From: Eledone cirrhosa
Lineage: Eukaryota
DNA length: 64,000 bases
Direction of reading: 5' to 3'
NCBI GenBank assembly: GCA_964016885.1
Contig: OZ024746.1
Span: forward strand, 744,001 to 808,000
Position 1 is the first letter of the stretch. Each line of letters begins with the position of its first letter. The translations under genes were made by a program, and so were the position numbers. Shown in pieces: positions 1 through 64,000 of the stretch. The notes beneath the pieces are model-generated. The model was not told the DNA's origin and ran no database searches. It was given only the letters and a program-made list of their open reading frames with translations.

Positions 1-3000
1 TGAAAGACACTGTCTATGTCATAAACCCTTTCATTACCATATTTCTAATGAAAGACACTGTCTATGTCATTAGCCCTTTCATTACCATATTTCTAATGAA
101 AGACACTGTCTATGTCTTTAATCCTTTCATTACCATATTTCTAATGAAAGACACTGTCTATGTCATTAATCCTTTCATTACCATATTTCTAATGAAAGAC
201 ACTGTCTATGTTTTTAACCCTTTTATTACTATATTTCTAATGAAAGACACTGCCTATATCATTAGCCCTTTCATTACCATATTTCTAATGAAAGACACTA
301 TGTCATTAACCCTTTCTTTACCATATTTCTAATGAAAGACAGTCTATGTCATTAAACCTTTCATTACCATGTTTCTAATGAAAGACACTATGTCTTTAAC
401 CCTTTCATTACCATATTTCCAATGAAAGACACTGTCTATGTCTTTAACCCTTTCATTACCATATTTCTAATGAAAGACACTACCTATGTCATTAACCTTT
501 GCATTACCTTATTTCTAATGAAAGACACTGCCTATGTCATTAACCCTTTCATCACCATATTTCTACTGAAAGACACTGTCTATGTCTTTAAATCTTTCAT
601 TACCATATTTCTAATGAAAGACACTGTCTATGTCATTAGCCCTTTCATTACCATATTTCTAATGAAAGACACTGTCTATGTCATTAACCCTTTCATTACC
701 ATATTTCTAATGAAAGACACTGTCTATGTCATAAACCCTTTCATTACCATATTTCTAATGAAAGACAGTCTATGTGTATAAACCTTTCATTACCATATTT
801 CTAATGAAAGACACTGTCTATGTCTTTAACCCTTTTATTACCATATTTCTAATGAAAGACACTGTCTATGTCATTAACCCTTTCATTACCATATTTCTAA
901 TGAAAGACACTATGTCATTAGCCCTTGCATTACCATATTTCTAATGAAAGACAGTCTATGATATTAAACCTTTCATTACCATATTTCTAATGAAAGACAG
1001 TCTATGTCATTAAACCTTTCATTACCATGTTTCTAATGAAAGACACTGTCTATGTCATTAGCCCTTTCATTACCATATTTCTAATGAAAGACACTCTCTA
1101 TGTCATTAACCCTTTCATTACCATATTTCTAATGAAATACACTGTCTATATCTTTAACCCTTTCATTACCATATTTCTAATGAAAGACAGTCTATGTCAT
1201 TAAACCTTTCATTACCATATTTCTAATGAAAGACACTATCTATATCATTAACCCTTTCATTACCATATTTCCAATGAAAGACACTGTCTATGTCTTTAAC
1301 CCTTTCAATACCATATTTCTAATGAAAGACACTGTCTATGTCATTAACCCTTTCATTACCATATTTCTAATGAAAGACACTGTCTATGTCTTTAACCCTT
1401 TTATTACCATATTTCTAATGAAAGACACTGTCTATGTCATTAGCCCTTTCATTACCATATTTCTAATGAAAGACACTGTCTATGTCATTAGCCCTTTCAA
1501 TACCATATTTCTAATGAAAGACACTGTCTATGTCATTAACCCTTTAAATACCATATTTCTAATGAAAGACACTGTCTATGTCTTTAACCCTTTTATTACC
1601 ATATTTCTAATGAAAGACACTGTCTATGTCATTAGCCCTTTCATTATCATATTTCTAATGAAAGACACTATGTCATTAACCCTTTCATTACCATATTTCT
1701 AATGAAAGACACTGCCTATGTAATTAACCCTTTCATCACCATATTTCTAATGAAAGACACTGTCTATGTCATTAACTGTTTCATTACCATATTTCTAATG
1801 AAAGACACTGTCTATGTCATTAACCCTTTCATTAACATATTTCTAATGAAAGACACTATGTGTATAAACCTTTCATTACCATATTTCTAATGAAAGACAC
1901 TGCCTATGTAATTAACCCTTTCATCACCATATTTCTAATGAAAGACACTGTCTATGTCATTAACTGTTTCATTACCATATTTCTAATGAAAGACACTGTC
2001 TATGTCATTAACCCTTTCATTAACATATTTCTAATGAAAGACACTATGTGTATAAACCTTTCATTACCATATTTCTAATGAAAGACAGTCTATGTCTTTA
2101 ACCCTTTTATTACCATATTTCTAATGAAAGACACTGCCTATGTCATTAACCCTTTCATTACCATATTTCTAATGAAAGACACTGCCTATGTCATTAGCCC
2201 TTTCATTCCCATATTTCTAATGAAAGACACTATGTCATTAACTTTTTCATTACCATATTTCTAATGAAAGACAGTCTATGTCATTAAACATTTCATTACC
2301 ATATTTCTAATGAAAGACAGTCTATGTCATTAAACCTTTCATTAAGATGTTTCTAATGAAAGACACTGTCTATGTCATTAGCCCTTTCATTACCATATTT
2401 CTAATGAAAGACACTGTCTATGTCATAAACCCTTTCATTACCATATTTCTAATGAAAGACACTGTCTATGTCATTAGCCCTTTCATTACCATATTTCTAA
2501 TGAAAGACACTGTCTATGTCCTTAATCCTTTCATTACCATATTTCTAATGAAAGACACTGTCTATGTCATTAATCCTTTCATTACCATATTTCTAATGAA
2601 AGACACTGTCTATGTTTTTAACCCTTTTATTACTATATTTCTAATGAAAGACACTGCCTATATCATTAGCCCTTTCATTACCATATTTCTAATGAAAGAC
2701 ACTATGTCATTAACCCTTTCTTTACCATATTTCTAATGAAAGACACTGTCTATGTCTTTAACCCTTTTATTACTATATTTCTAATGAAAGACACTGCCTA
2801 TGTCATTAGCCCTTTCATTACCATATTTCTAATGAAAGACACTATGTCATTAACCCTTTCTTTACCATATTTCTAATGAAAGACAGTCTATGTCATTAAA
2901 CCTTTCATTACCATGTTTCTAATGAAAGACACTGTCTATGTCATTAACCCTTTCATTAAGATGTTTCTAATGAAAGACACTGTCTATCTCATTAACCCTT

Positions 3001-6000
3001 TCATTACCATATTTCTAATGAAAGACACTATGTGTATAAACCTTTCATTACCATATTTCTAATGAAAGACAGTCTATGTCATTAACCCTTTCATTACCAT
3101 ATTTCTAATGAAAGACACTGTCTATGTCTTTAACCCTTTTATTACCATATTTCTAATGAAAGACACTGCCTATGTCATTAACCCTTTCATTACCATATTT
3201 CTAATGAAAGACACTGCCTATGTCATTAACCCTTTCATTACCATATTTCTAATGAAAGACACTGTCTATGTCTTTAACCCTTTTATTACCATATTTCTAA
3301 TGAAAGACACTGTCTATGTCATTAACCCTTTCATTACCATATTTCTAATGAAAGACACTATGTCATTAGCCCTTGCATTACCATATTTCTAATGAAAGAC
3401 AGTCTATGTCATTAAACCTTTCATTACCATATTTCTAATGAAAGACACTATCTATATCATTAACCCTTTCATTACCATATTTCCAATGAAAGACACTGTC
3501 TATGTCTTTAACCCTTTCAATACCATATTTCTAATGAAAGACACTGTCTATGTCATTAACCCTTTCATTACCATATTTCTAATGAAAGACACTGTCTATG
3601 TCTTTAACCCTTTTATTACCATATTTCTAATGAAAGACACTGTCTATGTCATTAACCCTTTCATTACCATATTTCTAATGAAAGACACTGTCTATGTCAT
3701 TAGCCCTTTCAATACCATATTTCTAATGAAAGACACTGTCTATGTCATTAACCCTTTCAATACCATATTTCTAATGAAAGACACTGTCTATGTCTTTAAC
3801 CCTTTTATTACCATATTTCTAATGAAAGACACTGTCTATGTCATTAGCCCTTTCATTATCATATTTCTAATGAAAGACACTATGTCATTAACCTTTTCAT
3901 TACCATATTTCTAATGAAAGACACTGCCTATGTAATTAACCCTTTCATCACCATATTTCTAATGAAAGACACTGTCTATGTCATTAACTGTTTCATTACC
4001 ATATTTCTAATGAAAGACACTGTCTATGTCATTAACCCTTTCATTAACATATTTCTAATGAAAGACACTATGTGTATAAACCTTTCATTACCATATTTCA
4101 AATGAAAGACAGTCTATGTCTTTAACCCTTTTATTACCATATTTCTAATGAAAGACACTGCCTATGTCATTAACCCTTTCATTACCATATTTCTAATGAA
4201 AGACACTGCCTATGTCATTAGCCCTTTCATTCCCATATTTCTAATGAAAGACACTATGTCATTAACTTTTTCATTACCATATTTCTAATGAAAGACAGTC
4301 TATGTCATTAAACATTTCATTACCATATTTCTAATGAAAGACAGTCTATGTCATTAAACCTTTCATTAAGATGTTTCTAATGAAAGACACTGTCTATGTC
4401 ATTAGCCCTTTCATTACCATATTTCTAATGAAAGACACTGTCTATGTCATAAACCCTTTCATTACCATATTTCTAATGAAAGACACTGTCTATGTTATTA
4501 GCCCTTTCATTACCATATTTCTAATGAAAGACACTGTCTATGTCTTTAATCCTTTCATTACCATATTTCTAATGAAAGACACTGTCTATGTCATTAATCC
4601 TTTCATTACCATATTTCTAATGAAAGACACTGTCTATGTTTTTAACCCTTTTATTACTATATTTCTAATGAAAGACACTGCCTATATCATTAGCCCTTTC
4701 ATTACCATATTTCTAATGAAAGACACTATGTCATTAACCCTTTCTTTACCATATTTCTAATGAAAGACAGTCTATGTCATTAAACCTTTCATTACCATGT
4801 TTCTAATGAAAGACACTATGTCTTTAACCCTTTCATTACCATATTTCCAATGAAAGACACTGTCTATGTCTTTAACCCTTTCATTACCATATTTCTAATG
4901 AAAGACACTACCTATGTCATTAACCTTTGCATTACCTTATTTCTAATGAAAGACACTGCCTATGTCATTAACCCTTTCATCACCATATTTCTACTGAAAG
5001 ACACTGTCTATGTCTTTAACCCTTTCATTACCATATTTCTAATGAAAGACACTGTCTATGTCATTAGCCCTTTCATTACCATATTTCTAATGAAAGACAC
5101 TGTCTATGTCATTAACCCTTTCATTACCATATTTCTAATGAAAGACACTGTCTATGTCATAAACCCTTTCATTACCATATTTCTAATGAAAGACAGTCTA
5201 TGTCATTAACCCTTTCATTAACATATTTCTAATGAAAGACACTATGTGTATAAACCTTTCATTACCATATTTCTAATGAAAGACACTGCCTATGTAATTA
5301 ACCCTTTCATCACCATATTTCTAATGAAAGACACTGTCTATGTCATTAACTGTTTCATTACCATATTTCTAATGAAAGACACTGTCTATGTCATTAACCC
5401 TTTCATTAACATATTTCTAATGAAAGACACTATGTGTATAAACCTTTCATTACCATATTTCTAATGAAAGACAGTCTATGTCTTTAACCCTTTTATTACC
5501 ATATTTCTAATGAAAGACACTGCCTATGTCATTAACCCTTTCATTACCATATTTCTAATGAAAGACACTGCCTATGTCATTAGCCCTTTCATTCCCATAT
5601 TTCTAATGAAAGACACTATGTCATTAACTTTTTCATTACCATATTTCTAATGAAAGACAGTCTATGTCATTAAACATTTCATTACCATATTTCTAATGAA
5701 AGACAGTCTATGTCATTAAACCTTTCATTAAGATGTTTCTAATGAAAGACACTGTCTATGTCATTAGCCCTTTCATTACCATATTTCTAATGAAAGACAC
5801 TGTCTATGTCATAAACCCTTTCATTACCATATTTCTAATGAAAGACACTGTCTATGTCATTAGCCCTTTCATTACCATATTTCTAATGAAAGACACTGTC
5901 TATGTCTTTAATCCTTTCATTACCATATTTCTAATGAAAGACACTGTCTATGTCATTAATCCTTTCATTACCATATTTCTAATGAAAGACACTGTCTATG

Positions 6001-9000
6001 TTTTTAACCCTTTTATTACTATATTTCTAATGAAAGACACTGCCTATATCATTAGCCCTTTCATTACCATATTTCTAATGAAAGACACTATGTCATTAAC
6101 CCTTTCTTTACCATATTTCTAATGAAAGACACTGTCTATGTCTTTAACCCTTTTATTACTATATTTCTAATGAAAGACACTGCCTATGTCATTAGCCCTT
6201 TCATTACCATATTTCTAATGAAAGACACTATGTCATTAACCCTTTCTTTACCATATTTCTAATGAAAGACAGTCTATGTCATTAAACCTTTCATTACCAT
6301 GTTTCTAATGAAAGACACTGTCTATGTCATTAACCCTTTCATTAAGATGTTTCTAATGAAAGACACTGTCTATCTCATTAACCCTTTCATTACCATATTT
6401 CTAATGAAAGACACTATGTGTATAAACCTTTCATTACCATATTTCTAATGAAAGACAGTCTATGTCATTAACCCTTTCATTACCATATTTCTAATGAAAG
6501 ACACTGTCTATGTCTTTAACCCTTTTATTACCATATTTCTAATGAAAGACACTGCCTATGTCATTAACCCTTTCATTACCATATTTCTAATGAAAGACAC
6601 TGCCTATGTCATTAACCCTTTCATTACCATATTTCTAATGAAAGACACTGTCTATGTCTTTAACCCTTTTATTACCATATTTCTAATGAAAGACACTGTC
6701 TATGTCATTAACCCTTTCATTACCATATTTCTAATGAAAGACACTATGTCATTAGCCCTTGCATTACCATATTTCTAATGAAAGACAGTCTATGTCATTA
6801 AACCTTTCATTACCATATTTCTAATGAAAGACACTATCTATATCATTAACCCTTTCATTACCATATTTCCAATGAAAGACACTGTCTATGTCTTTAACCC
6901 TTTCAATACCATATTTCTAATGAAAGACACTGTCTATGTCATTAACCCTTTCATTACCATATTTCTAATGAAAGACACTGTCTATGTCTTTAACCCTTTT
7001 ATTACCATATTTCTAATGAAAGACACTGTCTATGTCATTAACCCTTTCATTACCATATTTCTAATGAAAGACACTGTCTATGTCATTAGCCCTTTCAATA
7101 CCATATTTCTAATGAAAGACACTGTCTATGTCATTAACCCTTTCAATACCATATTTCTAATGAAAGACACTGTCTATGTCTTTAACCCTTTTATTACCAT
7201 ATTTCTAATGAAAGACACTGTCTATGTCATTAGCCCTTTCATTATCATATTTCTAATGAAAGACACTATGTCATTAACCTTTTCATTACCATATTTCTAA
7301 TGAAAGACACTGCCTATGTAATTAACCCTTTCATCACCATATTTCTAATGAAAGACACTGTCTATGTCATTAACTGTTTCATTACCATATTTCTAATGAA
7401 AGACACTGTCTATGTCATTAACCCTTTCATTAACATATTTCTAATGAAAGACACTATGTGTATAAACCTTTCATTACCATATTTCAAATGAAAGACAGTC
7501 TATGTCTTTAACCCTTTTATTACCATATTTCTAATGAAAGACACTGCCTATGTCATTAACCCTTTCATTACCATATTTCTAATGAAAGACACTGCCTATG
7601 TCATTAGCCCTTTCATTCCCATATTTCTAATGAAAGACACTATGTCATTAACTTTTTCATTACCATATTTCTAATGAAAGACAGTCTATGTCATTAAACA
7701 TTTCATTACCATATTTCTAATGAAAGACAGTCTATGTCATTAAACCTTTCATTAAGATGTTTCTAATGAAAGACACTGTCTATGTCATTAGCCCTTTCAT
7801 TACCATATTTCTAATGAAAGACACTGTCTATGTCATAAACCCTTTCATTACCATATTTCTAATGAAAGACACTGTCTATGTTATTAGCCCTTTCATTACC
7901 ATATTTCTAATGAAAGACACTGTCTATGTCTTTAATCCTTTCATTACCATATTTCTAATGAAAGACACTGTCTATGTCATTAATCCTTTCATTACCATAT
8001 TTCTAATGAAAGACACTGTCTATGTTTTTAACCCTTTTATTACTATATTTCTAATGAAAGACACTGCCTATATCATTAGCCCTTTCATTACCATATTTCT
8101 AATGAAAGACACTATGTCATTAACCCTTTCTTTACCATATTTCTAATGAAAGACAGTCTATGTCATTAAACCTTTCATTACCATGTTTCTAATGAAAGAC
8201 ACTATGTCTTTAACCCTTTCATTACCATATTTCCAATGAAAGACACTGTCTATGTCTTTAACCCTTTCATTACCATATTTCTAATGAAAGACACTACCTA
8301 TGTCATTAACCTTTGCATTACCTTATTTCTAATGAAAGACACTGCCTATGTCATTAACCCTTTCATCACCATATTTCTACTGAAAGACACTGTCTATGTC
8401 TTTAACCCTTTCATTACCATATTTCTAATGAAAGACACTGTCTATGTCATTAGCCCTTTCATTACCATATTTCTAATGAAAGACACTGTCTATGTCATTA
8501 ACCCTTTCATTACCATATTTCTAATGAAAGACACTGTCTATGTCATAAACCCTTTCATTACCATATTTCTAATGAAAGACAGTCTATGTGTATAAACCTT
8601 TCATTACCATATTTCTAATGAAAGACACTGTCTATGTCTTTAACCCTTTTATTACCATATTTCTAATGAAAGACACTGTCTATGTCATTAACCCTTTCAT
8701 TACCATATTTCTAATGAAAGACACTATGTCATTAGCCCTTGCATTACCATATTTCTAATGAAAGACAGTCTATGATATTAAACCTTTCATTACCATATTT
8801 CTAATGAAAGACAGTCTATGTCATTAAACCTTTCATTACCATGTTTCTAATGAAAGACACTGTCTATGTCATTAGCCCTTTCATTACCATATTTCTAATG
8901 AAAGACACTGTCTATGTCATTAACCCTTTCATTACCATATTTCTAATGAAATACACTGTCTATGTCTTTAACCCTTTCATTACCATATTTCTAATGAAAG

Positions 9001-11990
9001 ACAGTGTATGTCATTAAACCTTTCATTACCATATTTCTAATGAAAGACACTATCTATATCATTAACCCTTTCATTACCATATTTCCAATGAAAGACACTG
9101 TCTATGTCTTTAACCCTTTCAATACCATATTTCTAATGAAAGACACTGTCTATGTCATTAACCCTTTCATTACCATATTTCTAATGAAAGACACTGTCTA
9201 TGTCTTTAACCCTTTTATTACCATATTTCTAATGAAAGACACTGTCTATGTCATTAGCCCTTTCATTACCATATTTCTAATGAAAGACACTGTCTATGTC
9301 ATTAGCCCTTTCAATACCATATTTCTAATGAAAGACACTGTCTATGTCATTAACCCTTTCAATACCATATTTCTAATGAAAGACACTGTCTATGTCTTTA
9401 ACCCTTTTATTACCATATTTCTAATGAAAGACACTGTCTATGTCATTAGCCCTTTCATTATCATATTTCTAATGAAAGACACTATGTCATTAACCCTTTC
9501 ATTACCATATTTCTAATGAAAGACACTGCCTATGTAATTAACCCTTTCATCACCATATTTCTAATGAAAGACACTGTCTATGTCATTAACTGTTTCATTA
9601 CCATATTTCTAATGAAAGACACTGTCTATGTCATTAACCCTTTCATTAACATATTTCTAATGAAAGACACTATGTGTATAAACCTTTCATTACCATATTT
9701 CTAATGAAAGACACTGTCTATGTCTTTAACCCTTTTATTACCATATTTCTAATGAAAGACACTGCCTATGTCATTAACCCTTTCATTACCATATTTCTAA
9801 TGAAAGACACTGCCTATGTCATTAGCCCTTTCATTCCCATATTTCTAATGAAAGACACTATGTCATTAACTTTTTCATTACCATATTTCTAATGAAAGAC
9901 AGTCTATGTCATTAAACCTTTCATTACCATATTTCTAATGAAAGACAGTCTATGTCATTAAACCTTTCATTAAGATGTTTCTAATGAAAGACACTGTCTA
10001 TGTCATTAGGCCTTTCATTACCATATTTCTAATGAAAGACACTGTCTATGTCATTAACCCTTTCATTACCATATTTCTAATGAAAGACACTGTCTATGTC
10101 ATTAGCCCTTTCATTACCATATTTCTAATGAAAGACACTGTCTATGTCTTTAATCCTTTCATTACCATATTTCTAATGAAAGACACTGTCTATGTCATTA
10201 ATCCTTTCATTACCATATTTCTAATGAAAGACACTGTCTATGTTTTTAACCCTTTTATTACTATATTTCTAATGAAAGACACTGCCTATGTCAATAGCCC
10301 TTTCATTACCATATTTCTAATGAAAGACACTATGTCATTAACCCTTTCTTTACCATATTTCTAATGAAAGACAGTCTATGTCATTAAACCTTTCATTACC
10401 ATGTTTCTAATGAAAGACACTATGTCTTTAACCCTTTCATTACCATATTTCCAATGAAAGACACTGTCTATGTCTTTAACCCTTTCATTACCATATTTCT
10501 AATGAAAGACACTACCTATGTCATTAACCTTTGCATTACCTTATTTCTAATGAAAGACACTGCCTATGTCATTAACCCTTTCATCACCATATTTCTACTG
10601 AAAGACACTGTCTATGTCTTTAACCCTTTCATTACCATATTTCTAATGAAAGACACTGTCTATGTCATTAGCCCTTTCATTACCATATTTCTAATGAAAG
10701 ACACTGTCTATGTCATTAACCCTTTCATTACCATATTTCTAATGAAAGACAGTCTATGTCATTAAACCTTTCATTACCATATTTCTAATGAAAGACACTA
10801 TCTATATCATTAACCCTTTCAATACCATATTTCTAATGAAAGACACTGTCTATGTCTTTAACCCTTTTATTACCATATTTCTAATGAAAGACACTGTCTA
10901 TGTCATTAGCCCTTTCATTACCATATTTCTAATGAAAGATACTGTCTATGTCTTTAACCCTTTTATTACCATATTTCTAATGAAAGACACTGCCTATGTC
11001 ATTAGCCCTTTCCTTACCATATTTCTAATGAAAGACACTATGTCATTAACCCTTTCATTACCATATTTCTAATGAAAGACAGTCTATGTCATTAACCCTT
11101 TCATTACCATATTTCTAATGAAAGACACTGTCTATGTCATTAACCCTTTTATTACCATATTTCTAATGAAAGACACTGCCTATGTCATTAACCCTTTCAT
11201 TACCATATTTCTAATGAAAGACACTATGTCATTAACCCTTTCATTACCATATTTCTAATGAAAGACATTGTCTATGTCATTAACCCTTTCATTACCATAT
11301 TTCTAATGAAAGACAGTCTATGTGTATAAACCTTTCATTACCATATTTCTAATGAAAGACAGTCTATGTCATTAAACCTTTCATTAACATATTTCTAATG
11401 AAAGACAATGTCTATGTCATTAACCCTTTCATTACCATATTTCTAATGAAAGACACTGTCTATGTCATTAACCCTTTTATTACCATATTTCTAATGAAAG
11501 ACACTGCCTATGTCATTAGCCCTTTCATTACCATATTTCTGATGAAAGACACTGTCTATGTCAATAGCCCTTTTATTACAATATTTCTAATGAAAGACAC
11601 TGTCTATGTCATTAACCCTTTCATTACCATATTTCTAATGAAAGACACTGTCTATGTCATTAACCCTTTCATTAACATATTTCTAATGAAAGACACTGTC
11701 TATGTCTTTAACCCTTTCATTACCATATTTCTAATGAAAGACACTGTCTATGTCATTAACCCTTTCATTAACATATTTCTAATGAAAGACACTGTCTATG
11801 TCATTAGCCCTTTCATTACAATATTTCTAATGAAAGATACTGTCTATGTCATCAACCCTTTCATTACCATATTTCTAATGAAAGACACTGTCTATGTCAT
11901 TAACCCTTTCATTAACATATTTCTAATGAAAGACACTACCTATGTCATTAACCCTTTCATTACCATATTTCTAATGAAAGACACTGTCTA
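1..11990. repeat. 48-bp tandem satellite (consensus TTAACCCTTTCATTACCATATTTCTAATGAAAGACACTGTCTATGTCA) with 46- and 44-bp deletion variants, roughly 250 units, running off the window start
   Basis: Directly visible periodicity. The MKDTVYVINPFITIFL ORFs are the 16-codon translation of one unit. The array ends near 11990 where sequence becomes unique. Confidence 0.98.
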
Positions 11991-12501
11991 TATTTTTAAA
12001 TTCATTTTTTTTAAATAATCAAAAATATGAAGGATTTAATTAAATTGGGTGGAAAAAATCTAAAAAATAAATAAACGGTTGTGGGAGAATTATTCGATAC
12101 CCGAGAGTTATAATGAAACAGTTAAGCTATATTACTAAATTCCTCGAAAGTCTTCAATATTTTCAAAATATATTGAAACACACTGACAGAGTATTTAATT
12201 AGAAATCTGATAATAAATCGGTTAATCTGATTATTAGTAAATATGTTAACTGGCGTTCAATGAGATTTTTCTTTATTTAAGTAGTTTGGTTGAATTTGTT
12301 TATGTAAGAATAGGTCAAGAATTATCATTATCACCATCACCATCAACATCACAATGATCACCTTCACCATCATCATTACAATCACAATCATCCTCATCAC
12401 CACCACTACCATGCCGCCACCACCACATCCCCTACTACCACAATCTGTGCCACATACAAAACATTAAATTCCAATGACTCAATCAGAAGCTATAACACAC
12501 A

Positions 12502-12618
12502 ATGTGATGTCACAGCTCAATATCTTAAGAAATGAGGTCATGTGATGTCACAGCTCAATATCTTAAGAAATGAGGCCATGTGATGTCACAGCTCAATATC
12601 TTAAGAAATGAGGTCATG
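12502..12618. repeat. 3 x 38-bp tandem repeat (ATGTGATGTCACAGCTCAATATCTTAAGAAATGAGGTC)
   Basis: Units start at 12502, 12540 and 12578. Confidence 0.95.
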
Positions 12619-13039
12619 TTTAAACTACACACTGTTAGCTTGCACTCTCAATTATCATAATTTAACATTGCTTTCACTGCTAACACGGGTTGGATGGGTC
12701 TACATAGACCAAGTCAGTACTAAATCAGGGTGACTGATCTCCCAGACAGGTCAAGAAGGTCTGTACCACTTATGTACGATCTCACGTTCCACCAAGTGCA
12801 CAGGAGTGGTTGTCATGTCTTTGACACAAATGAAAGTCTTCCCAGTCCTTTTGTTTGGCAAGATTTCTATAGCTAGATGCCCTTCCTATCACCAATCCCT
12901 TTTCAGCATATACTGGGTGTGTTTACTGTGTAAATCCCCAACACTAGGGAGGTTGTCATGTCCTTGACATGGCTAAAGCGTCCTCCTGACCGAGGGCTGA
13001 ATACAGCAGATTTCTTCCAGAGAAGGATAGAGAGAATGA

Positions 13040-13230
13040 GAAAGAGATATAGAGGAAGAATTGACGCCAATACTAGACTGGTACTTGTTTTATCAACCTT
13101 GAACTGGGTGAAAGACAAAGTTGATCTGAGAGGGATTTGAACTGAGACAGCGGAGAGCTGGAAGAAATACCACAAAGCATTCTATCCAATGTTCTAATGA
13201 CCCTGCCAGTCTATCTGACGTTCTAATGAC
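13040..13230 (-). mobile_element. tRNA-derived SINE copy
   Basis: Minus-strand B box GTTCAAATCCC at about 13132-13142. The body resembles other copies at 22700-22880, 40060-40140, 49100-49235 and 59435-59526 (ACTGGTACTT..TTTTATCGACC..GGATGAAAGGCAAAGT). Confidence 0.7.
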
Positions 13231-13876
13231 CCTGCCATTCTATCTGACATTCGAACCACTCTGCCATTCTATCTGACGTTCTAACCACTCTACCATTCTA
13301 TCAGACGTTCTAACCACTCTACTATTCTATCAGACGTTCTAACCACTCTACCATTCTATCTGACGTTCTAACCACTCTATCATTCTATCTGACGTTCTAA
13401 CTACTCTACCATTCTATCTGACGTTCTAACCACTCTACCATTCTATCTGACGTTCTAACCACTCTACCATTCTATCTGACGTTCTAACCACTCTACCATT
13501 CTATCTGACGTTCTAACCACTCTATCATTCTATCTGACGTTCTAACCACTCTACCATTCTATCTGACGTTCTAACCACTCTATCATTCTATCTGACGTTC
13601 TAACCACTCTACCATTCTATCTGACGTTCTAACCACTCTACCATTCTATCTGACGTTCTAACCACTCTACCATTCTATCTGACGTTCTAACCACTCTATC
13701 ATTCTATCTGACGTTCTAACCACTCTATCATTCTATCTGACGTTCTAACCACTCTATCATTCTATCTGACGTTCTAACCACTCTATCATTCTATCTGACG
13801 TTCTAACCACTCTATCATTCTATCTGACGTTCTAACCACTCTATCATTCTATCTGACGTTCTAACCACTCTACCAA
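13190..13876. repeat. 29-bp minisatellite (TTCTATCTGACGTTCTAACCACTCTACCA), about 23 units
   Basis: Visible period of 29 (units at 13441, 13470 and so on). First units are more divergent. Confidence 0.97.
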
Positions 13877-14334
13877 TTCAACATCTAATCTATTCTGATA
13901 CTTTATATCAAATCACTTTCCTTGCTTTTGTAATTTTTAAGTAAATACATAAAAGTCATTTGTAACTTGAGAATAATCTTTTATATGACTGCAGAAGACA
14001 GGCATAGTTTCTAGTTACAACTGTTAACATGGCATTCTGATATCATAGTTTTGTCTTTTTTAATTACTTTAGACAGCAAATAGAAAACAAAAAGAAAGAT
14101 TTTTTTTTATTACACAAAGAAATAGAAAGTTAAGTTTGAATTAGTATCCTCAACCCCTAACTTACCCTTCACCTCTGGGTCTCGGCAGACAGGATGTCCC
14201 CCACCCCTAACGTACCCTTCACCCCTGGGTCTCGGCCAAAAGGAGAATACATTACCCTGGAGGAGGGTAAGGGAGATGTGCTGGAACACTCCACCTCATG
14301 GGGCATGCATTTGCGGGTGGCTAATTCTGCTCTG

Positions 14335-17300
14335 TTGAGTGAGTGGGGATGTGGTCTGAGGGTTACTCCACTCAAATAACAGTGAGTAGGGATGTGGTCT
14401 GAGGATTACTCCACTCCAATAACAGTCAGTAGGGATGTAGTCTGGGAGTCAACTCCACTCCAATAACAGTGAGAAGGGATATAGTCTGGGGGGTCAACTC
14501 CACTCCAATAATAGTCAGTAGGGATGTAGTCTGGGGGTCATTCCACTCCAATAACAGTCAGTAGGGATGTAGTCTGGGGGTCATTCCACTCCAATAACAG
14601 TGAGTAGGGATGTGGTCTGGGGGTCATTCCTCTCCAATAACAGTCAGTAGGGATGTGATCTGGGGGTCATTCCACTCCAATAACAGTGAGTAGGGATGTG
14701 GTCTGGGGGTCATTCCACTCCAATAACAGTCAGTAGGGATGTGGTCTGGGGGTCATTCCACTCCAATAACAGTCAGTAGGGATGTGGTCTGGGGGTCATT
14801 CCACTCCAATAACAGTCAGTAGGGATGTGGTCTGGGGGTCATTCCACTCCAATAACAGTCAGTAGGGATGTGGTCTGGGGGTCATTCCACTACAATAACA
14901 GTCAGTAGGGATGTGGTCTGGGGGTCATTCCACTCCAATAACAGTCAGTAGGGATGTGGTCTGGGGGTCATTCCACTCCAATAACAGTCAGTAGGGATGT
15001 GGTCTGGGGGTCATTCCACTCCAATAACAGTCAGTAGGGATGTGGTCTGGGAGTCAACTCCACTCCAATAACAGAGAGTAGGGATGTAGTCTGGGCGTCA
15101 ACTCCACTCTAATAACAGAGAGTAGGGATATAGTCTGGGGGTCATTCCACTCCAATAACATTCAGTAGGGATGTGGTCTGGGAGTCAACTCCACTCCAAT
15201 AACAGTCAGTAGGGATGTAGTCTGGGGGTCAACTCCACTCCAATAACAGTCAGTAGGGATGTAGTCTGGGGGTCATTCCACTCCAATAACAGTCAGTAGG
15301 GATGTAGTCTGGGGGTCATTCCACTCCAATAACAGTCAGTAGGGATGTAGTCTGGGGGTCATTCCACTCCAATAACAGTCAGTAGGGATGTGGTCTGGGA
15401 GTCAACTCCACTCCAATAACAGTCAGTAGGGATGTGGTCTGGGGGTCATTCCACTCCAACAACAGAGAGTAGGGATGTAGTCTGGGGGTCATTCCACTCC
15501 AATAACAGTCAGTAGGGATGTGGTCTGGGGGTCATTCCACTCCAATAACAGTCAGTAGGGATGTAGTCTGGGGGTCATTCCACTCCAATAACAGTCAGTA
15601 GGGATGTGGTCTGGGGGTCATTCCACTCCAATAAAAGTCAGTAGGGATATAGTCTGGGGGTCATTCCACTCCAATAACAGTCAGTAGGGATGTGGTCTGG
15701 GAGTCAACTCCACTCCAATAACAGTGAGTAGGGATGTAGTCTGGGGGTCAACTCCACTCCAATAACAGTCAGTAGGGATGTAATCTGGGGGTCACTCCAC
15801 TCCAATAACAGTGAGTAGGGATGTAGTCTGGGGGTCATTCCACTCCAATAACAGTCAGTAGGGATGTAGTCTGGGGGTCACTCCACTCCAATAACAGTGA
15901 GTAGGGATGTTGTCTGGGGGTCATTCCACTACAATAACAGTCAGTAAGGATGTAGTCTGGGGGTCATTCCACTCCAATAACAGTCAGTAGGGATGTAGTA
16001 TGGGGGGTCACTCCACTCCAATAAAAGTCAGTAGGGATGTAGTATGGGGTTCACTCCACTCCAATAACAGTCAGTAGGGATATAGTCTGGGGCTCATTCC
16101 ACTCCAATAACAGTCAGTAGGGATGTGGTCTAGGGGTCACTCCACTCCAATAACAGTGAGTAAGGATGTAGTATGGGGTTCACTCCACTCCAATAACAGT
16201 GAGTAAGGATGTAGTATGGGGTTCACTCCACTCCAATAACAGTGAGTAGGGATGTAGTCTGGGGGTCAACTCCACTCCAATAACAGTCAGTAGGGATGTG
16301 GTCTGGGGGTCATTCCACTCCAATAACAGTGAGTAGGGATGTAGTCTGGGGGTCATTCCACTCCAATAACAGTGAGTAGGGATGTAGTCTGGGGGTCATT
16401 CCACTCCAATAACAGTGAGTAGGGATGTAGTCTGGGGGTCATTCCACTCCAATAACAGTGAGTAGGGATGTAGTCTGGGGGTCATTCCACTCCAATAACA
16501 GTGAGTAGGGATGTAGTCTGGGGGTCATTCCACTCCACTAACTGTAAGTAGGGACGTAGTCTGGGGGTCAACTCCACTCCAATAACAGTCATTAAGGATG
16601 TAGTCTGGGGGTCATTCCACTCCAATAACAGTGAGTAGGGATATAGTCTGGGGGTCAACTCCACTCCAATAACAGTCAGTAAGGATGTAGTCTGGGGGTC
16701 ATTCCACTCCAATAACAGTGAGTAGGGATGTAGTCTGGGGGTCATTCCACTCCAATAACAGTGAGTAGGGATGTAGTCTGGGGGTCATTCCACCCCAATA
16801 ACAGTCAGTAGGGATATAGTCTGGGGGTCAACTCCACGCCAATAACAGTCAGTAGGGATGTAGTATGGGGTTCACTCCACTCCAATAACAGTCAGTAGGG
16901 ATATAGTCTGGGGGTCAACTCCACGCCAATAACAGTCAGTAGGGATGTAGTCTGGGGGGGTCACACCACTCCAATAACAGTCAGTAGGGATATAGTCTGG
17001 GGGTCATTCCACTCCAATAACAGTCAGTAGGGATATAGTCTGGGGGTCACTCCACTCCAATACCAGTCAGTAGGGATGTAGTCTGGGGGGGTCACACCAC
17101 TCCAATAACAGTCAGTAGGGATGTAGTCTGGGGGGTCACACCACTCCAATAACAGTCAGTAAGGATGTAGTCTGGGGGTCATTCCACTCCAATAACAGTG
17201 AGTAGGGATGTAGTCTGGGGGTCACTCCACTCCAATACCAGTCAGTAAGGATGTAGTCTGGGGGGTCACACCACTCCAATAACAGTCAGTAGGGATGTAG

Positions 17301-20300
17301 TATGGGGTTCACTCCACTCCAATAACAGTGAGTAGGGATGTAGTATGGGGTTCACTCCACTCCAATAACAGTCAGTAGGGATGTAGTATGGGGTTCACTC
17401 CACTCCAATAACAGTGAGTAGGGATGTAGTCTGGGGGTCAACTCCACTCCAATAACAGTCAGTAGGGATGTAGTATGGGGTTCACTCCACTCCAATAACA
17501 GTGAGTAGGGATGTAGTCTGGGGGGTCATTCCACTCCAATAACAGTGAGTAGGGATGAAGTCAGGAGGTCAACTCCACTTCAATAACAGTCAGTAGGGAT
17601 GTAGTCTGGGGGTCAACTCCACTCCAATAACAGTCAGTAGGGATGTGGTCTGGGGGTCACCTCCACTCCAAAAACAGTGAGTAAGGATGTAGTCTGGGGG
17701 GTCATTCCACTCCAATAACAGTGAGTAGGGATGTAGTCAGGAGGTCAACTCCACTCCAATAACAGTGAGTAGGGATGTAGTCTGGGGGTCAACTCCACTC
17801 CAATAACAGTGAGTAGGGATGTAGTCTGGGGGTCATTCCACTCCAATAACAGTCAGAAGGGATGTAGTCTAGGGGTCATTCCACTCCAATAACAGTCAGA
17901 AGGGATGTAGTCTAGGGGTCATTCCACTCCAATACCAGTCAGTAGGGATGTAGTCTGGGGGTCATTCCACTCCAATAACAGTGAGAAGGGATGTAGTCAG
18001 GAGGTCAACTCCACTCCAATAACAGTGAGTAGGGATGTAGTCTGGGGGTCATTCCACTCCAATAACAGTCAGAAGGGATGTAGTCTAGGGGTCATTCCAC
18101 TCCAATAACAGTCAGAAGGGATGTAGTCTAGGGGTCATTCCACTCCAATAACAGTCAGAAGGGATGTAGTCTAGGGGTCATTCCACTCCAATACCAGTCA
18201 GTAGGGATGTAGTCTGGGGGTCATTCCACTCCAATAACAGTGAGAAGGGATGTAGTCAGGAGGTCAACTCCACTCCAATAACAGTGAGTAGGGATGTAGT
18301 CTGGGGGTCATTCCACTCCAATAACAGTCAGAAGGGATGTAGTCTAGGGGTCATTCCACTCCAATAACAGTCAGAAGGGATGTAGTCTAGGGGTCATTCC
18401 ACTCCAATACCAGTCAGTAGGGATGTAGTCTGGGGGTCATTCCACTCCAATAACAGTGAGAAGGGATGTAGTCAGGAGGTCAACTCCACTCCAATAACAG
18501 TGAGTAGGGATGTAGTCTGGGGGTCATTCCACTCCAATAACAGTCAGAAGGGATGTAGTCAGGAGGTCAATTCCACTCCAATAACAGTCAGTAGGGATGT
18601 AGTCTGGGGGTCATTCCACTCCAATAACAGTGAGTAGGGATGTAGTCTGGGGGTCAACTCCACTCCAATAACAGTCAGTAGGGATGTAGTCTAGGGGTCA
18701 TTCCACTCCAATAACAGTCAGTAAGGATGTTGTCTGGGGGTCAACTCCACTCCAATAACAGTGAGTAGGGATGTAGTCTGGGGGTCATTCCACTCCAATA
18801 ACAGTGAGTAGGGATGTAGTCTGGGGGTCATTCCACTCCAATAACAGTGAGTAGGGATGTAGTCTGGGGGTCATTCCACCCCAATAACAGTCAGTAGGGA
18901 TATAGTCTGGGGGTCAACTCCACGCCAATAACAGTCAGTAGGGATGTAGTATGGGGTTCACTCCACTCCAATAACAGTCAGTAGGGATATAGTCTGGGGG
19001 TCAACTCCACGCCAATAACAGTCAGTAGGGATGTAGTCTGGGGGGGTCACACCACTCCAATAACAGTCAGTAGGGATATAGTCTGGGGGTCATTCCACTC
19101 CAATAACAGTCAGTAGGGATATAGTCTGGGGGTCACTCCACTCCAATACCAGTCAGTAGGGATGTAGTCTGGGGGGGTCACACCACTCCAATAACAGTCA
19201 GTAGGGATGTAGTCTGGGGGGTCACACCACTCCAATAACAGTCAGTAAGGATGTAGTCTGGGGGTCATTCCACTCCAATAACAGTGAGTAGGGATGTAGT
19301 CTGGGGGTCACTCCACTCCAATACCAGTCAGTAAGGATGTAGTCTGGGGGGTCACACCACTCCAATAACAGTCAGTAGGGATGTAGTATGGGGTTCACTC
19401 CACTCCAATAACAGTGAGTAGGGATGTAGTATGGGGTTCACTCCACTCCAATAACAGTGAGTAGGGATGTAGTCTGGGGGGTCATTCCACTCCAATAACA
19501 GTGAGTAGGGATGAAGTCAGGAGGTCAACTCCACTTCAATAACAGTCAGTAGGGATGTAGTCTGGGGGTCAACTCCACTCCAATAACAGTGAGTAAGGAT
19601 GTAGTCTGGGGGGTCATTCCACTCCAATAACAGTGAGTAGGGATGTAGTCAGGAGGTCAACTCCACTCCAATAACAGTGAGTAGGGATGTAGTCTGGGGG
19701 TCAACTCCACTCCAATAACAGTGAGTAGGGATGTAGTCTGGGGGTCATTCCACTCCAATAACAGTCAGAAGGGATGTAGTCAGGAGGTCAACTCCACTCC
19801 AATAACAGTGAGTAGGGATGTAGTCAGGAGGTCAACTCCACTCCAATAACAGTGAGTAGGGATGTAGTCTGGGGGTCAACTCCACTCCAATAACAGTGAG
19901 TAGGGATGTAGTCTGGGGGTCATTCCACTCCAATAACAGTCAGAAGGGATGTAGTCAGGAGGTCAACTCCACTCCAATAACAGTGAGTAGGGATGTAGTC
20001 TGGGGGTCATTCCACTCCAATAACAGTCAGAAGGGATGTAGTCTAGGGGTCATTCCACTCCAATAACAGTCAGAAGGGATGTAGTCTAGGGGTCATTCCA
20101 CTCCAATACCAGTCAGTAGGGATGTAGTCTGGGGGTCATTCCACTCCAATAACAGTGAGAAGGGATGTAGTCAGGAGGTCAACTCCACTCCAATAACAGT
20201 GAGTAGGGATGTAGTCTGGGGGTCATTCCACTCCAATAACAGTCAGAAGGGATGTAGTCAGGAGGTCAATTCCACTCCAATAACAGTCAGTAGGGATGTA

Positions 20301-20858
20301 GTCTGGGGGTCATTCCACTCCAATAACAGTCAGTAGGGATGTAGTCTGGGGGTCAACTCCACTCCAATAACAGTCAGTAGGGATGTAGTCTAGGGGTCAT
20401 TCCACTCCAATAACAGTCAGTAAGGATGTTGTCTGGGGGTCAACTCCACTCCAATAACAGTGAGTAGGGATGTAGTCTGGGGGTCATTCCACTCCACTAA
20501 CTGTGAGTAGGGACGTAGTCTGGGGGTCAACTCCACCCCAATAACAGTCAGTAGGGATATAGTCTGGGGGTCAACTCCACCCCAATAACAGTCAGTAGGG
20601 ATATAGTCTGGGGGTCAACTCCACGCCAATAACAGGCAGTAGGGATGTAGTCTGGGGTCAACTCCACTCCAATAACAGTGAGTACGGATGTAGTCTGGGG
20701 GTCATTCCACTCCAAAAACAGTGAGTAAGGATGTAGTCTGGGGGTCATTCCACTCCAATAACAGTCAGTAGGGATGTAGTCAGGGGGTCAACTCCACTCC
20801 AATAACAGTGAGTAGGGATGTAGTCTGGGGGTCATTCTACTCCAAAAACAGTGAGTAA
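14335..20858. repeat. 43/44-bp tandem satellite (CACTCCAATAACAGTCAGTAGGGATGTAGTCTGGGGGTCATTC), roughly 150 units
   Basis: Directly visible periodicity, with variant units (CAACTC, TCAGGAGG, GAAGGG) recurring in blocks. Confidence 0.98.
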
Positions 20859-20987
20859 TAACTTGGTAGATTTAAAAAAATGGAGCAACTCAAGTACACC
20901 AAAATAGGTTGAAAAAGTTGGTCTTCCAGGCCAACGAAACGGTATGGCTGTTATTAATTGTACAAACATGTATATATAAACACATGC

Positions 20988-21045
<58 letters not shown>

Positions 21046-21047
<2 letters not shown>

Positions 21048-21121
21048 GGTGTCCATAAAATCCGTGTGAAATTTAAAATACTTGTAGCTTTGTGACTATA
21101 CATTGACTTTATGGACACCCT
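21046..21121. mobile_element. Tiny MITE-like element with Tc1/mariner-like ends, inside a TA microsatellite region
   Basis: 14-bp perfect inverted repeat AGGGTGTCCATAAA (21046-21059) / TTTATGGACACCCT (21108-21121). Confidence 0.6.
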
Positions 21122-22183
21122 GTCTGTGTATACGTATATATATATATATATATATAAACTTAATAAAATTAACAAAGAGAGGACAACAAAATGAATGGAA
21201 ACAAGGCAAAATGAAAAACAATTTTTTAAGGGGAAAGCGAAAGGTTTCCAACTTTGGTATATCAAAGACAGGACAACCTCTCTAGTACTGGTGCCATGAT
21301 AAAATATACTAACCCTCACTCATATCTGTTGATATCCATCACTATCACCATCATTCTCTCTCTCTCTCTCTCTCCTACACCTACCAACCTCTCTTTGTAT
21401 CTATTACTTGCTCTCTTCTAAATCCACATATCCTTACTGTTATTCCACCATATTGATCATATTGTTTTCTACCCACCATCAACCAACATGTAAACACTAC
21501 TATCACCCTTATCCTATTTCACTCATAATAATACTTTCTCTTCATCCCACTCTTGTCTGTCATTCCTCTTCTAATTACACTCTTAGTGACATTTACCTGG
21601 AAAGTTAGAGATTACGTGGAGTAGAGCGGACTGTTTAACATTGCTTTGGACAAGACAACACTATAACATGATAAAATACAGCCAGTACCAGATGTCAATT
21701 AAAATGACAAGACAGCACTACCAGTGTTGGTAACAAAATAAAATACAGTCAGTAAATTAAAGATGTCAATTAAAAGGAGACAGTATGGGATAGCTTTAGT
21801 CAAATTAAGGAAATCACAACTTTTCTAGTGCTGAGACAAGTCAAATCAGATGCCCATGTCTTACTCATACAGAACTGTTTCTGGTTTGGTTTCTACAGCT
21901 TGATGTCCTTCCTAAAGCTAACCACATTTACAGTTGATTTAAAACTGCACTATCCACAAGTGTTTTTTAACCTTCATATCATGTCTTCCTATTTTATCTG
22001 ATGAAAACACAAATTTTATTGCATGATGATATTTGTTTTTGAAATGCGCATAATAAAATACATGGAACTCTTTTAACCATCTTTTGATCTTATATATTAT
22101 GTATACTCCAGTCCTACAAACTGTAGAGTGCTTCTTATCCGATATCTGCATTGCTTTATTGTACTACAATAAAACTCACCACC

Positions 22184-22238
<55 letters not shown>

Positions 22239-22630
22239 TAAAATAACAGATTAAAGTTTAAGCAAAGAATCGCTGCTTTCACCCTTAACGGGATCTTCTG
22301 AAACTAAAAAAATCAATCTGTGAACGCAGAAGTAAATATTTCGAAAAACGTTGCAACTGAAGGAAAACAGGAAGACGATACTTTGGCTCGTGAAAACATT
22401 CCATGGCAATAAACGGAAAAAAGCGAAGATAATGCGCCGGAGCGATGAGAACAATTACACGCAAAGACAAAACCACGTTTTTATATATATATATAAAAAT
22501 AAAATTAGAATTTTATTTCTCGCCTTAGCACAGCTGATACATAAATGTAAGTATGCACGTGTACATACACATATATACACATACACACATATATATATAT
22601 ACACATACACACATATATATATACACACAT

Positions 22631-22671
<41 letters not shown>

Positions 22672-22699
22672 TACATATGGGTTATATTGAACATTAATA

Positions 22700-22880
22700 A
22701 TTCTTTCTACTTTTGGCACAAGGCCAGCAATTATCCCAGTGTATTACTGGTACTTTATTTTATCGACCCCGTAAGGATGAAAGGCAAAGTTAACCTCGGC
22801 GGGATTTGAACTCAGAATGGAAAGAGCCGTAACTCTATGCTGCAAAGCATGGCATCAGACCCTCTAACGATTCTGCCAAG
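22700..22880 (-). mobile_element. tRNA-derived SINE copy
   Basis: Minus-strand A-box-like TGGCAGAATCGT near 22867-22878 and B box GTTCAAATCCC near 22801-22811. Same body as other copies in the window. Confidence 0.75.
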
Positions 22881-22882
22881 TT

Positions 22883-23039
22883 ATGTTCAATTCGTTTGTA
22901 AACAAACGGCCCGATTTGAAGCTGTGCTGGTGACCGATTGTCACCAGTTTGTTCAAAAGCCAGTGTTGAACAAACTGGTGACAATCGGCCACCGGCACAA
23001 TTTCATATCGGGCCGTTTGTTTACAAATGAATTGAACAT
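22883..23039. mobile_element. Fold-back (hairpin) MITE-like element, about 157 bp near-perfect palindrome
   Basis: ATGTTCAATTCGTTTGTAAACAAACGGCCCGAT...ATCGGGCCGTTTGTTTACAAATGAATTGAACAT with a short central loop near 22955-22962. A related degenerate piece lies at about 63128-63212. Confidence 0.7.
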
Positions 23040-23204
23040 TATAAAATAAAGTACCAGTAATGTACTGGTTAATTGCTGGCCTTGTGCCGAAAGTAGAAAC
23101 AATTATTAATGTTCAATATAACCCATATGTACATATGTATATATGTATGTGTGTGTATGTATATATGTGTGTGTGTGTGTATTTTCCATTTATAATGAAT
23201 TACT

Positions 23205-23550
23205 GCTATTGCTACATGCTCTGATGGATGTGTAACAGTAATATACGCGAATGGCAAAGCATAAACGAACTGAGAGAGAGACTGAGCATAAGAGGAATCA
23301 AATGCTGTGTGCAGGAGAGGCGGTTGCATTGGTATGGACATGTGATGCGTATGAAGGATGACAGCTGCATAAAAAGGTGCAGAGTACTAGAAGTCAATGG
23401 AAGCCACGGAGTGGGGAGACCCAAGAAGACCTGGGATGAGGTGATAAAAGCCGACCTTACCCAATTACACCTCTCAAAGGCGATGACACAGGACCATGAC
23501 CTCTGGTGTCATGCAGTAATACAGAAGACTGGACCCCTCACGGGTACAAG
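23205..23550 (+). mobile_element. RTE-clade LINE, 3' fragment of the RT ORF
   Basis: Translation ELRERLSIRGIKCCVQERRLHWYGHVMRM...GRPKKTWDEVIKADL matches the typical RTE C-terminal motif (RLxWxGHVxRM...GRPxxxW). Confidence 0.85.
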
Positions 23551-23604
23551 CTGAAGCTGAAGCATATAGACTATATGCCTCCACCCCCTCCCACTAAAAG
23601 TGGT

Positions 23605-23810
23605 CGTGGAGGTGCCACGGCAAAAAAGCACCCAGCACTCACTGTAAATGAGGTTGGTGTTAGGAAGGGCATCCAGCTGTAGAAATCAAGCCAGAATCAG
23701 TTCCTGTATGAGCAAGACAAGGTCACCTGACCAGGCACTGCCCACAACAGGACAACCCGTCTAACCCATGCTAGCATGGAAGAACAGATGTGAAATGGTG
23801 ATGATGATAT
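23605..23810 (+). mobile_element. Retroposon 3' tail family ending in (GAT)n
   Basis: GGCATCCAGCTGTAGAAA...AACCCATGCTAGCATGGAA...GATGATGAT. Related copies at about 12660-12900(-), 29170-29390(-), 38000-38070(-), 40444-40495(-), 54000-54120(+) and 57210-57325(-). Confidence 0.65.
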
Positions 23811-24699
23811 ATATATATATAGTAATAATAAATGTGAAGAATAAAATTCAAAGAGGGCTCGATTGATTTTTTTAGTTTTAGAAGATCCTGTTGAAAGCAG
23901 CTTAAACTTTAATCTGTTAATTTAATGAATATATATATATATATTCATTAAAGTATCAAAGTAACACAATATATTATGAAAACAGCTAAATATGTGTGAG
24001 AGTTGTCAGACTTCTATCACACAATCACACACACACTCAGTCTTTCAGGTCCCCCCAAAAACCAGTCTAATATTCAAAGAAGTTGTAATTAATGTTTATT
24101 ACAGAAAAGAAAAGGAGATGAAGACTGATAATATAGATGGAGTTTGGGAATGTCTTTGAGACATCCTTCTGAAGGTTATGGGCAGATCTGTGGTTGGTAC
24201 AAGGTCCGAGCAAGGCATAGAGTGAAATGGGGTTGAAATAATAAGGTAGATAGAGTCATAAAAGCTAAGAAAGATACCTGGAAAGACTGGGGGAAGCTGA
24301 AGACAATAGTTAAGAGAGGTTTGGCACCAAGTTTAGTTAACAAGGGGAGAAGCACATGTTCTACATGGGAATTAGAAGCATGAGGGTTTTCTAGATTATG
24401 TAACAGAGTGCTAGAGAATATTGAGATGTTGGGGAAAAAACAGGGGAGCATTTGGCTTTAATGATGTTGAAAATAAAGAGGAATGAGGAGCTATTATGAG
24501 AGACAGTCAACATAGAGAGTACACTATAAGGCCTAGGTCAAACTGGGGTTATTAAAAGAAGACAAATGATGATAAATGTGTATATCTGTTTCTTTGGATT
24601 GACACAGCTTGGGCAGCTGGCAGCATTTGTTTATTTCCCACATAATATCTCCTGCAGCTCAATTAATCAATATGTGAAGATCAGTGGCATAAGTCTTTT

Positions 24700-25110
24700 A
24701 CTTCTTTTTTGCTCACTTATTTCTGAAAGGGTTGTGGAGGGCAGAGTCCTCAAACACTCTTTCCAGTGGGTCCTGTCAGAAGCGACTGGTTCCAACTGAT
24801 CTGGTTGGATCCCTAAGTGAGACTAGCCAAGCTCATGGATGATATCTAACCATCTTGCTCCTGGGTCACCTGCCGGCTGGTTTTGCCCAGAAAATCTCCC
24901 CAGCGATTTTTTCCTGAGATATTCTAACCACATGCCCATAGTATCGGAGCTGTGATCTCTTAATTCGGAGAAGTGGCTCTACCTGGAATGACTCTGATCT
25001 CCGAGCTACACATTCTAAGATCCTTTGGAAGAACTCTATTTCGTCATCTTGTATTCGCGATTGTATTCTTTGAGTCATTACCAAAGATTCATAACCATAG
25101 GTAAGGATTG
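24700..25110 (-). mobile_element. RTE-clade LINE 3' fragment (second family)
   Basis: ORF 24866-25135(-): LTYGYESLVMTQRIQSRIQ..EIEFFQRI...RSQLRYYGHVVRI...KPAGR. Confidence 0.85.
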
Positions 25111-26239
25111 ACATAAGTACCTGACATAAAAACAAGTAAGGCTTGGTATCAGGAATACCATCCAGTCATAGAATACTGCCTCAAAAGTCTCATCCAACAT
25201 ATACCAGCATGGAAAAATAGTTATACAACTTATGATAATTTTTGTACATACATATTTGCATTTGTGCAATCATGCATAGATGGTGGACTATACCAGATTT
25301 TTTATGGAGTATGACTGGCGACCCAATAATGAAAACACCTGAGAAACCTCCTTATAAGATGCAACCTTATAAAAGGCCATCTAAATCATGCAGCAACAGG
25401 ATGGAAGAGACCCCACACTGGCTGGATGTCATCAATGAGGATGCAAAGAGGCTGACACGAGAGCACTAGTGACAGAGGGCACTCGTGGACCTGGTTGGCT
25501 CTACACATGATGATGCCTCTGGGATTACTGACCTAGGATGACCCCAGTCTCATTGAAGAAGAAGAAGAAGCATAAATGGTTGACTTTATCAGATGTTTTG
25601 ATGAAGTAAATGTTGACTGAATTACACAATTATTTCCAATTATCAATATAAATAATCAATAAGTTTGGCACTGCTGCTTCTTTAGAAGTGAATGGTATCA
25701 TTTGAAAAATATAATTCTTCTATATGTGAATATTTGAAGTTCCAGCATGATTTAGAGTGATTTCTATCAAAGAGGGCGTTATCCTTAATAAGCCAACAAA
25801 AAAAAGATGTTTGTTCTACAGCTCGTAGCTTTAACCAGGTGGAACATTCATTATAATAGTAAACATAAGTGGGTGTTTGTATGGGGATATATGTATTATA
25901 TATATATATACACACACACATATATATATATATATATACACACATATGTATAAATTTGAGTAATATGCCCCTACACCCAAATATAACACACACATACAAT
26001 CAAATTAATCTGGGCTTTATTGTTCTGAACAAATTTACTTTACATTTGTTTTGTAAATTTTTGTTGTGAAATGACGAGAAGGATATCATGTTATATTTCT
26101 AAAAATTATATTGAATAGAATCTAGTTTGTCAGATCACAGGTCCTTAATTCCTGTTGTCACAGAGGTGCTGACTTGGGTATTTAAGTCCGGCAGCGCCCA
26201 TCTCGCTCCAGGTCTGAACATAGCAGAATTCTTCTAGAT

Positions 26240-26650
26240 GACCTATGGTCATGAATCTTGGGTAAAAATACAATCGCCAATACAAGCGGCCAAAATGAGA
26301 TTCCTTTGGAGGGTCTTTGGAGTAATGTTACTTGATAGAGTGTGTAGTTTGGAGATCAGAGTTGCTCCAGGTAGAGCGGCTCCGAATTAAGAGATCACAG
26401 CTCTGATACTATGGGTATGTCATTAGAATGTCTCAGGACAGATTTTATGGTCAAAACCAACTGGCAGGAGACCCAGTGGCAGACCCTGAGTGAGATAATT
26501 GGATAACATCCATGGGTTTGGCTGGTTTCAGTTGGGGATCCAGCTGGATTAATTGAAGACAGTTGCTTCTGACAGGATCCACTGGAAGGAGTGTCTGACA
26601 ACTGCCCCCACGACCCTCTCAAGAATAAGTGAGCAAAGAAGAAGAAAAAG
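26240..26650 (+). mobile_element. RTE-clade LINE 3' fragment (second family), decayed
   Basis: ACCTATGGTCATGAATCTTGGG...AAGAGATCACAGCTC..ATACTATGGG; inverted homologue of the copies at 24700-25110 and 29450-29935. Confidence 0.8.
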
Positions 26651-28239
26651 AAGATAGAGAGGGAAGAATTGACCCCATGACATCCTGGATTTCATCCCTC
26701 TGTATAACATCTGGGCAAATGTTATTTTCCATAGTCTAGAGTTGACCTAAACCTCATGACTAAAACAGAATAAAGAGAAATTGTTTAGATGTCAGATGAA
26801 CTGTACCTATAATTTAAAGTACTAGCCATGTCACACACATGAGAGCTTGTTGCAACCTCTTCATCATGAGATAGGTGCAAATTTCCAAAGCACCAAAGAC
26901 CATTATATATCTCTCAGAGTCTTGTGTTCCCACCAGTTTATGTTTTGAGAAGTGATGTATAGGTTCTGTCAAGACTTCTGTGTTGCTTGGTTGAGAATGT
27001 CCAAGTTTTATTATCATAGAGTAGTATTGGCTGGATTGTGGATAGGAAAAGTCTGACTTTGGATAAGTTAAGAAGAGTGCAGTGCCAAATATGGTCTAAG
27101 ACTTTGGATGAGTTAAGAATACTACAGTGCCAAATATGGTCTAATTTGTTTCAAGCTAACCATGCTTGGGCTTTTCTGGTGGTAAAATCCAGCCAGCACA
27201 CTCTGTAAAGGGGTAGTGCTAGTCATGATAAAATACACCCAACATACTCTCAAAATTGGTATGACTGGTGCCATGATAAAAAGTACCTATTCCACCCTGT
27301 AAAGTGGTAGTGCTGCTTTTCGTGGTACCAGCACTACCACTTTACAATGTGAATTGGGTGCTTTTCATTGTGGCAGCACCAGTACTACCTCATTACAACA
27401 TTAAGGAGCTCAATGTCCTTGATCTGGCTGTCGGGGCACTTATGGAGTTGAGAATATGTAATACATCTATATATCCAGTATATTCTCTTTCTATTTAAAT
27501 AGAAAGAGAATATAACTGAAATATTTGATTAATAACAGTCTATTTTGTTGTTGCAATAACTAGAAAGTGGCAGGAAATAATGTAGAAAATAGCAACTTTA
27601 TTACTATATTTGATATATCTTATTGTGTCTACCTCACAGAGAAGTGGGATTCTCAACATAATAGGAATCACTATATTATATTAATGAGAGAAAATAATAG
27701 TTTTGTGACATGAAGAGGGAGAGAGGGTGAGACAGAGAGAGAGAGAAAATGGGTAGACAGAGAGAGGGGAGACAGAGAGAGAGAGGGGGAGACATGGGGG
27801 GAAGAGAGAGGGGGTCCTTTCCTAAAATAACATGTCTTGTATTCAACTTCAATTATGAAACTCAATGAAATATTAAGATCACTAGGTTGTTATATTGTTT
27901 CAACAAAGAACATACTCTTGGGTCCCAAATAATAGGGAGTGTAGAATAAACTGGGGGGGGGGGGACAAGATTAAGCTGGAGGGGGTGGAACAAGTGGGGC
28001 CTTTTTTAATGGCAACCAATTTAGAATGTGTACTGAATGTATTTATTGTGGCCCCAGCATGACCTCTGGTTGATGAATGAGAGGAATGAGTGGGAGATGA
28101 TCTTACAAGGGAAACCAACTATAGACATTGACATAGGATCAAAGAAACAACGAAGGAACTGAAAAATGGTAAAGACACTAGTCTGTCAGAGATAGTTGTT
28201 GATGCACAGTAATATTCTAGTCTCCTGTATGATGAACCA

Positions 28240-28385
28240 GTGGAGGTGTGTGGCCTAGTGGTAAAGGTGTTGGACTTACGATCATAATGCTGTGGCTTTG
28301 ATTCCTGGGTTAGTGTCTTGTGTTATTGAGCAAAACACTTCATTTCACGTTGCTTCAGTATACTCAGCTGAAAATGAGTACCAGC
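28240..28385 (+). mobile_element. tRNA-derived SINE (different family), decayed
   Basis: A box TGGCCTAGTGG at 28251-28261, degenerate B box near 28295-28305, then a TTGAGCAAAACACTT core. Confidence 0.6.
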
Positions 28386-28389
28386 AGCA

Positions 28390-29030
28390 ATATCTTTTGT
28401 TGATCTGGAAAAGGCCTTTAAACAAGTACTATGATCTGTCACTTGGAGTCCTTAAGGGAACTAGGTATAAAAGAGTGAGCCATGTACAGAAGAGCTGTCA
28501 GTAAGTTAAGTAATGAGTTTAGTGAAGAATTCAATGTGCAGGTAGGTGATCATCAGGATTCAGTCCTTAGCCCGCTCCCGTGTGGCAATTCTCCAGGTCA
28601 TAACTGAGGAGTTTAAAATAGGCTGTCAATGGGAACTTCCGTATTTTGATGACCTAGTTCTTATAGCCAAATAGAAGAGCTCGGAATGTAAAGACAGGGA
28701 AATGATCCTATCAGGGAAGTGGAAGAGCTAGGGATGTCAAGAAGACAGGGCCATGATCCCATCAGGAAAGTGGTACTGCTCAAAATGTAGAAACTATACA
28801 ATATAAATCTTGGGTACACAAGAGGTGCAGTGGGGTAGCAGGCAGATTAACAAAAAAGGTTGACTTTGCATGGAACAGATGCACAAGGATAGCTGGTTAG
28901 TAAGGGCATCAGTGAAATAAACTTTTTCCAACCCCAGGAAGGTTCCATAGAAGTAGTTGATAGCTTCTGCTACCTGGGTGATTAGTGGTACAGGAGGTTG
29001 CACTGAGAACATAGGAGCAAGGATCTGAAG
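28390..29030 (+). mobile_element. Decayed RTE LINE reverse-transcriptase fragments
   Basis: Frameshifted motifs FVDLEKAF, VGxHQxSVLSPL and GCQWELPYFDDL (YADDL-like). Similar debris at about 24140-24500 and 38920-39240. Confidence 0.7.
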
Positions 29031-29449
29031 GAGATGTGTTTACATTTATGACACTATTGGTAACATAAGTGTTTCTATAACACTTATTCTCAACCAGCAC
29101 ATTGTGTTGGTTGCTATTTTCTACCTATCTTCATATGTGTGTGATACTAAATGATTATATATATATATATATCATCATCATCATTTTAACGTCTGCTTTC
29201 CTTGCTAGCAAGGGTTAGATGGGTCTACATAGATCAAGTCAGTACTGAAGCAGTGGCTACTGATCTCCCAGACAAGCTAGGGATCAGTCCTAGTGCACAA
29301 GGGAGGTTGTCATGTCTTTGACACAACTAAAGGGTTTTCCTAACTCTTTGTTTGATAAGCTTTCTATGGCTGGTTGCCGTTCCTATCACCACACTCACAC
29401 ACATGTATATATATACACATATACACACCCCACACACATATATATCTTC

Positions 29450-29935
29450 GCCCACTTATACCTGAGAGAGGGAAGTCCTCAAAAACTTTTTTCAGTGGAT
29501 CCTTTCAGAAGCAAGTCTCTAACTGATCTGGCTGGATCCCCAAATGAGATCAGCCTAGCTCGTGGATGTTATCCAACCATCTTGCTCAAGTCTACCCCTG
29601 GGTCTCCTGTCAGTTGGGTTTACCCATAAAATCTGTCTAGTGATTCTATCTTGAGACATTCTAACCACATGTCCATAGTATTGGAACTGTGATCTCTTAA
29701 TTCGGAGAAGTAACAGCTCTACCTCGAGTGACTCTCTGATCACCGAGCTACACTCTATCAAGTGATGTTACTCCAAAGACCCTTCGAAGGAACCCCCATT
29801 TCGGCCACTTGTATTCGCGATCGTATTCTTTCAGTCATTACCCAAGATTCATGACCATAGGTAAGGGTTGGAACAAATACCAAATTGAAGATAGTGAGTT
29901 TGGCTTTTACACCTACCTCCCTTCTTCTGATTACT
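29450..29935 (-). mobile_element. RTE-clade LINE 3' fragment (second family)
   Basis: ORFs 29758-30000(-) and 29555-29761(-): KLTIFNLVFVPTLTYGHESWVMTERIRSRIQVAEM and RSQFQYYGHVVRM...RRPRGR. Confidence 0.88.
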
Positions 29936-30569
29936 GATGCTGAAGCACTACTGCACCATACATATATATATGTGTGTGGATAAATCATTAATAATAACAA
30001 ATATATACAATTATGTTATTATAATAAGCCTGTAGTAAAACTCTGTATCTAAAAGTTGCAAATTTAAAATTAATCTTAGTGGAGGTGTCTAATCTTATCA
30101 GCACATTTTAAACTGAATCAATAGCAAATTATTTGGTAATTATGACTAATTTAAAACAAAAACTTATAAAAATTTAAGTTTAAACTATTTCAGTGACATA
30201 TTACGTTTCCAGATAGATTTTTAAAATTCATTTTTAATCCCAATATATTATACATCTAAAATTTCCAGTTTAAGCTTTGAGATTCTTTTAAGTTGCGGAT
30301 CAATTTTGCTGTATCATGACAGTTATTTTAAAACCAGTATTCTCTATTGATCAACCTGGTTCCATGTTACAAATCGCGTAGACTTCAAGGTTAGGATAAG
30401 AAGATTTACATTGTTCATTTTTAGATTTATCAGAAATATTCTATTCATGTCTATTATTCGATTAGCTTTGATTAAAGGAAAAAGAAAATAGATAAAAAAA
30501 AAAAAAGACGACTTTAAGATTTGCGAATGGAAAGCTTATATACTCTCGGGAATAAGCAGAGGAATCGGT

Positions 30570-30845
30570 AATTTTTCTACGTGGTGTCCGTTGATTCTAT
30601 TAAAAACCAGAATTAGTCGTTTAGTTTACATATTTAGATCCCCAACCCATCCTATTTATTTTATAACGTATGGGATTTCTAGTAATGCACTTTTTTTTTT
30701 ATCATGTATTTTGTTTTTTAATGTTTAAAGAAAATTAAAATAAAATTTCGCCGGAGATAGATTAGCATAATTTAATAAGATGGGTATGGGGTGGAAAAAA
30801 TCTGAAAAATTAATAAACGGGGACGAAAATTCGAGATCCGAAAGT
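30570..30845. repeat. Unclassified dispersed repeat family
   Basis: GATTCTATTAAAAACCAGAATTAGTCGTTTAG...ATGGGATTTCTAGTAATG recurs at about 53350-53530 and 59135-59360, with a partial copy at 12030-12110. Confidence 0.7.
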
Positions 30846-33538
30846 ATATATATATACAAAATTATATATTTGCTTCACAATAAGGATGTCCCATCTTCGA
30901 TTCGATTATGCGGCATCTTAACTGTTTTCTATAGCAGCGGTTCCTAACCACAGACCCATTTATTTAAACGAATTTTCCCCACAGATCCCGCCAAATATGA
31001 AAGATCGGCCACTTAAAGACTACATCTAAAACAATTTGAATATTCCGGTAGATTTAGAAATGGCTTTTAAAATTTACAAAGTTTATTTTAATTTCTCTTA
31101 TATAGAGTAATTATGCATTTCCCACCACAGCCTTTTAAAATGTTGGACTCAGTTGGTGGCCCCAGGTTGGGTGGGAATCGTTGTCCTACAGCTTCAAGTT
31201 CACCCAAGACTTTTCTGAGTCAAACTGTCGTCTGTAGATTCCATGTTTAATTACAAGAGCTGTCCTTTATCACACAGTATCATGCCTGATTGTGTTCTTA
31301 AGTTTGTTGTAGCTATCACGGAGGGAATTACAAAATATGTATATATCTGGAAAATGTTTAACGACTTAACGCGTAGATAGCTCCCGATGATCGAACAGGG
31401 ATGCTCATCGTCGAAACTGACGAAGAATCGATTTATTATTTAACTAAAAACTAATTACTCGACGTATTACTGAATCTATATTAAAAAAATGCCGTTACTT
31501 TTTTCAACAGAAAAAAAATATATATAGCGTTAATTCCAATAGAGTATTTATTCTACTGATGATTACAAAATTCTTTAAAATAAAGAAACAGTTCTAAATA
31601 TTTGTCATACTTGAATCTTGATATAAGTTACGCAGACCAAGACAAGAATTGTGAGTAGAAATTAGGACAATGTGAAGAGACAGAAATAAGAATTAAAATA
31701 GGTAAAAATGTGAAATTATTAGTCTGAAAAATGAAATGACATTCCGAGAGTGACGGTTAAATTAGTATTAGGTACCTCAAACTATCTTAAAAGATGCCAT
31801 TGATAGCAGGCTGTCGGCCGACAAGAATGTCTTTTGACAAACTCTTTAAATAACGAACAAATATTTACAGGCAGCTCCATTTCTGTAGCATTTTTTCCTA
31901 CCCACTATTTCTGTCGATATAACAGTTCTTGTTACATAAATAGCAATACCTTATCACATTATATATATATATATATATACACTTGAGAATAAAAAATACA
32001 TTTTGCTCATTTAATTTGGTTTGTAAACTACATTACAATTACATATATATTGTTATATATATATATATAATTTAGAGAGAAATGTCTATAGTTGGGGACT
32101 GATATAATCAGTAAAGACGAAATGAAAACTAGACTGGGAGCAGTCTTATTAAATCTATCACACACACATAACTTAATCGATATATTTTAACAATATAGCT
32201 ATTCATGCAATAAGTAAACTTCCATTCAAAGTGCGCGGCAGTAATTGCATGGCTAAGGAGAGGGGGGTATTATTTTGGGGGGTTTCGGTTAGTTTCAATC
32301 TTTGCATTAAAAAGTGATGGTAAAATTGGTAAAGAAAAGTTACTGATAAAGGGAAAAAGGAAAGGCATATTGCAAAATATTGAAGTGAAATCGTTATTGG
32401 CAGTATGAAATAAGTTTGAAAGCAAGGTCAGAGGTGTAGTGGAAAAACGACTTAACACATGCGCAGAGTAAATAGAAGAAAGCTGATCTGACATTGAAGC
32501 TTTCTGCAGTTGATTGACGTCACCATCACTAGTTTTAACAAGAGAATCTTCTATTGTTTTCCATCTTAAAACATGTGTCTGCTCATTCTTTCAATGCACC
32601 TTGATAATGATAGAATGACTTAGTATATAACAACCTTGTACACATTAAAAAATATAATACGTGCAATTGGTCTTCCTGTTTGGTATATATATATATATAT
32701 CCCATATTCACGTAAATTTAATTTCAGTCGTTTTTAATTCCACCTCTCCTCAATTTAACAATCGAAAACTATATTTATTAATGCCAGCATTGTGAAATTT
32801 ATCAACAAAGCCGGTTTACAAATTAGTTTGGTTTCTGCTAGACTGCCATCTAGCACCAATCTCCGCCAACAGCCATCTCTTATTAATACCCACGTGTCAG
32901 TCTAATCTTATTGTGAACGTAAGTGCTGTTGGTTTATTTAGTTCATGTTATTTATTTCAATGTATATTTATGTCGCAACTTTATTTTTGGCTGTTAAACC
33001 GATTTTTCTTCGCTTCTTAAAAAAAAAACAATCGATATATATATGTATTATATATATATAATATATTTTTACTCCCTTTTTCTCCTTTACCACCCACATT
33101 TTCAATTTCGTTTAATGAAAGATGATAAAAAATGTTTTTTTGGTAGAGACATATAATTTCCTTACATAAGAAAATTTTTTTGTAAGTAAAGTATGGATGA
33201 TTTAAAGTATATCATTTTTATACCTCTCAACGGTCGTCCCATCTTTAGTGTAGCCAAAAACTTCTTTCGTAGTTAAAGACATCTTTTTTTATGTAATGGG
33301 GGAAAATAAAACACTATTTCATTGAGTATTTTAATATGTAATGAAGGACAAGAAAGAAAGAGGGAGGAAATCGGGGGAGGATATAAGCGGCCTTACATTA
33401 CATTTAATGGAATGGAAGTGCGCATGTCAGAGTGTCATGTGACACATCACATGACTACTTTCTCTTCTTAATCTCCAATATAACATATACGTGTGTATAT
33501 ATACACACTCATATGTATATATACTTTGTATACACACA

Positions 33539-33590
<52 letters not shown>

Positions 33591-33842
33591 ATTAAACGTG
33601 TGTATATCTTCAATCTTTCTTTCTAAAAAATGTCTTACAGCTACAGAATATATTGATTCGTTTGTTGTATTTAAAAAGAAAAACACTATATTTTGAATGT
33701 CTATTTTTTTTCAAATATTTGAAATTTATCTCAAGTAATTATATTTAAGGGCGGAGAAAGAGTGCTCAATATTTTTCCGCTATTTCTGCTTCCTTTTTGT
33801 TAACCCCTACCCCCTCTATATCAATATATTTACCTGTCTCTT

Positions 33843-33873
<31 letters not shown>

Positions 33874-34094
33874 CAATATCTGCCTGCCTCTTCTCTCTCT
33901 ATATATATAGCAATATCGGCTTCTCTCATATATAGAGAGAAAGAGATATCAGTATCTGCCTTTCTCTCTCTATCAATATATTTATTTGCTTCTCTTTCTA
34001 TAAGTATATATATCTGTCAATATCTGCCTCTCCCTATCAATATTTACCTCCCTCTCCATATATATGTATCTGCCTCTCTCTCTTGATGTGTTAT

Positions 34095-34265
34095 TAGTGA
34101 CAGTGAAGTAGTAGCAATAACAAAGATAGTAGTAATAGTAACATCAGTGATAGTAGTAGTGGTAGTAGCAGTAACAACAATAGTGGTAGTAGTAACAGGA
34201 GTAGTGGTGGTAGTAGTAACAACAATAGTGATAGTAGTAGTAGTAACAGTGGTAGTGGTAGTAGG
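34095..34265. repeat. Degenerate (GTA/GTG)n trinucleotide tract upstream of the hnRNP L start
   Basis: Visible low-complexity repeat; it explains the poly-Val and poly-Leu ORFs. Confidence 0.9.
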
Positions 34266-34515
34266 CTGTATTTCTTCTTACATAGCAACGTGCAGCTGCT
34301 GCGAGAAGTGGAGGGCATTATTAAATCTTCAGCTCTCACTCACAGCCACACATATATATATATATATATACATACACACAACCATATATAACATAATATA
34401 CATACAGCTATATATATACATTATTTAGTATATATATTAAGTGTATATATATATATATATATATTTAGTGTGCAGCGTTGAGCTCTGTTACAACAGTATT
34501 TAGCGTTAGTGAAAA

Positions 34516-34590
34516 ATGGCGGCTTATGAGGGTCATGTAGCAAAGCGTCAAAAAACTGAAAATAATGGATATGGAATGAACCAAGGAAAA
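34516..34590 (+). CDS. HNRNPL: hnRNP L exon 1 (MAAYEGHVAKRQKTENNGYGMNQGK; NLS-like KRQKTE)
   Basis: AAAATGGCGGC start context. GTAAGT donor at 34591. Phase 0 matches exon 2. Confidence 0.85.
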
Positions 34591-37500
34591 GTAAGTGCTT
34601 GGACATTTTTAGCTTAGATATTTTTGTATATATAAAAAAAAAACTATTAATATATATATATATATATAGAGATATATATAATTCAATTTTAAATTTTAGA
34701 GTGAAAGTCAATTTGTACACACACACACACACACACACACATATGTGTGTATAATGCAAATAATGTTCCAGGAAAATGTGTAAAAAGTGATATTGGTGTG
34801 TGATGTGTTTTTAGTTTTCTTGGCTGGGTTGCAATAAATTAGAAATTGTTAGAGAATTGATTGGAAATTGAAATCTATTTAGTTAATGGAGATATTTTAA
34901 AATATCAGAAAATGTGGAATTTTCCCCTTTTTTTCTCTTTAATTTACTAACCTCTTATTTTCACTTCTTCACATAATATTATATAATTATTGTTTGAGGT
35001 TTCTGATTTCTAATACATTGTTAAATATATAATTGTTTTTTACAATATAGTTTCTTTTAAAAATCTCTTAATATCTTCCATAAAACATTTCAGCAACATA
35101 AATATAGATTATTTATATTTGAAATATTAAATTATAGATATTTGATATTTGTGACCGCATGGCTTAGTGTAAAGAAGAAATGATGGCTACAAACATCTTT
35201 TATAATGTGAAATAAACCTTTATAAACTCTCTTGGAATATTTCCCCCTTTTAATTAGTTTTTAATGTTTTAATATCTAAACCTTAATGACAATTAGTATT
35301 AAGACAGTAACAACGACCTCATATTTTATTTTTCATTTACAAAAGACACAGACATAGCTTTCCTTTCCTCCCTGGTATTTCTCTCCCTATTCTACCTTAT
35401 GACTAATATATTACAAAATAAAGGGCTTTGATGGGGGAGGAAACTGCTCCACAAAATAAAGGGGATCCATCAACTATTTCTCTCCCTATTTCTCATATCT
35501 TATGACTAATATATTTACTTCACAGAAAATAAAGGGGATCCATGAAGTATTATTAAAAGGAATAATATATTTCTACTCCAGAGAAAAAAAGGGATTCATG
35601 AAATATATAAAAAATAAATAAAATGTGATATTTTTCTGTTTCTCTTTTATTAAACATTCCCAACTATTGTTGGTTTATATAAAAATTTCATTTACATTTA
35701 AATTGTTGCACAATTTTCTTATTTGAAATTGTTAGCTTTTGATAATATAATGAATATTTCTTAAAATACTATATATTTTCTTTGTAAAAGAAATATAATG
35801 TAGAGATCACTACGAATGGTTGAATATTTTAAATTTCCATATTAAAAAAAAAAAAATCATTAAAAATGGAGGAGGGGACACTTAAAGGAAGAATATTTTC
35901 TAAATTCTGTGTCAAAAATGTTGCTGGCAATGTGTTTATTATATGGTTGAATGGAAGTTTTGTTGCTGAAGATGTGGCGAGCAACTTATCACAGCCAACT
36001 ACTTGCCAAAGTAGCCATGTTCAACTTGTATCGAAAATAAAATCGATGTGACCTTTTTATTATTTCTTCTCTGTCCTGGCTAAGAAACCATTATTTCTTC
36101 TCTGTCCGATTGTGATCGTCATGGAGGTTTTTAATTTCCACTTGGAACATCTAGGAAATACAATATGTATTTATATCAAATGGGATATGCTGCTTAACAT
36201 TATTGGCGCTAGTTTATATATAGCATCAATCTCCTTTGTTGTAAAATTATAGAATATGGAGATTACGAGTGAAAAAAATGCCAAGAATTTGTCATGTCTC
36301 TCTTTACATATTTGTCTCCATTATTAAAGCTGCTTAAGAAATATTGCAATGATTTAATTTATTTTCCCACTCCCAGTTTTCAATTAATGTCAGGACCTTA
36401 CTCTTAATCCCCCCCCCCCCCCCCCATTATTTCAACTAGTGCTTATTACTAAAATTTTAATTAAAACATTCAACATATTTATTTTTTATTAAACCAGTGT
36501 TGCATTTAATGAGTGCGAGAGATTCTGCCACTAATTTATTTGGGACTAGAAATATTTGAAATGTGTGTAAATCACTGTCCCGTACAAATAGGTTTTTTTT
36601 TAACCGTTAAAACTCCTCTTCAACTAATTGGTTGCACTCGTCATCCCTGTTCTCCTCCCCCTCTCTCTTGTCATACACTGACCAACACTCCTCCTCCTCC
36701 TTACTGCGACTGCGCAAACCTCGGGTTTCCTCTCCTCCTCCTTTTCCTCAGTTTAATGGAGGTGGGATATTACACTAGAAATCTTAACACTCAGCACTGC
36801 TCTCTTTTTATTTTACTTTACAAATATACTCGACTTCCATCGAAAGAGAACAAGAAACAATTGAAATATCTAATACTTGGAAGTTACTCTCTGTTGCCAT
36901 TGTTCAATGCGTAAGATAAAAGTATTTGTCTTGTCATTGTCCTCCGTTTTACATTACTCATCGCCGATGAATCATTAAAATATTACATATGTAAAGTATT
37001 TTAAAAAGATTAGATGTATCTTTTTATTTTTAATAATTTATTGTCAGTTTTAGTGTCCTTGTTAGCTTTATTAAAGATCTACTCACATTCAATCAATCGA
37101 TAGAAATAATTTATTAAATATGAAATTTATATATTAGATTCTATTTTATTTTTAATGATGTTTGTGTCTCAGTTTTAAGAAGGCGTATTATCGAAAGTGT
37201 TAAGCTAGTTTTCGAATGATTTACATTTTTCTACATGAATTTAGTGGTTTTACTTAGGTTTTTAAAATATAAATTCTATATTTTACTAATTTGACAGGAT
37301 AAATTAATGGAAGATCCTCACAAACCATCACCATCACCCGTGGTACATGTCCGTGGTCTCTCTGAGACTGTGGTAGAGCAAGACTTGGTTGATACCTTGC
37401 AGAACTTCGGATGCATTAGGTAAGTTCTCCTCCACATCTTATAGTCTCTTGTTTTACCGTTCATATGTGTGCTTAATGATAGTAAATATTTTTCGAATAG

Positions 37501-40500
37501 GCTATGTAACCGGTAAACCCTAAAGGGACGCAACATACATCGCTATAGCATTTCACCCTATCTTTTGCGTAAAGCCTAACGAATGGTCGGCTAAATGATT
37601 TTATGTTGTTTAACAATAGTGGAAAACGTTAACTGAGGCCGCAAATCGTGGTGTCTGACACTCTGACCGGTTACATAGTCTCTTCAACATTTTTTTGCGT
37701 AGTTATATCATTATTCCTCTCTTTCAGTTATGTAATCATGATGCCAAAGAAGAGACAGGCTCTGGTTGAGTTTGAGGTGAGTTGATTTTATATTGGATTA
37801 TTTGGTGGCTATCATCACTTGGTTAATACATCCATTCACAATTTAAGATTTTTTTTAAACAAGGAGGTAAATTTTGTAAAATGCAACATTAAATTTGAAC
37901 TTATAAAATATACTATAAGGGTAAATATAATGGAATGTTTTAAAACTACAAAATGATCATGTCATTCCTATTACAGGTAAATAAAATATTGCATGAAACC
38001 ACAATCATCATCATCATTTAACGTCTATCTTCTACGCTAGCATGGGTTAGACGAGAATTGAGGCAAGATTGATCGGGTGACTCACATAGCAAAACATTTT
38101 TGAAAAGTACAAAATTAACTGCATCACTTTAATATTACACATTTTGACATTTTCTGGTGACATATATTGTTTACTGTTGTAGGATATGTGTGGAGCAACT
38201 GAATGTGTAAACTATGTTCAGTCCAATCAACTCTATGTTAGTGGTCACCCAGCTTTCTTCAACTTCTCTACTAGTCAGAAGATCCAGAGACCAGGGTAAG
38301 TTATAGTTTATATATCCATGTATAGATCTTGTCATACCATATATATAACTATGTTGCATCTTTCCCCATGAAAATATGATGTAAAAATGAAATAACATGC
38401 AACTTAATAATCTGAATTTAAAATATATATGGTACATTGTAGGTGTAAAATAGTGTGTACTATATATAGGTAGATGACAGGTTTACTGATGTACTACGAG
38501 TAAGGATGAGAGGCGTGAGGTGATCTATATTATAAAGCAATGTGTTGGTGTGAATTGGGATGTTAGAAATGGTTTAGCCTCGTTGGTGCTCAGGAGAAGG
38601 AGGCTTGAAACTATTATGAATGGTTGGAGGTGGAGTGGCTATCAAAATTGATACTTATAGGGTCTCAAAGAAGCAAGAGGGTGCTGTACCAGTTGAAATA
38701 ATGAGCTAATACATGTGGTATCCAATAACTAGTGTATCTGTATAATTGTTGTTAGAAGGCTTTAGAAATGAAACTTCAGGTGTAAAGCTGATGGACCAAT
38801 GGAAAAATGTGAAATTAGGTGGAGATATAGTTGTTTTATGTCCGGAATTAGCTCCACAAATGGCCTCTTAATGAAACAATTACAAGCTCCTTTAAGTATC
38901 AGCTGCTATACCTACCATTTGTAGATCTGGAAAAGGCTTTTGATAGTACCATCATCTTGGGGTCCTTACGAAAACCTAGTCCTCAGCCCCCTTCTATTAT
39001 AGATTTTTTTTTTTTTTTTTTTTTTTATATGTTATCTATTGGAAGCACTTGAGAGGAAATTCTCTTGGAGAAACAGAACATAGAATCAAAAAACTTAAAG
39101 AAGGTGGCCATATTTGATATGTAAAGGAGTTTGTAGGAACTCATGAGTGTAAGGTGTACAGCTACAAGAGGTGTGAATAGTGGACAGTAAGAGCAGAGAA
39201 AGCTACCACAGAAATAGTTTCTGATATGTAGGTGACCTAATTAGCTATGGGTCTATGTTGTAAATGGCAATGATGGTTATTTTCGGGAAAAAGAAAATTA
39301 CAGAATATTGGTGTTTTACAAGCATAATATAACCTTCTTTTTTTCAGTGGCCCAGAAGATATGCGGACTGCAAATCATATTTTGCTATTTACCATTTTAA
39401 ATCCACAATATCCAATAACTGTGGTATGTAAAACTCCTTGTTTTCTCATTTTTGTTTGGAATTGTAGAATTACATAACTTATTCACATATTTTACAGAAT
39501 ATTTTAATACCAAAAATATTGTAGCATGGGTGTATGGTTGAGTTACATTCCAAGAATATAAATATACATGTATATTGTTAATTAGATATATTTTTAATTT
39601 TTCAGGAGGTTATGCATACAATCAGTTCTCCATATGGTCAAGTACAAAGAATTGTTATCTTCAAAAAGAACGGTGTCCAAGCAATGGTTGAATATCCTTG
39701 AGCCATGAATGTCATTTTATTTGATTTTTTTTAAACTGCCTTCTAAATTTATGGTCACTTAACTATTCTTACATCTATATATTGAGCAATAGCATGGAGT
39801 GGGAATGAATGGGTGTCCCTTAATTGGATCAGCCCAGCATGTAACTGGTGACTCTAGCCAGACTACTGGAAGCAATCTATAATGCTGCAAATGTTTGTCT
39901 TGCCTGACAAGACAAAACTAAAGTGACCATAATTTCATTGTTTTGGATGTTTCTGCTGGTTTGTAAATTACTGTGAAATATTTAGAAAGGAATAAGTTAA
40001 ATTGCTTGATTTTTATATATAACTAGCTTGTATACACTGTCTATAATGGTTTGATTTTGAGGAAGGGAGAAGTTAATTAAATCGACCCCAGTGTGTGACA
40101 GGTATGTTTTGACCCCGTAAGGATGAAAGGCAAAGCAAACCACGATGATATTGTATACATTTAGCATATTTGAATATTGAATTAAGTTCATAAAATCAAT
40201 GGTCAGGGTGGGTTTGTATTAGTATGTCACAGATGTCGCTTTTCTTTTTTATACATTTGTAAATATTGGTATATTGATATACACACATCCACATTAAGAA
40301 ACTTGTGGTGTGTGTTATGAGGTTTACCTAATATGTCGTGTACATTTAGCTACAGATAGTAAGACTCTTTTTAATTCTATTACATTACATAATATAAAAG
40401 TACTCATTGGAAATTGTGGTTATTTTCCATTGTTTTATATATATCATCATCATCATCATCGTTTAACGTCCATGTTCCACGCTTGCATGGGTTTGGATAT

Positions 40501-43500
40501 ATATATATCCATTTTACTATTCTTTTCTAAAAGATATATTGTGGTATTCCTTAACTATTTGTACATTTGAAAGTGTTGATCAAGCAAAACGTGCTAAGCA
40601 GGCATTGAATGGTGCAGACATTTATTCTGGTTGCTGTACTCTCAAGATTGAGTATGCTAAGGTAAATTTCCAACTTGTCACATTTCACTCTTACAATTTC
40701 TATACACCAAATTTATCAGACTTTGCCTCTATTTTAAAGCAGTTCCTCACTACACTAATTTCAATATAACATTGAGAGAAATGTAAATCTAAATTTTCTT
40801 TACTCATCCTATTTTTGTGGAACTTTGACCAACAGTGTTATACAAGATTGACATTAACCACAGCTTCTGCTGGGTTCAAATGTTATACAGCATTTGTTTT
40901 GGCTCATTCTGGGTTCCTGCTGAGGTCAACTATCTTTGATGTTAACATTCCAGTCCATTAGTTGATTCTTCATCTATCCCACTCTCTCTAGAAGAGATTG
41001 GTTGTATTTAGACTCCACCAAGGAAGCCATGGATGGAATGTCTTATTAAATTAACTTTCATGTCTGGGTTTTTTTCAATTCAGTTCAATATTTTTATTTT
41101 ATGTTTTTATTTTATATTTAGCCTACAAAACTGAATGTTGTCAGAAATGACAATGAAAGTTGGGACTACAGCAATCCCTCTCTTGGTAAGATGTAGTTTT
41201 TTAACATTTCTAAACTTAAGGACACCAGCACTGTTATTCTCCTTTCTAGAACTGGTGATAATCTTTCTTAACCTTCGCACTATCCAGTTGTAAATGACGA
41301 TAACTTGCTTAACTCTAACCTATTGAATATTGCAAGCCAAAGGCATGGCTGTAGTTTGTAATAATAGTTGCTACTAACATCTTCAACTCCCTTTTCTTCA
41401 ACACTAAGCAACCAAAACAATAAAATTACTTACTTTCTTGGTTTCTTAGTAATGTCTTCTGGTCTTGTTTAGAGTATTCTCTTCTCTTGCTTAATTGGAA
41501 TAGTTTGTGTGCAAGTTTTTCCTTTGATTCCATAACGGTGCTAGTGGACGACAATACTATTAAAGCAGAACTTAAGGAATTGCTCACCTTTGCTTAGCAG
41601 ATAGCCCAGTGGTGGGAAATCTCCTAGTCAAATTTCTCTGGATAGTGTCTTTTAAATTGGTATAATTTATATTGGAATGTTTTGGTTGTGGTGTACTAAT
41701 AAATTTTTCTAGGTATTAAGTTACCTTCTCATTTAAGGTAGGTGGTTTTAAAATTGTTTGTCCAGGGGATTTTCAATCATTAACTTGTAAAACATAAACT
41801 TTTTTAATTGGGAATTTTGCCTAATAGGTTTCTTTTGGGGGTTTGGTTTAAGGGGTAGACTGCATGCATTACAAAAACACAAGTGGCCATTTCAGATTAC
41901 AAAACAAAGCATTTATCTCCAAAATATTTGCATCAATTATAGAATGAAAACCTTTCAATTACAAAACATTTTCTAAATGTCGTGTCAAATATACTTCAAT
42001 AAACAAACATTCCAAATTTCGTTCCAAAAAAAACATGCACATTTTCTCGAGCACAATCATTTGTATCCTTTGTAAATGACGTGATGACCATGTGCTGACA
42101 GGCAGGGAACTGCTATTGTCTGAAAGATGGTGATGGTATGTTAGTGCCCGGTGAAACCACTTGTTTGTGAAGTTATTCACTAGTTTTATTCTGCACTAGC
42201 TTTTTACATTTAGCCAATTTAAAGTTTAAGTGGTTCCCACAATTTTTCTTTTAATATATATATATAATTTAAAATTTTGAACATTAAAAAAATTTGCCAG
42301 CCCTTTTTTAAACAGTTGCGAAGCAAGTTGTTTGCTGTCTGAGATGCCATCCTTTCCAAATCCCAAACATGAAGACAAAGTTATCTATCTTGAAAGAAAA
42401 AAAAAACATTCGAAAACAAAACTTAAAACATAATTACACAAACATTTGGGTTTTTCTGAAACCTATAAATATAAGACAGCCACATTTAATGTAGAAATCT
42501 AGTGGACATATTACCTTAATGTTCAGAAGTTGTACATCTTCCACCTTTCTATCCAGCAAAATTACAAACAGAAGCAGCCATTCTACATCTAGAACAATAG
42601 AAAAAGTTGCAGCATAAACTCAAGCACAGAAAGATATCAACAACATCCACACAACTCATCTGACCGCCCCACAGGTCAGACTGGAGCATTCTCCACCTGC
42701 AGACAGACTTCCCATAACACAGAAGAAGCACTATTCAGTCAGTCAGACAAAAGTACAACAAGCAAACAATATACAATATCATCATCACCACCACCATCAC
42801 TACCAAGCAGATATACTCACCACCGCACAGAACAAAACATAAAGAGGCCAGGTCCACACAAGGTGACACTATACCCTGTAAACCCATCCATCTGTCTGAC
42901 TCCTACGCTTGTTTGCCTTCCTACAACCAAATCTGGTTAGTTTACTGACCTGTGATTCTGTGTGCATTATACAGGGTGTAGGCCAGTGCAGGCCCGGCCC
43001 TCCTGCTACTACTACTACTGCTGCTGGATGATGATGAGGAGGAGGAGGAAAATGTGTGCAGCATCATGTTGATTGAACCATATCAGGCTCAACTACTTGT
43101 GACCAACAACTACTTGTGACTTTAAACCAAATCGTCATGGCTTCTTCCAATGCTGTTATCTCACCAGAAAATCAACTGGTAGATTTTTTATTTTTCTCCT
43201 TATTTTCCAGGATGTCTTTTATTTTAAAAAAATATTTTTTTAATAATTAAGTTTTCTATATTTATATATATATTTTTTTTTACCACTAATTTTTATTGCT
43301 CTGAAGCCATTTAAGATGTTGGCTTGCTTTCAAAATATCTTGACATGCTCATCTAACATAGAAATTAGGCTATTATGAAATTATTTACTTTCTTTACTTT
43401 AATATTTTTATACATTAATCTTTTTATAATGCTGGAACCTTTTTAGAACAAATGGAAGGTGTAGTCATATTAAATGTGATTTCATTACTGTACGCTGGCT

Positions 43501-46056
43501 GACTGCTGCTGCTGTTACTACCAGATTGTATTGCAACAGATATAGTTTGGAAATCAAGGAACATTGAGTTTGTATACAGAGCAATACTGGTTTCATTGAC
43601 AAGAAGCTATAATCTAAATACTTGTACATGTACACCAAACAACACACATAGGCTGGTTTAAGTATAATTATGTAAGCAGAATAAACCCAGTGAAATGTTA
43701 ATTTTTCAATGCATCCAAATTTCAAGTAGAATTTAACATTTTTCGTTTTAAAACTATGGAATTTTTTCTTTTCTTTTCTTTTCTTTTCTTTTCTTTTCTT
43801 TTCTTTTTTTTAAATAAATTAGTGTGGTGTGGATAACTAAATTAAAACTTTCTCAATTGTTCCCTACCTGTCCTTATATTGTACTATGTAATATCTCAGC
43901 CATCTGACAAGCTTTTCCCCTCATAACAAAACATTTGGATTTAATCTTGTTATGCTTCCTTAAATATATTAAAAAAATTTTTACTTCAACCTCTTCACAT
44001 TCAATCGGTTTCACTTTATTAAATGATTTGTGAAATGCAAACTCCTTTCCATTTATTTTTTAAAATGTATGTATAAAAAAAAAACCTTATATATATATAT
44101 ATGCATTAGTTTATATTGCTGGGGTGAATCTTCCGTTCATTGGTAAGTTCTATTTGTAACATCTTTGGGTAGAAAATTTCCAGTTACATTTATTTCGTTT
44201 TTGTGTGTGGGATCATATGTTGACTTCTTTTCCCCTTTTTTTCTTCTTCTCTCCTCCACTCCTTTCTATCTTCATGTGATAATGGTCCAAATCACTGTAG
44301 TGAGTTTTCTTGTACAGAATTAATATTTGCCGGATCTTGCAACTGGGCTTTTCTTTATCCAACTCTTCGTCTCCTTCCACCACAGGACTTCACTACATTC
44401 TTCTTAGGATGTAGATTTTCTTTCTGGAGGACACAAAGCAAGCTGTTTTATTACATAAGTGCATGAACTGGTTAAATCTTAAAATCATTGGGATATATTA
44501 AACATTTTTTGAAAGGACTAAAGGACTAGGTGAATATGAAATAGTTCCATTTATGAAAATGCACAACTTGTGCTTGATTTTAATACATATTCCGTGCCAA
44601 ATCTCGTTGGTGAAGCTAATTTGCTCACTACATCTACAAATTATTTGCCCAATTTATGTTAGTTTTTATATTCACACATTCGAATGTTTACGGGTTTTTT
44701 AATACCTTTTTTTTTTCTTTTTCTTTTTTTCTTTTTTTTTTTTATTATACACTAAAGTTTTGTTTCGTAATTCAGGATTATAATTTTAGTTAGGTTTTTA
44801 TTGCTATATTTTCTAACAATAATTAAAAATGGTTGGTAATTTCTATTGATCGATCTTATGCCAGCCAAAATCTTAGTAAATTCTTTCAGCTGAGAAAGTT
44901 AAAACTCTAGTATACTAAAAAGGCAACAGCAGTCAGTTTATCTGCGGTTTGTTTGGCAAACTAGTAACTTTACTGTCTGCCGCTTTCCTTGCTTGCTCTG
45001 AGACTTATCTCACCTGTGTCAATTTGTTTCAGGTAAGAGTCCTGTGGTTGCTAAAAATCAGCCTTTGCTGCAAGATCCGCGCTATGCACCAGGGCCCACT
45101 CCCTATGGTGAGTGTCCTCAATCACCAGGTGAAGTATTGTTCTAAAGCTCCATTTTCTTCCTAGTTGTTGTCACATCTCTTAATTGCTCTAGTTTTCAGT
45201 TGCATAAAGTTTAAAATAGAAGAGCTTCTCTGTCTTGGTTACTAGAATTTAAGCAAGTTATTATAAACTCAGTCTATTTGTTTTGACATTTTGGTGCCAG
45301 TTTTCCATACTGACATGGGTTGGGTTGCAGAGAGGACTACATGGGTCACACGTGGATTAAATGGTGCATATAAGCAAATTTTTATTATGACCTAAAATTT
45401 TTAATGTAAAATCTTCAAATATTTTGAAACTTTGCCAATTTGTGGTGTTTAGCTTCACAGAAAATGGCAGGCAGTTGATATTGTGGTATTTTTTTAATAT
45501 GCCTTGTGTATCAATCTCTGCATGATTATCACATTTACATACGTTTAAATTTTGTGACTATATGTCATTTCCTGTGATATCTTGCCTAACTTTGTGGATT
45601 TGAATCTGGTTGGTTTTCAAAGAATTGAAATATACAACCTTATATTGCTAATTAAGCTTGATTAGGAATAACTTGAAAACCTTGTGGTTTACTATAAATA
45701 TATGTATGAAAATTCCTCTTTTATGAGTTTATAGTAACTTTTTTCCCCCCTCATTTACGAGTTTATAGTAACTTTTTTCCCCCCTCATTTACTTTGTTCA
45801 GTTTTTTAGTATTTCATATTAGCAAACTGTACAAAATGAAATACATTTGTGGGCTAGAATGAAACGAAATTCTTTAGTTTTCAAATTAAGTAATTTTGCA
45901 CAGAAATTATTTATTAGAACCATTTAATATTTCGTTATTTGCTTGCTGAATTTAATTCCAATTGTGATCGAAACTCTAATTTGCCATAATATTGATTTGC
46001 TTCATTTTATTCATTTGTTTATTTTTCATATCTAAAGAAGTTGGACTCTTGGGTAA

Positions 46057-46104
<48 letters not shown>

Positions 46105-46911
46105 CTTCTCCTCTCTCTTTCTCCTACTTCCATTTTTATTTTCTTGGATGATTGCTTTTCTAGTGCTTGCTAGTCGTGTCATCTAAGATGTTGTAAAGTT
46201 ACTGTTGTGCTACCTAGTATGTTTTGACTACTATTCCTTTCGTTGGCATTAACACAGTCTATAATTTTCTGGGGTTGGGCTTTGGGCTAGATATAGTTGG
46301 TACTGGACTTTTTTTTTTTCTAGTGTCATCCTCATTGTTTGTGTTTTGTGGCAGCTTTGTCTTTTGCCACACCCCTCTCTCACTCCTATACCTCTATAAA
46401 TATGTGTATATATATTTTTAGATACATACATACATACATGAAATATAAATGGAAATGGGTTTTGTTTATACTGCTGCTTGCTCTGGTTCTTTTCATGTAT
46501 CATGTGAAATGGATTCACAGAGAAAGTTGGTATTATGTGTGGCCATCAACTTCTGAGATTTGTTTATGAATTTTTTAATTTATTCTTCACTAAAATCATC
46601 CATTCAGTTGCCCTCTTTTGTAGATTCTATTGAGAAATGGAGTTTTGCTATCGTTTTAATTGGATTGTTACAAATGTGCAAATTTTGTCTTTTACATTGT
46701 ACTGAGTGAGCTTCCTACCATTTCTGCAATGAAGTACTATTGAAAATGTTGTCTATAATAATGGTTGATTCGGATTTTTTTTATTTTTATTTTTTATTTT
46801 TTTTTCCTTCTTTTTTAAAAAAGTTTTTGAGTGACATTGAATAAATCCCATAATTATTCACTTCCACGAAAATAGAATGAAGATAATTAAAGGCTAGATG
46901 ATGCTTAATAG

Positions 46912-46962
<51 letters not shown>

Positions 46963-49900
46963 TTTGGGAGATTTATAATTCCTGCCTTGTTTTGTCTTGC
47001 CAATCTCCATTTTAATTTGCTTTTTTTTTTTTTTTTTTTTTTTTTTTTGCATTAGTCTTCATTCTTATCTTTTGCTTTCACTCTTAATACACAATGTGCC
47101 ACTAATTTTCCTTGCATGCTTTAATAAGTCACTCCATTGAAAGCACTTTCAATAATTAGCAATAAACCTTTTTTTTATATGAAATAATGGAAAATGTTTT
47201 TGAGCTGCTTTTGTGTAACTTTACTGGAGAATGGCATCACCAGTAAATGGCAAACATTTAGAATTCCAGTATCATTCATCATCTGGTGTTAATAGTGAAA
47301 TGGATCATGATTTAGAAAATATTTTGGTAATGCTGTGTTGCAATGAGTTTTTCTCATGGATAGAAGGAAACTTCAGTTGGAAACTATGAAGAAGAGATTT
47401 GAGGAATTTAACCCAACCCTTCAGTGACTATTTTTAATAAAGTACACTCCATTTCAATTGGGGTTTACTAAAATTATTTTGTTCCCAAGATAGTAATGTA
47501 ACATGGTTTTTATATAAAATTTGTAGGTTGATTTTACTTTAAATAGGAACCTTTTAAAATGGGTAGTTTTATTTCATAGAACTTTAGTGAGTTTGGTCAT
47601 GTTGGTATCAAAAATGTGAATACCTATTTTCATGTCACTGGTTTTTCATCCTTGAACCATTAAATATTTTGATTTTATTTCTGGTGAAACTAACCCTTTA
47701 GGGATATGTTTCTCATGAAATACGTATTTCAGATTATTTTATTTAAATGTGTTACTAAAATATCTTTTAATGTGACAAACCTTTTAGATAAAATTTTTTG
47801 ATTTAGATCTAAACAATGATGATGATTCTAAATTGGACAGTTTTATGACAGGAGGGTTGATGTTTTAAAATAGTTTTAATTAAAATTTGCTATTTTTATT
47901 ACTAAATCTTTGGATCATAACTTAATAGAAATCTTATTTAAAATTGTTGGCTGTGGGTTTTGCTGCTTATTTTTACTTCTTGCCATTCTTTCATGCTTAC
48001 TTTCCAGACATGGCATTTTATTTTAAATCATTTTACAAATTGAGATCTAATTAAAATTGATTTGGTGAAATATTTTTACATTTCTCTTAACTGCTTATAT
48101 CGATGTTTGTGTTGACATATTATTAGTTGTTATAAATTTAAATTTTAGGATCTCATCCAGATGTTCGAAGAGGTGGTGGTGGAGGTCCTGGTATGGGTCC
48201 CCCACCTGGTGGTCATGGATATGGTACACCAGGTCCCATTTATGATGGTGATAACTATGACAACTATTGTGGTGGTGGTGGAGGAGGTGGCCGTGGTGGT
48301 TATGGTATGCAAACTGAGCGTTATGGACCTGGCAGTACTGGAATTCTTGTAAGTATTTGTGTAGATAATGTTCAACAGTTACCTTTTGACAGTCCTATTT
48401 TCTGAGTTTGGAGAAACTCTAGCCATTCTCTACACTTGTATGTTGAGCATGTGGCCATGAAGGGGTAGTGAAATACATGTGACCATGTTTGTAGAATAGC
48501 ATGTCTGGAGTTGAGGCAAGATTTTGTGTACTGATTTTGACATGGAGCCTATTGATTCTTAACATTCTAATGGCTTTGGTAATTCAAATTTCTTCATCCA
48601 CTTATTCCTGTGGGGGCAGTTCTTAAATGTGACCATTTCAGGCCCATCGCCAGTTTTTACGGCATGGAATGGAGAATGTCTTGCTAATGTTTCATACCGT
48701 ATGTTAAGAGTTAATGGTTCTTTAAAATGGAGCAATTGAAAACATTGATCTGATTGTCTAAATCAAAAGTTCAATAAGCAGGAGAATGTAATTGCGTATT
48801 GATTTTAACTATCTTTTCAACTATTGGAATTAAGGAAATCTAAGAGATATAAGCTGTTTTTAGTTGGAGGATGTTTAGATTTTATTGAAATTTAAATAAA
48901 GTTGTGCATTATCAATTTATTAAAATCCAATGAGTCTAGTTGAATGCATTTGTGGTGCCATATTGTTATATGGCGTTTCTAGGGCTTAAACCTGGCAGAG
49001 CCCATCTCTTTAGATCTGAGTACAGTAGGTTTCTTCAAGAGTAGTGTGAATGGAAGTGTGAATGAAAGAGATATAGAGAAAGAATGGAAGTGTGAATGAA
49101 AGAGATATAGAGAAAGAATTGATCCCAGCACTTGACTGGTACTTCTGTTATCGACCTGGAATGGATGAAAGGCAAAGTTAAACTTGGAAATGAAACGAAT
49201 ACCATAAAGTTTTCTAGCGTTCTAACGACTTGTGTGGTTCAATAGCAATCAGTAATCGGTACATGTGGGGTAATGAAATAATTAATTTTTGTAAATCATT
49301 TCAAATTCTTCATTAATTAATTGAAATATTGTATTTTATTAGAGGTACATTCATGAGAGTTTGCTAAAGTCTAGGGTTGTTTTTTTATTTCCTCCTAGGA
49401 CCGTTATGGTGCTCCACCAATGCCACCATATGAAGATCCTAATTCCCGTATGATGGGCCACAACCAAAGTGGTGGTGGCGCCAATGGTCCACAACAAGGA
49501 GCAGTACTTATGGTTTATGGCCTCAATATGGATAAAATTAACTGTGATTCAATTTTCAATTTGTTCTGCCTTTATGGTAATGTGGTACGGGTGAGTGTTC
49601 ATTTTATTCTTATAGAATTTAAATTTTTTAATTGAACTTTGAATTATATATAATTGTTTGTTTTATTTTATTTATTAGATTAAGTTCTTAAAAAGCAAAG
49701 AAGGCTCAGCAATGATCCAAATGGGCGATGGTCAAGCGGTGGAGCGAGTCATTCAAAATCTCAACAGCTGCTACTTTCTTGGTAAAAAGATACAATTGGG
49801 GTTAGTATTTTTTGGCTTATTTTCTTGGTGCGTTGTTTTGATACAGCAAGTGACCCTGCATTTGTTGGAGACTGAACAACTGGAGCCCCTAAATGCAACA

Positions 49901-52900
49901 GTGTAGGGGACTTGCTAAACTACATGCTTGTTTGTAAAAGTTATACTCCAATAATGAGAACTAGGCATATTTCTAAATACCTAGAGATTATTGGCGATTT
50001 TCAAATTTAATTGAAAACTGGGCATTGGCGTGTTTCATTAGAAATATACTAATAGAAGGGTTTATAACAGTTGAATCAGAAACTACAAGAATTTCAGAGT
50101 TGGTGCAGTAATGCACCAGCTTCAGCAATCAGAAGGGAGATAATGGAGCTAAACTACTTGGATGCTGATGGGTTATAGTGATGACATGAATGGTTCATTC
50201 ATGAATATATATTTGGTATTAGGAAATAATAGTAATAAAAGGATGAGTGAGAGACCTTTTTAGCATTCGCATTAATTTTCAAATGTCATGTTTATCTGTT
50301 CGCATTATTTTGAGTTAATCGTACTCAATAGGGTTATCAATTTTATTTGTTTGTAATTTTCTTAATTTTCTATGTGCAGTCTTGAAATTTTGTCAGATGT
50401 TTAAATATCAATAATTTACAATTATATAATTTTACCCGATTTTTTTTATTTTTTTTTTATTAAATTTGACTTTTATGGGCAGGTGAAATTAAGAGGCATT
50501 TGAAGTATCAACCAGGTGCAAATACTGGTTTAATTTTAAATACGTTGTTTTCGGCATAATACATGATATATAAGGATCACTAAACCTTATACCAGTGTTC
50601 CAGTAATTCCAGTCTTGGAAATTTTTTTTATACCAAACATAATATTTACGGTAAAAAATGCTTGCATTTCCGCAGCATTCGCCAAACAGATCGGGTTTTC
50701 CTCGATTTGAAATCTTGTTGGGCATATCGATTAATCTCTTCTGCTACAACTTCAAAGAAAGTTTGTGGTAAAAAACAAACAGAAATAATCCAGTGCTTTA
50801 GCATCGGGAGCTAATGAGTATTGTGGACCAGTATTTTGAATAAAATCAGGAACATATATTGGTGTGGTATTTTTCAACCACGTTGCTGTAATATTTTCAA
50901 TGGTGTTCTGGAGATCTCCTTCGTTTTCACTTTCAAAACAACAATCATCGTCGGATGAAATTTCAGAAATGTAAACATCTGATTCATTTGAAGATAAATC
51001 ACTAATATTATCGTTTGATTCTTGTTTATTCTGAATGTCATCGTATGTAAAACCTTCAAAGTCGGTATCGTTACTTTCACAAGCCATGTTGATACACAAA
51101 AGATCTGTTCTACTTTTAACGTTAAAAAAACACGTTGTTTTAAGTTGTTTCGCTATGTTAAGTGTTAATTTTCATACTAAGGACCTAATCTCGAATTGAC
51201 GAGATTTTGATGATGGTATTTATTTTTAGAAGGATATTTTAGTGCGAGTGTTATTGGGCGGTTTGAACACTAAAGGGTTAAGGCCTTCAATTTTTTTCCT
51301 TGTGAAAATGTTATTTTCATAATGGTGGGGAGAAAAGAATTATATTGGCAAGGGTGGAGCTTTGAAATAGATTTTTCTACTAAAATTATTCTGTATCTAT
51401 TTAAAATCTTTGCAGCAGTGATATACTTTTCCTTGTGATAATTTTGAGTTTCTTTATTACAGATATTCTAAGCAAGCTTTTCTGCAGGATGTTCCCAATC
51501 CACACACTCTTCCAGATGGATCGCCATCGTTCAAAGATTTTATGGGCAGTAGGAACAACCGTTTCACTAACCCGGAAGCTGCAAGCAAGAATCATATCCT
51601 TTTTGATTTTATATTAATTTCTGGTTATATGATGAAAAACTGTTTCCACATATAGTGTTCGAACTTTTAAGTGCATTTCCTTATCTATTAGATTTTTAGA
51701 ATGATCTAATTGAAATAATGCCCCTGGTTCTTTGAAACAGTCTTCTTCACCTACTTATTCCTGGGAGGGTCATGTACCTTCCTGTAGGTCCTCTCGGAAA
51801 CAACTGTCTTAAATTGGTCTGACTGGATCTCTGAGCAAGACCTGTAGAGCTGGTAGATGTTAATTTCCTCTCGGTCTTCTGCCAGTTGGTTTTACCCGTA
51901 TTCTTTCCTGTGACATTTTAACTACATGTCCGTAATAGCAAAGCTGTGATCTCTCAATTGAAACAAGTAGTATCTCTACCTGGAATGGCTCTCTCTCTGA
52001 GCCACTTGTTTTAAATCAAAATCTTCCAATATTCCAGCATAATTTTATATATGTTTAATGAAATAATGATTTTCTTCATTGTCCACATATTCCTGAGAGA
52101 GTTGTGGGGCAGTGTCCTATCAGAAGTGACCATATCCAACCATCTTCCTCTGGGTTTCCTGCCAGTTGGTTTTGCCCATAAAATCTGTCCAGTGATTCTT
52201 TCCTGAAACAATCTAAACACATGCTTTAGAATCAAAGCTGTGATCTATCAATTCGGAGAAGTAACAGCTCTACCTGGAGTGACTGATCTCTGAGCTACAC
52301 TCTATCGAGTAACATTACTCCAAAGACCCTTCAGAGGAATCCCATTTCAGCTACTTATATTCATGATAGTATTTTTAGTCAATCTTCAAAATTCTTCATT
52401 AATTAGTTATTTGTTTGGCTTTAGTTTCTAAGATTTGTGTTTGTCCTTAACCTGTATTAAGTATCCAAGGGCCTGCTAAAGTACTACACTATTTCAATGC
52501 TCCACCCAACATAACAGAGGATGAAATCTGTCAGGTTAGTTAATATTTATTTTTGGTGTGATTACTATATTGTGTACTAGCAGTGGTACCTGGCGTTGCA
52601 CGAGATGAGGTATTTTGGAACGCGGGCCGCCAACAGACCTAATCTTGGAGAAAATAAACCGAATACTCTGATGGCTGGATAATCTTTAAGATTTCCTCGA
52701 TGAAGCAGGAAAAATGCAGGTTTTCACCTAAGAGATCAAGAAAATGAATTTGTTTTTATGTGCATAATATGCCTTAAAATTTTGGGAAAATCGGCTAGAC
52801 GTAACGCCTCCAAAAAGTCCTGAAAAAATGAAGTTTTTCACCTAATGCGGGCCCTAGGCCATAAAAAGTTGGATTTTCTTTTGCTCATGGTATGAAGAAG

Positions 52901-55258
52901 AGACTGACTAATACATAGTTACAATTTCAAGGAAATCAGTCCGACGTAACGCCTCAAAAAACCCCTGAAAAAACGCAGTTTTAGATCAAAACGTTGAAAC
53001 ATAAGTAATACACATGTAAAGTTTGAAAAAAATCGGTTGGGTTTTAGGGATTCAAACTCAGACAGACATCCTCAGGGAAGTGACGTAATACAGACAGATA
53101 TTATAAGGGCGCGACGTTATATGTATCTATCTAAAAAGAGAAAGACTAAGAATTATAGAGAGAGCTCACTTAATGCGGTAGCTAGGGCATTGAAAATTTG
53201 AATTTTTTTTTATCAGAACACTCCCTGAAACATAAGTATTACATGTGTAAAGTTTGAAAACAGTCGGTTGGATGGTTATCGAGTTTTAGGGATTCAAACT
53301 CACACACACAGACATCCTCAGTTTTATATATATAGATAACGTTAATTAATTAACAATTTCTCTTGGTTGTCTCCGTTGATTTTAAAAAAAAAAAAATGTT
53401 TAGATTACATATTTATTACATATTACATTTATTTTATAATTATGGGATTTCTTGTAATGTACTTTGTCGGGTATGTTTTTTAGTGTCTAAAGAAAATTAT
53501 TGCATTCACCGGAGATAAATGGGGGGAGGGGTAACATTGTTATAAGGCCTGAGTATTGTTAAAATGTTGTTGAATTATTTACTAAACATCCATGAGAGAC
53601 TGAGTAGTAAAATGTGAGATTTTGGTCAATAACATGTTACGGGTTTACAAACAAATGTCTATGCCTATTCTACAGGAGGGGGTGGGGGTTTCTATATACA
53701 CAAGGATATATGGTATAAAAAAAAAAACGTATTAATTTATTTGCATCATCTTGCTAGCTCTAATTGAGTAAATATATATTACAGGTGTTTACAGATGCTG
53801 GAGCAAAAAGTCCTGTAAGGATTAAACAGTTTCCTTCCCGCAGTAAGTATCTAATTCCTTTGTGTAGCTGTGTTTGTTTTTTTGTGGGAAAGTGGGGTTA
53901 ACTCCTCTTAATGTCCTGTACTACATGGAACCACATTAGCAAGACATTCTTGAAAAGTACAAAACAGCGTTAAAGAATTAATGGCTTTACTCTATGGAAT
54001 GGTGTCCAGCCATAGAAACCAAGCCAAAATAAGTTCATCTGAACTGGCTTGTCTCACTATGGGACAACTCATCTAACCCATGCTAGCATGGAAATATGGA
54101 TGTTAACTGATAATGATGACTAATACTGCACATTTTCAGTAACTGAATGGACATTTGTCAGTCTCCATTTGTGTTATGAGTGGATTAGACTGAGCATTTC
54201 ACACATGCCCTTACCTTTATGTTATATGGGAGGAGGTGACAAGGCTGGCCTTTTGTAATACAGCTATAGTTGACCTGAGGCTGTGATATTAACACTTCTT
54301 TATGGGCTTATTTGTTTTATGCTGTATGCTAAACTATTAGAGAATGTTAAACAATGTATTGGGTAAGCTAATTAGTTTCACTTGATATTTGTTTCAGCGG
54401 AAAGAAGTTCTACTGGGCTGGTTGAATTTGAAACCAAATCTGATGCTATTGAAGGCCTTCTGGCTTGTAACCATCAAAGTATTCCTAATCCTAGTAAGCA
54501 CTCCTTTTCTTTTTCTACTTTAACAATGTGTTTGAATGTGTATTGTCTGATTATAAATATGTGGGATTAGATTGGTTTGGAAGAAATTGTAAATATATCC
54601 TAAAGAAGAAAATGTTTATTTATCCCAAAGTTATTGTCTTTCTTGACATAAATTTTCCTATCTGAAGTTGATTTTGTTTATCTAAAACTCAATGTGTCAA
54701 ATCTTGTCCTCCTTACACTAGATATTAAGGAAGTTATTACTAAATACTTCCAAATTGAGTGAGTTTTCAAAATGAAATAGAAATATGGAGAGGATTAACA
54801 GTGCTCCTTTGTAATGTAGTATATTGTCTATGGTTAACTTTGACCAAGAGTTGGCTAGTGAGAAATGTTATGAAAGTGGTGGAGTGAATTCAGATGCCTT
54901 CAAATGTTCATTATCTTGTTTTCAGGTTTTAAAGAAACTAAATTTATTTGCAATTTACTATGCTAAATTCTGTGATATACTTACAACTGATAAAACATGT
55001 AAACATCTAGTTAAGGCACCTGCATTGTCTTAGTGAAATATACTTGCTTGCCCAAATATTTTAGTTTTTTAGTCCCTAGGGATATAAGCCATTTCTTGGG
55101 CTTGTTTGAAAGTAAGAGGTTACCAATGAAAGGGTTTCTTTTGTATGACAGGGACTCATTCTTCACAGTATTGTTTTTGTTTTTTTTTGTTCATTTCAGA
55201 TGGCAAGAATCCATTTGTCTTCAAGCTGTGCTTCTCTCAGACCCCTATAATGGGTTAA
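34516..55258 (+). CDS. HNRNPL: Heterogeneous nuclear ribonucleoprotein L (hnRNP L / smooth-like); full coding span, 17 exons, 562 aa, 4 RRMs
   Basis: Manual splicing gives an uninterrupted 1689-nt ORF with hnRNP L signatures: DPHKPSPSPVVHVRGL, MPKKRQALVEFE, NFSTSQKIQRPG, RIVIFKKNGVQAMVEF, ALNGADIYSGCCTLKIEYAKPTKLNV, VLMVYGL...FNLFCLYGNV, SRNNRFTNPEAASKNRI, ERSSTGLVEFE, KLCFS. Confidence 0.95.
37298..37419 (+). CDS. HNRNPL: hnRNP L exon 2 (RRM1 start)
   Basis: ACAG acceptor, DKLMEDPHKPSPSPVVHVRGLSE..., GTAAGT donor, phase 2. Confidence 0.95.
37728..37776 (+). CDS. HNRNPL: hnRNP L exon 3
   Basis: TTTCAG acceptor, YVIMMPKKRQALVEFE, GTGAGT donor. Confidence 0.95.
38183..38295 (+). CDS. HNRNPL: hnRNP L exon 4
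   Basis: GTAG acceptor, DMCGATECVNY...GHPAFFNFSTSQKIQRPG, GTAAGT donor. Confidence 0.95.
39348..39423 (+). CDS. HNRNPL: hnRNP L exon 5 (RRM2 start)
   Basis: TTTCAG acceptor, NHILLFTILNPQYPITV, GTATGT donor. Confidence 0.95.
39606..39691 (+). CDS. HNRNPL: hnRNP L exon 6
   Basis: EVMHTISSPYGQVQRIVIFKKNGVQAMVE; ends at the U12 donor ATATCCTT. Confidence 0.93.
39692..40564 (+). other. HNRNPL: U12-type (minor spliceosome) AT-AC intron
   Basis: 5' ATATCCTT, branch site TTCCTTAAC at 40547-40555, ends TAC at 40564. Joining restores AMVE-FESVD. Confidence 0.93.
40565..40661 (+). CDS. HNRNPL: hnRNP L exon 7
   Basis: FESVDQAKRAKQALNGADIYSGCCTLKIEYAK, GTAAAT donor. Confidence 0.95.
41122..41185 (+). 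CDS. HNRNPL: hnRNP L exon 8
   Basis: TTAG acceptor, PTKLNVVRNDNESWDYSNPSL, GTAAGA donor, phase 1. Confidence 0.95.
41860..42890 (+). promoter_or_regulatory. CA-rich intronic cluster, candidate hnRNP L binding region (densest at 42545-42870)
   Basis: Dense ACA/CAC/ACAA motifs and strong A/C bias on the sense strand in otherwise T-rich introns, immediately upstream of a candidate poison exon. Confidence 0.7.
42975..43178 (+). other. HNRNPL: Candidate poison cassette exon (premature stop, NMD-inducing) of hnRNP L
   Basis: Branch-like TACTGAC near 42943-42949, TACAG acceptor ending 42974, in-frame TGA at 43070-43072 after phase-1 joining to exon 8. Putative weak donor CTG/GTAGAT at 43179, so the 3' end is less certain. 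Confidence 0.62.
45033..45107 (+). CDS. HNRNPL: hnRNP L exon 9 (75 nt, symmetric phase 1-1, linker)
   Basis: TTTCAG acceptor, GKSPVVAKNQPLLQDPRYAPGPTPY, GTGAGT donor. Confidence 0.82.
48149..48348 (+). CDS. HNRNPL: hnRNP L exon 10 (Gly/Pro/Tyr-rich linker)
   Basis: TTAG acceptor, SHPDVRRGGGGGPGMGPPPGGHGY...GSTGIL, GTAAGT donor. Confidence 0.9.
49399..49590 (+). CDS. HNRNPL: hnRNP L exon 11 (RRM3 start)
   Basis: CCTAG acceptor, QGAVLMVYGLNMDKINCDSIFNLFCLYGNVVR, GTGAGT donor. Confidence 0.96.
49679..49800 (+). CDS. HNRNPL: hnRNP L exon 12
   Basis: IKFLKSKEGSAMIQMGDGQAVERVIQNLN...KIQLG, GTTAGT donor. Confidence 0.95.
50255..51281 (-). mobile_element. Internally deleted piggyBac-like DNA transposon in intron 12
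   Basis: The right end reads TTAACCCTTTAGTGTTC on the minus strand (TTAA target at 51278-51281); the left end CCTTTTTAGCATTC is a degenerate inverted copy. ORF 50752-51099(-) has an acidic N-terminus plus W...F...GP...LDYFCLFFT, typical of PGBD-like transposase N-termini. Confidence 0.7.
51463..51593 (+). CDS. HNRNPL: hnRNP L exon 13
   Basis: TACAG acceptor, YSKQAFLQDVPNPHTLPDGSPSFKDFMGSRNNRFTNPEAASKN; ends at the U12 donor ATATCCTT. Confidence 0.95.
51594..52460 (+). other. HNRNPL: U12-type intron with AT-AA termini
   Basis: 5' ATATCCTTTT, branch TCCTTAAC at 52444-52451. Only splicing after TTAA (52460) restores KN-RIQGPAKVLHYFNAP. Confidence 0.85.
51770..52385 (-). mobile_element. Two tandem decayed RTE LINE 3' fragments inside the U12 intron
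   Basis: Homology to 29450-29935 (CCAGTTGGTTTT.CCC.TA, GCTGTGATCT..CAATT, CTCTACCTGGA) occurs twice. Confidence 0.75.
52461..52534 (+). CDS. HNRNPL: hnRNP L exon 14 (RRM4 start)
   Basis: RIQGPAKVLHYFNAPPNITEDEICQ, GTTAGT donor. Confidence 0.92.
52576..53337 (+). mobile_element. Non-autonomous Helentron/HINE-like element in intron 14
   Basis: Starts ACTAGC...CCTGGCGTTGCACG and ends TTTTATATATATAGAT. Internal sub-repeats GACGTAACGCCTC (x2) and AAACATAAGTA...AAAGTTTGAAAA...TCGGTTGG (x2). Confidence 0.55.
53785..53842 (+). CDS. HNRNPL: hnRNP L exon 15
   Basis: TACAG acceptor, VFTDAGAKSPVRIKQFPSR, GTAAGT donor, phase 1. Confidence 0.9.
54398..54493 (+). CDS. HNRNPL: hnRNP L exon 16
   Basis: TTTCAG acceptor, TERSSTGLVEFETKSDAIEGLLACNHQSIPNP, GTAAGC donor. 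Confidence 0.95.
55200..55258 (+). CDS. HNRNPL: hnRNP L exon 17 (last coding exon)
   Basis: TTTCAG acceptor, NGKNPFVFKLCFSQTPIMG, stop TAA at 55256-55258. Confidence 0.93.
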
Positions 55259-55984
55259 GCTGGTTTGTTGGGTCTCTCATTTTAGGAGTTTACCAACCAT
55301 GGTTGATAAGTTGTATACTTAACCCATATATGTCTATTTGTCTTTATTGATGATAAAATGTCTAGAATCATATGAATTAAATGGAAGCAAGAGAACTCCT
55401 CACTCAGGCATTTTACTTCACTCATGTTCTCCAAAGCTATGTAGCTACCATTATTCATGTCTTAGTTCTTCTCATCATTCACATCATAATTGAAAAAAAA
55501 AATAAATAAAAAAAATTTGACTTCAATCTTTATTTCCTCCTTTTTATTGCCAAGTATCATAAGTTCCTGATTTTTTTGACATGTTTGTTTACTGGGGTGT
55601 GTTACTTTGGGTAGCTTTGCTACCATCAGGTTAACAACCCATTGTAATATATTGAAAATATTGCTGTAGGTCTCATTTCTATTTGCAGTCATAAGTTTAT
55701 AATTTTGGTTTCAGTGTGTATGTATAATACACTGCTTCCTTATTTATTGATGGTCAATTTACATAACATTCTAATGCTTACTGATATATTAAAGTTAGGT
55801 TAACTATCATTTACTTCTTTGCCTGACAGTGTCAAAATACATTTTAGACTTGACCACTGGTTAAATCTTTGAATAAACAAGTTACAATTAAACAAATGCA
55901 GCTTTCTTTCCCCCCTTCTATAATTACTTGTATCCTGAGATTCGTAAAAAGAAAAAAATTGAAAGTTCAATTTTCATTTTCTAA

Positions 55985-55990
55985 AATAAA
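55985..55990 (+). terminator. Candidate polyadenylation signal AATAAA (alternatives near 55501-55510 and 55872-55877)
   Basis: AATAAA followed by GT/T-rich downstream sequence, about 730 nt after the stop. Confidence 0.45.
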
Positions 55991-58900
55991 ATGTATTTAT
56001 GTAGTGCATTGTTACATGTTATTTTGTTCCTCATATTGTTCTTCTTCATTGTATAATTTATACACATGCATTGTCTGGGTTACCCCACATCATGAACTAG
56101 CATGGAAAGCTGCTTGGTGGCAACCAGAGATTTGATATTAATGATTGGACTTGTAGGGTTGTGGGTTTCCCGGATCTGGTGGTACACTGTGGTCCTTAAG
56201 CTTTGTGTTGGCTGACAGCAGCAGTAACTGGTGAGTTTAGCACTGGGGACAGTGTTAGGTGGGAGTCTTAAATTGTTGAATACTCATGAAATTTGGGTGG
56301 ATTCAGGTCTGATGGCACAAGGCTTGTTAAGACTTAACTCTTAACATCCTGTTATGTTTTAGTAGAAAATATGAGTTTAGGTGTTCTGGTGGTATTAGGA
56401 CCCTGAGCATGCGTTTTGCATTTGGCTATTGCTATTGAACCCTGTCAGCAGCTTCCAGCTCTTTGCAAACCTTGACATATGACAGTGCAAACAATCTCAA
56501 AATAGCTAAGGCAATGAGTAAAGTGTGCTGAGTTGGCTTGTTTTATCTAAAAAAAAGAAATAATCAGAACAAGCTATTATGTCATTATCATGTTCAGAAA
56601 TTGAAGTTTTAACATTTTTTAAAATACAGCTATGCAACTTATTTTCCCCAACTGAATGAACTGGAGCTACATGAAACTGCCTCTCTCAAGAACACAATGC
56701 ACTGCACGTTCTGGGAATCAACTCACAACCTCATGATTCTGAATTTACCATTCACCCTTATTAAACAGGGTGAGTGGGGACACAGTCCATAATCTTTAAA
56801 TTTACTCCAGTAACAGTTCTGGAGGTAATGTCTTGGGAAATAGGTTGAAAGTTAGTGAGTACACTGGATGATGAAGTATATTGTAGCCTAATTCATTCAA
56901 CTTTGAAGTGATGCATTACCATGTAAGGGATTTGGACACGGTTTGTTTGTTTTTTTTTTTCGTTGCAGTTCAATTTAATTACAAAAGTCGTTTTGTATCT
57001 GGCTACAAACCACAATATTTGTTTGTAACTTCAATTTTGGGGCTTCATCTCAATCTAACCACAGTATTGAATGTCAGTTGTTGTATATGGTCCACTTTTC
57101 TTTGCATGCTAATACAATCAGGAAATGGGTTAATTTTGTTGCACAAAACAAGTGAATTTTTTTCTTTTTTTTTACGTCTGCTTTTTCCCTGCTTGCAAGG
57201 GTGGGATGGGAACTGATTCTGGCTTGATTTCTACAGCTGGATGCCTTTTCTAACACCAACCTCATTTACAGTGAGTGCTGGGTGCTTTTTTTTTTTTTTG
57301 TTGTGGCACTTCCACAACCACTTTGCAGTGGAATGATATGGACCCCAGTCCTATCATCTCATTTCTACAGCTGAGTAAACTGGAGCAATGCGATCTGAGA
57401 ATTGAACTCGCAACCTTTCGGTTGCAAGGCCAATGCGCTAAGCCATGAATATTTTGGGGGTTTTTTATGTCTTTCATTTTGCTAACTTAAACTTTCCAAT
57501 TTGGTTCAGATATTCAAAATTGCTTACATCTAGCACAGCTGTGCAACAATTTCCACCAAAGCCTTGAATTCATTGTCATCAATGGTCGAATTTTAAAACT
57601 AACATTGCATTGGATCCAAATTTGGTGATACGAATGTCAGCTGAAAGGTTCATAGGCTGACCAAGATACTCTCATGGAATGAGGTTTAGTTTTCAACATA
57701 GTCCCTGAAAAGAAACAATACAGTTAAGTCGATATTAATACACAAGATTTCACAGCCCTGGCATCTCTTTTTCAACCGATTCTCATAATCCTGTTTTAAC
57801 ATCATTAGATATCTGATTACATAGAATTTACAAACAACTGACATTGATTTCAGGACGAAAAACCACAAATTTGTTGGATTTGGTAAAAACTTATTTTGAA
57901 GTGAATATTAAGCTCCTACCTGTGATGATTTAACAGGAAATCAAAATATCTTGAAAGTTTTAATTCAAATGTTTATATTATCTCTGCTACTGGACATTCT
58001 GAGAATTTGTAGTTTTTATGTTGCAATGTGCTGTTTTGTACTTTTCGGGACTGGTTTACTAGTGAAGCTCATCAGCGACCATCTGTTGGTCATACTAAAA
58101 ATAAAGAATTGGAAACAATGTAGCTGTTTGGTGCCTGAAACTTGTATGGTCTAACTCTTGCAAGACATGGAAAAAAAGCCTGCACAACAGCAGATACCTT
58201 TCATAGATATTGCCTTAGGATTTCTTGGTGTTACTGCATCACAAATAAGGTGATATATCGCTGTAGAATGACTTAAAGTTACCTTCGAAGTGAAACTAGG
58301 AAGACATGAAATGGCTTGTGACCATTTTTTTTTGTTGCCTAAGGATGTGCTGGGAACATGCAAGGATAGTAAAAAAGGTGTTTAAGACTGGTTTGCTCAC
58401 ATGCAGTGATTTCATTGTTCCTAGATGCATGCTTGGACCCATAATTCAAGGAGTTTTAGGGGCATCATATTGACAGGGCATTTTTAAACCTAGCCGATTT
58501 CTTCCTGAGATGGATATTGTGTGACCTTGAATGGTGAGAGCCAAAACAAATACCACAAGGCCAACAACTCTACTGAACTTACCCCTTTTTTCTGAAACTG
58601 GTCATCCACTCATGTTCCGTTGATAGATCAACCAGTGTTGCTGTTAAGAATGGCACCTAATTATAGATTTGTTGCCATCATCGTTTTTACGTGTTCTTCC
58701 ACACTAGTTCTTCTCAGCACAGCATCTCTCCTCTCGCTGTGAGTCTCAGCAATTTGAGGTCAGCTCTACCCAAGTCTTGGTTTACCTCTACTGCAGCTTC
58801 CTTCCACTGGCACTTCTTCACCCATACAACATATCACTCTTTAGTAACTCCCCAAGAACTGGCTCCGACTGACAACAGTTCAGCCAACCCATGGAAAGTT

Positions 58901-59434
58901 GATGTAAAGTGGTGATTAACCCAATTGATATTAAACTGGCTCTGATTTTATGAAACAAAACTTCAATTTAACTTTACATAACCATGTTAATGGAAATGGT
59001 GTATTTCAGTAGATATACTGCCATGACAGGGTTAAAACATGTAAAGTAAATGCGCCAGATTTGTGTTGATCCAACTAACTTAAAAATAAAAACACATCTA
59101 CATCTTCTGTACTCTCAGGTCGTGGAAAATAGCTAACTTTTCTAGGTTGTCTTCATTGATTTTATTAAAACCCAGAATTAGTCGTTTAGTTCACATATTG
59201 AGACCCCAACCATCCTATTTATCGTATAACATGGGATTTCTAGTAATATATATTTGTCATGTATGTTTTTAAAGAAAATTAAATCGTCACAGGAATGCTA
59301 CTTAAAATAAAATGTCGCTGGAGATATATTAGTAAGATTTAATAAGTGGGGTGGGGGGGATTATTGGAAGCCCACGTCTGTTTTGTTAATCACTCGCATT
59401 TTACTCGTTCAAAGCAAATTAATACTAGTTTATT

Positions 59435-59526
59435 GTTTCTACTTTTGGCACAAGGCCAGCAATTATCCAGTGTATTACTAGTACTTTATTTTATCGACCC
59501 CGTAAGGATGAAAAGCACAGTTAACC
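59435..59526 (-). mobile_element. 5'-truncated SINE insertion with a 15-bp target-site duplication
   Basis: TAATACTAGTTTATT at 59420-59434 and 59527-59541 flanks sequence nearly identical to 22704-22796. Confidence 0.85.
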
Positions 59527-60199
59527 TAATACTAGTTTATTAATATATACACGACAGCTGCTGGTTTAATTTCCTTTAGCTTTCACATTTGATAGTCATT
59601 ATAAGGGAAGTAACTCGGACTAGAGGAATTATATTTTAAGACTAACAGTAAAGATTTGATGTTTACAGCCATAATCAATATGATATTCTAATTGGTTGGT
59701 GTTGGGGGTAGTATCTAGTTGAGGCGTACAGTTGTGTCAGCAATAGCTGGGGGTTTAACCCTGCGATCAATTGGCGTCTTGTCCAGTGGGGTGTCATGTA
59801 TTCTGTCACTTCAAACCAGTATAACCACCGGCAGACAGACTAACATTACGATGGAGTGTCATTAGATATACAATAAGGAAATGGTTACCTTGTTGACAAT
59901 ATCGTTTGCTATTTTTGACCTAAACTGCCAAATATTTCAACAAGTGTACTTGATAAACTCACTGTCATTTATTAGAAATACATTATTGGTAAAAAAATAA
60001 GTTCCCACATGAAACAAATGTAGATATCGTATAGCTATGAGGCTGTGTTGTGTCTTCAGGGTTAGAAAATATCTATAAAAGCTCTAGATAAGAATTCTGT
60101 TCTTGTAATTGCAACTGAGTAGTTACAGTAGACACCTTAAATGTTACACTCCATTAAACAACAAATTACAATTTACCTCTCACTCCACTGGACCAACAT

Positions 60200-61100
60200 C
60201 GTCTCATATATATATATATAGTGTGTGTGGACATTCTTGTTGATTTCATACAAATGAAACAGTTGTGTCCTGGCAAGGTGGGGTGGTGTTGGTCCAGGAA
60301 AGACTGACTTGCATTTGATGTCGGCTTGGTAACGAAGAAGGGGGGTAAACCAAAGCTGACTTGGGTTACAGGTCGATGCCTGGTTGTGAGGTCTTGCTGA
60401 GAACCTCACTGATGTAGCTGGAGATGATGGAAAATAAGTAGGCCAGATGTTGCTAGATCTAGCCCAACAAACCTAACGGGGACTTTCAGCTGGTGCCATC
60501 GTTGAGGCAATCCACATGAAGAAATTTGGCAAGGGTGAAACAGTTGCTCACGACGAAAAGTACGGGATACGCAATCTCTCCATCATCCTAGCCAGGTTTG
60601 CTTGTTTTGGTTTCCAGACACTCTCATGTGACTTTCGAGAATGCAAGTGTCGTCTCTCTGTGTTAGAGGTGTCTCAGCCAGGTGAGGCTGAGTACGTCGT
60701 CTGACATCAGACTTGGATGAGTTAATCACGTCCGAGGAAGGAGACATGTCTAACACGGAATGACGACACTTATATTCCGGGCTCTCCCAGTTTTCTCGAA
60801 AGACATACGAGAGTGCCTAGAGTCCAAATAAGCGATATTTACTTTCGGGTCTCGAATAATGCCCCTCCCGCTTATTAACGACAGACTCAATCGATCCAGC
60901 TAGCAGACATTAGAAAGACTGACTTCAGGCTAACAGTTCAGGAGAGGAATGAGACACTGGAACAAGTTATCTCCCCTAGTCTGTTACGCAAAGACAGTCC
61001 AAGTGTTGCGACAAAATCCTGGTCACTTGATACATGTCACCAAAATTATCTACTCTCGGGTCTCGAAATAATGCCCCCACTACACTTATTACGTTTTCAG
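60200..61100 (-). mobile_element. Possible decayed Gypsy-like LTR retrotransposon 5'/gag remnant
   Basis: GC/CpG-richer block, minus-strand TGGTGAC (PBS-like) near 61035-61041, a degenerate knuckle-like W..LRY.ADIKC stretch, and a 40-bp direct repeat at about 60841 and 61052. Weak evidence. Confidence 0.3.
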
Positions 61101-64000
61101 ATTCCCCCTCCCCCTATTATTTGGAATCCGAGAAAGATGTCCGACATTTAATCCAGCGTGTAGCTGTCGGGGCCGGGTGGCTGTAGAAAGTCGATCGCAA
61201 ATAAAAAAGATAAATGAATAAAACGGAAGGAAGAAATATTTAATGAGTGTGGTGTTTGGGATTTAAAAGGTAGAGCCATTAAATTCAAATTTGCTGATTT
61301 TGTACTTGAAAATCCTGAAGACAGGAATCTGGTTGTTCCGGCAAATGTTACGACGGTTTAGTAGAGAGGATTGCCGTAGAAGTAATATATATATTGATAG
61401 TGTTGGGTCAGTGAAATATTAAGGTAGTTGGTGGTGGTTCAACAATGTGGAGTGATGAAATATGTTGGAATAATAGTAAATATATAGTCGGTAATAGTAA
61501 GCATTTTCCGATATAAATTTACTATTCTTCCAACATATATATATACATATATTAAGACATTTGTAGAAGAAAGGTTTTTAGATTTCGACTGTTATATTTA
61601 ATAGATCGATATTTTATTCTTACCTTCTCAGTCGAACCCTCAGTTCAATGTCAGTAAAAACGCGACAAAATGAAAAGTTTAACACTGCGAAGAAAATAGC
61701 AACAGAAAGTCCTCATAGTTGCAGGACATCAAACACCTAAATATTGAAATGTTTTAATCATTAGACTGCACAAAAAAAAATTTATTTTTTTTATTTTTTT
61801 TTTTACTCGAAATATCTGCAATGAGGACCGAATTAAGAACTTTAAAGGCCCTAAGTTCAGAAAAAGTTATAGAGCCCTCATATATTGTAGGTCGATAACA
61901 CCCCCCCCCCCCCCCAAAAAAAAAAAACTGCCAATCTAGTACTGGGTGGTCAATGCTTCCTCTATATCCCTTTGTTACTCTGGAAGAAATCTGCTGTATC
62001 AGATCTGGAGACAGAATGGGCTCCGCCAGGCTTATAAAATGTCCAATACACGCCATATGTCAACACGCCGCCTTTATGACTTCCTCGGCAGTTACGGGAC
62101 CACGCATGCATATATTGTATATTAAAAAAAAAACTCCGATTTCAATGGTGATGATGGTAAAGCGCCCAGACGGGGCAACCGTTTCCCCGCTCGGATGAGG
62201 TAATTATGTAATATTGGGATCCCACGTGTTGCAACACTTTCGCTTACAACCCGGGCACTAACCGCCCCTTAACATTGAACACAGGAAGATAGCTAAATAC
62301 CAAGATTTGACCATTCGCATCTTTCTCGTGTCCAGCACCCTAGAGACAGACCTCTGGTATCATCGAGTCCAGAACTGCCGTTTTCCTTCGCTAAATCGAA
62401 CGGAGTGTATGCAACCCCTAGGTTGTGTGGCTCTTGCAGTGGATGTCGTTGGCTGTTCGCCATTTTGATTGCAGTGTGCAGCTGAGAGATAACATTTAGA
62501 CTCCCTTTCCCTTATTTTCCCTCCTTTGTCCCTTTTTGAACATGGAAACGTTGAGGTCCGTATACTGTAGTGGGAACAACAGCAGTTTACGTGTTCCCTC
62601 TTGAGGCCCTAAGTGCTGGTAATTTTTACCTAATGGTTCACCCTAGTGTCCACTATATAACATTTATCCACGGATCCCAAACCTTCAATGCCAGAAGCAC
62701 CTATGAGATGTAACATTGTAGAAACCCAACTTAGTGAGCTCTAACTAACTAAATAATTAAATAAATTAAAACACAGTAAAGCAACTCATTGTATTTTAAA
62801 GTTTAATAATTTAATACATCTATGACAGGAGTCGGCTACAATCTGACAGTTTTAAATGTAGTGAGATATCAAGTAAAAGCTGAAAAAGTTTAGATAAATA
62901 TAAACATTTAAAAATAAATAGTATTATTGTCATGACTTACCCCCAATGATACGGGACCGGGCCCTGGAGAATGTAGGGAGCACAGTCACCTCGTGGCCCC
63001 ACCAGACAGAATGGAAGAAGCATAGCCCCGATTGAAAAGGAAACACTAAAAACATGTTAACTCTTTTAATACCAAACCGTTTTGAGTTTATAATAGAAAA
63101 CCGCCTATTTTAATATGTTTATCCTAGTTATAATGAACAAACGAACAACGATGGTTGCTGGATACTACGGCTTAATACGGGATGTTTGTTTACAAACACC
63201 GAGCATTATAATAAATGTTCGGTGAATCCATACGTACATATATATATGTGTGCATGTATGTATATATATATACATACTACTGTACGTTTGTATACATATA
63301 TGTATGTACGTGTACATACTTATATCTAGTTATAATCTTCCGTCATAATTTTATTTTAGAAATTTTTGTTAAATAATGCGGTGCCCCAGCATGGCCTTAG
63401 GCTGTAATAGTGTAATGCCCTAAACTTAAAATTACTATTATATTGAATTCCACCAAATTTTTGGTTATTTTTCAAAATTAATTGGAACACATGTATGTGT
63501 TACATTAGAGAGATACAACAATGAAGGTTAAATACTTGAGACTCCGTCGAAGTCAACTTGACCTTTCATCTGGGATCGATAAAATATATATTACCAATAA
63601 AATATTTGGAACGAAGTCGATTTAATTAATTTCCCGCTCCCTTGAAACTGTTGCTAGTCGTCTGTCTAAATTATAAACCTGAAATACTATGTATTTCTAC
63701 TTTAATTCATCAGATGCCAATATTTTTTATTTAAGAAAACATATAAAACAATAAAAAATGAACGAAAAATAAAAATAAACAAAACTGTATAAAGAATTGC
63801 CTATATCAGTTACTATGACAACTACCTTTGACATAGATTAGGTAAAATATATGGAGTTAGGGAGTGAGCGGCCAGTGACGTCAGTGGCGGGGACTAGGGT
63901 TTCTGTCTGGATCCATGTGATGTTCTCTGGCCAGACATGGAACAGTTAAGCACTACGGACACGAGTAGGGACTCACAGGTCCCTTCACTCCTTACCACAA

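Follow-up and report, generated by a model that had tools for sequence, protein, structure and literature searches.

A sense-strand CA cluster in a conserved part of an octopod hnRNP L intron, a candidate counterpart of the vertebrate autoregulatory module

The closest known systems to the locus described here are the human HNRNPL gene itself, SMNDC1/SPF30 and ARGLU1. In 2009, Rossbach and colleagues reportedly described an enhancer in intron 6 of human HNRNPL together with the poison exon 6A, and work said to have come from Lareau and Brenner in 2015 is grouped with SMNDC1/SPF30. Human HNRNPL is a known exception to the repression of exons by CA clusters located upstream of them. Generally, a cassette exon is repressed by a CA cluster in the intron upstream of it, and hnRNP L also governs intron retention and the choice of poly(A) sites (PMC7547044). 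The human poison exon is located in intron 6 (PMC8652244). Exon 6A is listed with a length of 70 nt and as NMD-responsive (PMC6547761, Table 1), with a delta-psi of 0.64 and 0.48 on loss of UPF1 and SMG6, respectively (PMC6547761), and a review remarks that the human exon usually escapes detection in mature RNA (PMC6884704). Smooth, the orthologue in fly, binds CA-rich motifs, as stated in PMC5694756 after Ray 2013. A poison exon of SMNDC1/SPF30 is kept between mammals and plants and its function was tested (PMC11357089), while in ARGLU1 one conserved intronic element leads to spliced, retained and poison isoforms (PMC5389617). The feedback mechanism itself is not new; hnRNP L autoregulation has been described for vertebrates. 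In the open-access literature we found no report of hnRNP L autoregulation in a mollusc or any other invertebrate. The main texts of a study on fly NMD targets (PMC2689934) and of one on ancient conserved DNA (PMC10735318) do not mention the gene, which their supplements could list.

Judged from its sequence, the host gene in the window, the 64,000-nt stretch of DNA that was analyzed, is hnRNP L, present as the sole copy in the genome of an octopod. It encodes four RRMs that are nearer to hnRNP L than to PTB. Using Octopus sinensis hnRNP L as query (P0001), the solved hnRNP L RRMs were matched with E values of about 1e-64, compared with about 1e-19 for PTB. The exon at 49399-49590 is 91% identical to O. 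sinensis hnRNP L and has a single match in the 3.0-Gb genome, and exon 7 equals human RRM2 in 26 of 32 residues. The gene name proposed in the earlier note is thus borne out by the matches to solved RRMs and by the exon identity. Joined, the exons encode an uninterrupted protein, whose length is 562 aa if exon 9 takes its short form and 574 aa if the long form is combined with the microexon. Since the octopus genome holds one hnRNP L gene, cross-regulation between L and LL does not come into play. The features of the locus are collected in the table.

Features of the hnRNP L locus in the window (positions are those of the whole stretch)
Feature	Position	Strand	Remarks
hnRNP L gene	34516..55260	+	17 core coding exons plus microexon
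Exon 8	41122..41185	+	64 nt; RRM2 end; phase-1 donor
Intron 8	41186..45032	+	3847 nt; positional counterpart of vertebrate intron 6
Weaker CA-rich segment	41860..42239	+	9.7 CA/100 nt
Core non-tandem CA cluster	42540..42890	+	63 CA, 24 ACA and 6 TG per 351 nt; predicted hnRNP L site
Strong donor-like site	42936..42941	+	rank 2/188
Branch-like TACTGAC (42943-42949), weak UG-rich pyrimidine tract, AG	42943..42974	+	acceptor rank 35/169
Candidate poison exon	42975..43178	+	204 nt; TGA at 43070; purine-rich GAT/GAG run; within conserved block
Pyrimidine tract and AG	43183..43210	+	top acceptor of the intron, rank 1/169; immediately past the proposed donor
Exon 9, in-frame cassette	45033..45128	+	two donors, after 45107 and after 45128
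In-frame microexon	46038..46052	+	15 nt; loose ends in X1 and X13; isoforms

The position of intron 8 invites comparison with the vertebrate gene. In read-through models the corresponding vertebrate exon starts with PTRLN, ends with NPNLSGQ-G and has the phase of octopus exon 8. Among the matches listed, five of 120 short proteins (P0052, P0054, P0060, P0064 and P0070, including proteins from a bird and a squirrel) continue directly from ...NPNLSGQG with one and the same short foreign tail, and we infer that this tail is vertebrate exon 6A. With that label taken from the shared tail, octopus intron 8 stands at the position of the vertebrate poison-exon intron, as the earlier note had proposed.

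Intron 8 carries a long sense-strand CA cluster that lies above background. The core contains 17.9 CA per 100 nt, compared with 5.1 in the remaining introns of the gene, and it is the top 400-nt CA window of the 64 kb when both strands are considered. The enrichment claimed from a first look at the letters is therefore real, but the length of about 1 kb given for it is too long: the CA-rich sequence consists of the core (42540-42890) and a weaker patch (41860-42239), and the segment between them (42240-42539) has 7.3 CA per 100 nt, no higher than its own shuffle. As background we took the best 350-nt window of each 3.85-kb piece, drawn from both strands of a 200-kb sample of this contig. None of 120 repeat-masked pieces reached the CA density of the core, compared with 15 of 120 unmasked pieces, and all 15 vanished on repeat masking and are microsatellites. 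No tandem array was found by Tandem Repeats Finder in 41186-43390, and the CA tract has a single genomic match in a search that skips very common words. A reading of the tract as a tandem repeat or mobile element was consequently rejected. A structured non-coding RNA in the intron found no support either, since Rfam returned only two sub-threshold matches (E values of 0.25 and 0.73) and folding of 42860-43220 did not go beyond shuffles (z of -0.33).

In octopods, the CA tract and the block downstream of it are better conserved than other parts of intron 8. Taking the alignable remainder of intron 8 as baseline, we aligned two relatives and compared one more by its share of words. In run X1 we counted 50 substitutions in 788 nt (6.3%) over 42433-43220, compared with 148 in 1286 nt (11.5%) in other alignable intron sequence (p=8e-5). 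In run X13 the cluster and block had 85 substitutions in 1272 nt (6.7%), compared with 107 in 903 nt (11.8%) elsewhere (p=4e-5). About 58-62% of intron 8 can be aligned in the relatives and about 40% cannot, so that the baseline is conservative. The third relative, X23, has introns 5 and 6 of very different length from those in the window, yet 0.22 of the 31-letter words sampled from 42500-43300 are still present in it; judged by coverage, which is a weak measure, its cover is seemingly full over 42822-43015 and slight over 42434-42821. Runs from organisms B, D and E gave word shares of about 0.2, which we left out of the evidence. The two aligned relatives bear out the conserved non-coding block that had been expected in this intron, with a divergence of about 6.5% for tract and block against about 11.5% elsewhere. 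Measured over whole aligned stretches, this conservation does not pin down where an exon would begin or end. Short triplet runs occur inside the conserved block.

Within this block the earlier note had placed a poison exon, and the letters on which it relied are all present. The branch-like motif and a TACAG ending at 42974 are found in the sequence, the in-frame TGA (43070-43072) stands 106 nt ahead of the GT at 43179, and the alternative CAG ending at 42991 leads to a TGA at 43117, 59 nt ahead of the donor. The segment, described as GC-richer, has 47% GC. We dropped the stop codon as evidence for a poison exon, because 2166 of 2248 random 204-nt intron pieces (96%) likewise run into a stop that lies over 50 nt ahead of their end. 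Scored with a small splice-site matrix built from 15 of the gene's own acceptors and 16 of its donors, the proposed acceptor at 42975 ranks 35th among the 169 AGs of intron 8 and the proposed donor at 43179 ranks 25th among its 188 GTs. The sequence features of the candidate exon are no better than chance.

Stronger sites lie close by. An acceptor at 42527 (rank 10/169) combined with the donor at 42936 delimits a candidate 409-nt exon that would shift the frame and that encloses the CA cluster. The acceptor at 43211, if used, leads to a stop after 5 codons, and its region is alignable up to 43220 in X1 and up to 43223 in X13. We keep 42975-43178 as the first candidate for a poison exon, although that it has exactly these ends is doubtful, and regard 42527-42935 and an exon beginning at 43211 as its alternatives. 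Among the best 120 of 150 protein matches, no cephalopod protein ends in the peptide of the candidate exon, and a 25-nt pattern of the block had 0 matches in metagenome contigs. Further downstream, a putative 33-nt in-frame microexon at 44110-44142 has the best donor of the intron (rank 1/188) and an acceptor of rank 9/169; the region is alignable in X1 and X13, and the microexon is absent from all 21 aligned cephalopod proteins.

Transcript contigs were aligned over 39330-45130 for four of 24 runs, all of them assembled contigs from which rare forms drop out. Because spliced joints are present in them, X19, X1 and X13 were treated as RNA. X19 is probably the same species, since its long intron piece is identical to the window. 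The joint upstream of exon 8 (40661->41122) is present in X19, and the joint 41185->45033, which removes intron 8, was found in X19 and X13. Exon 9 appears in the contigs as 97-nt pieces (45032-45128). Single unspliced contigs cross both 42975 and 43179 in X19 (41875-43754), X1 (42433-43220) and X13 (41952-43223), showing that the unspliced form exists in RNA. Among the joints listed for contigs of the four runs, in which rare forms are dropped, none lies at 42975 or 43178. High depth in the bin 43016-43209 was discarded as evidence for inclusion, since the DNA-like run X23 behaves likewise and the triplet runs draw unrelated contigs.

The gene also contains two introns of the minor spliceosome. 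The U12 intron at 39692-40564 is of the AT-AC type with the donor ATATCCTT and the branch TCCTTAAC; X19 contains the spliced joint, and model P0024 of Octopus vulgaris wrongly reads through the intron. The second U12-type intron (51594-52460) has the rare ends AT-AA, and the gene models of Sepia and O. vulgaris are broken at this position. Only 8 AT-AA introns are counted across five species in Table 2 of PMC1557818. Cutting after ...TATTAA yields the conserved KNRIQ, while use of the AG one base further on results in a frameshift and a stop, and it is possible that this choice between AT-AA and AG forms a second unproductive switch. In intron 12, at about 50490-51200, the minus strand holds acidic ORF fragments that we take to recall the remnant of a piggyBac-like transposon. 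Upstream of the gene, Tandem Repeats Finder located arrays at 1-11991 (48-nt unit, 254 copies), 13178-13875 (29-nt unit, 24 copies) and 14338-20857 (43-nt unit, 150 copies).

We consider it probable that the CA tract has some use in feedback, and give about an even chance to an hnRNP L feedback that runs via a poison exon in intron 8. In such a loop hnRNP L would bind the CA cluster of its own intron 8, as the CA specificity of the human and fly proteins suggests. By analogy to the human gene, abundant hnRNP L would activate a weak 3' splice site in the conserved block, so that a stop-containing exon in the block just downstream would be spliced in and the message directed to NMD. Destruction of the message would then let the hnRNP L level fall. 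Binding, activation of the weak 3' splice site and NMD are the parts that we infer from the human gene. Four of seven defining features of the human hnRNP L module were found at the octopus locus, namely the gene, the intron, the CA cluster and the conservation, and on this analogy the octopus element likely works like the human module. Both genes are orthologous and carry the intron in phase 1 after the exon that ends RRM2, and in both, a long conserved stretch of the intron has CA-rich sequence followed by an exon-like segment with a stop. In contrast to the 70-nt human exon with its response to UPF1 and SMG6, the octopus candidate has 204 nt and is predicted from its sequence, and the next octopus exon, unlike the human one, is an in-frame cassette. 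With SMNDC1/SPF30 the locus would share that a splicing factor uses unproductive splicing for feedback across great distances; it is, however, a different gene, and hnRNP L keeps only the composition and position of the binding site. Several observations count against the poison-exon reading: the proposed sites are weak and have stronger neighbors, the stop is uninformative and the contigs run unspliced through the region. In addition, exon 9 and the microexon are alternatively spliced in frame, and conservation of the intron next to such exons can be accounted for without a poison exon.

The unspliced contigs lead to another explanation, in which the feedback stands but its output differs: hnRNP L on the cluster would hold intron 8 unspliced, by retention or nuclear detention, or would favor an early 3' end inside it. 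In X19, X1 and X13 these contigs cover the greater part of intron 8 and continue into exon 9, although they may be ordinary pre-mRNA. Mean depth in X19 is about 15 over 41875-45061 against about 3 in pieces of intron 6, a weak indication because it is contig depth. The long contig of X13 stops at 44084 in an A-run, which would fit an early 3' end or else internal priming. Retention would also agree with the roughly 58-62% of the intron that is alignable in relatives, with a read-through that stops 3 codons into intron 8, and with the control that hnRNP L exerts over retention and poly(A) choice elsewhere (PMC7547044). A multi-output intronic element as in ARGLU1 would fit here too, even if gene and motif are unrelated. 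Conservation, however, peaks at motifs resembling splice sites and at a purine-rich segment that looks like an exon, neither of which would be required for retention alone. We regard this explanation as unlikely.

The in-frame cassette exon 9 and the microexon after it form a rival target of the CA element that the earlier note had overlooked. Here, cluster and block would regulate both exons and thereby switch the form of the RRM2-RRM3 linker, not the amount of protein. Octopus and Sepia isoforms skip or include exon 9: the 21 aligned cephalopod proteins include forms with it, without it and with its short version, and several combinations of exon 9 and the microexon occur. Conservation is also good in the flank upstream of exon 9, where X1 has 7 substitutions in 184 nt and X13 has 11 in 233 nt, and CA clusters upstream of cassette exons usually repress them (PMC7547044). 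The core, however, lies about 2.1 kb from the acceptor of exon 9 and directly ahead of the branch-like motif and AG, and vertebrates use the equivalent intron for a poison exon. Such a linker switch seems to us quite unlikely.

Returning to feedback through the CA tract, we examined the equivalent exon elsewhere among invertebrates. In metagenomes, 79 hnRNP L loci were found, of which seven with an intron beside this exon were tested; the other 72 were transcripts, had no intron beside the exon or missed the region. The equivalent exon has 64 nt in six of the seven loci and a phase-1 donor in all seven. A sense-strand CA cluster was found in 7/7, with 19-27 CA per 120 nt compared with 8-10 expected, taking the better of two introns per locus. 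The cluster exceeds all control windows of its own locus in five of the seven and is within the top 1% in the remaining two, where control windows overlap. It lies downstream of the exon in L028, L040, L077, L078 and L079 and upstream in L066 and L076. In a tree, the seven loci represent about four lineages: L028 with L040 and L066 with L076 fall into an arthropod-like clade, L077 and L079 group loosely among spiralians and L078 is long-branched, in a topology with weak deep nodes and two misplaced partial proteins (Spermophilus with Tegillarca). The arthropod-like loci are presumably from mites.

Two pairs of loci give some detail. L079 (about 1080-1215) and L077 (about 7695-7825) have a common 137-nt non-coding block of 86% identity, which is their CA cluster; it ends at a shared donor-like CAG|GTGCGC, and a second shared site, GGATG|GT, follows further on. 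In L066 (about 8900-9130) and L076 (about 10600-10820) the cluster is located upstream of the 64-nt exon near its acceptor, and skipping of this exon would shift the frame. That CA clusters stand beside the same exon in 7/7 invertebrate loci with an adjoining intron is what is new here, and this recurrence strengthens the idea of deep conservation. The octopus intron showed no similarity to the seven other introns above reversed controls, so that descent and convergence are indistinguishable here. The recurrence of the clusters fits the earlier suggestion of deep conservation or convergence, but common ancestry does not follow from it. That the element is a decayed microsatellite or a DNA-level enhancer, CA-rich by chance and without splicing feedback, is very improbable: CA microsatellites are common in the genome (15/120 unmasked pieces), the block has short triplet runs, no notable Rfam match and a fold z of -0.33, but the tract is non-tandem with a single genomic match, its divergence is about half that of the remaining intron, same-strand clusters lie beside the equivalent exon in all seven other loci, and an enhancer has no need of the sense strand.

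A bolder reading takes in the other lineages as well. A CA self-sensor may have existed at this exon since the bilaterian ancestor, with position and composition kept rather than sequence and with the output rewired by individual lineages; we consider this a serious possibility, if somewhat short of an even chance. When located in the downstream intron, the sensor would promote inclusion of a poison exon, as in vertebrates, octopus, L028/L040, L077/L079 and L078, and in the upstream intron it would cause skipping of the frameshifting 64-nt exon, as in L066/L076. If this is true, one specific feedback loop would be dated to the bilaterian ancestor, and a regulatory element would have lasted for more than 500 million years without alignable sequence. 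Searches for conserved non-coding DNA that are based on alignment would miss such elements.

What the first reader, a model, noticed from the sequence alone, without database searches (positions are those of the whole stretch)
42844..43002. Predicted RNA stem that buries the poison-exon 3' splice site
Seen: CTATACCCTGTA (42869-42880) pairs with TACAGGGTGTAG (42970-42981), 12 bp with one G-U, covering the acceptor AG at 42973-42974. GGCCAGGTC (about 42846-42854) can also pair with GGCCCGGCC (42991-42999) at 8 of 9 positions. The branch point and pyrimidine tract lie in the loop, and the 5' arm abuts the end of the CA cluster. Inference: a structural switch in which hnRNP L loading on the CA tract, or ADAR editing, opens the stem and exposes the poison exon.
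Basis: partly seen in the sequence, partly recalled or inferred. Interest (0 to 1): 0.72.

Follow-up and report, generated by a model that had tools for sequence, protein, structure and literature searches.

The report
Folded acceptor in octopod hnRNP L
An octopod hnRNP L gene has an extra splice acceptor, used in the RNA of related animals, behind a CA-rich tract in the intron where vertebrates keep their self-limiting exon; the RNA there is predicted to fold shut in more than one way, which likely damps the site rather than switching it on and off.

Summary
The 12-bp stem over the AG is in the sequence (11 Watson-Crick pairs, 1 G-U) and is rare for one chosen site (79 of 20,000 shuffles), but the region folds no better than shuffles (z -1.3, +1.9). 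The gene is octopod hnRNP L. The acceptor at 42975 is real: the upstream exon joins it in 2 of 4 RNA runs, both from other organisms. No run joins it onward, so a last exon or retained intron is as likely as a poison cassette. The CA tract is the gene's densest and is conserved. The proposed switch is not supported by folding: the branch point is paired, not looped out; a rival fold within a few kcal/mol also buries the AG when the 5' arm is blocked; modelled editing does not expose it. Covariation is untested. Unexpected: the last 35 intron bases share 20 letters in three blocks with an acceptor listed for human and mouse HNRNPLL, more than any of 4,842 control AG sites. Verdict: a likely ancient hnRNP L feedback acceptor, probably damped by redundant structure; the single-stem switch is a minority reading.

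The parts
34516..55258 (+). hnRNP L gene, 17-exon model, 562-residue open frame
   Evidence: 93.6% identical to Octopus sinensis hnRNP L isoform X2 over 577 columns
41122..41185 (+). Upstream exon closing RRM2; phase-1 donor shared by both outcomes
42566..42865 (+). CA-rich cluster, likely hnRNP L landing site
   Evidence: 56 CA, top of 54 non-overlapping windows; 15 substitutions in 479 nt over 42525-43003 against 41 in 478 nt of other listed intron pieces of run X18, p 3e-4; binding is inferred
42846..42864 (+). 5' strands of the outer helices of fold A (4+4+3+3 bp, partners 42982-42999); holds CA motifs at 42854-42860
   Evidence: predicted
42869..42880 (+). 5' arm of the 12-bp stem (fold A)
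42920..42928 (+). 5' strand of rival fold B, pairs with 42975-42982
   Evidence: predicted
42930..42957 (+). Hairpin that pairs the candidate branch point (A 42948): 42935-42940/42945-42950 plus 42930-42933/42954-42957
   Evidence: predicted; branch point from motif only
42940..42974 (+). Intron end sharing three blocks (9+5+6 letters) with the acceptor listed for human and mouse HNRNPLL
   Evidence: (paper supplement, compared by eye)
42958..42974 (+). Local 7-bp hairpin of fold B that also covers the AG
   Evidence: predicted
42970..42981 (+). 3' arm of the 12-bp stem, with acceptor AG 42973-42974
   Evidence: acceptor use in runs X15 and X18
42975..43187 (+). Alternative exon; in-frame stop TGA 43070-43072 after 32 codons; 3' end unresolved (43187 is where the X18 contig ends; candidate donor GT at 43179)
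45033..45107 (+). Next coding exon; acceptor of the productive splice

Best explanation
This is an alternative splice acceptor of an octopod hnRNP L gene, used in the RNA of related animals, that likely serves as the gene's self-limiting switch: hnRNP L would load on the CA cluster just upstream and favour this weak site, giving an RNA that stops after RRM2. The 12-bp stem is one of at least two predicted folds that cover the AG, and a separate hairpin is predicted to pair the branch point. Together they would keep the weak site mostly closed and raise the amount of hnRNP L needed, rather than act as one stem that snaps open. Shown: gene, arms, acceptor use, in-frame stop, CA density, conservation of the block. 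Predicted: all folds. Inferred: binding, feedback, any effect of structure. My odds for the fate of the product: last exon with a truncated protein 0.45, decay-triggering cassette 0.35, intermediate with the downstream intron retained 0.2.
For: Gene identity; one match in the genome for the RRM3 exon. Joint 41185->42975 in runs X15 (depth 111.7 against 857.8 for the productive contig) and X18 (24 against 26). Same phase-1 boundary at which 5 of 120 listed short relatives from vertebrates leave the frame into a shared tail and 18 of 120 from flies enter a tail without RRM3-4; human truncation also lacks RRM3-4 (PMC6885243, passages). CA cluster top in the gene. Block 42525-43003 has about a third of the substitution rate of other laid intron pieces. 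Intron end matches the HNRNPLL acceptor listed in PMC11162794 at 20 letters; 0 of 4,842 control AG sites reach 19. AG is predicted paired in either fold; folds differ by -4.9 to +2.0 kcal/mol over 8 contexts. Branch-point hairpin in 23 of 27 contexts, 64 of 20,000 shuffles.
Against: The joint is not seen in the same-species RNA run X1 or in X19. Whole-region folding is not better than shuffles. Opening cost ranks 4th of 18 acceptors, so this site is not unusually closed. The G/U-rich acceptor is the only such stretch in an A/C-rich neighbourhood and will pair with something (shuffled duplex mean -15.3, the lowest of 18 acceptors). Conservation was measured for the whole block and cannot separate arms from CA motifs or splice signals. 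The hairpin and HNRNPLL comparisons were made after looking.
Confidence: 0.5

Rival explanations
1. Single-stem switch of the MALT1 kind: hnRNP L binds CA motifs in the 5' strand of the rod (42854-42869), unwinds it and exposes the acceptor.
For: 12-bp helix is rare for a chosen site; CA motifs lie inside the rod and blocking 42855-42870 drops the stem from 0.97 to 0.04 and the opening cost from 6.7 to 4.4 kcal/mol; fold A dominates 18 of 27 contexts; precedent PMC9348792 (passages). Nearest-neighbour models ignore protein-protein recruitment and may overrate fold B.
Against: After that block the AG stays 0.94-0.96 paired; the four other blocks raise the cost to 7.6-9.9. The stem needs the outer helices: 0.00-0.01 with pair span capped at 150 nt, and it forms in 1 of 6 folds that end before the outer arm is complete, so it would form late during transcription.
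Confidence: 0.22
2. The stem is chance complementarity between a CA-rich tract and a UG-rich weak acceptor; selection acts on CA motifs and splice signals, and structure plays no part.
Against: The longest AG-covering helix of the 16 AG acceptors tested falls on the one regulated acceptor; three separate predicted elements cover AG or branch point; a predicted structure is also listed upstream of the HNRNPLL poison exon in human and mouse.
Confidence: 0.22
3. ADAR editing of the rod controls the acceptor, tying hnRNP L level to editing activity.
For: The animal is an octopod by protein similarity, a group with heavy editing, where edited A's favour A-C mismatches (PMC8891338, passages); the rod has one A-C mismatch (42850) and a paired A in a UAG context (42980). 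Single modelled edits at 42871, 42880 or 42980 drop the stem to 0.03-0.22.
Against: One difference only (C>T), no A>G, in same-species RNA contigs over 41050-45200 (weak, contigs drop rare variants). Modelled edits leave the AG at most 0.13 unpaired; editing 42850 raises the opening cost from 6.7 to 9.5; editing 42973 would destroy the AG. The likely direction is closing, not opening. Inosine was modelled as G, which understates I-U weakening (own knowledge).
Confidence: 0.06

Closest known systems
Vertebrate HNRNPL exon 6A / HNRNPLL poison exon autoregulation (Rossbach et al. 2009; paper not held, known here from review passages in PMC7547044, PMC7764535 and PMC6885243)
   Same: Same gene family, same intron position after RRM2, upstream CA-rich tract, in-frame stop, product lacking RRM3-4; intron end shares 20 letters with the acceptor listed for HNRNPLL.
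   Different: Mollusc; no downstream junction found, so it may be a last exon rather than a decay-triggering cassette; binding and feedback untested; the passages I read describe no stem for HNRNPL exon 6A.
MALT1 exon 7 stem-loops unwound by hnRNP L (PMC9348792)
   Same: Stem over a 3' splice site with CA motifs in one strand; hnRNP L as candidate opener.
   Different: There the structure is probed and local; here it is predicted, spans 110-154 nt, encloses a branch-point hairpin, has a rival closed fold, and lies in hnRNP L's own RNA.
Concealed branch sites upstream of poison exons, e.g. SF3B3; HNRNPLL is listed in supplementary Tables S2 and S4 (PMC11162794)
   Same: Predicted hairpin pairing the branch point of an unproductive exon.
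   Different: Hairpin is 6 bp plus 4 bp, shorter than the 14-17 bp of SF3B3; conservation of the pairs untested; molluscs were not among the six species.
BRD2/BRD3 poison exons controlled by complementary regions (PMC10789245, abstract)
   Same: RNA structure tuning an unproductive exon.
   Different: There the arms lie in the flanking introns and loop the exon out; here the arm overlaps the acceptor.
Drosophila smooth short isoforms (NCBI protein entries)
   Same: Leave the main frame at the same boundary and lack RRM3-4.
   Different: Tails are about 90-130 residues and unlike the 32-residue tail here; their DNA, CA content and regulation were not examined.

Membership tests
HNRNPL exon 6A-type autoregulatory poison cassette | Host gene is hnRNP L family | tested here: met
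HNRNPL exon 6A-type autoregulatory poison cassette | Lies in the intron after the exon that closes RRM2 | tested here: met
   (phase 1); 5 of 120 vertebrate entries diverge at this boundary; that those tails are the exon 6A product is inferred
HNRNPL exon 6A-type autoregulatory poison cassette | CA-rich cluster directly upstream | tested here: met
HNRNPL exon 6A-type autoregulatory poison cassette | Acceptor used in RNA and stop codon brought in frame | tested here: met
   joint in 2 of 4 runs, neither from the window's species label; TGA 43070
HNRNPL exon 6A-type autoregulatory poison cassette | Cassette: a donor splices on to the next exon, leaving a junction behind the stop | tested here: inconclusive
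   no such joint in 4 of 4 runs; X18's productive contig is unbranched at the next acceptor and its exon contig ends at 43187; X15's runs on to 44582; contigs show presence, not absence. Leans against.
HNRNPL exon 6A-type autoregulatory poison cassette | hnRNP L binding promotes inclusion; product is degraded by NMD | not testable with these tools
   needs knock-down, CLIP and NMD inhibition
MALT1-type stem unwound by hnRNP L | Stem covers a 3' splice-site signal and holds CA motifs in one strand | tested here: met
   (prediction only)
MALT1-type stem unwound by hnRNP L | Occupying the CA strand frees the splice signal | tested here: not met
   AG unpaired at most 0.21 in 5 of 5 blocks; fold B takes over; thermodynamic model only
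MALT1-type stem unwound by hnRNP L | Structure and unwinding shown by probing | not testable with these tools
   needs SHAPE/DMS or NMR
Concealed branch site upstream of a poison exon (Li et al. 2024) | Branch site paired in the fold of the last 120 intron bases | tested here: met
   (mean paired 0.84); branch site from motif only; motif matches at 2 of 15 other acceptors scored 0.79 and 0.86
Concealed branch site upstream of a poison exon (Li et al. 2024) | At least 7 continuous pairs with at most 1 mismatch | tested here: inconclusive
   6-bp hairpin followed by pairs to another partner
Concealed branch site upstream of a poison exon (Li et al. 2024) | Pairs conserved or covarying across species | not tested
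   only block-level substitution counts are in hand; base-level differences in the arms are not
ADAR-edited regulatory duplex | A-to-G differences in RNA at duplex adenosines | tested here: inconclusive
   none listed in same-species contigs; no raw RNA reads among the 23 runs listed
ADAR-edited regulatory duplex | Editing exposes the acceptor | tested here: not met
   9 edit sets in 2 contexts

The most novel reading that the evidence does not exclude
The hnRNP L feedback acceptor is one ancestral element kept since the mollusc-vertebrate split, still recognisable base by base at its branch point and AG. Each lineage closes it with its own RNA fold and ends it its own way: a decay cassette in vertebrates, a last exon giving an RRM1-2 protein in octopods and flies. 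In octopods the CA tract that binds hnRNP L doubles as the strand that hides the site.
Probability: 0.3. Interest if true: 0.75.

Novelty: new variant of a known kind. Interest (0 to 1): 0.52.

Why it matters
Feedback splicing of hnRNP L is described in mammals; I found no paper on it in a cephalopod or other invertebrate in the searches (open-access library only). If the acceptor is homologous, it is an intronic regulatory element that has outlasted the split of molluscs and vertebrates, and it makes two questions testable: whether unproductive exons of splicing factors are inherited or re-invented, and whether structure or protein binding sets their threshold. The stem alone, if real, would be one more case of a known mechanism.

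Tried and rejected
Rfam: 0 matches in the window. Repeat origin of the arms: 42600-43220 has one match in the genome, itself (that search skips simple repeats). Metagenome scan for both arms: 14 loci, none homologous, only pattern-sized hits in contigs of 48-68% G+C: chance. Earlier findings of this scan: none by place, words or sequence. Truncated cephalopod isoform in protein collections: none among the 120 listed of 134 short relatives, best identity 82%, and none of 144 held proteins shares a 6-mer with the tail; weak evidence. Alternative acceptors 42941 and 42982: no joint listed. Depth arithmetic for the exon length in X15 gives 12-220 nt depending on the background assumed: not informative. 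Temperature: at 13-37 C the stem is 0.95-0.96 with span 300, 0.05-0.68 with span 200 and 0.00-0.01 with span 150; no thermometer claim. In some searches the branch position was mislabelled 42949; corrected to 42948. The first exon model had four wrong edges, fixed. PMC12179342 and PMC2689934 (passages) held nothing on this element. Covariation of the arms remains open.

Full report
Observation. The two arms are at the stated places. 42869-42880 pairs with 42970-42981 at 12 of 12 positions (11 Watson-Crick, 1 G-U) and covers the AG at 42973-42974; 42846-42854 pairs with 42991-42999 at 8 of 9 with an A-C mismatch at 42850/42995. In the minimum-energy fold two 3-bp helices lie between them, giving a 26-bp interrupted rod, called fold A here.

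Chance. For one chosen AG the helix is uncommon: 20 of 2,336 AGs between 21 and 63.7 kb have one of 12 bp or more within 150 nt, and the 15 other AG acceptors of the gene have 5-8 bp. With the acceptor fixed and the upstream 150 nt shuffled, 79 of 20,000 reach 12 bp; the duplex energy, -21.7 against -15.3 +/- 2.3, is reached by 32 of 3,000. Against this, a constitutive acceptor (48149) has the same z, -2.76 against -2.79, among 18; the region folds no better than shuffles (24 of 200; 196 of 200); and the cost of opening -10..+2 is 6.7 kcal/mol, 4th of 18 acceptors. The stem is more than typical chance, not decisively so.

The gene. Seventeen exons from 34516 to 55258 give a 562-residue frame. 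Single exons match RRM families and solved hnRNP L structures best. The closest named protein is Octopus sinensis hnRNP L isoform X2, 93.6% identical to the model, so the animal is an octopod by inference. The RRM3 exon has one match in the genome. The stem lies in intron 41186-45032, after the exon that closes RRM2.

The exon. Contigs of four runs were laid on 41050-45200. All four show spliced joints, so all hold RNA. The upstream exon joins 42975 in X15 (organism F, depth 111.7; productive contig 857.8) and X18 (24; productive 26). The joint is absent from X1, which carries the window's species label, and from X19. In frame the exon gives 32 codons and a TGA at 43070. No run joins the exon to 45033. 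In X18 the productive contig passes the 45033 acceptor unbranched and the exon contig ends at 43187, past the only fair donor (GT 43179); in X15 one contig runs from 42974 to 44582. Assemblers prune weak branches, so a cassette is not excluded, but a last exon or a retained downstream intron fits at least as well. No common poly(A) hexamer lies before 43469, which counts against a last exon.

CA cluster and conservation. 42566-42865 holds 56 CA dinucleotides, against a median of 16 and a next-best window of 31. In X18, 42525-43003 has 15 substitutions in 479 nt, the four other intron pieces listed outside the exon 41 in 478 (Fisher p 3e-4); X15 shows a weaker contrast over a longer piece (70 of 1,052 against 127 of 1,336, p 0.013). 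Only pieces of 80% identity or more are laid, 178 pieces were not shown, and the counts cannot be split between arms, loop and CA motifs. Covariation is untested.

Homology. Of 120 listed short relatives (134 found), none is from a cephalopod; 5 vertebrate entries leave the frame at this same boundary into a shared tail, and 18 fly entries enter a tail that lacks RRM3-4. The human exon-included product also lacks RRM3-4 (PMC6885243, passages). In the supplement of PMC11162794 (stored cut; rows seen) HNRNPLL has one human and one mouse row of a concealed branch site, and Table S4 places the structure upstream of poison exon '5a'. By eye, those intron ends share with 42940-42974 a 9-letter block over the branch point, a 5-letter block and the last 6 letters, 20 in all. 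Under the same three-block score 0 of 4,842 AG-ending 40-mers of the window reach 19 (best 18), nor any of 476 with a branch-like motif, of 89 with CAG plus CTGA, or of 15 real acceptors (best 15). A pattern of 19 of the shared letters occurs once in the 3.0-Gb genome, here, and its reversed control never; it was built after looking, so it shows specificity only. That the HNRNPLL exon sits in the matching intron is from recall and was not tested. About 9 of the 20 letters are plain splice consensus.

Mechanism in the model. Fold A has probability 0.5 or more in 18 of 27 contexts. It depends on the outer helices: 0.00-0.01 with span capped at 150, and 1 of 6 folds that end at 42985 or 42995. 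A rival, fold B, pairs 42920-42928 with 42975-42982 and closes a 7-bp hairpin 42958-42964/42968-42974 over the AG; the best folds with and without the stem differ by -4.9 to +2.0 kcal/mol in 8 contexts. Forcing CA-bearing stretches single-stranded, as bound protein would, removes fold A in 4 of 5 blocks but leaves the AG at most 0.21 unpaired; the opening cost falls only for the block 42855-42870 (to 4.4) and rises to 7.6-9.9 for the others. The most constant element is a hairpin that pairs the candidate branch A 42948, 0.5 or more in 23 of 27 contexts, 64 of 20,000 shuffles (post hoc). So the branch point is not in an open loop, and the model predicts closed-to-closed exchange, not closed-to-open.

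Editing. X1 lists one difference (C>T) and no A>G, weak evidence because contigs drop rare variants, and no raw RNA reads were offered. With inosine modelled as G, 9 edit sets in 2 contexts leave the AG at most 0.13 unpaired; editing the A-C mismatch raises the opening cost from 6.7 to 9.5. A-C mismatches are favoured sites in cephalopods and editing them can reinforce structure (PMC8891338, passages). If ADAR acts here it more likely closes the site.

Known systems. Reviews describe hnRNP L binding upstream of exon 6A in intron 6 to promote its inclusion, and cross-regulation of hnRNP LL (PMC7547044, PMC7764535, passages; the original paper was not available). CA specificity: PMC7708053 (passages). 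hnRNP L unwinds a stem over the MALT1 exon 7 acceptor (PMC9348792, passages; review PMC11802352, passages). Concealed branch sites: PMC11162794 (abstract, sections 6, 19, 20, term search and supplement rows). BRD2/BRD3: PMC10789245 (abstract). Searches for an invertebrate or cephalopod account gave none: 0 papers for cephalopod + hnRNP L + splicing, and nothing relevant in the listings. The library lacks most subscription papers.

Verdict. It works like the vertebrate hnRNP L feedback exon and sits at the same place, but the cassette step is not shown, so I file it as a new variant. Best reading, 0.5: feedback acceptor damped by redundant folds. Single-stem switch 0.22, chance stem 0.22, editing control 0.06. 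Interest 0.52, carried more by the possible deep homology of the acceptor than by the stem.

Noticed in passing
window 39692-40564 and 51594-52460: Two minor-spliceosome-type introns in the gene, with AT..AC and the rarer AT..AA ends; the edges keep the frame and match the Octopus protein.
   Followed up: partly
window 45108-45128 and 46038-46052: Alternative donor 21 nt downstream and a 15-nt microexon, seen as loose ends in runs X1, X15 and X19; already present in named Octopus isoforms.
   Followed up: yes
window 42659-42680: A 7-bp hairpin inside the CA cluster whose 5' strand repeats the branch-point hexamer and whose 3' strand is its perfect complement, so it could also pair with the branch point at 42945-42950.
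   Followed up: no
window 43192-43210: A strong-looking acceptor (17 of 19 pyrimidines, CAG) only 32 nt after the candidate donor at 43179; no joint to it is listed. Unexplained.
   Followed up: partly
window 43007-43050: Ladder of triplet repeats inside the alternative exon ending in a purine-rich run; runs X15 and X18 lack 6 nt at 43027, which keeps the frame.
   Followed up: no
window 41189-45032: In same-species run X1, intron depth is 0 at 41189-41327, about 3 to 41890 and about 15 from there to the next exon, suggesting partly retained intron RNA.
   Followed up: no
proteins P0102-P0136: Eighteen fly smooth/hnRNP L entries leave the frame at the same boundary into a long tail without RRM3-4, a possible fly counterpart of this acceptor.
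   Followed up: partly
window 1-11991, 13178-13875, 14338-20857: Satellite arrays: 48-bp unit x254, 29-bp unit x24, 43-bp unit x150.
   Followed up: no
window about 22946 and 27303-27330: Local inverted repeats giving 23-bp and 18-bp helices upstream of the gene.
   Followed up: no
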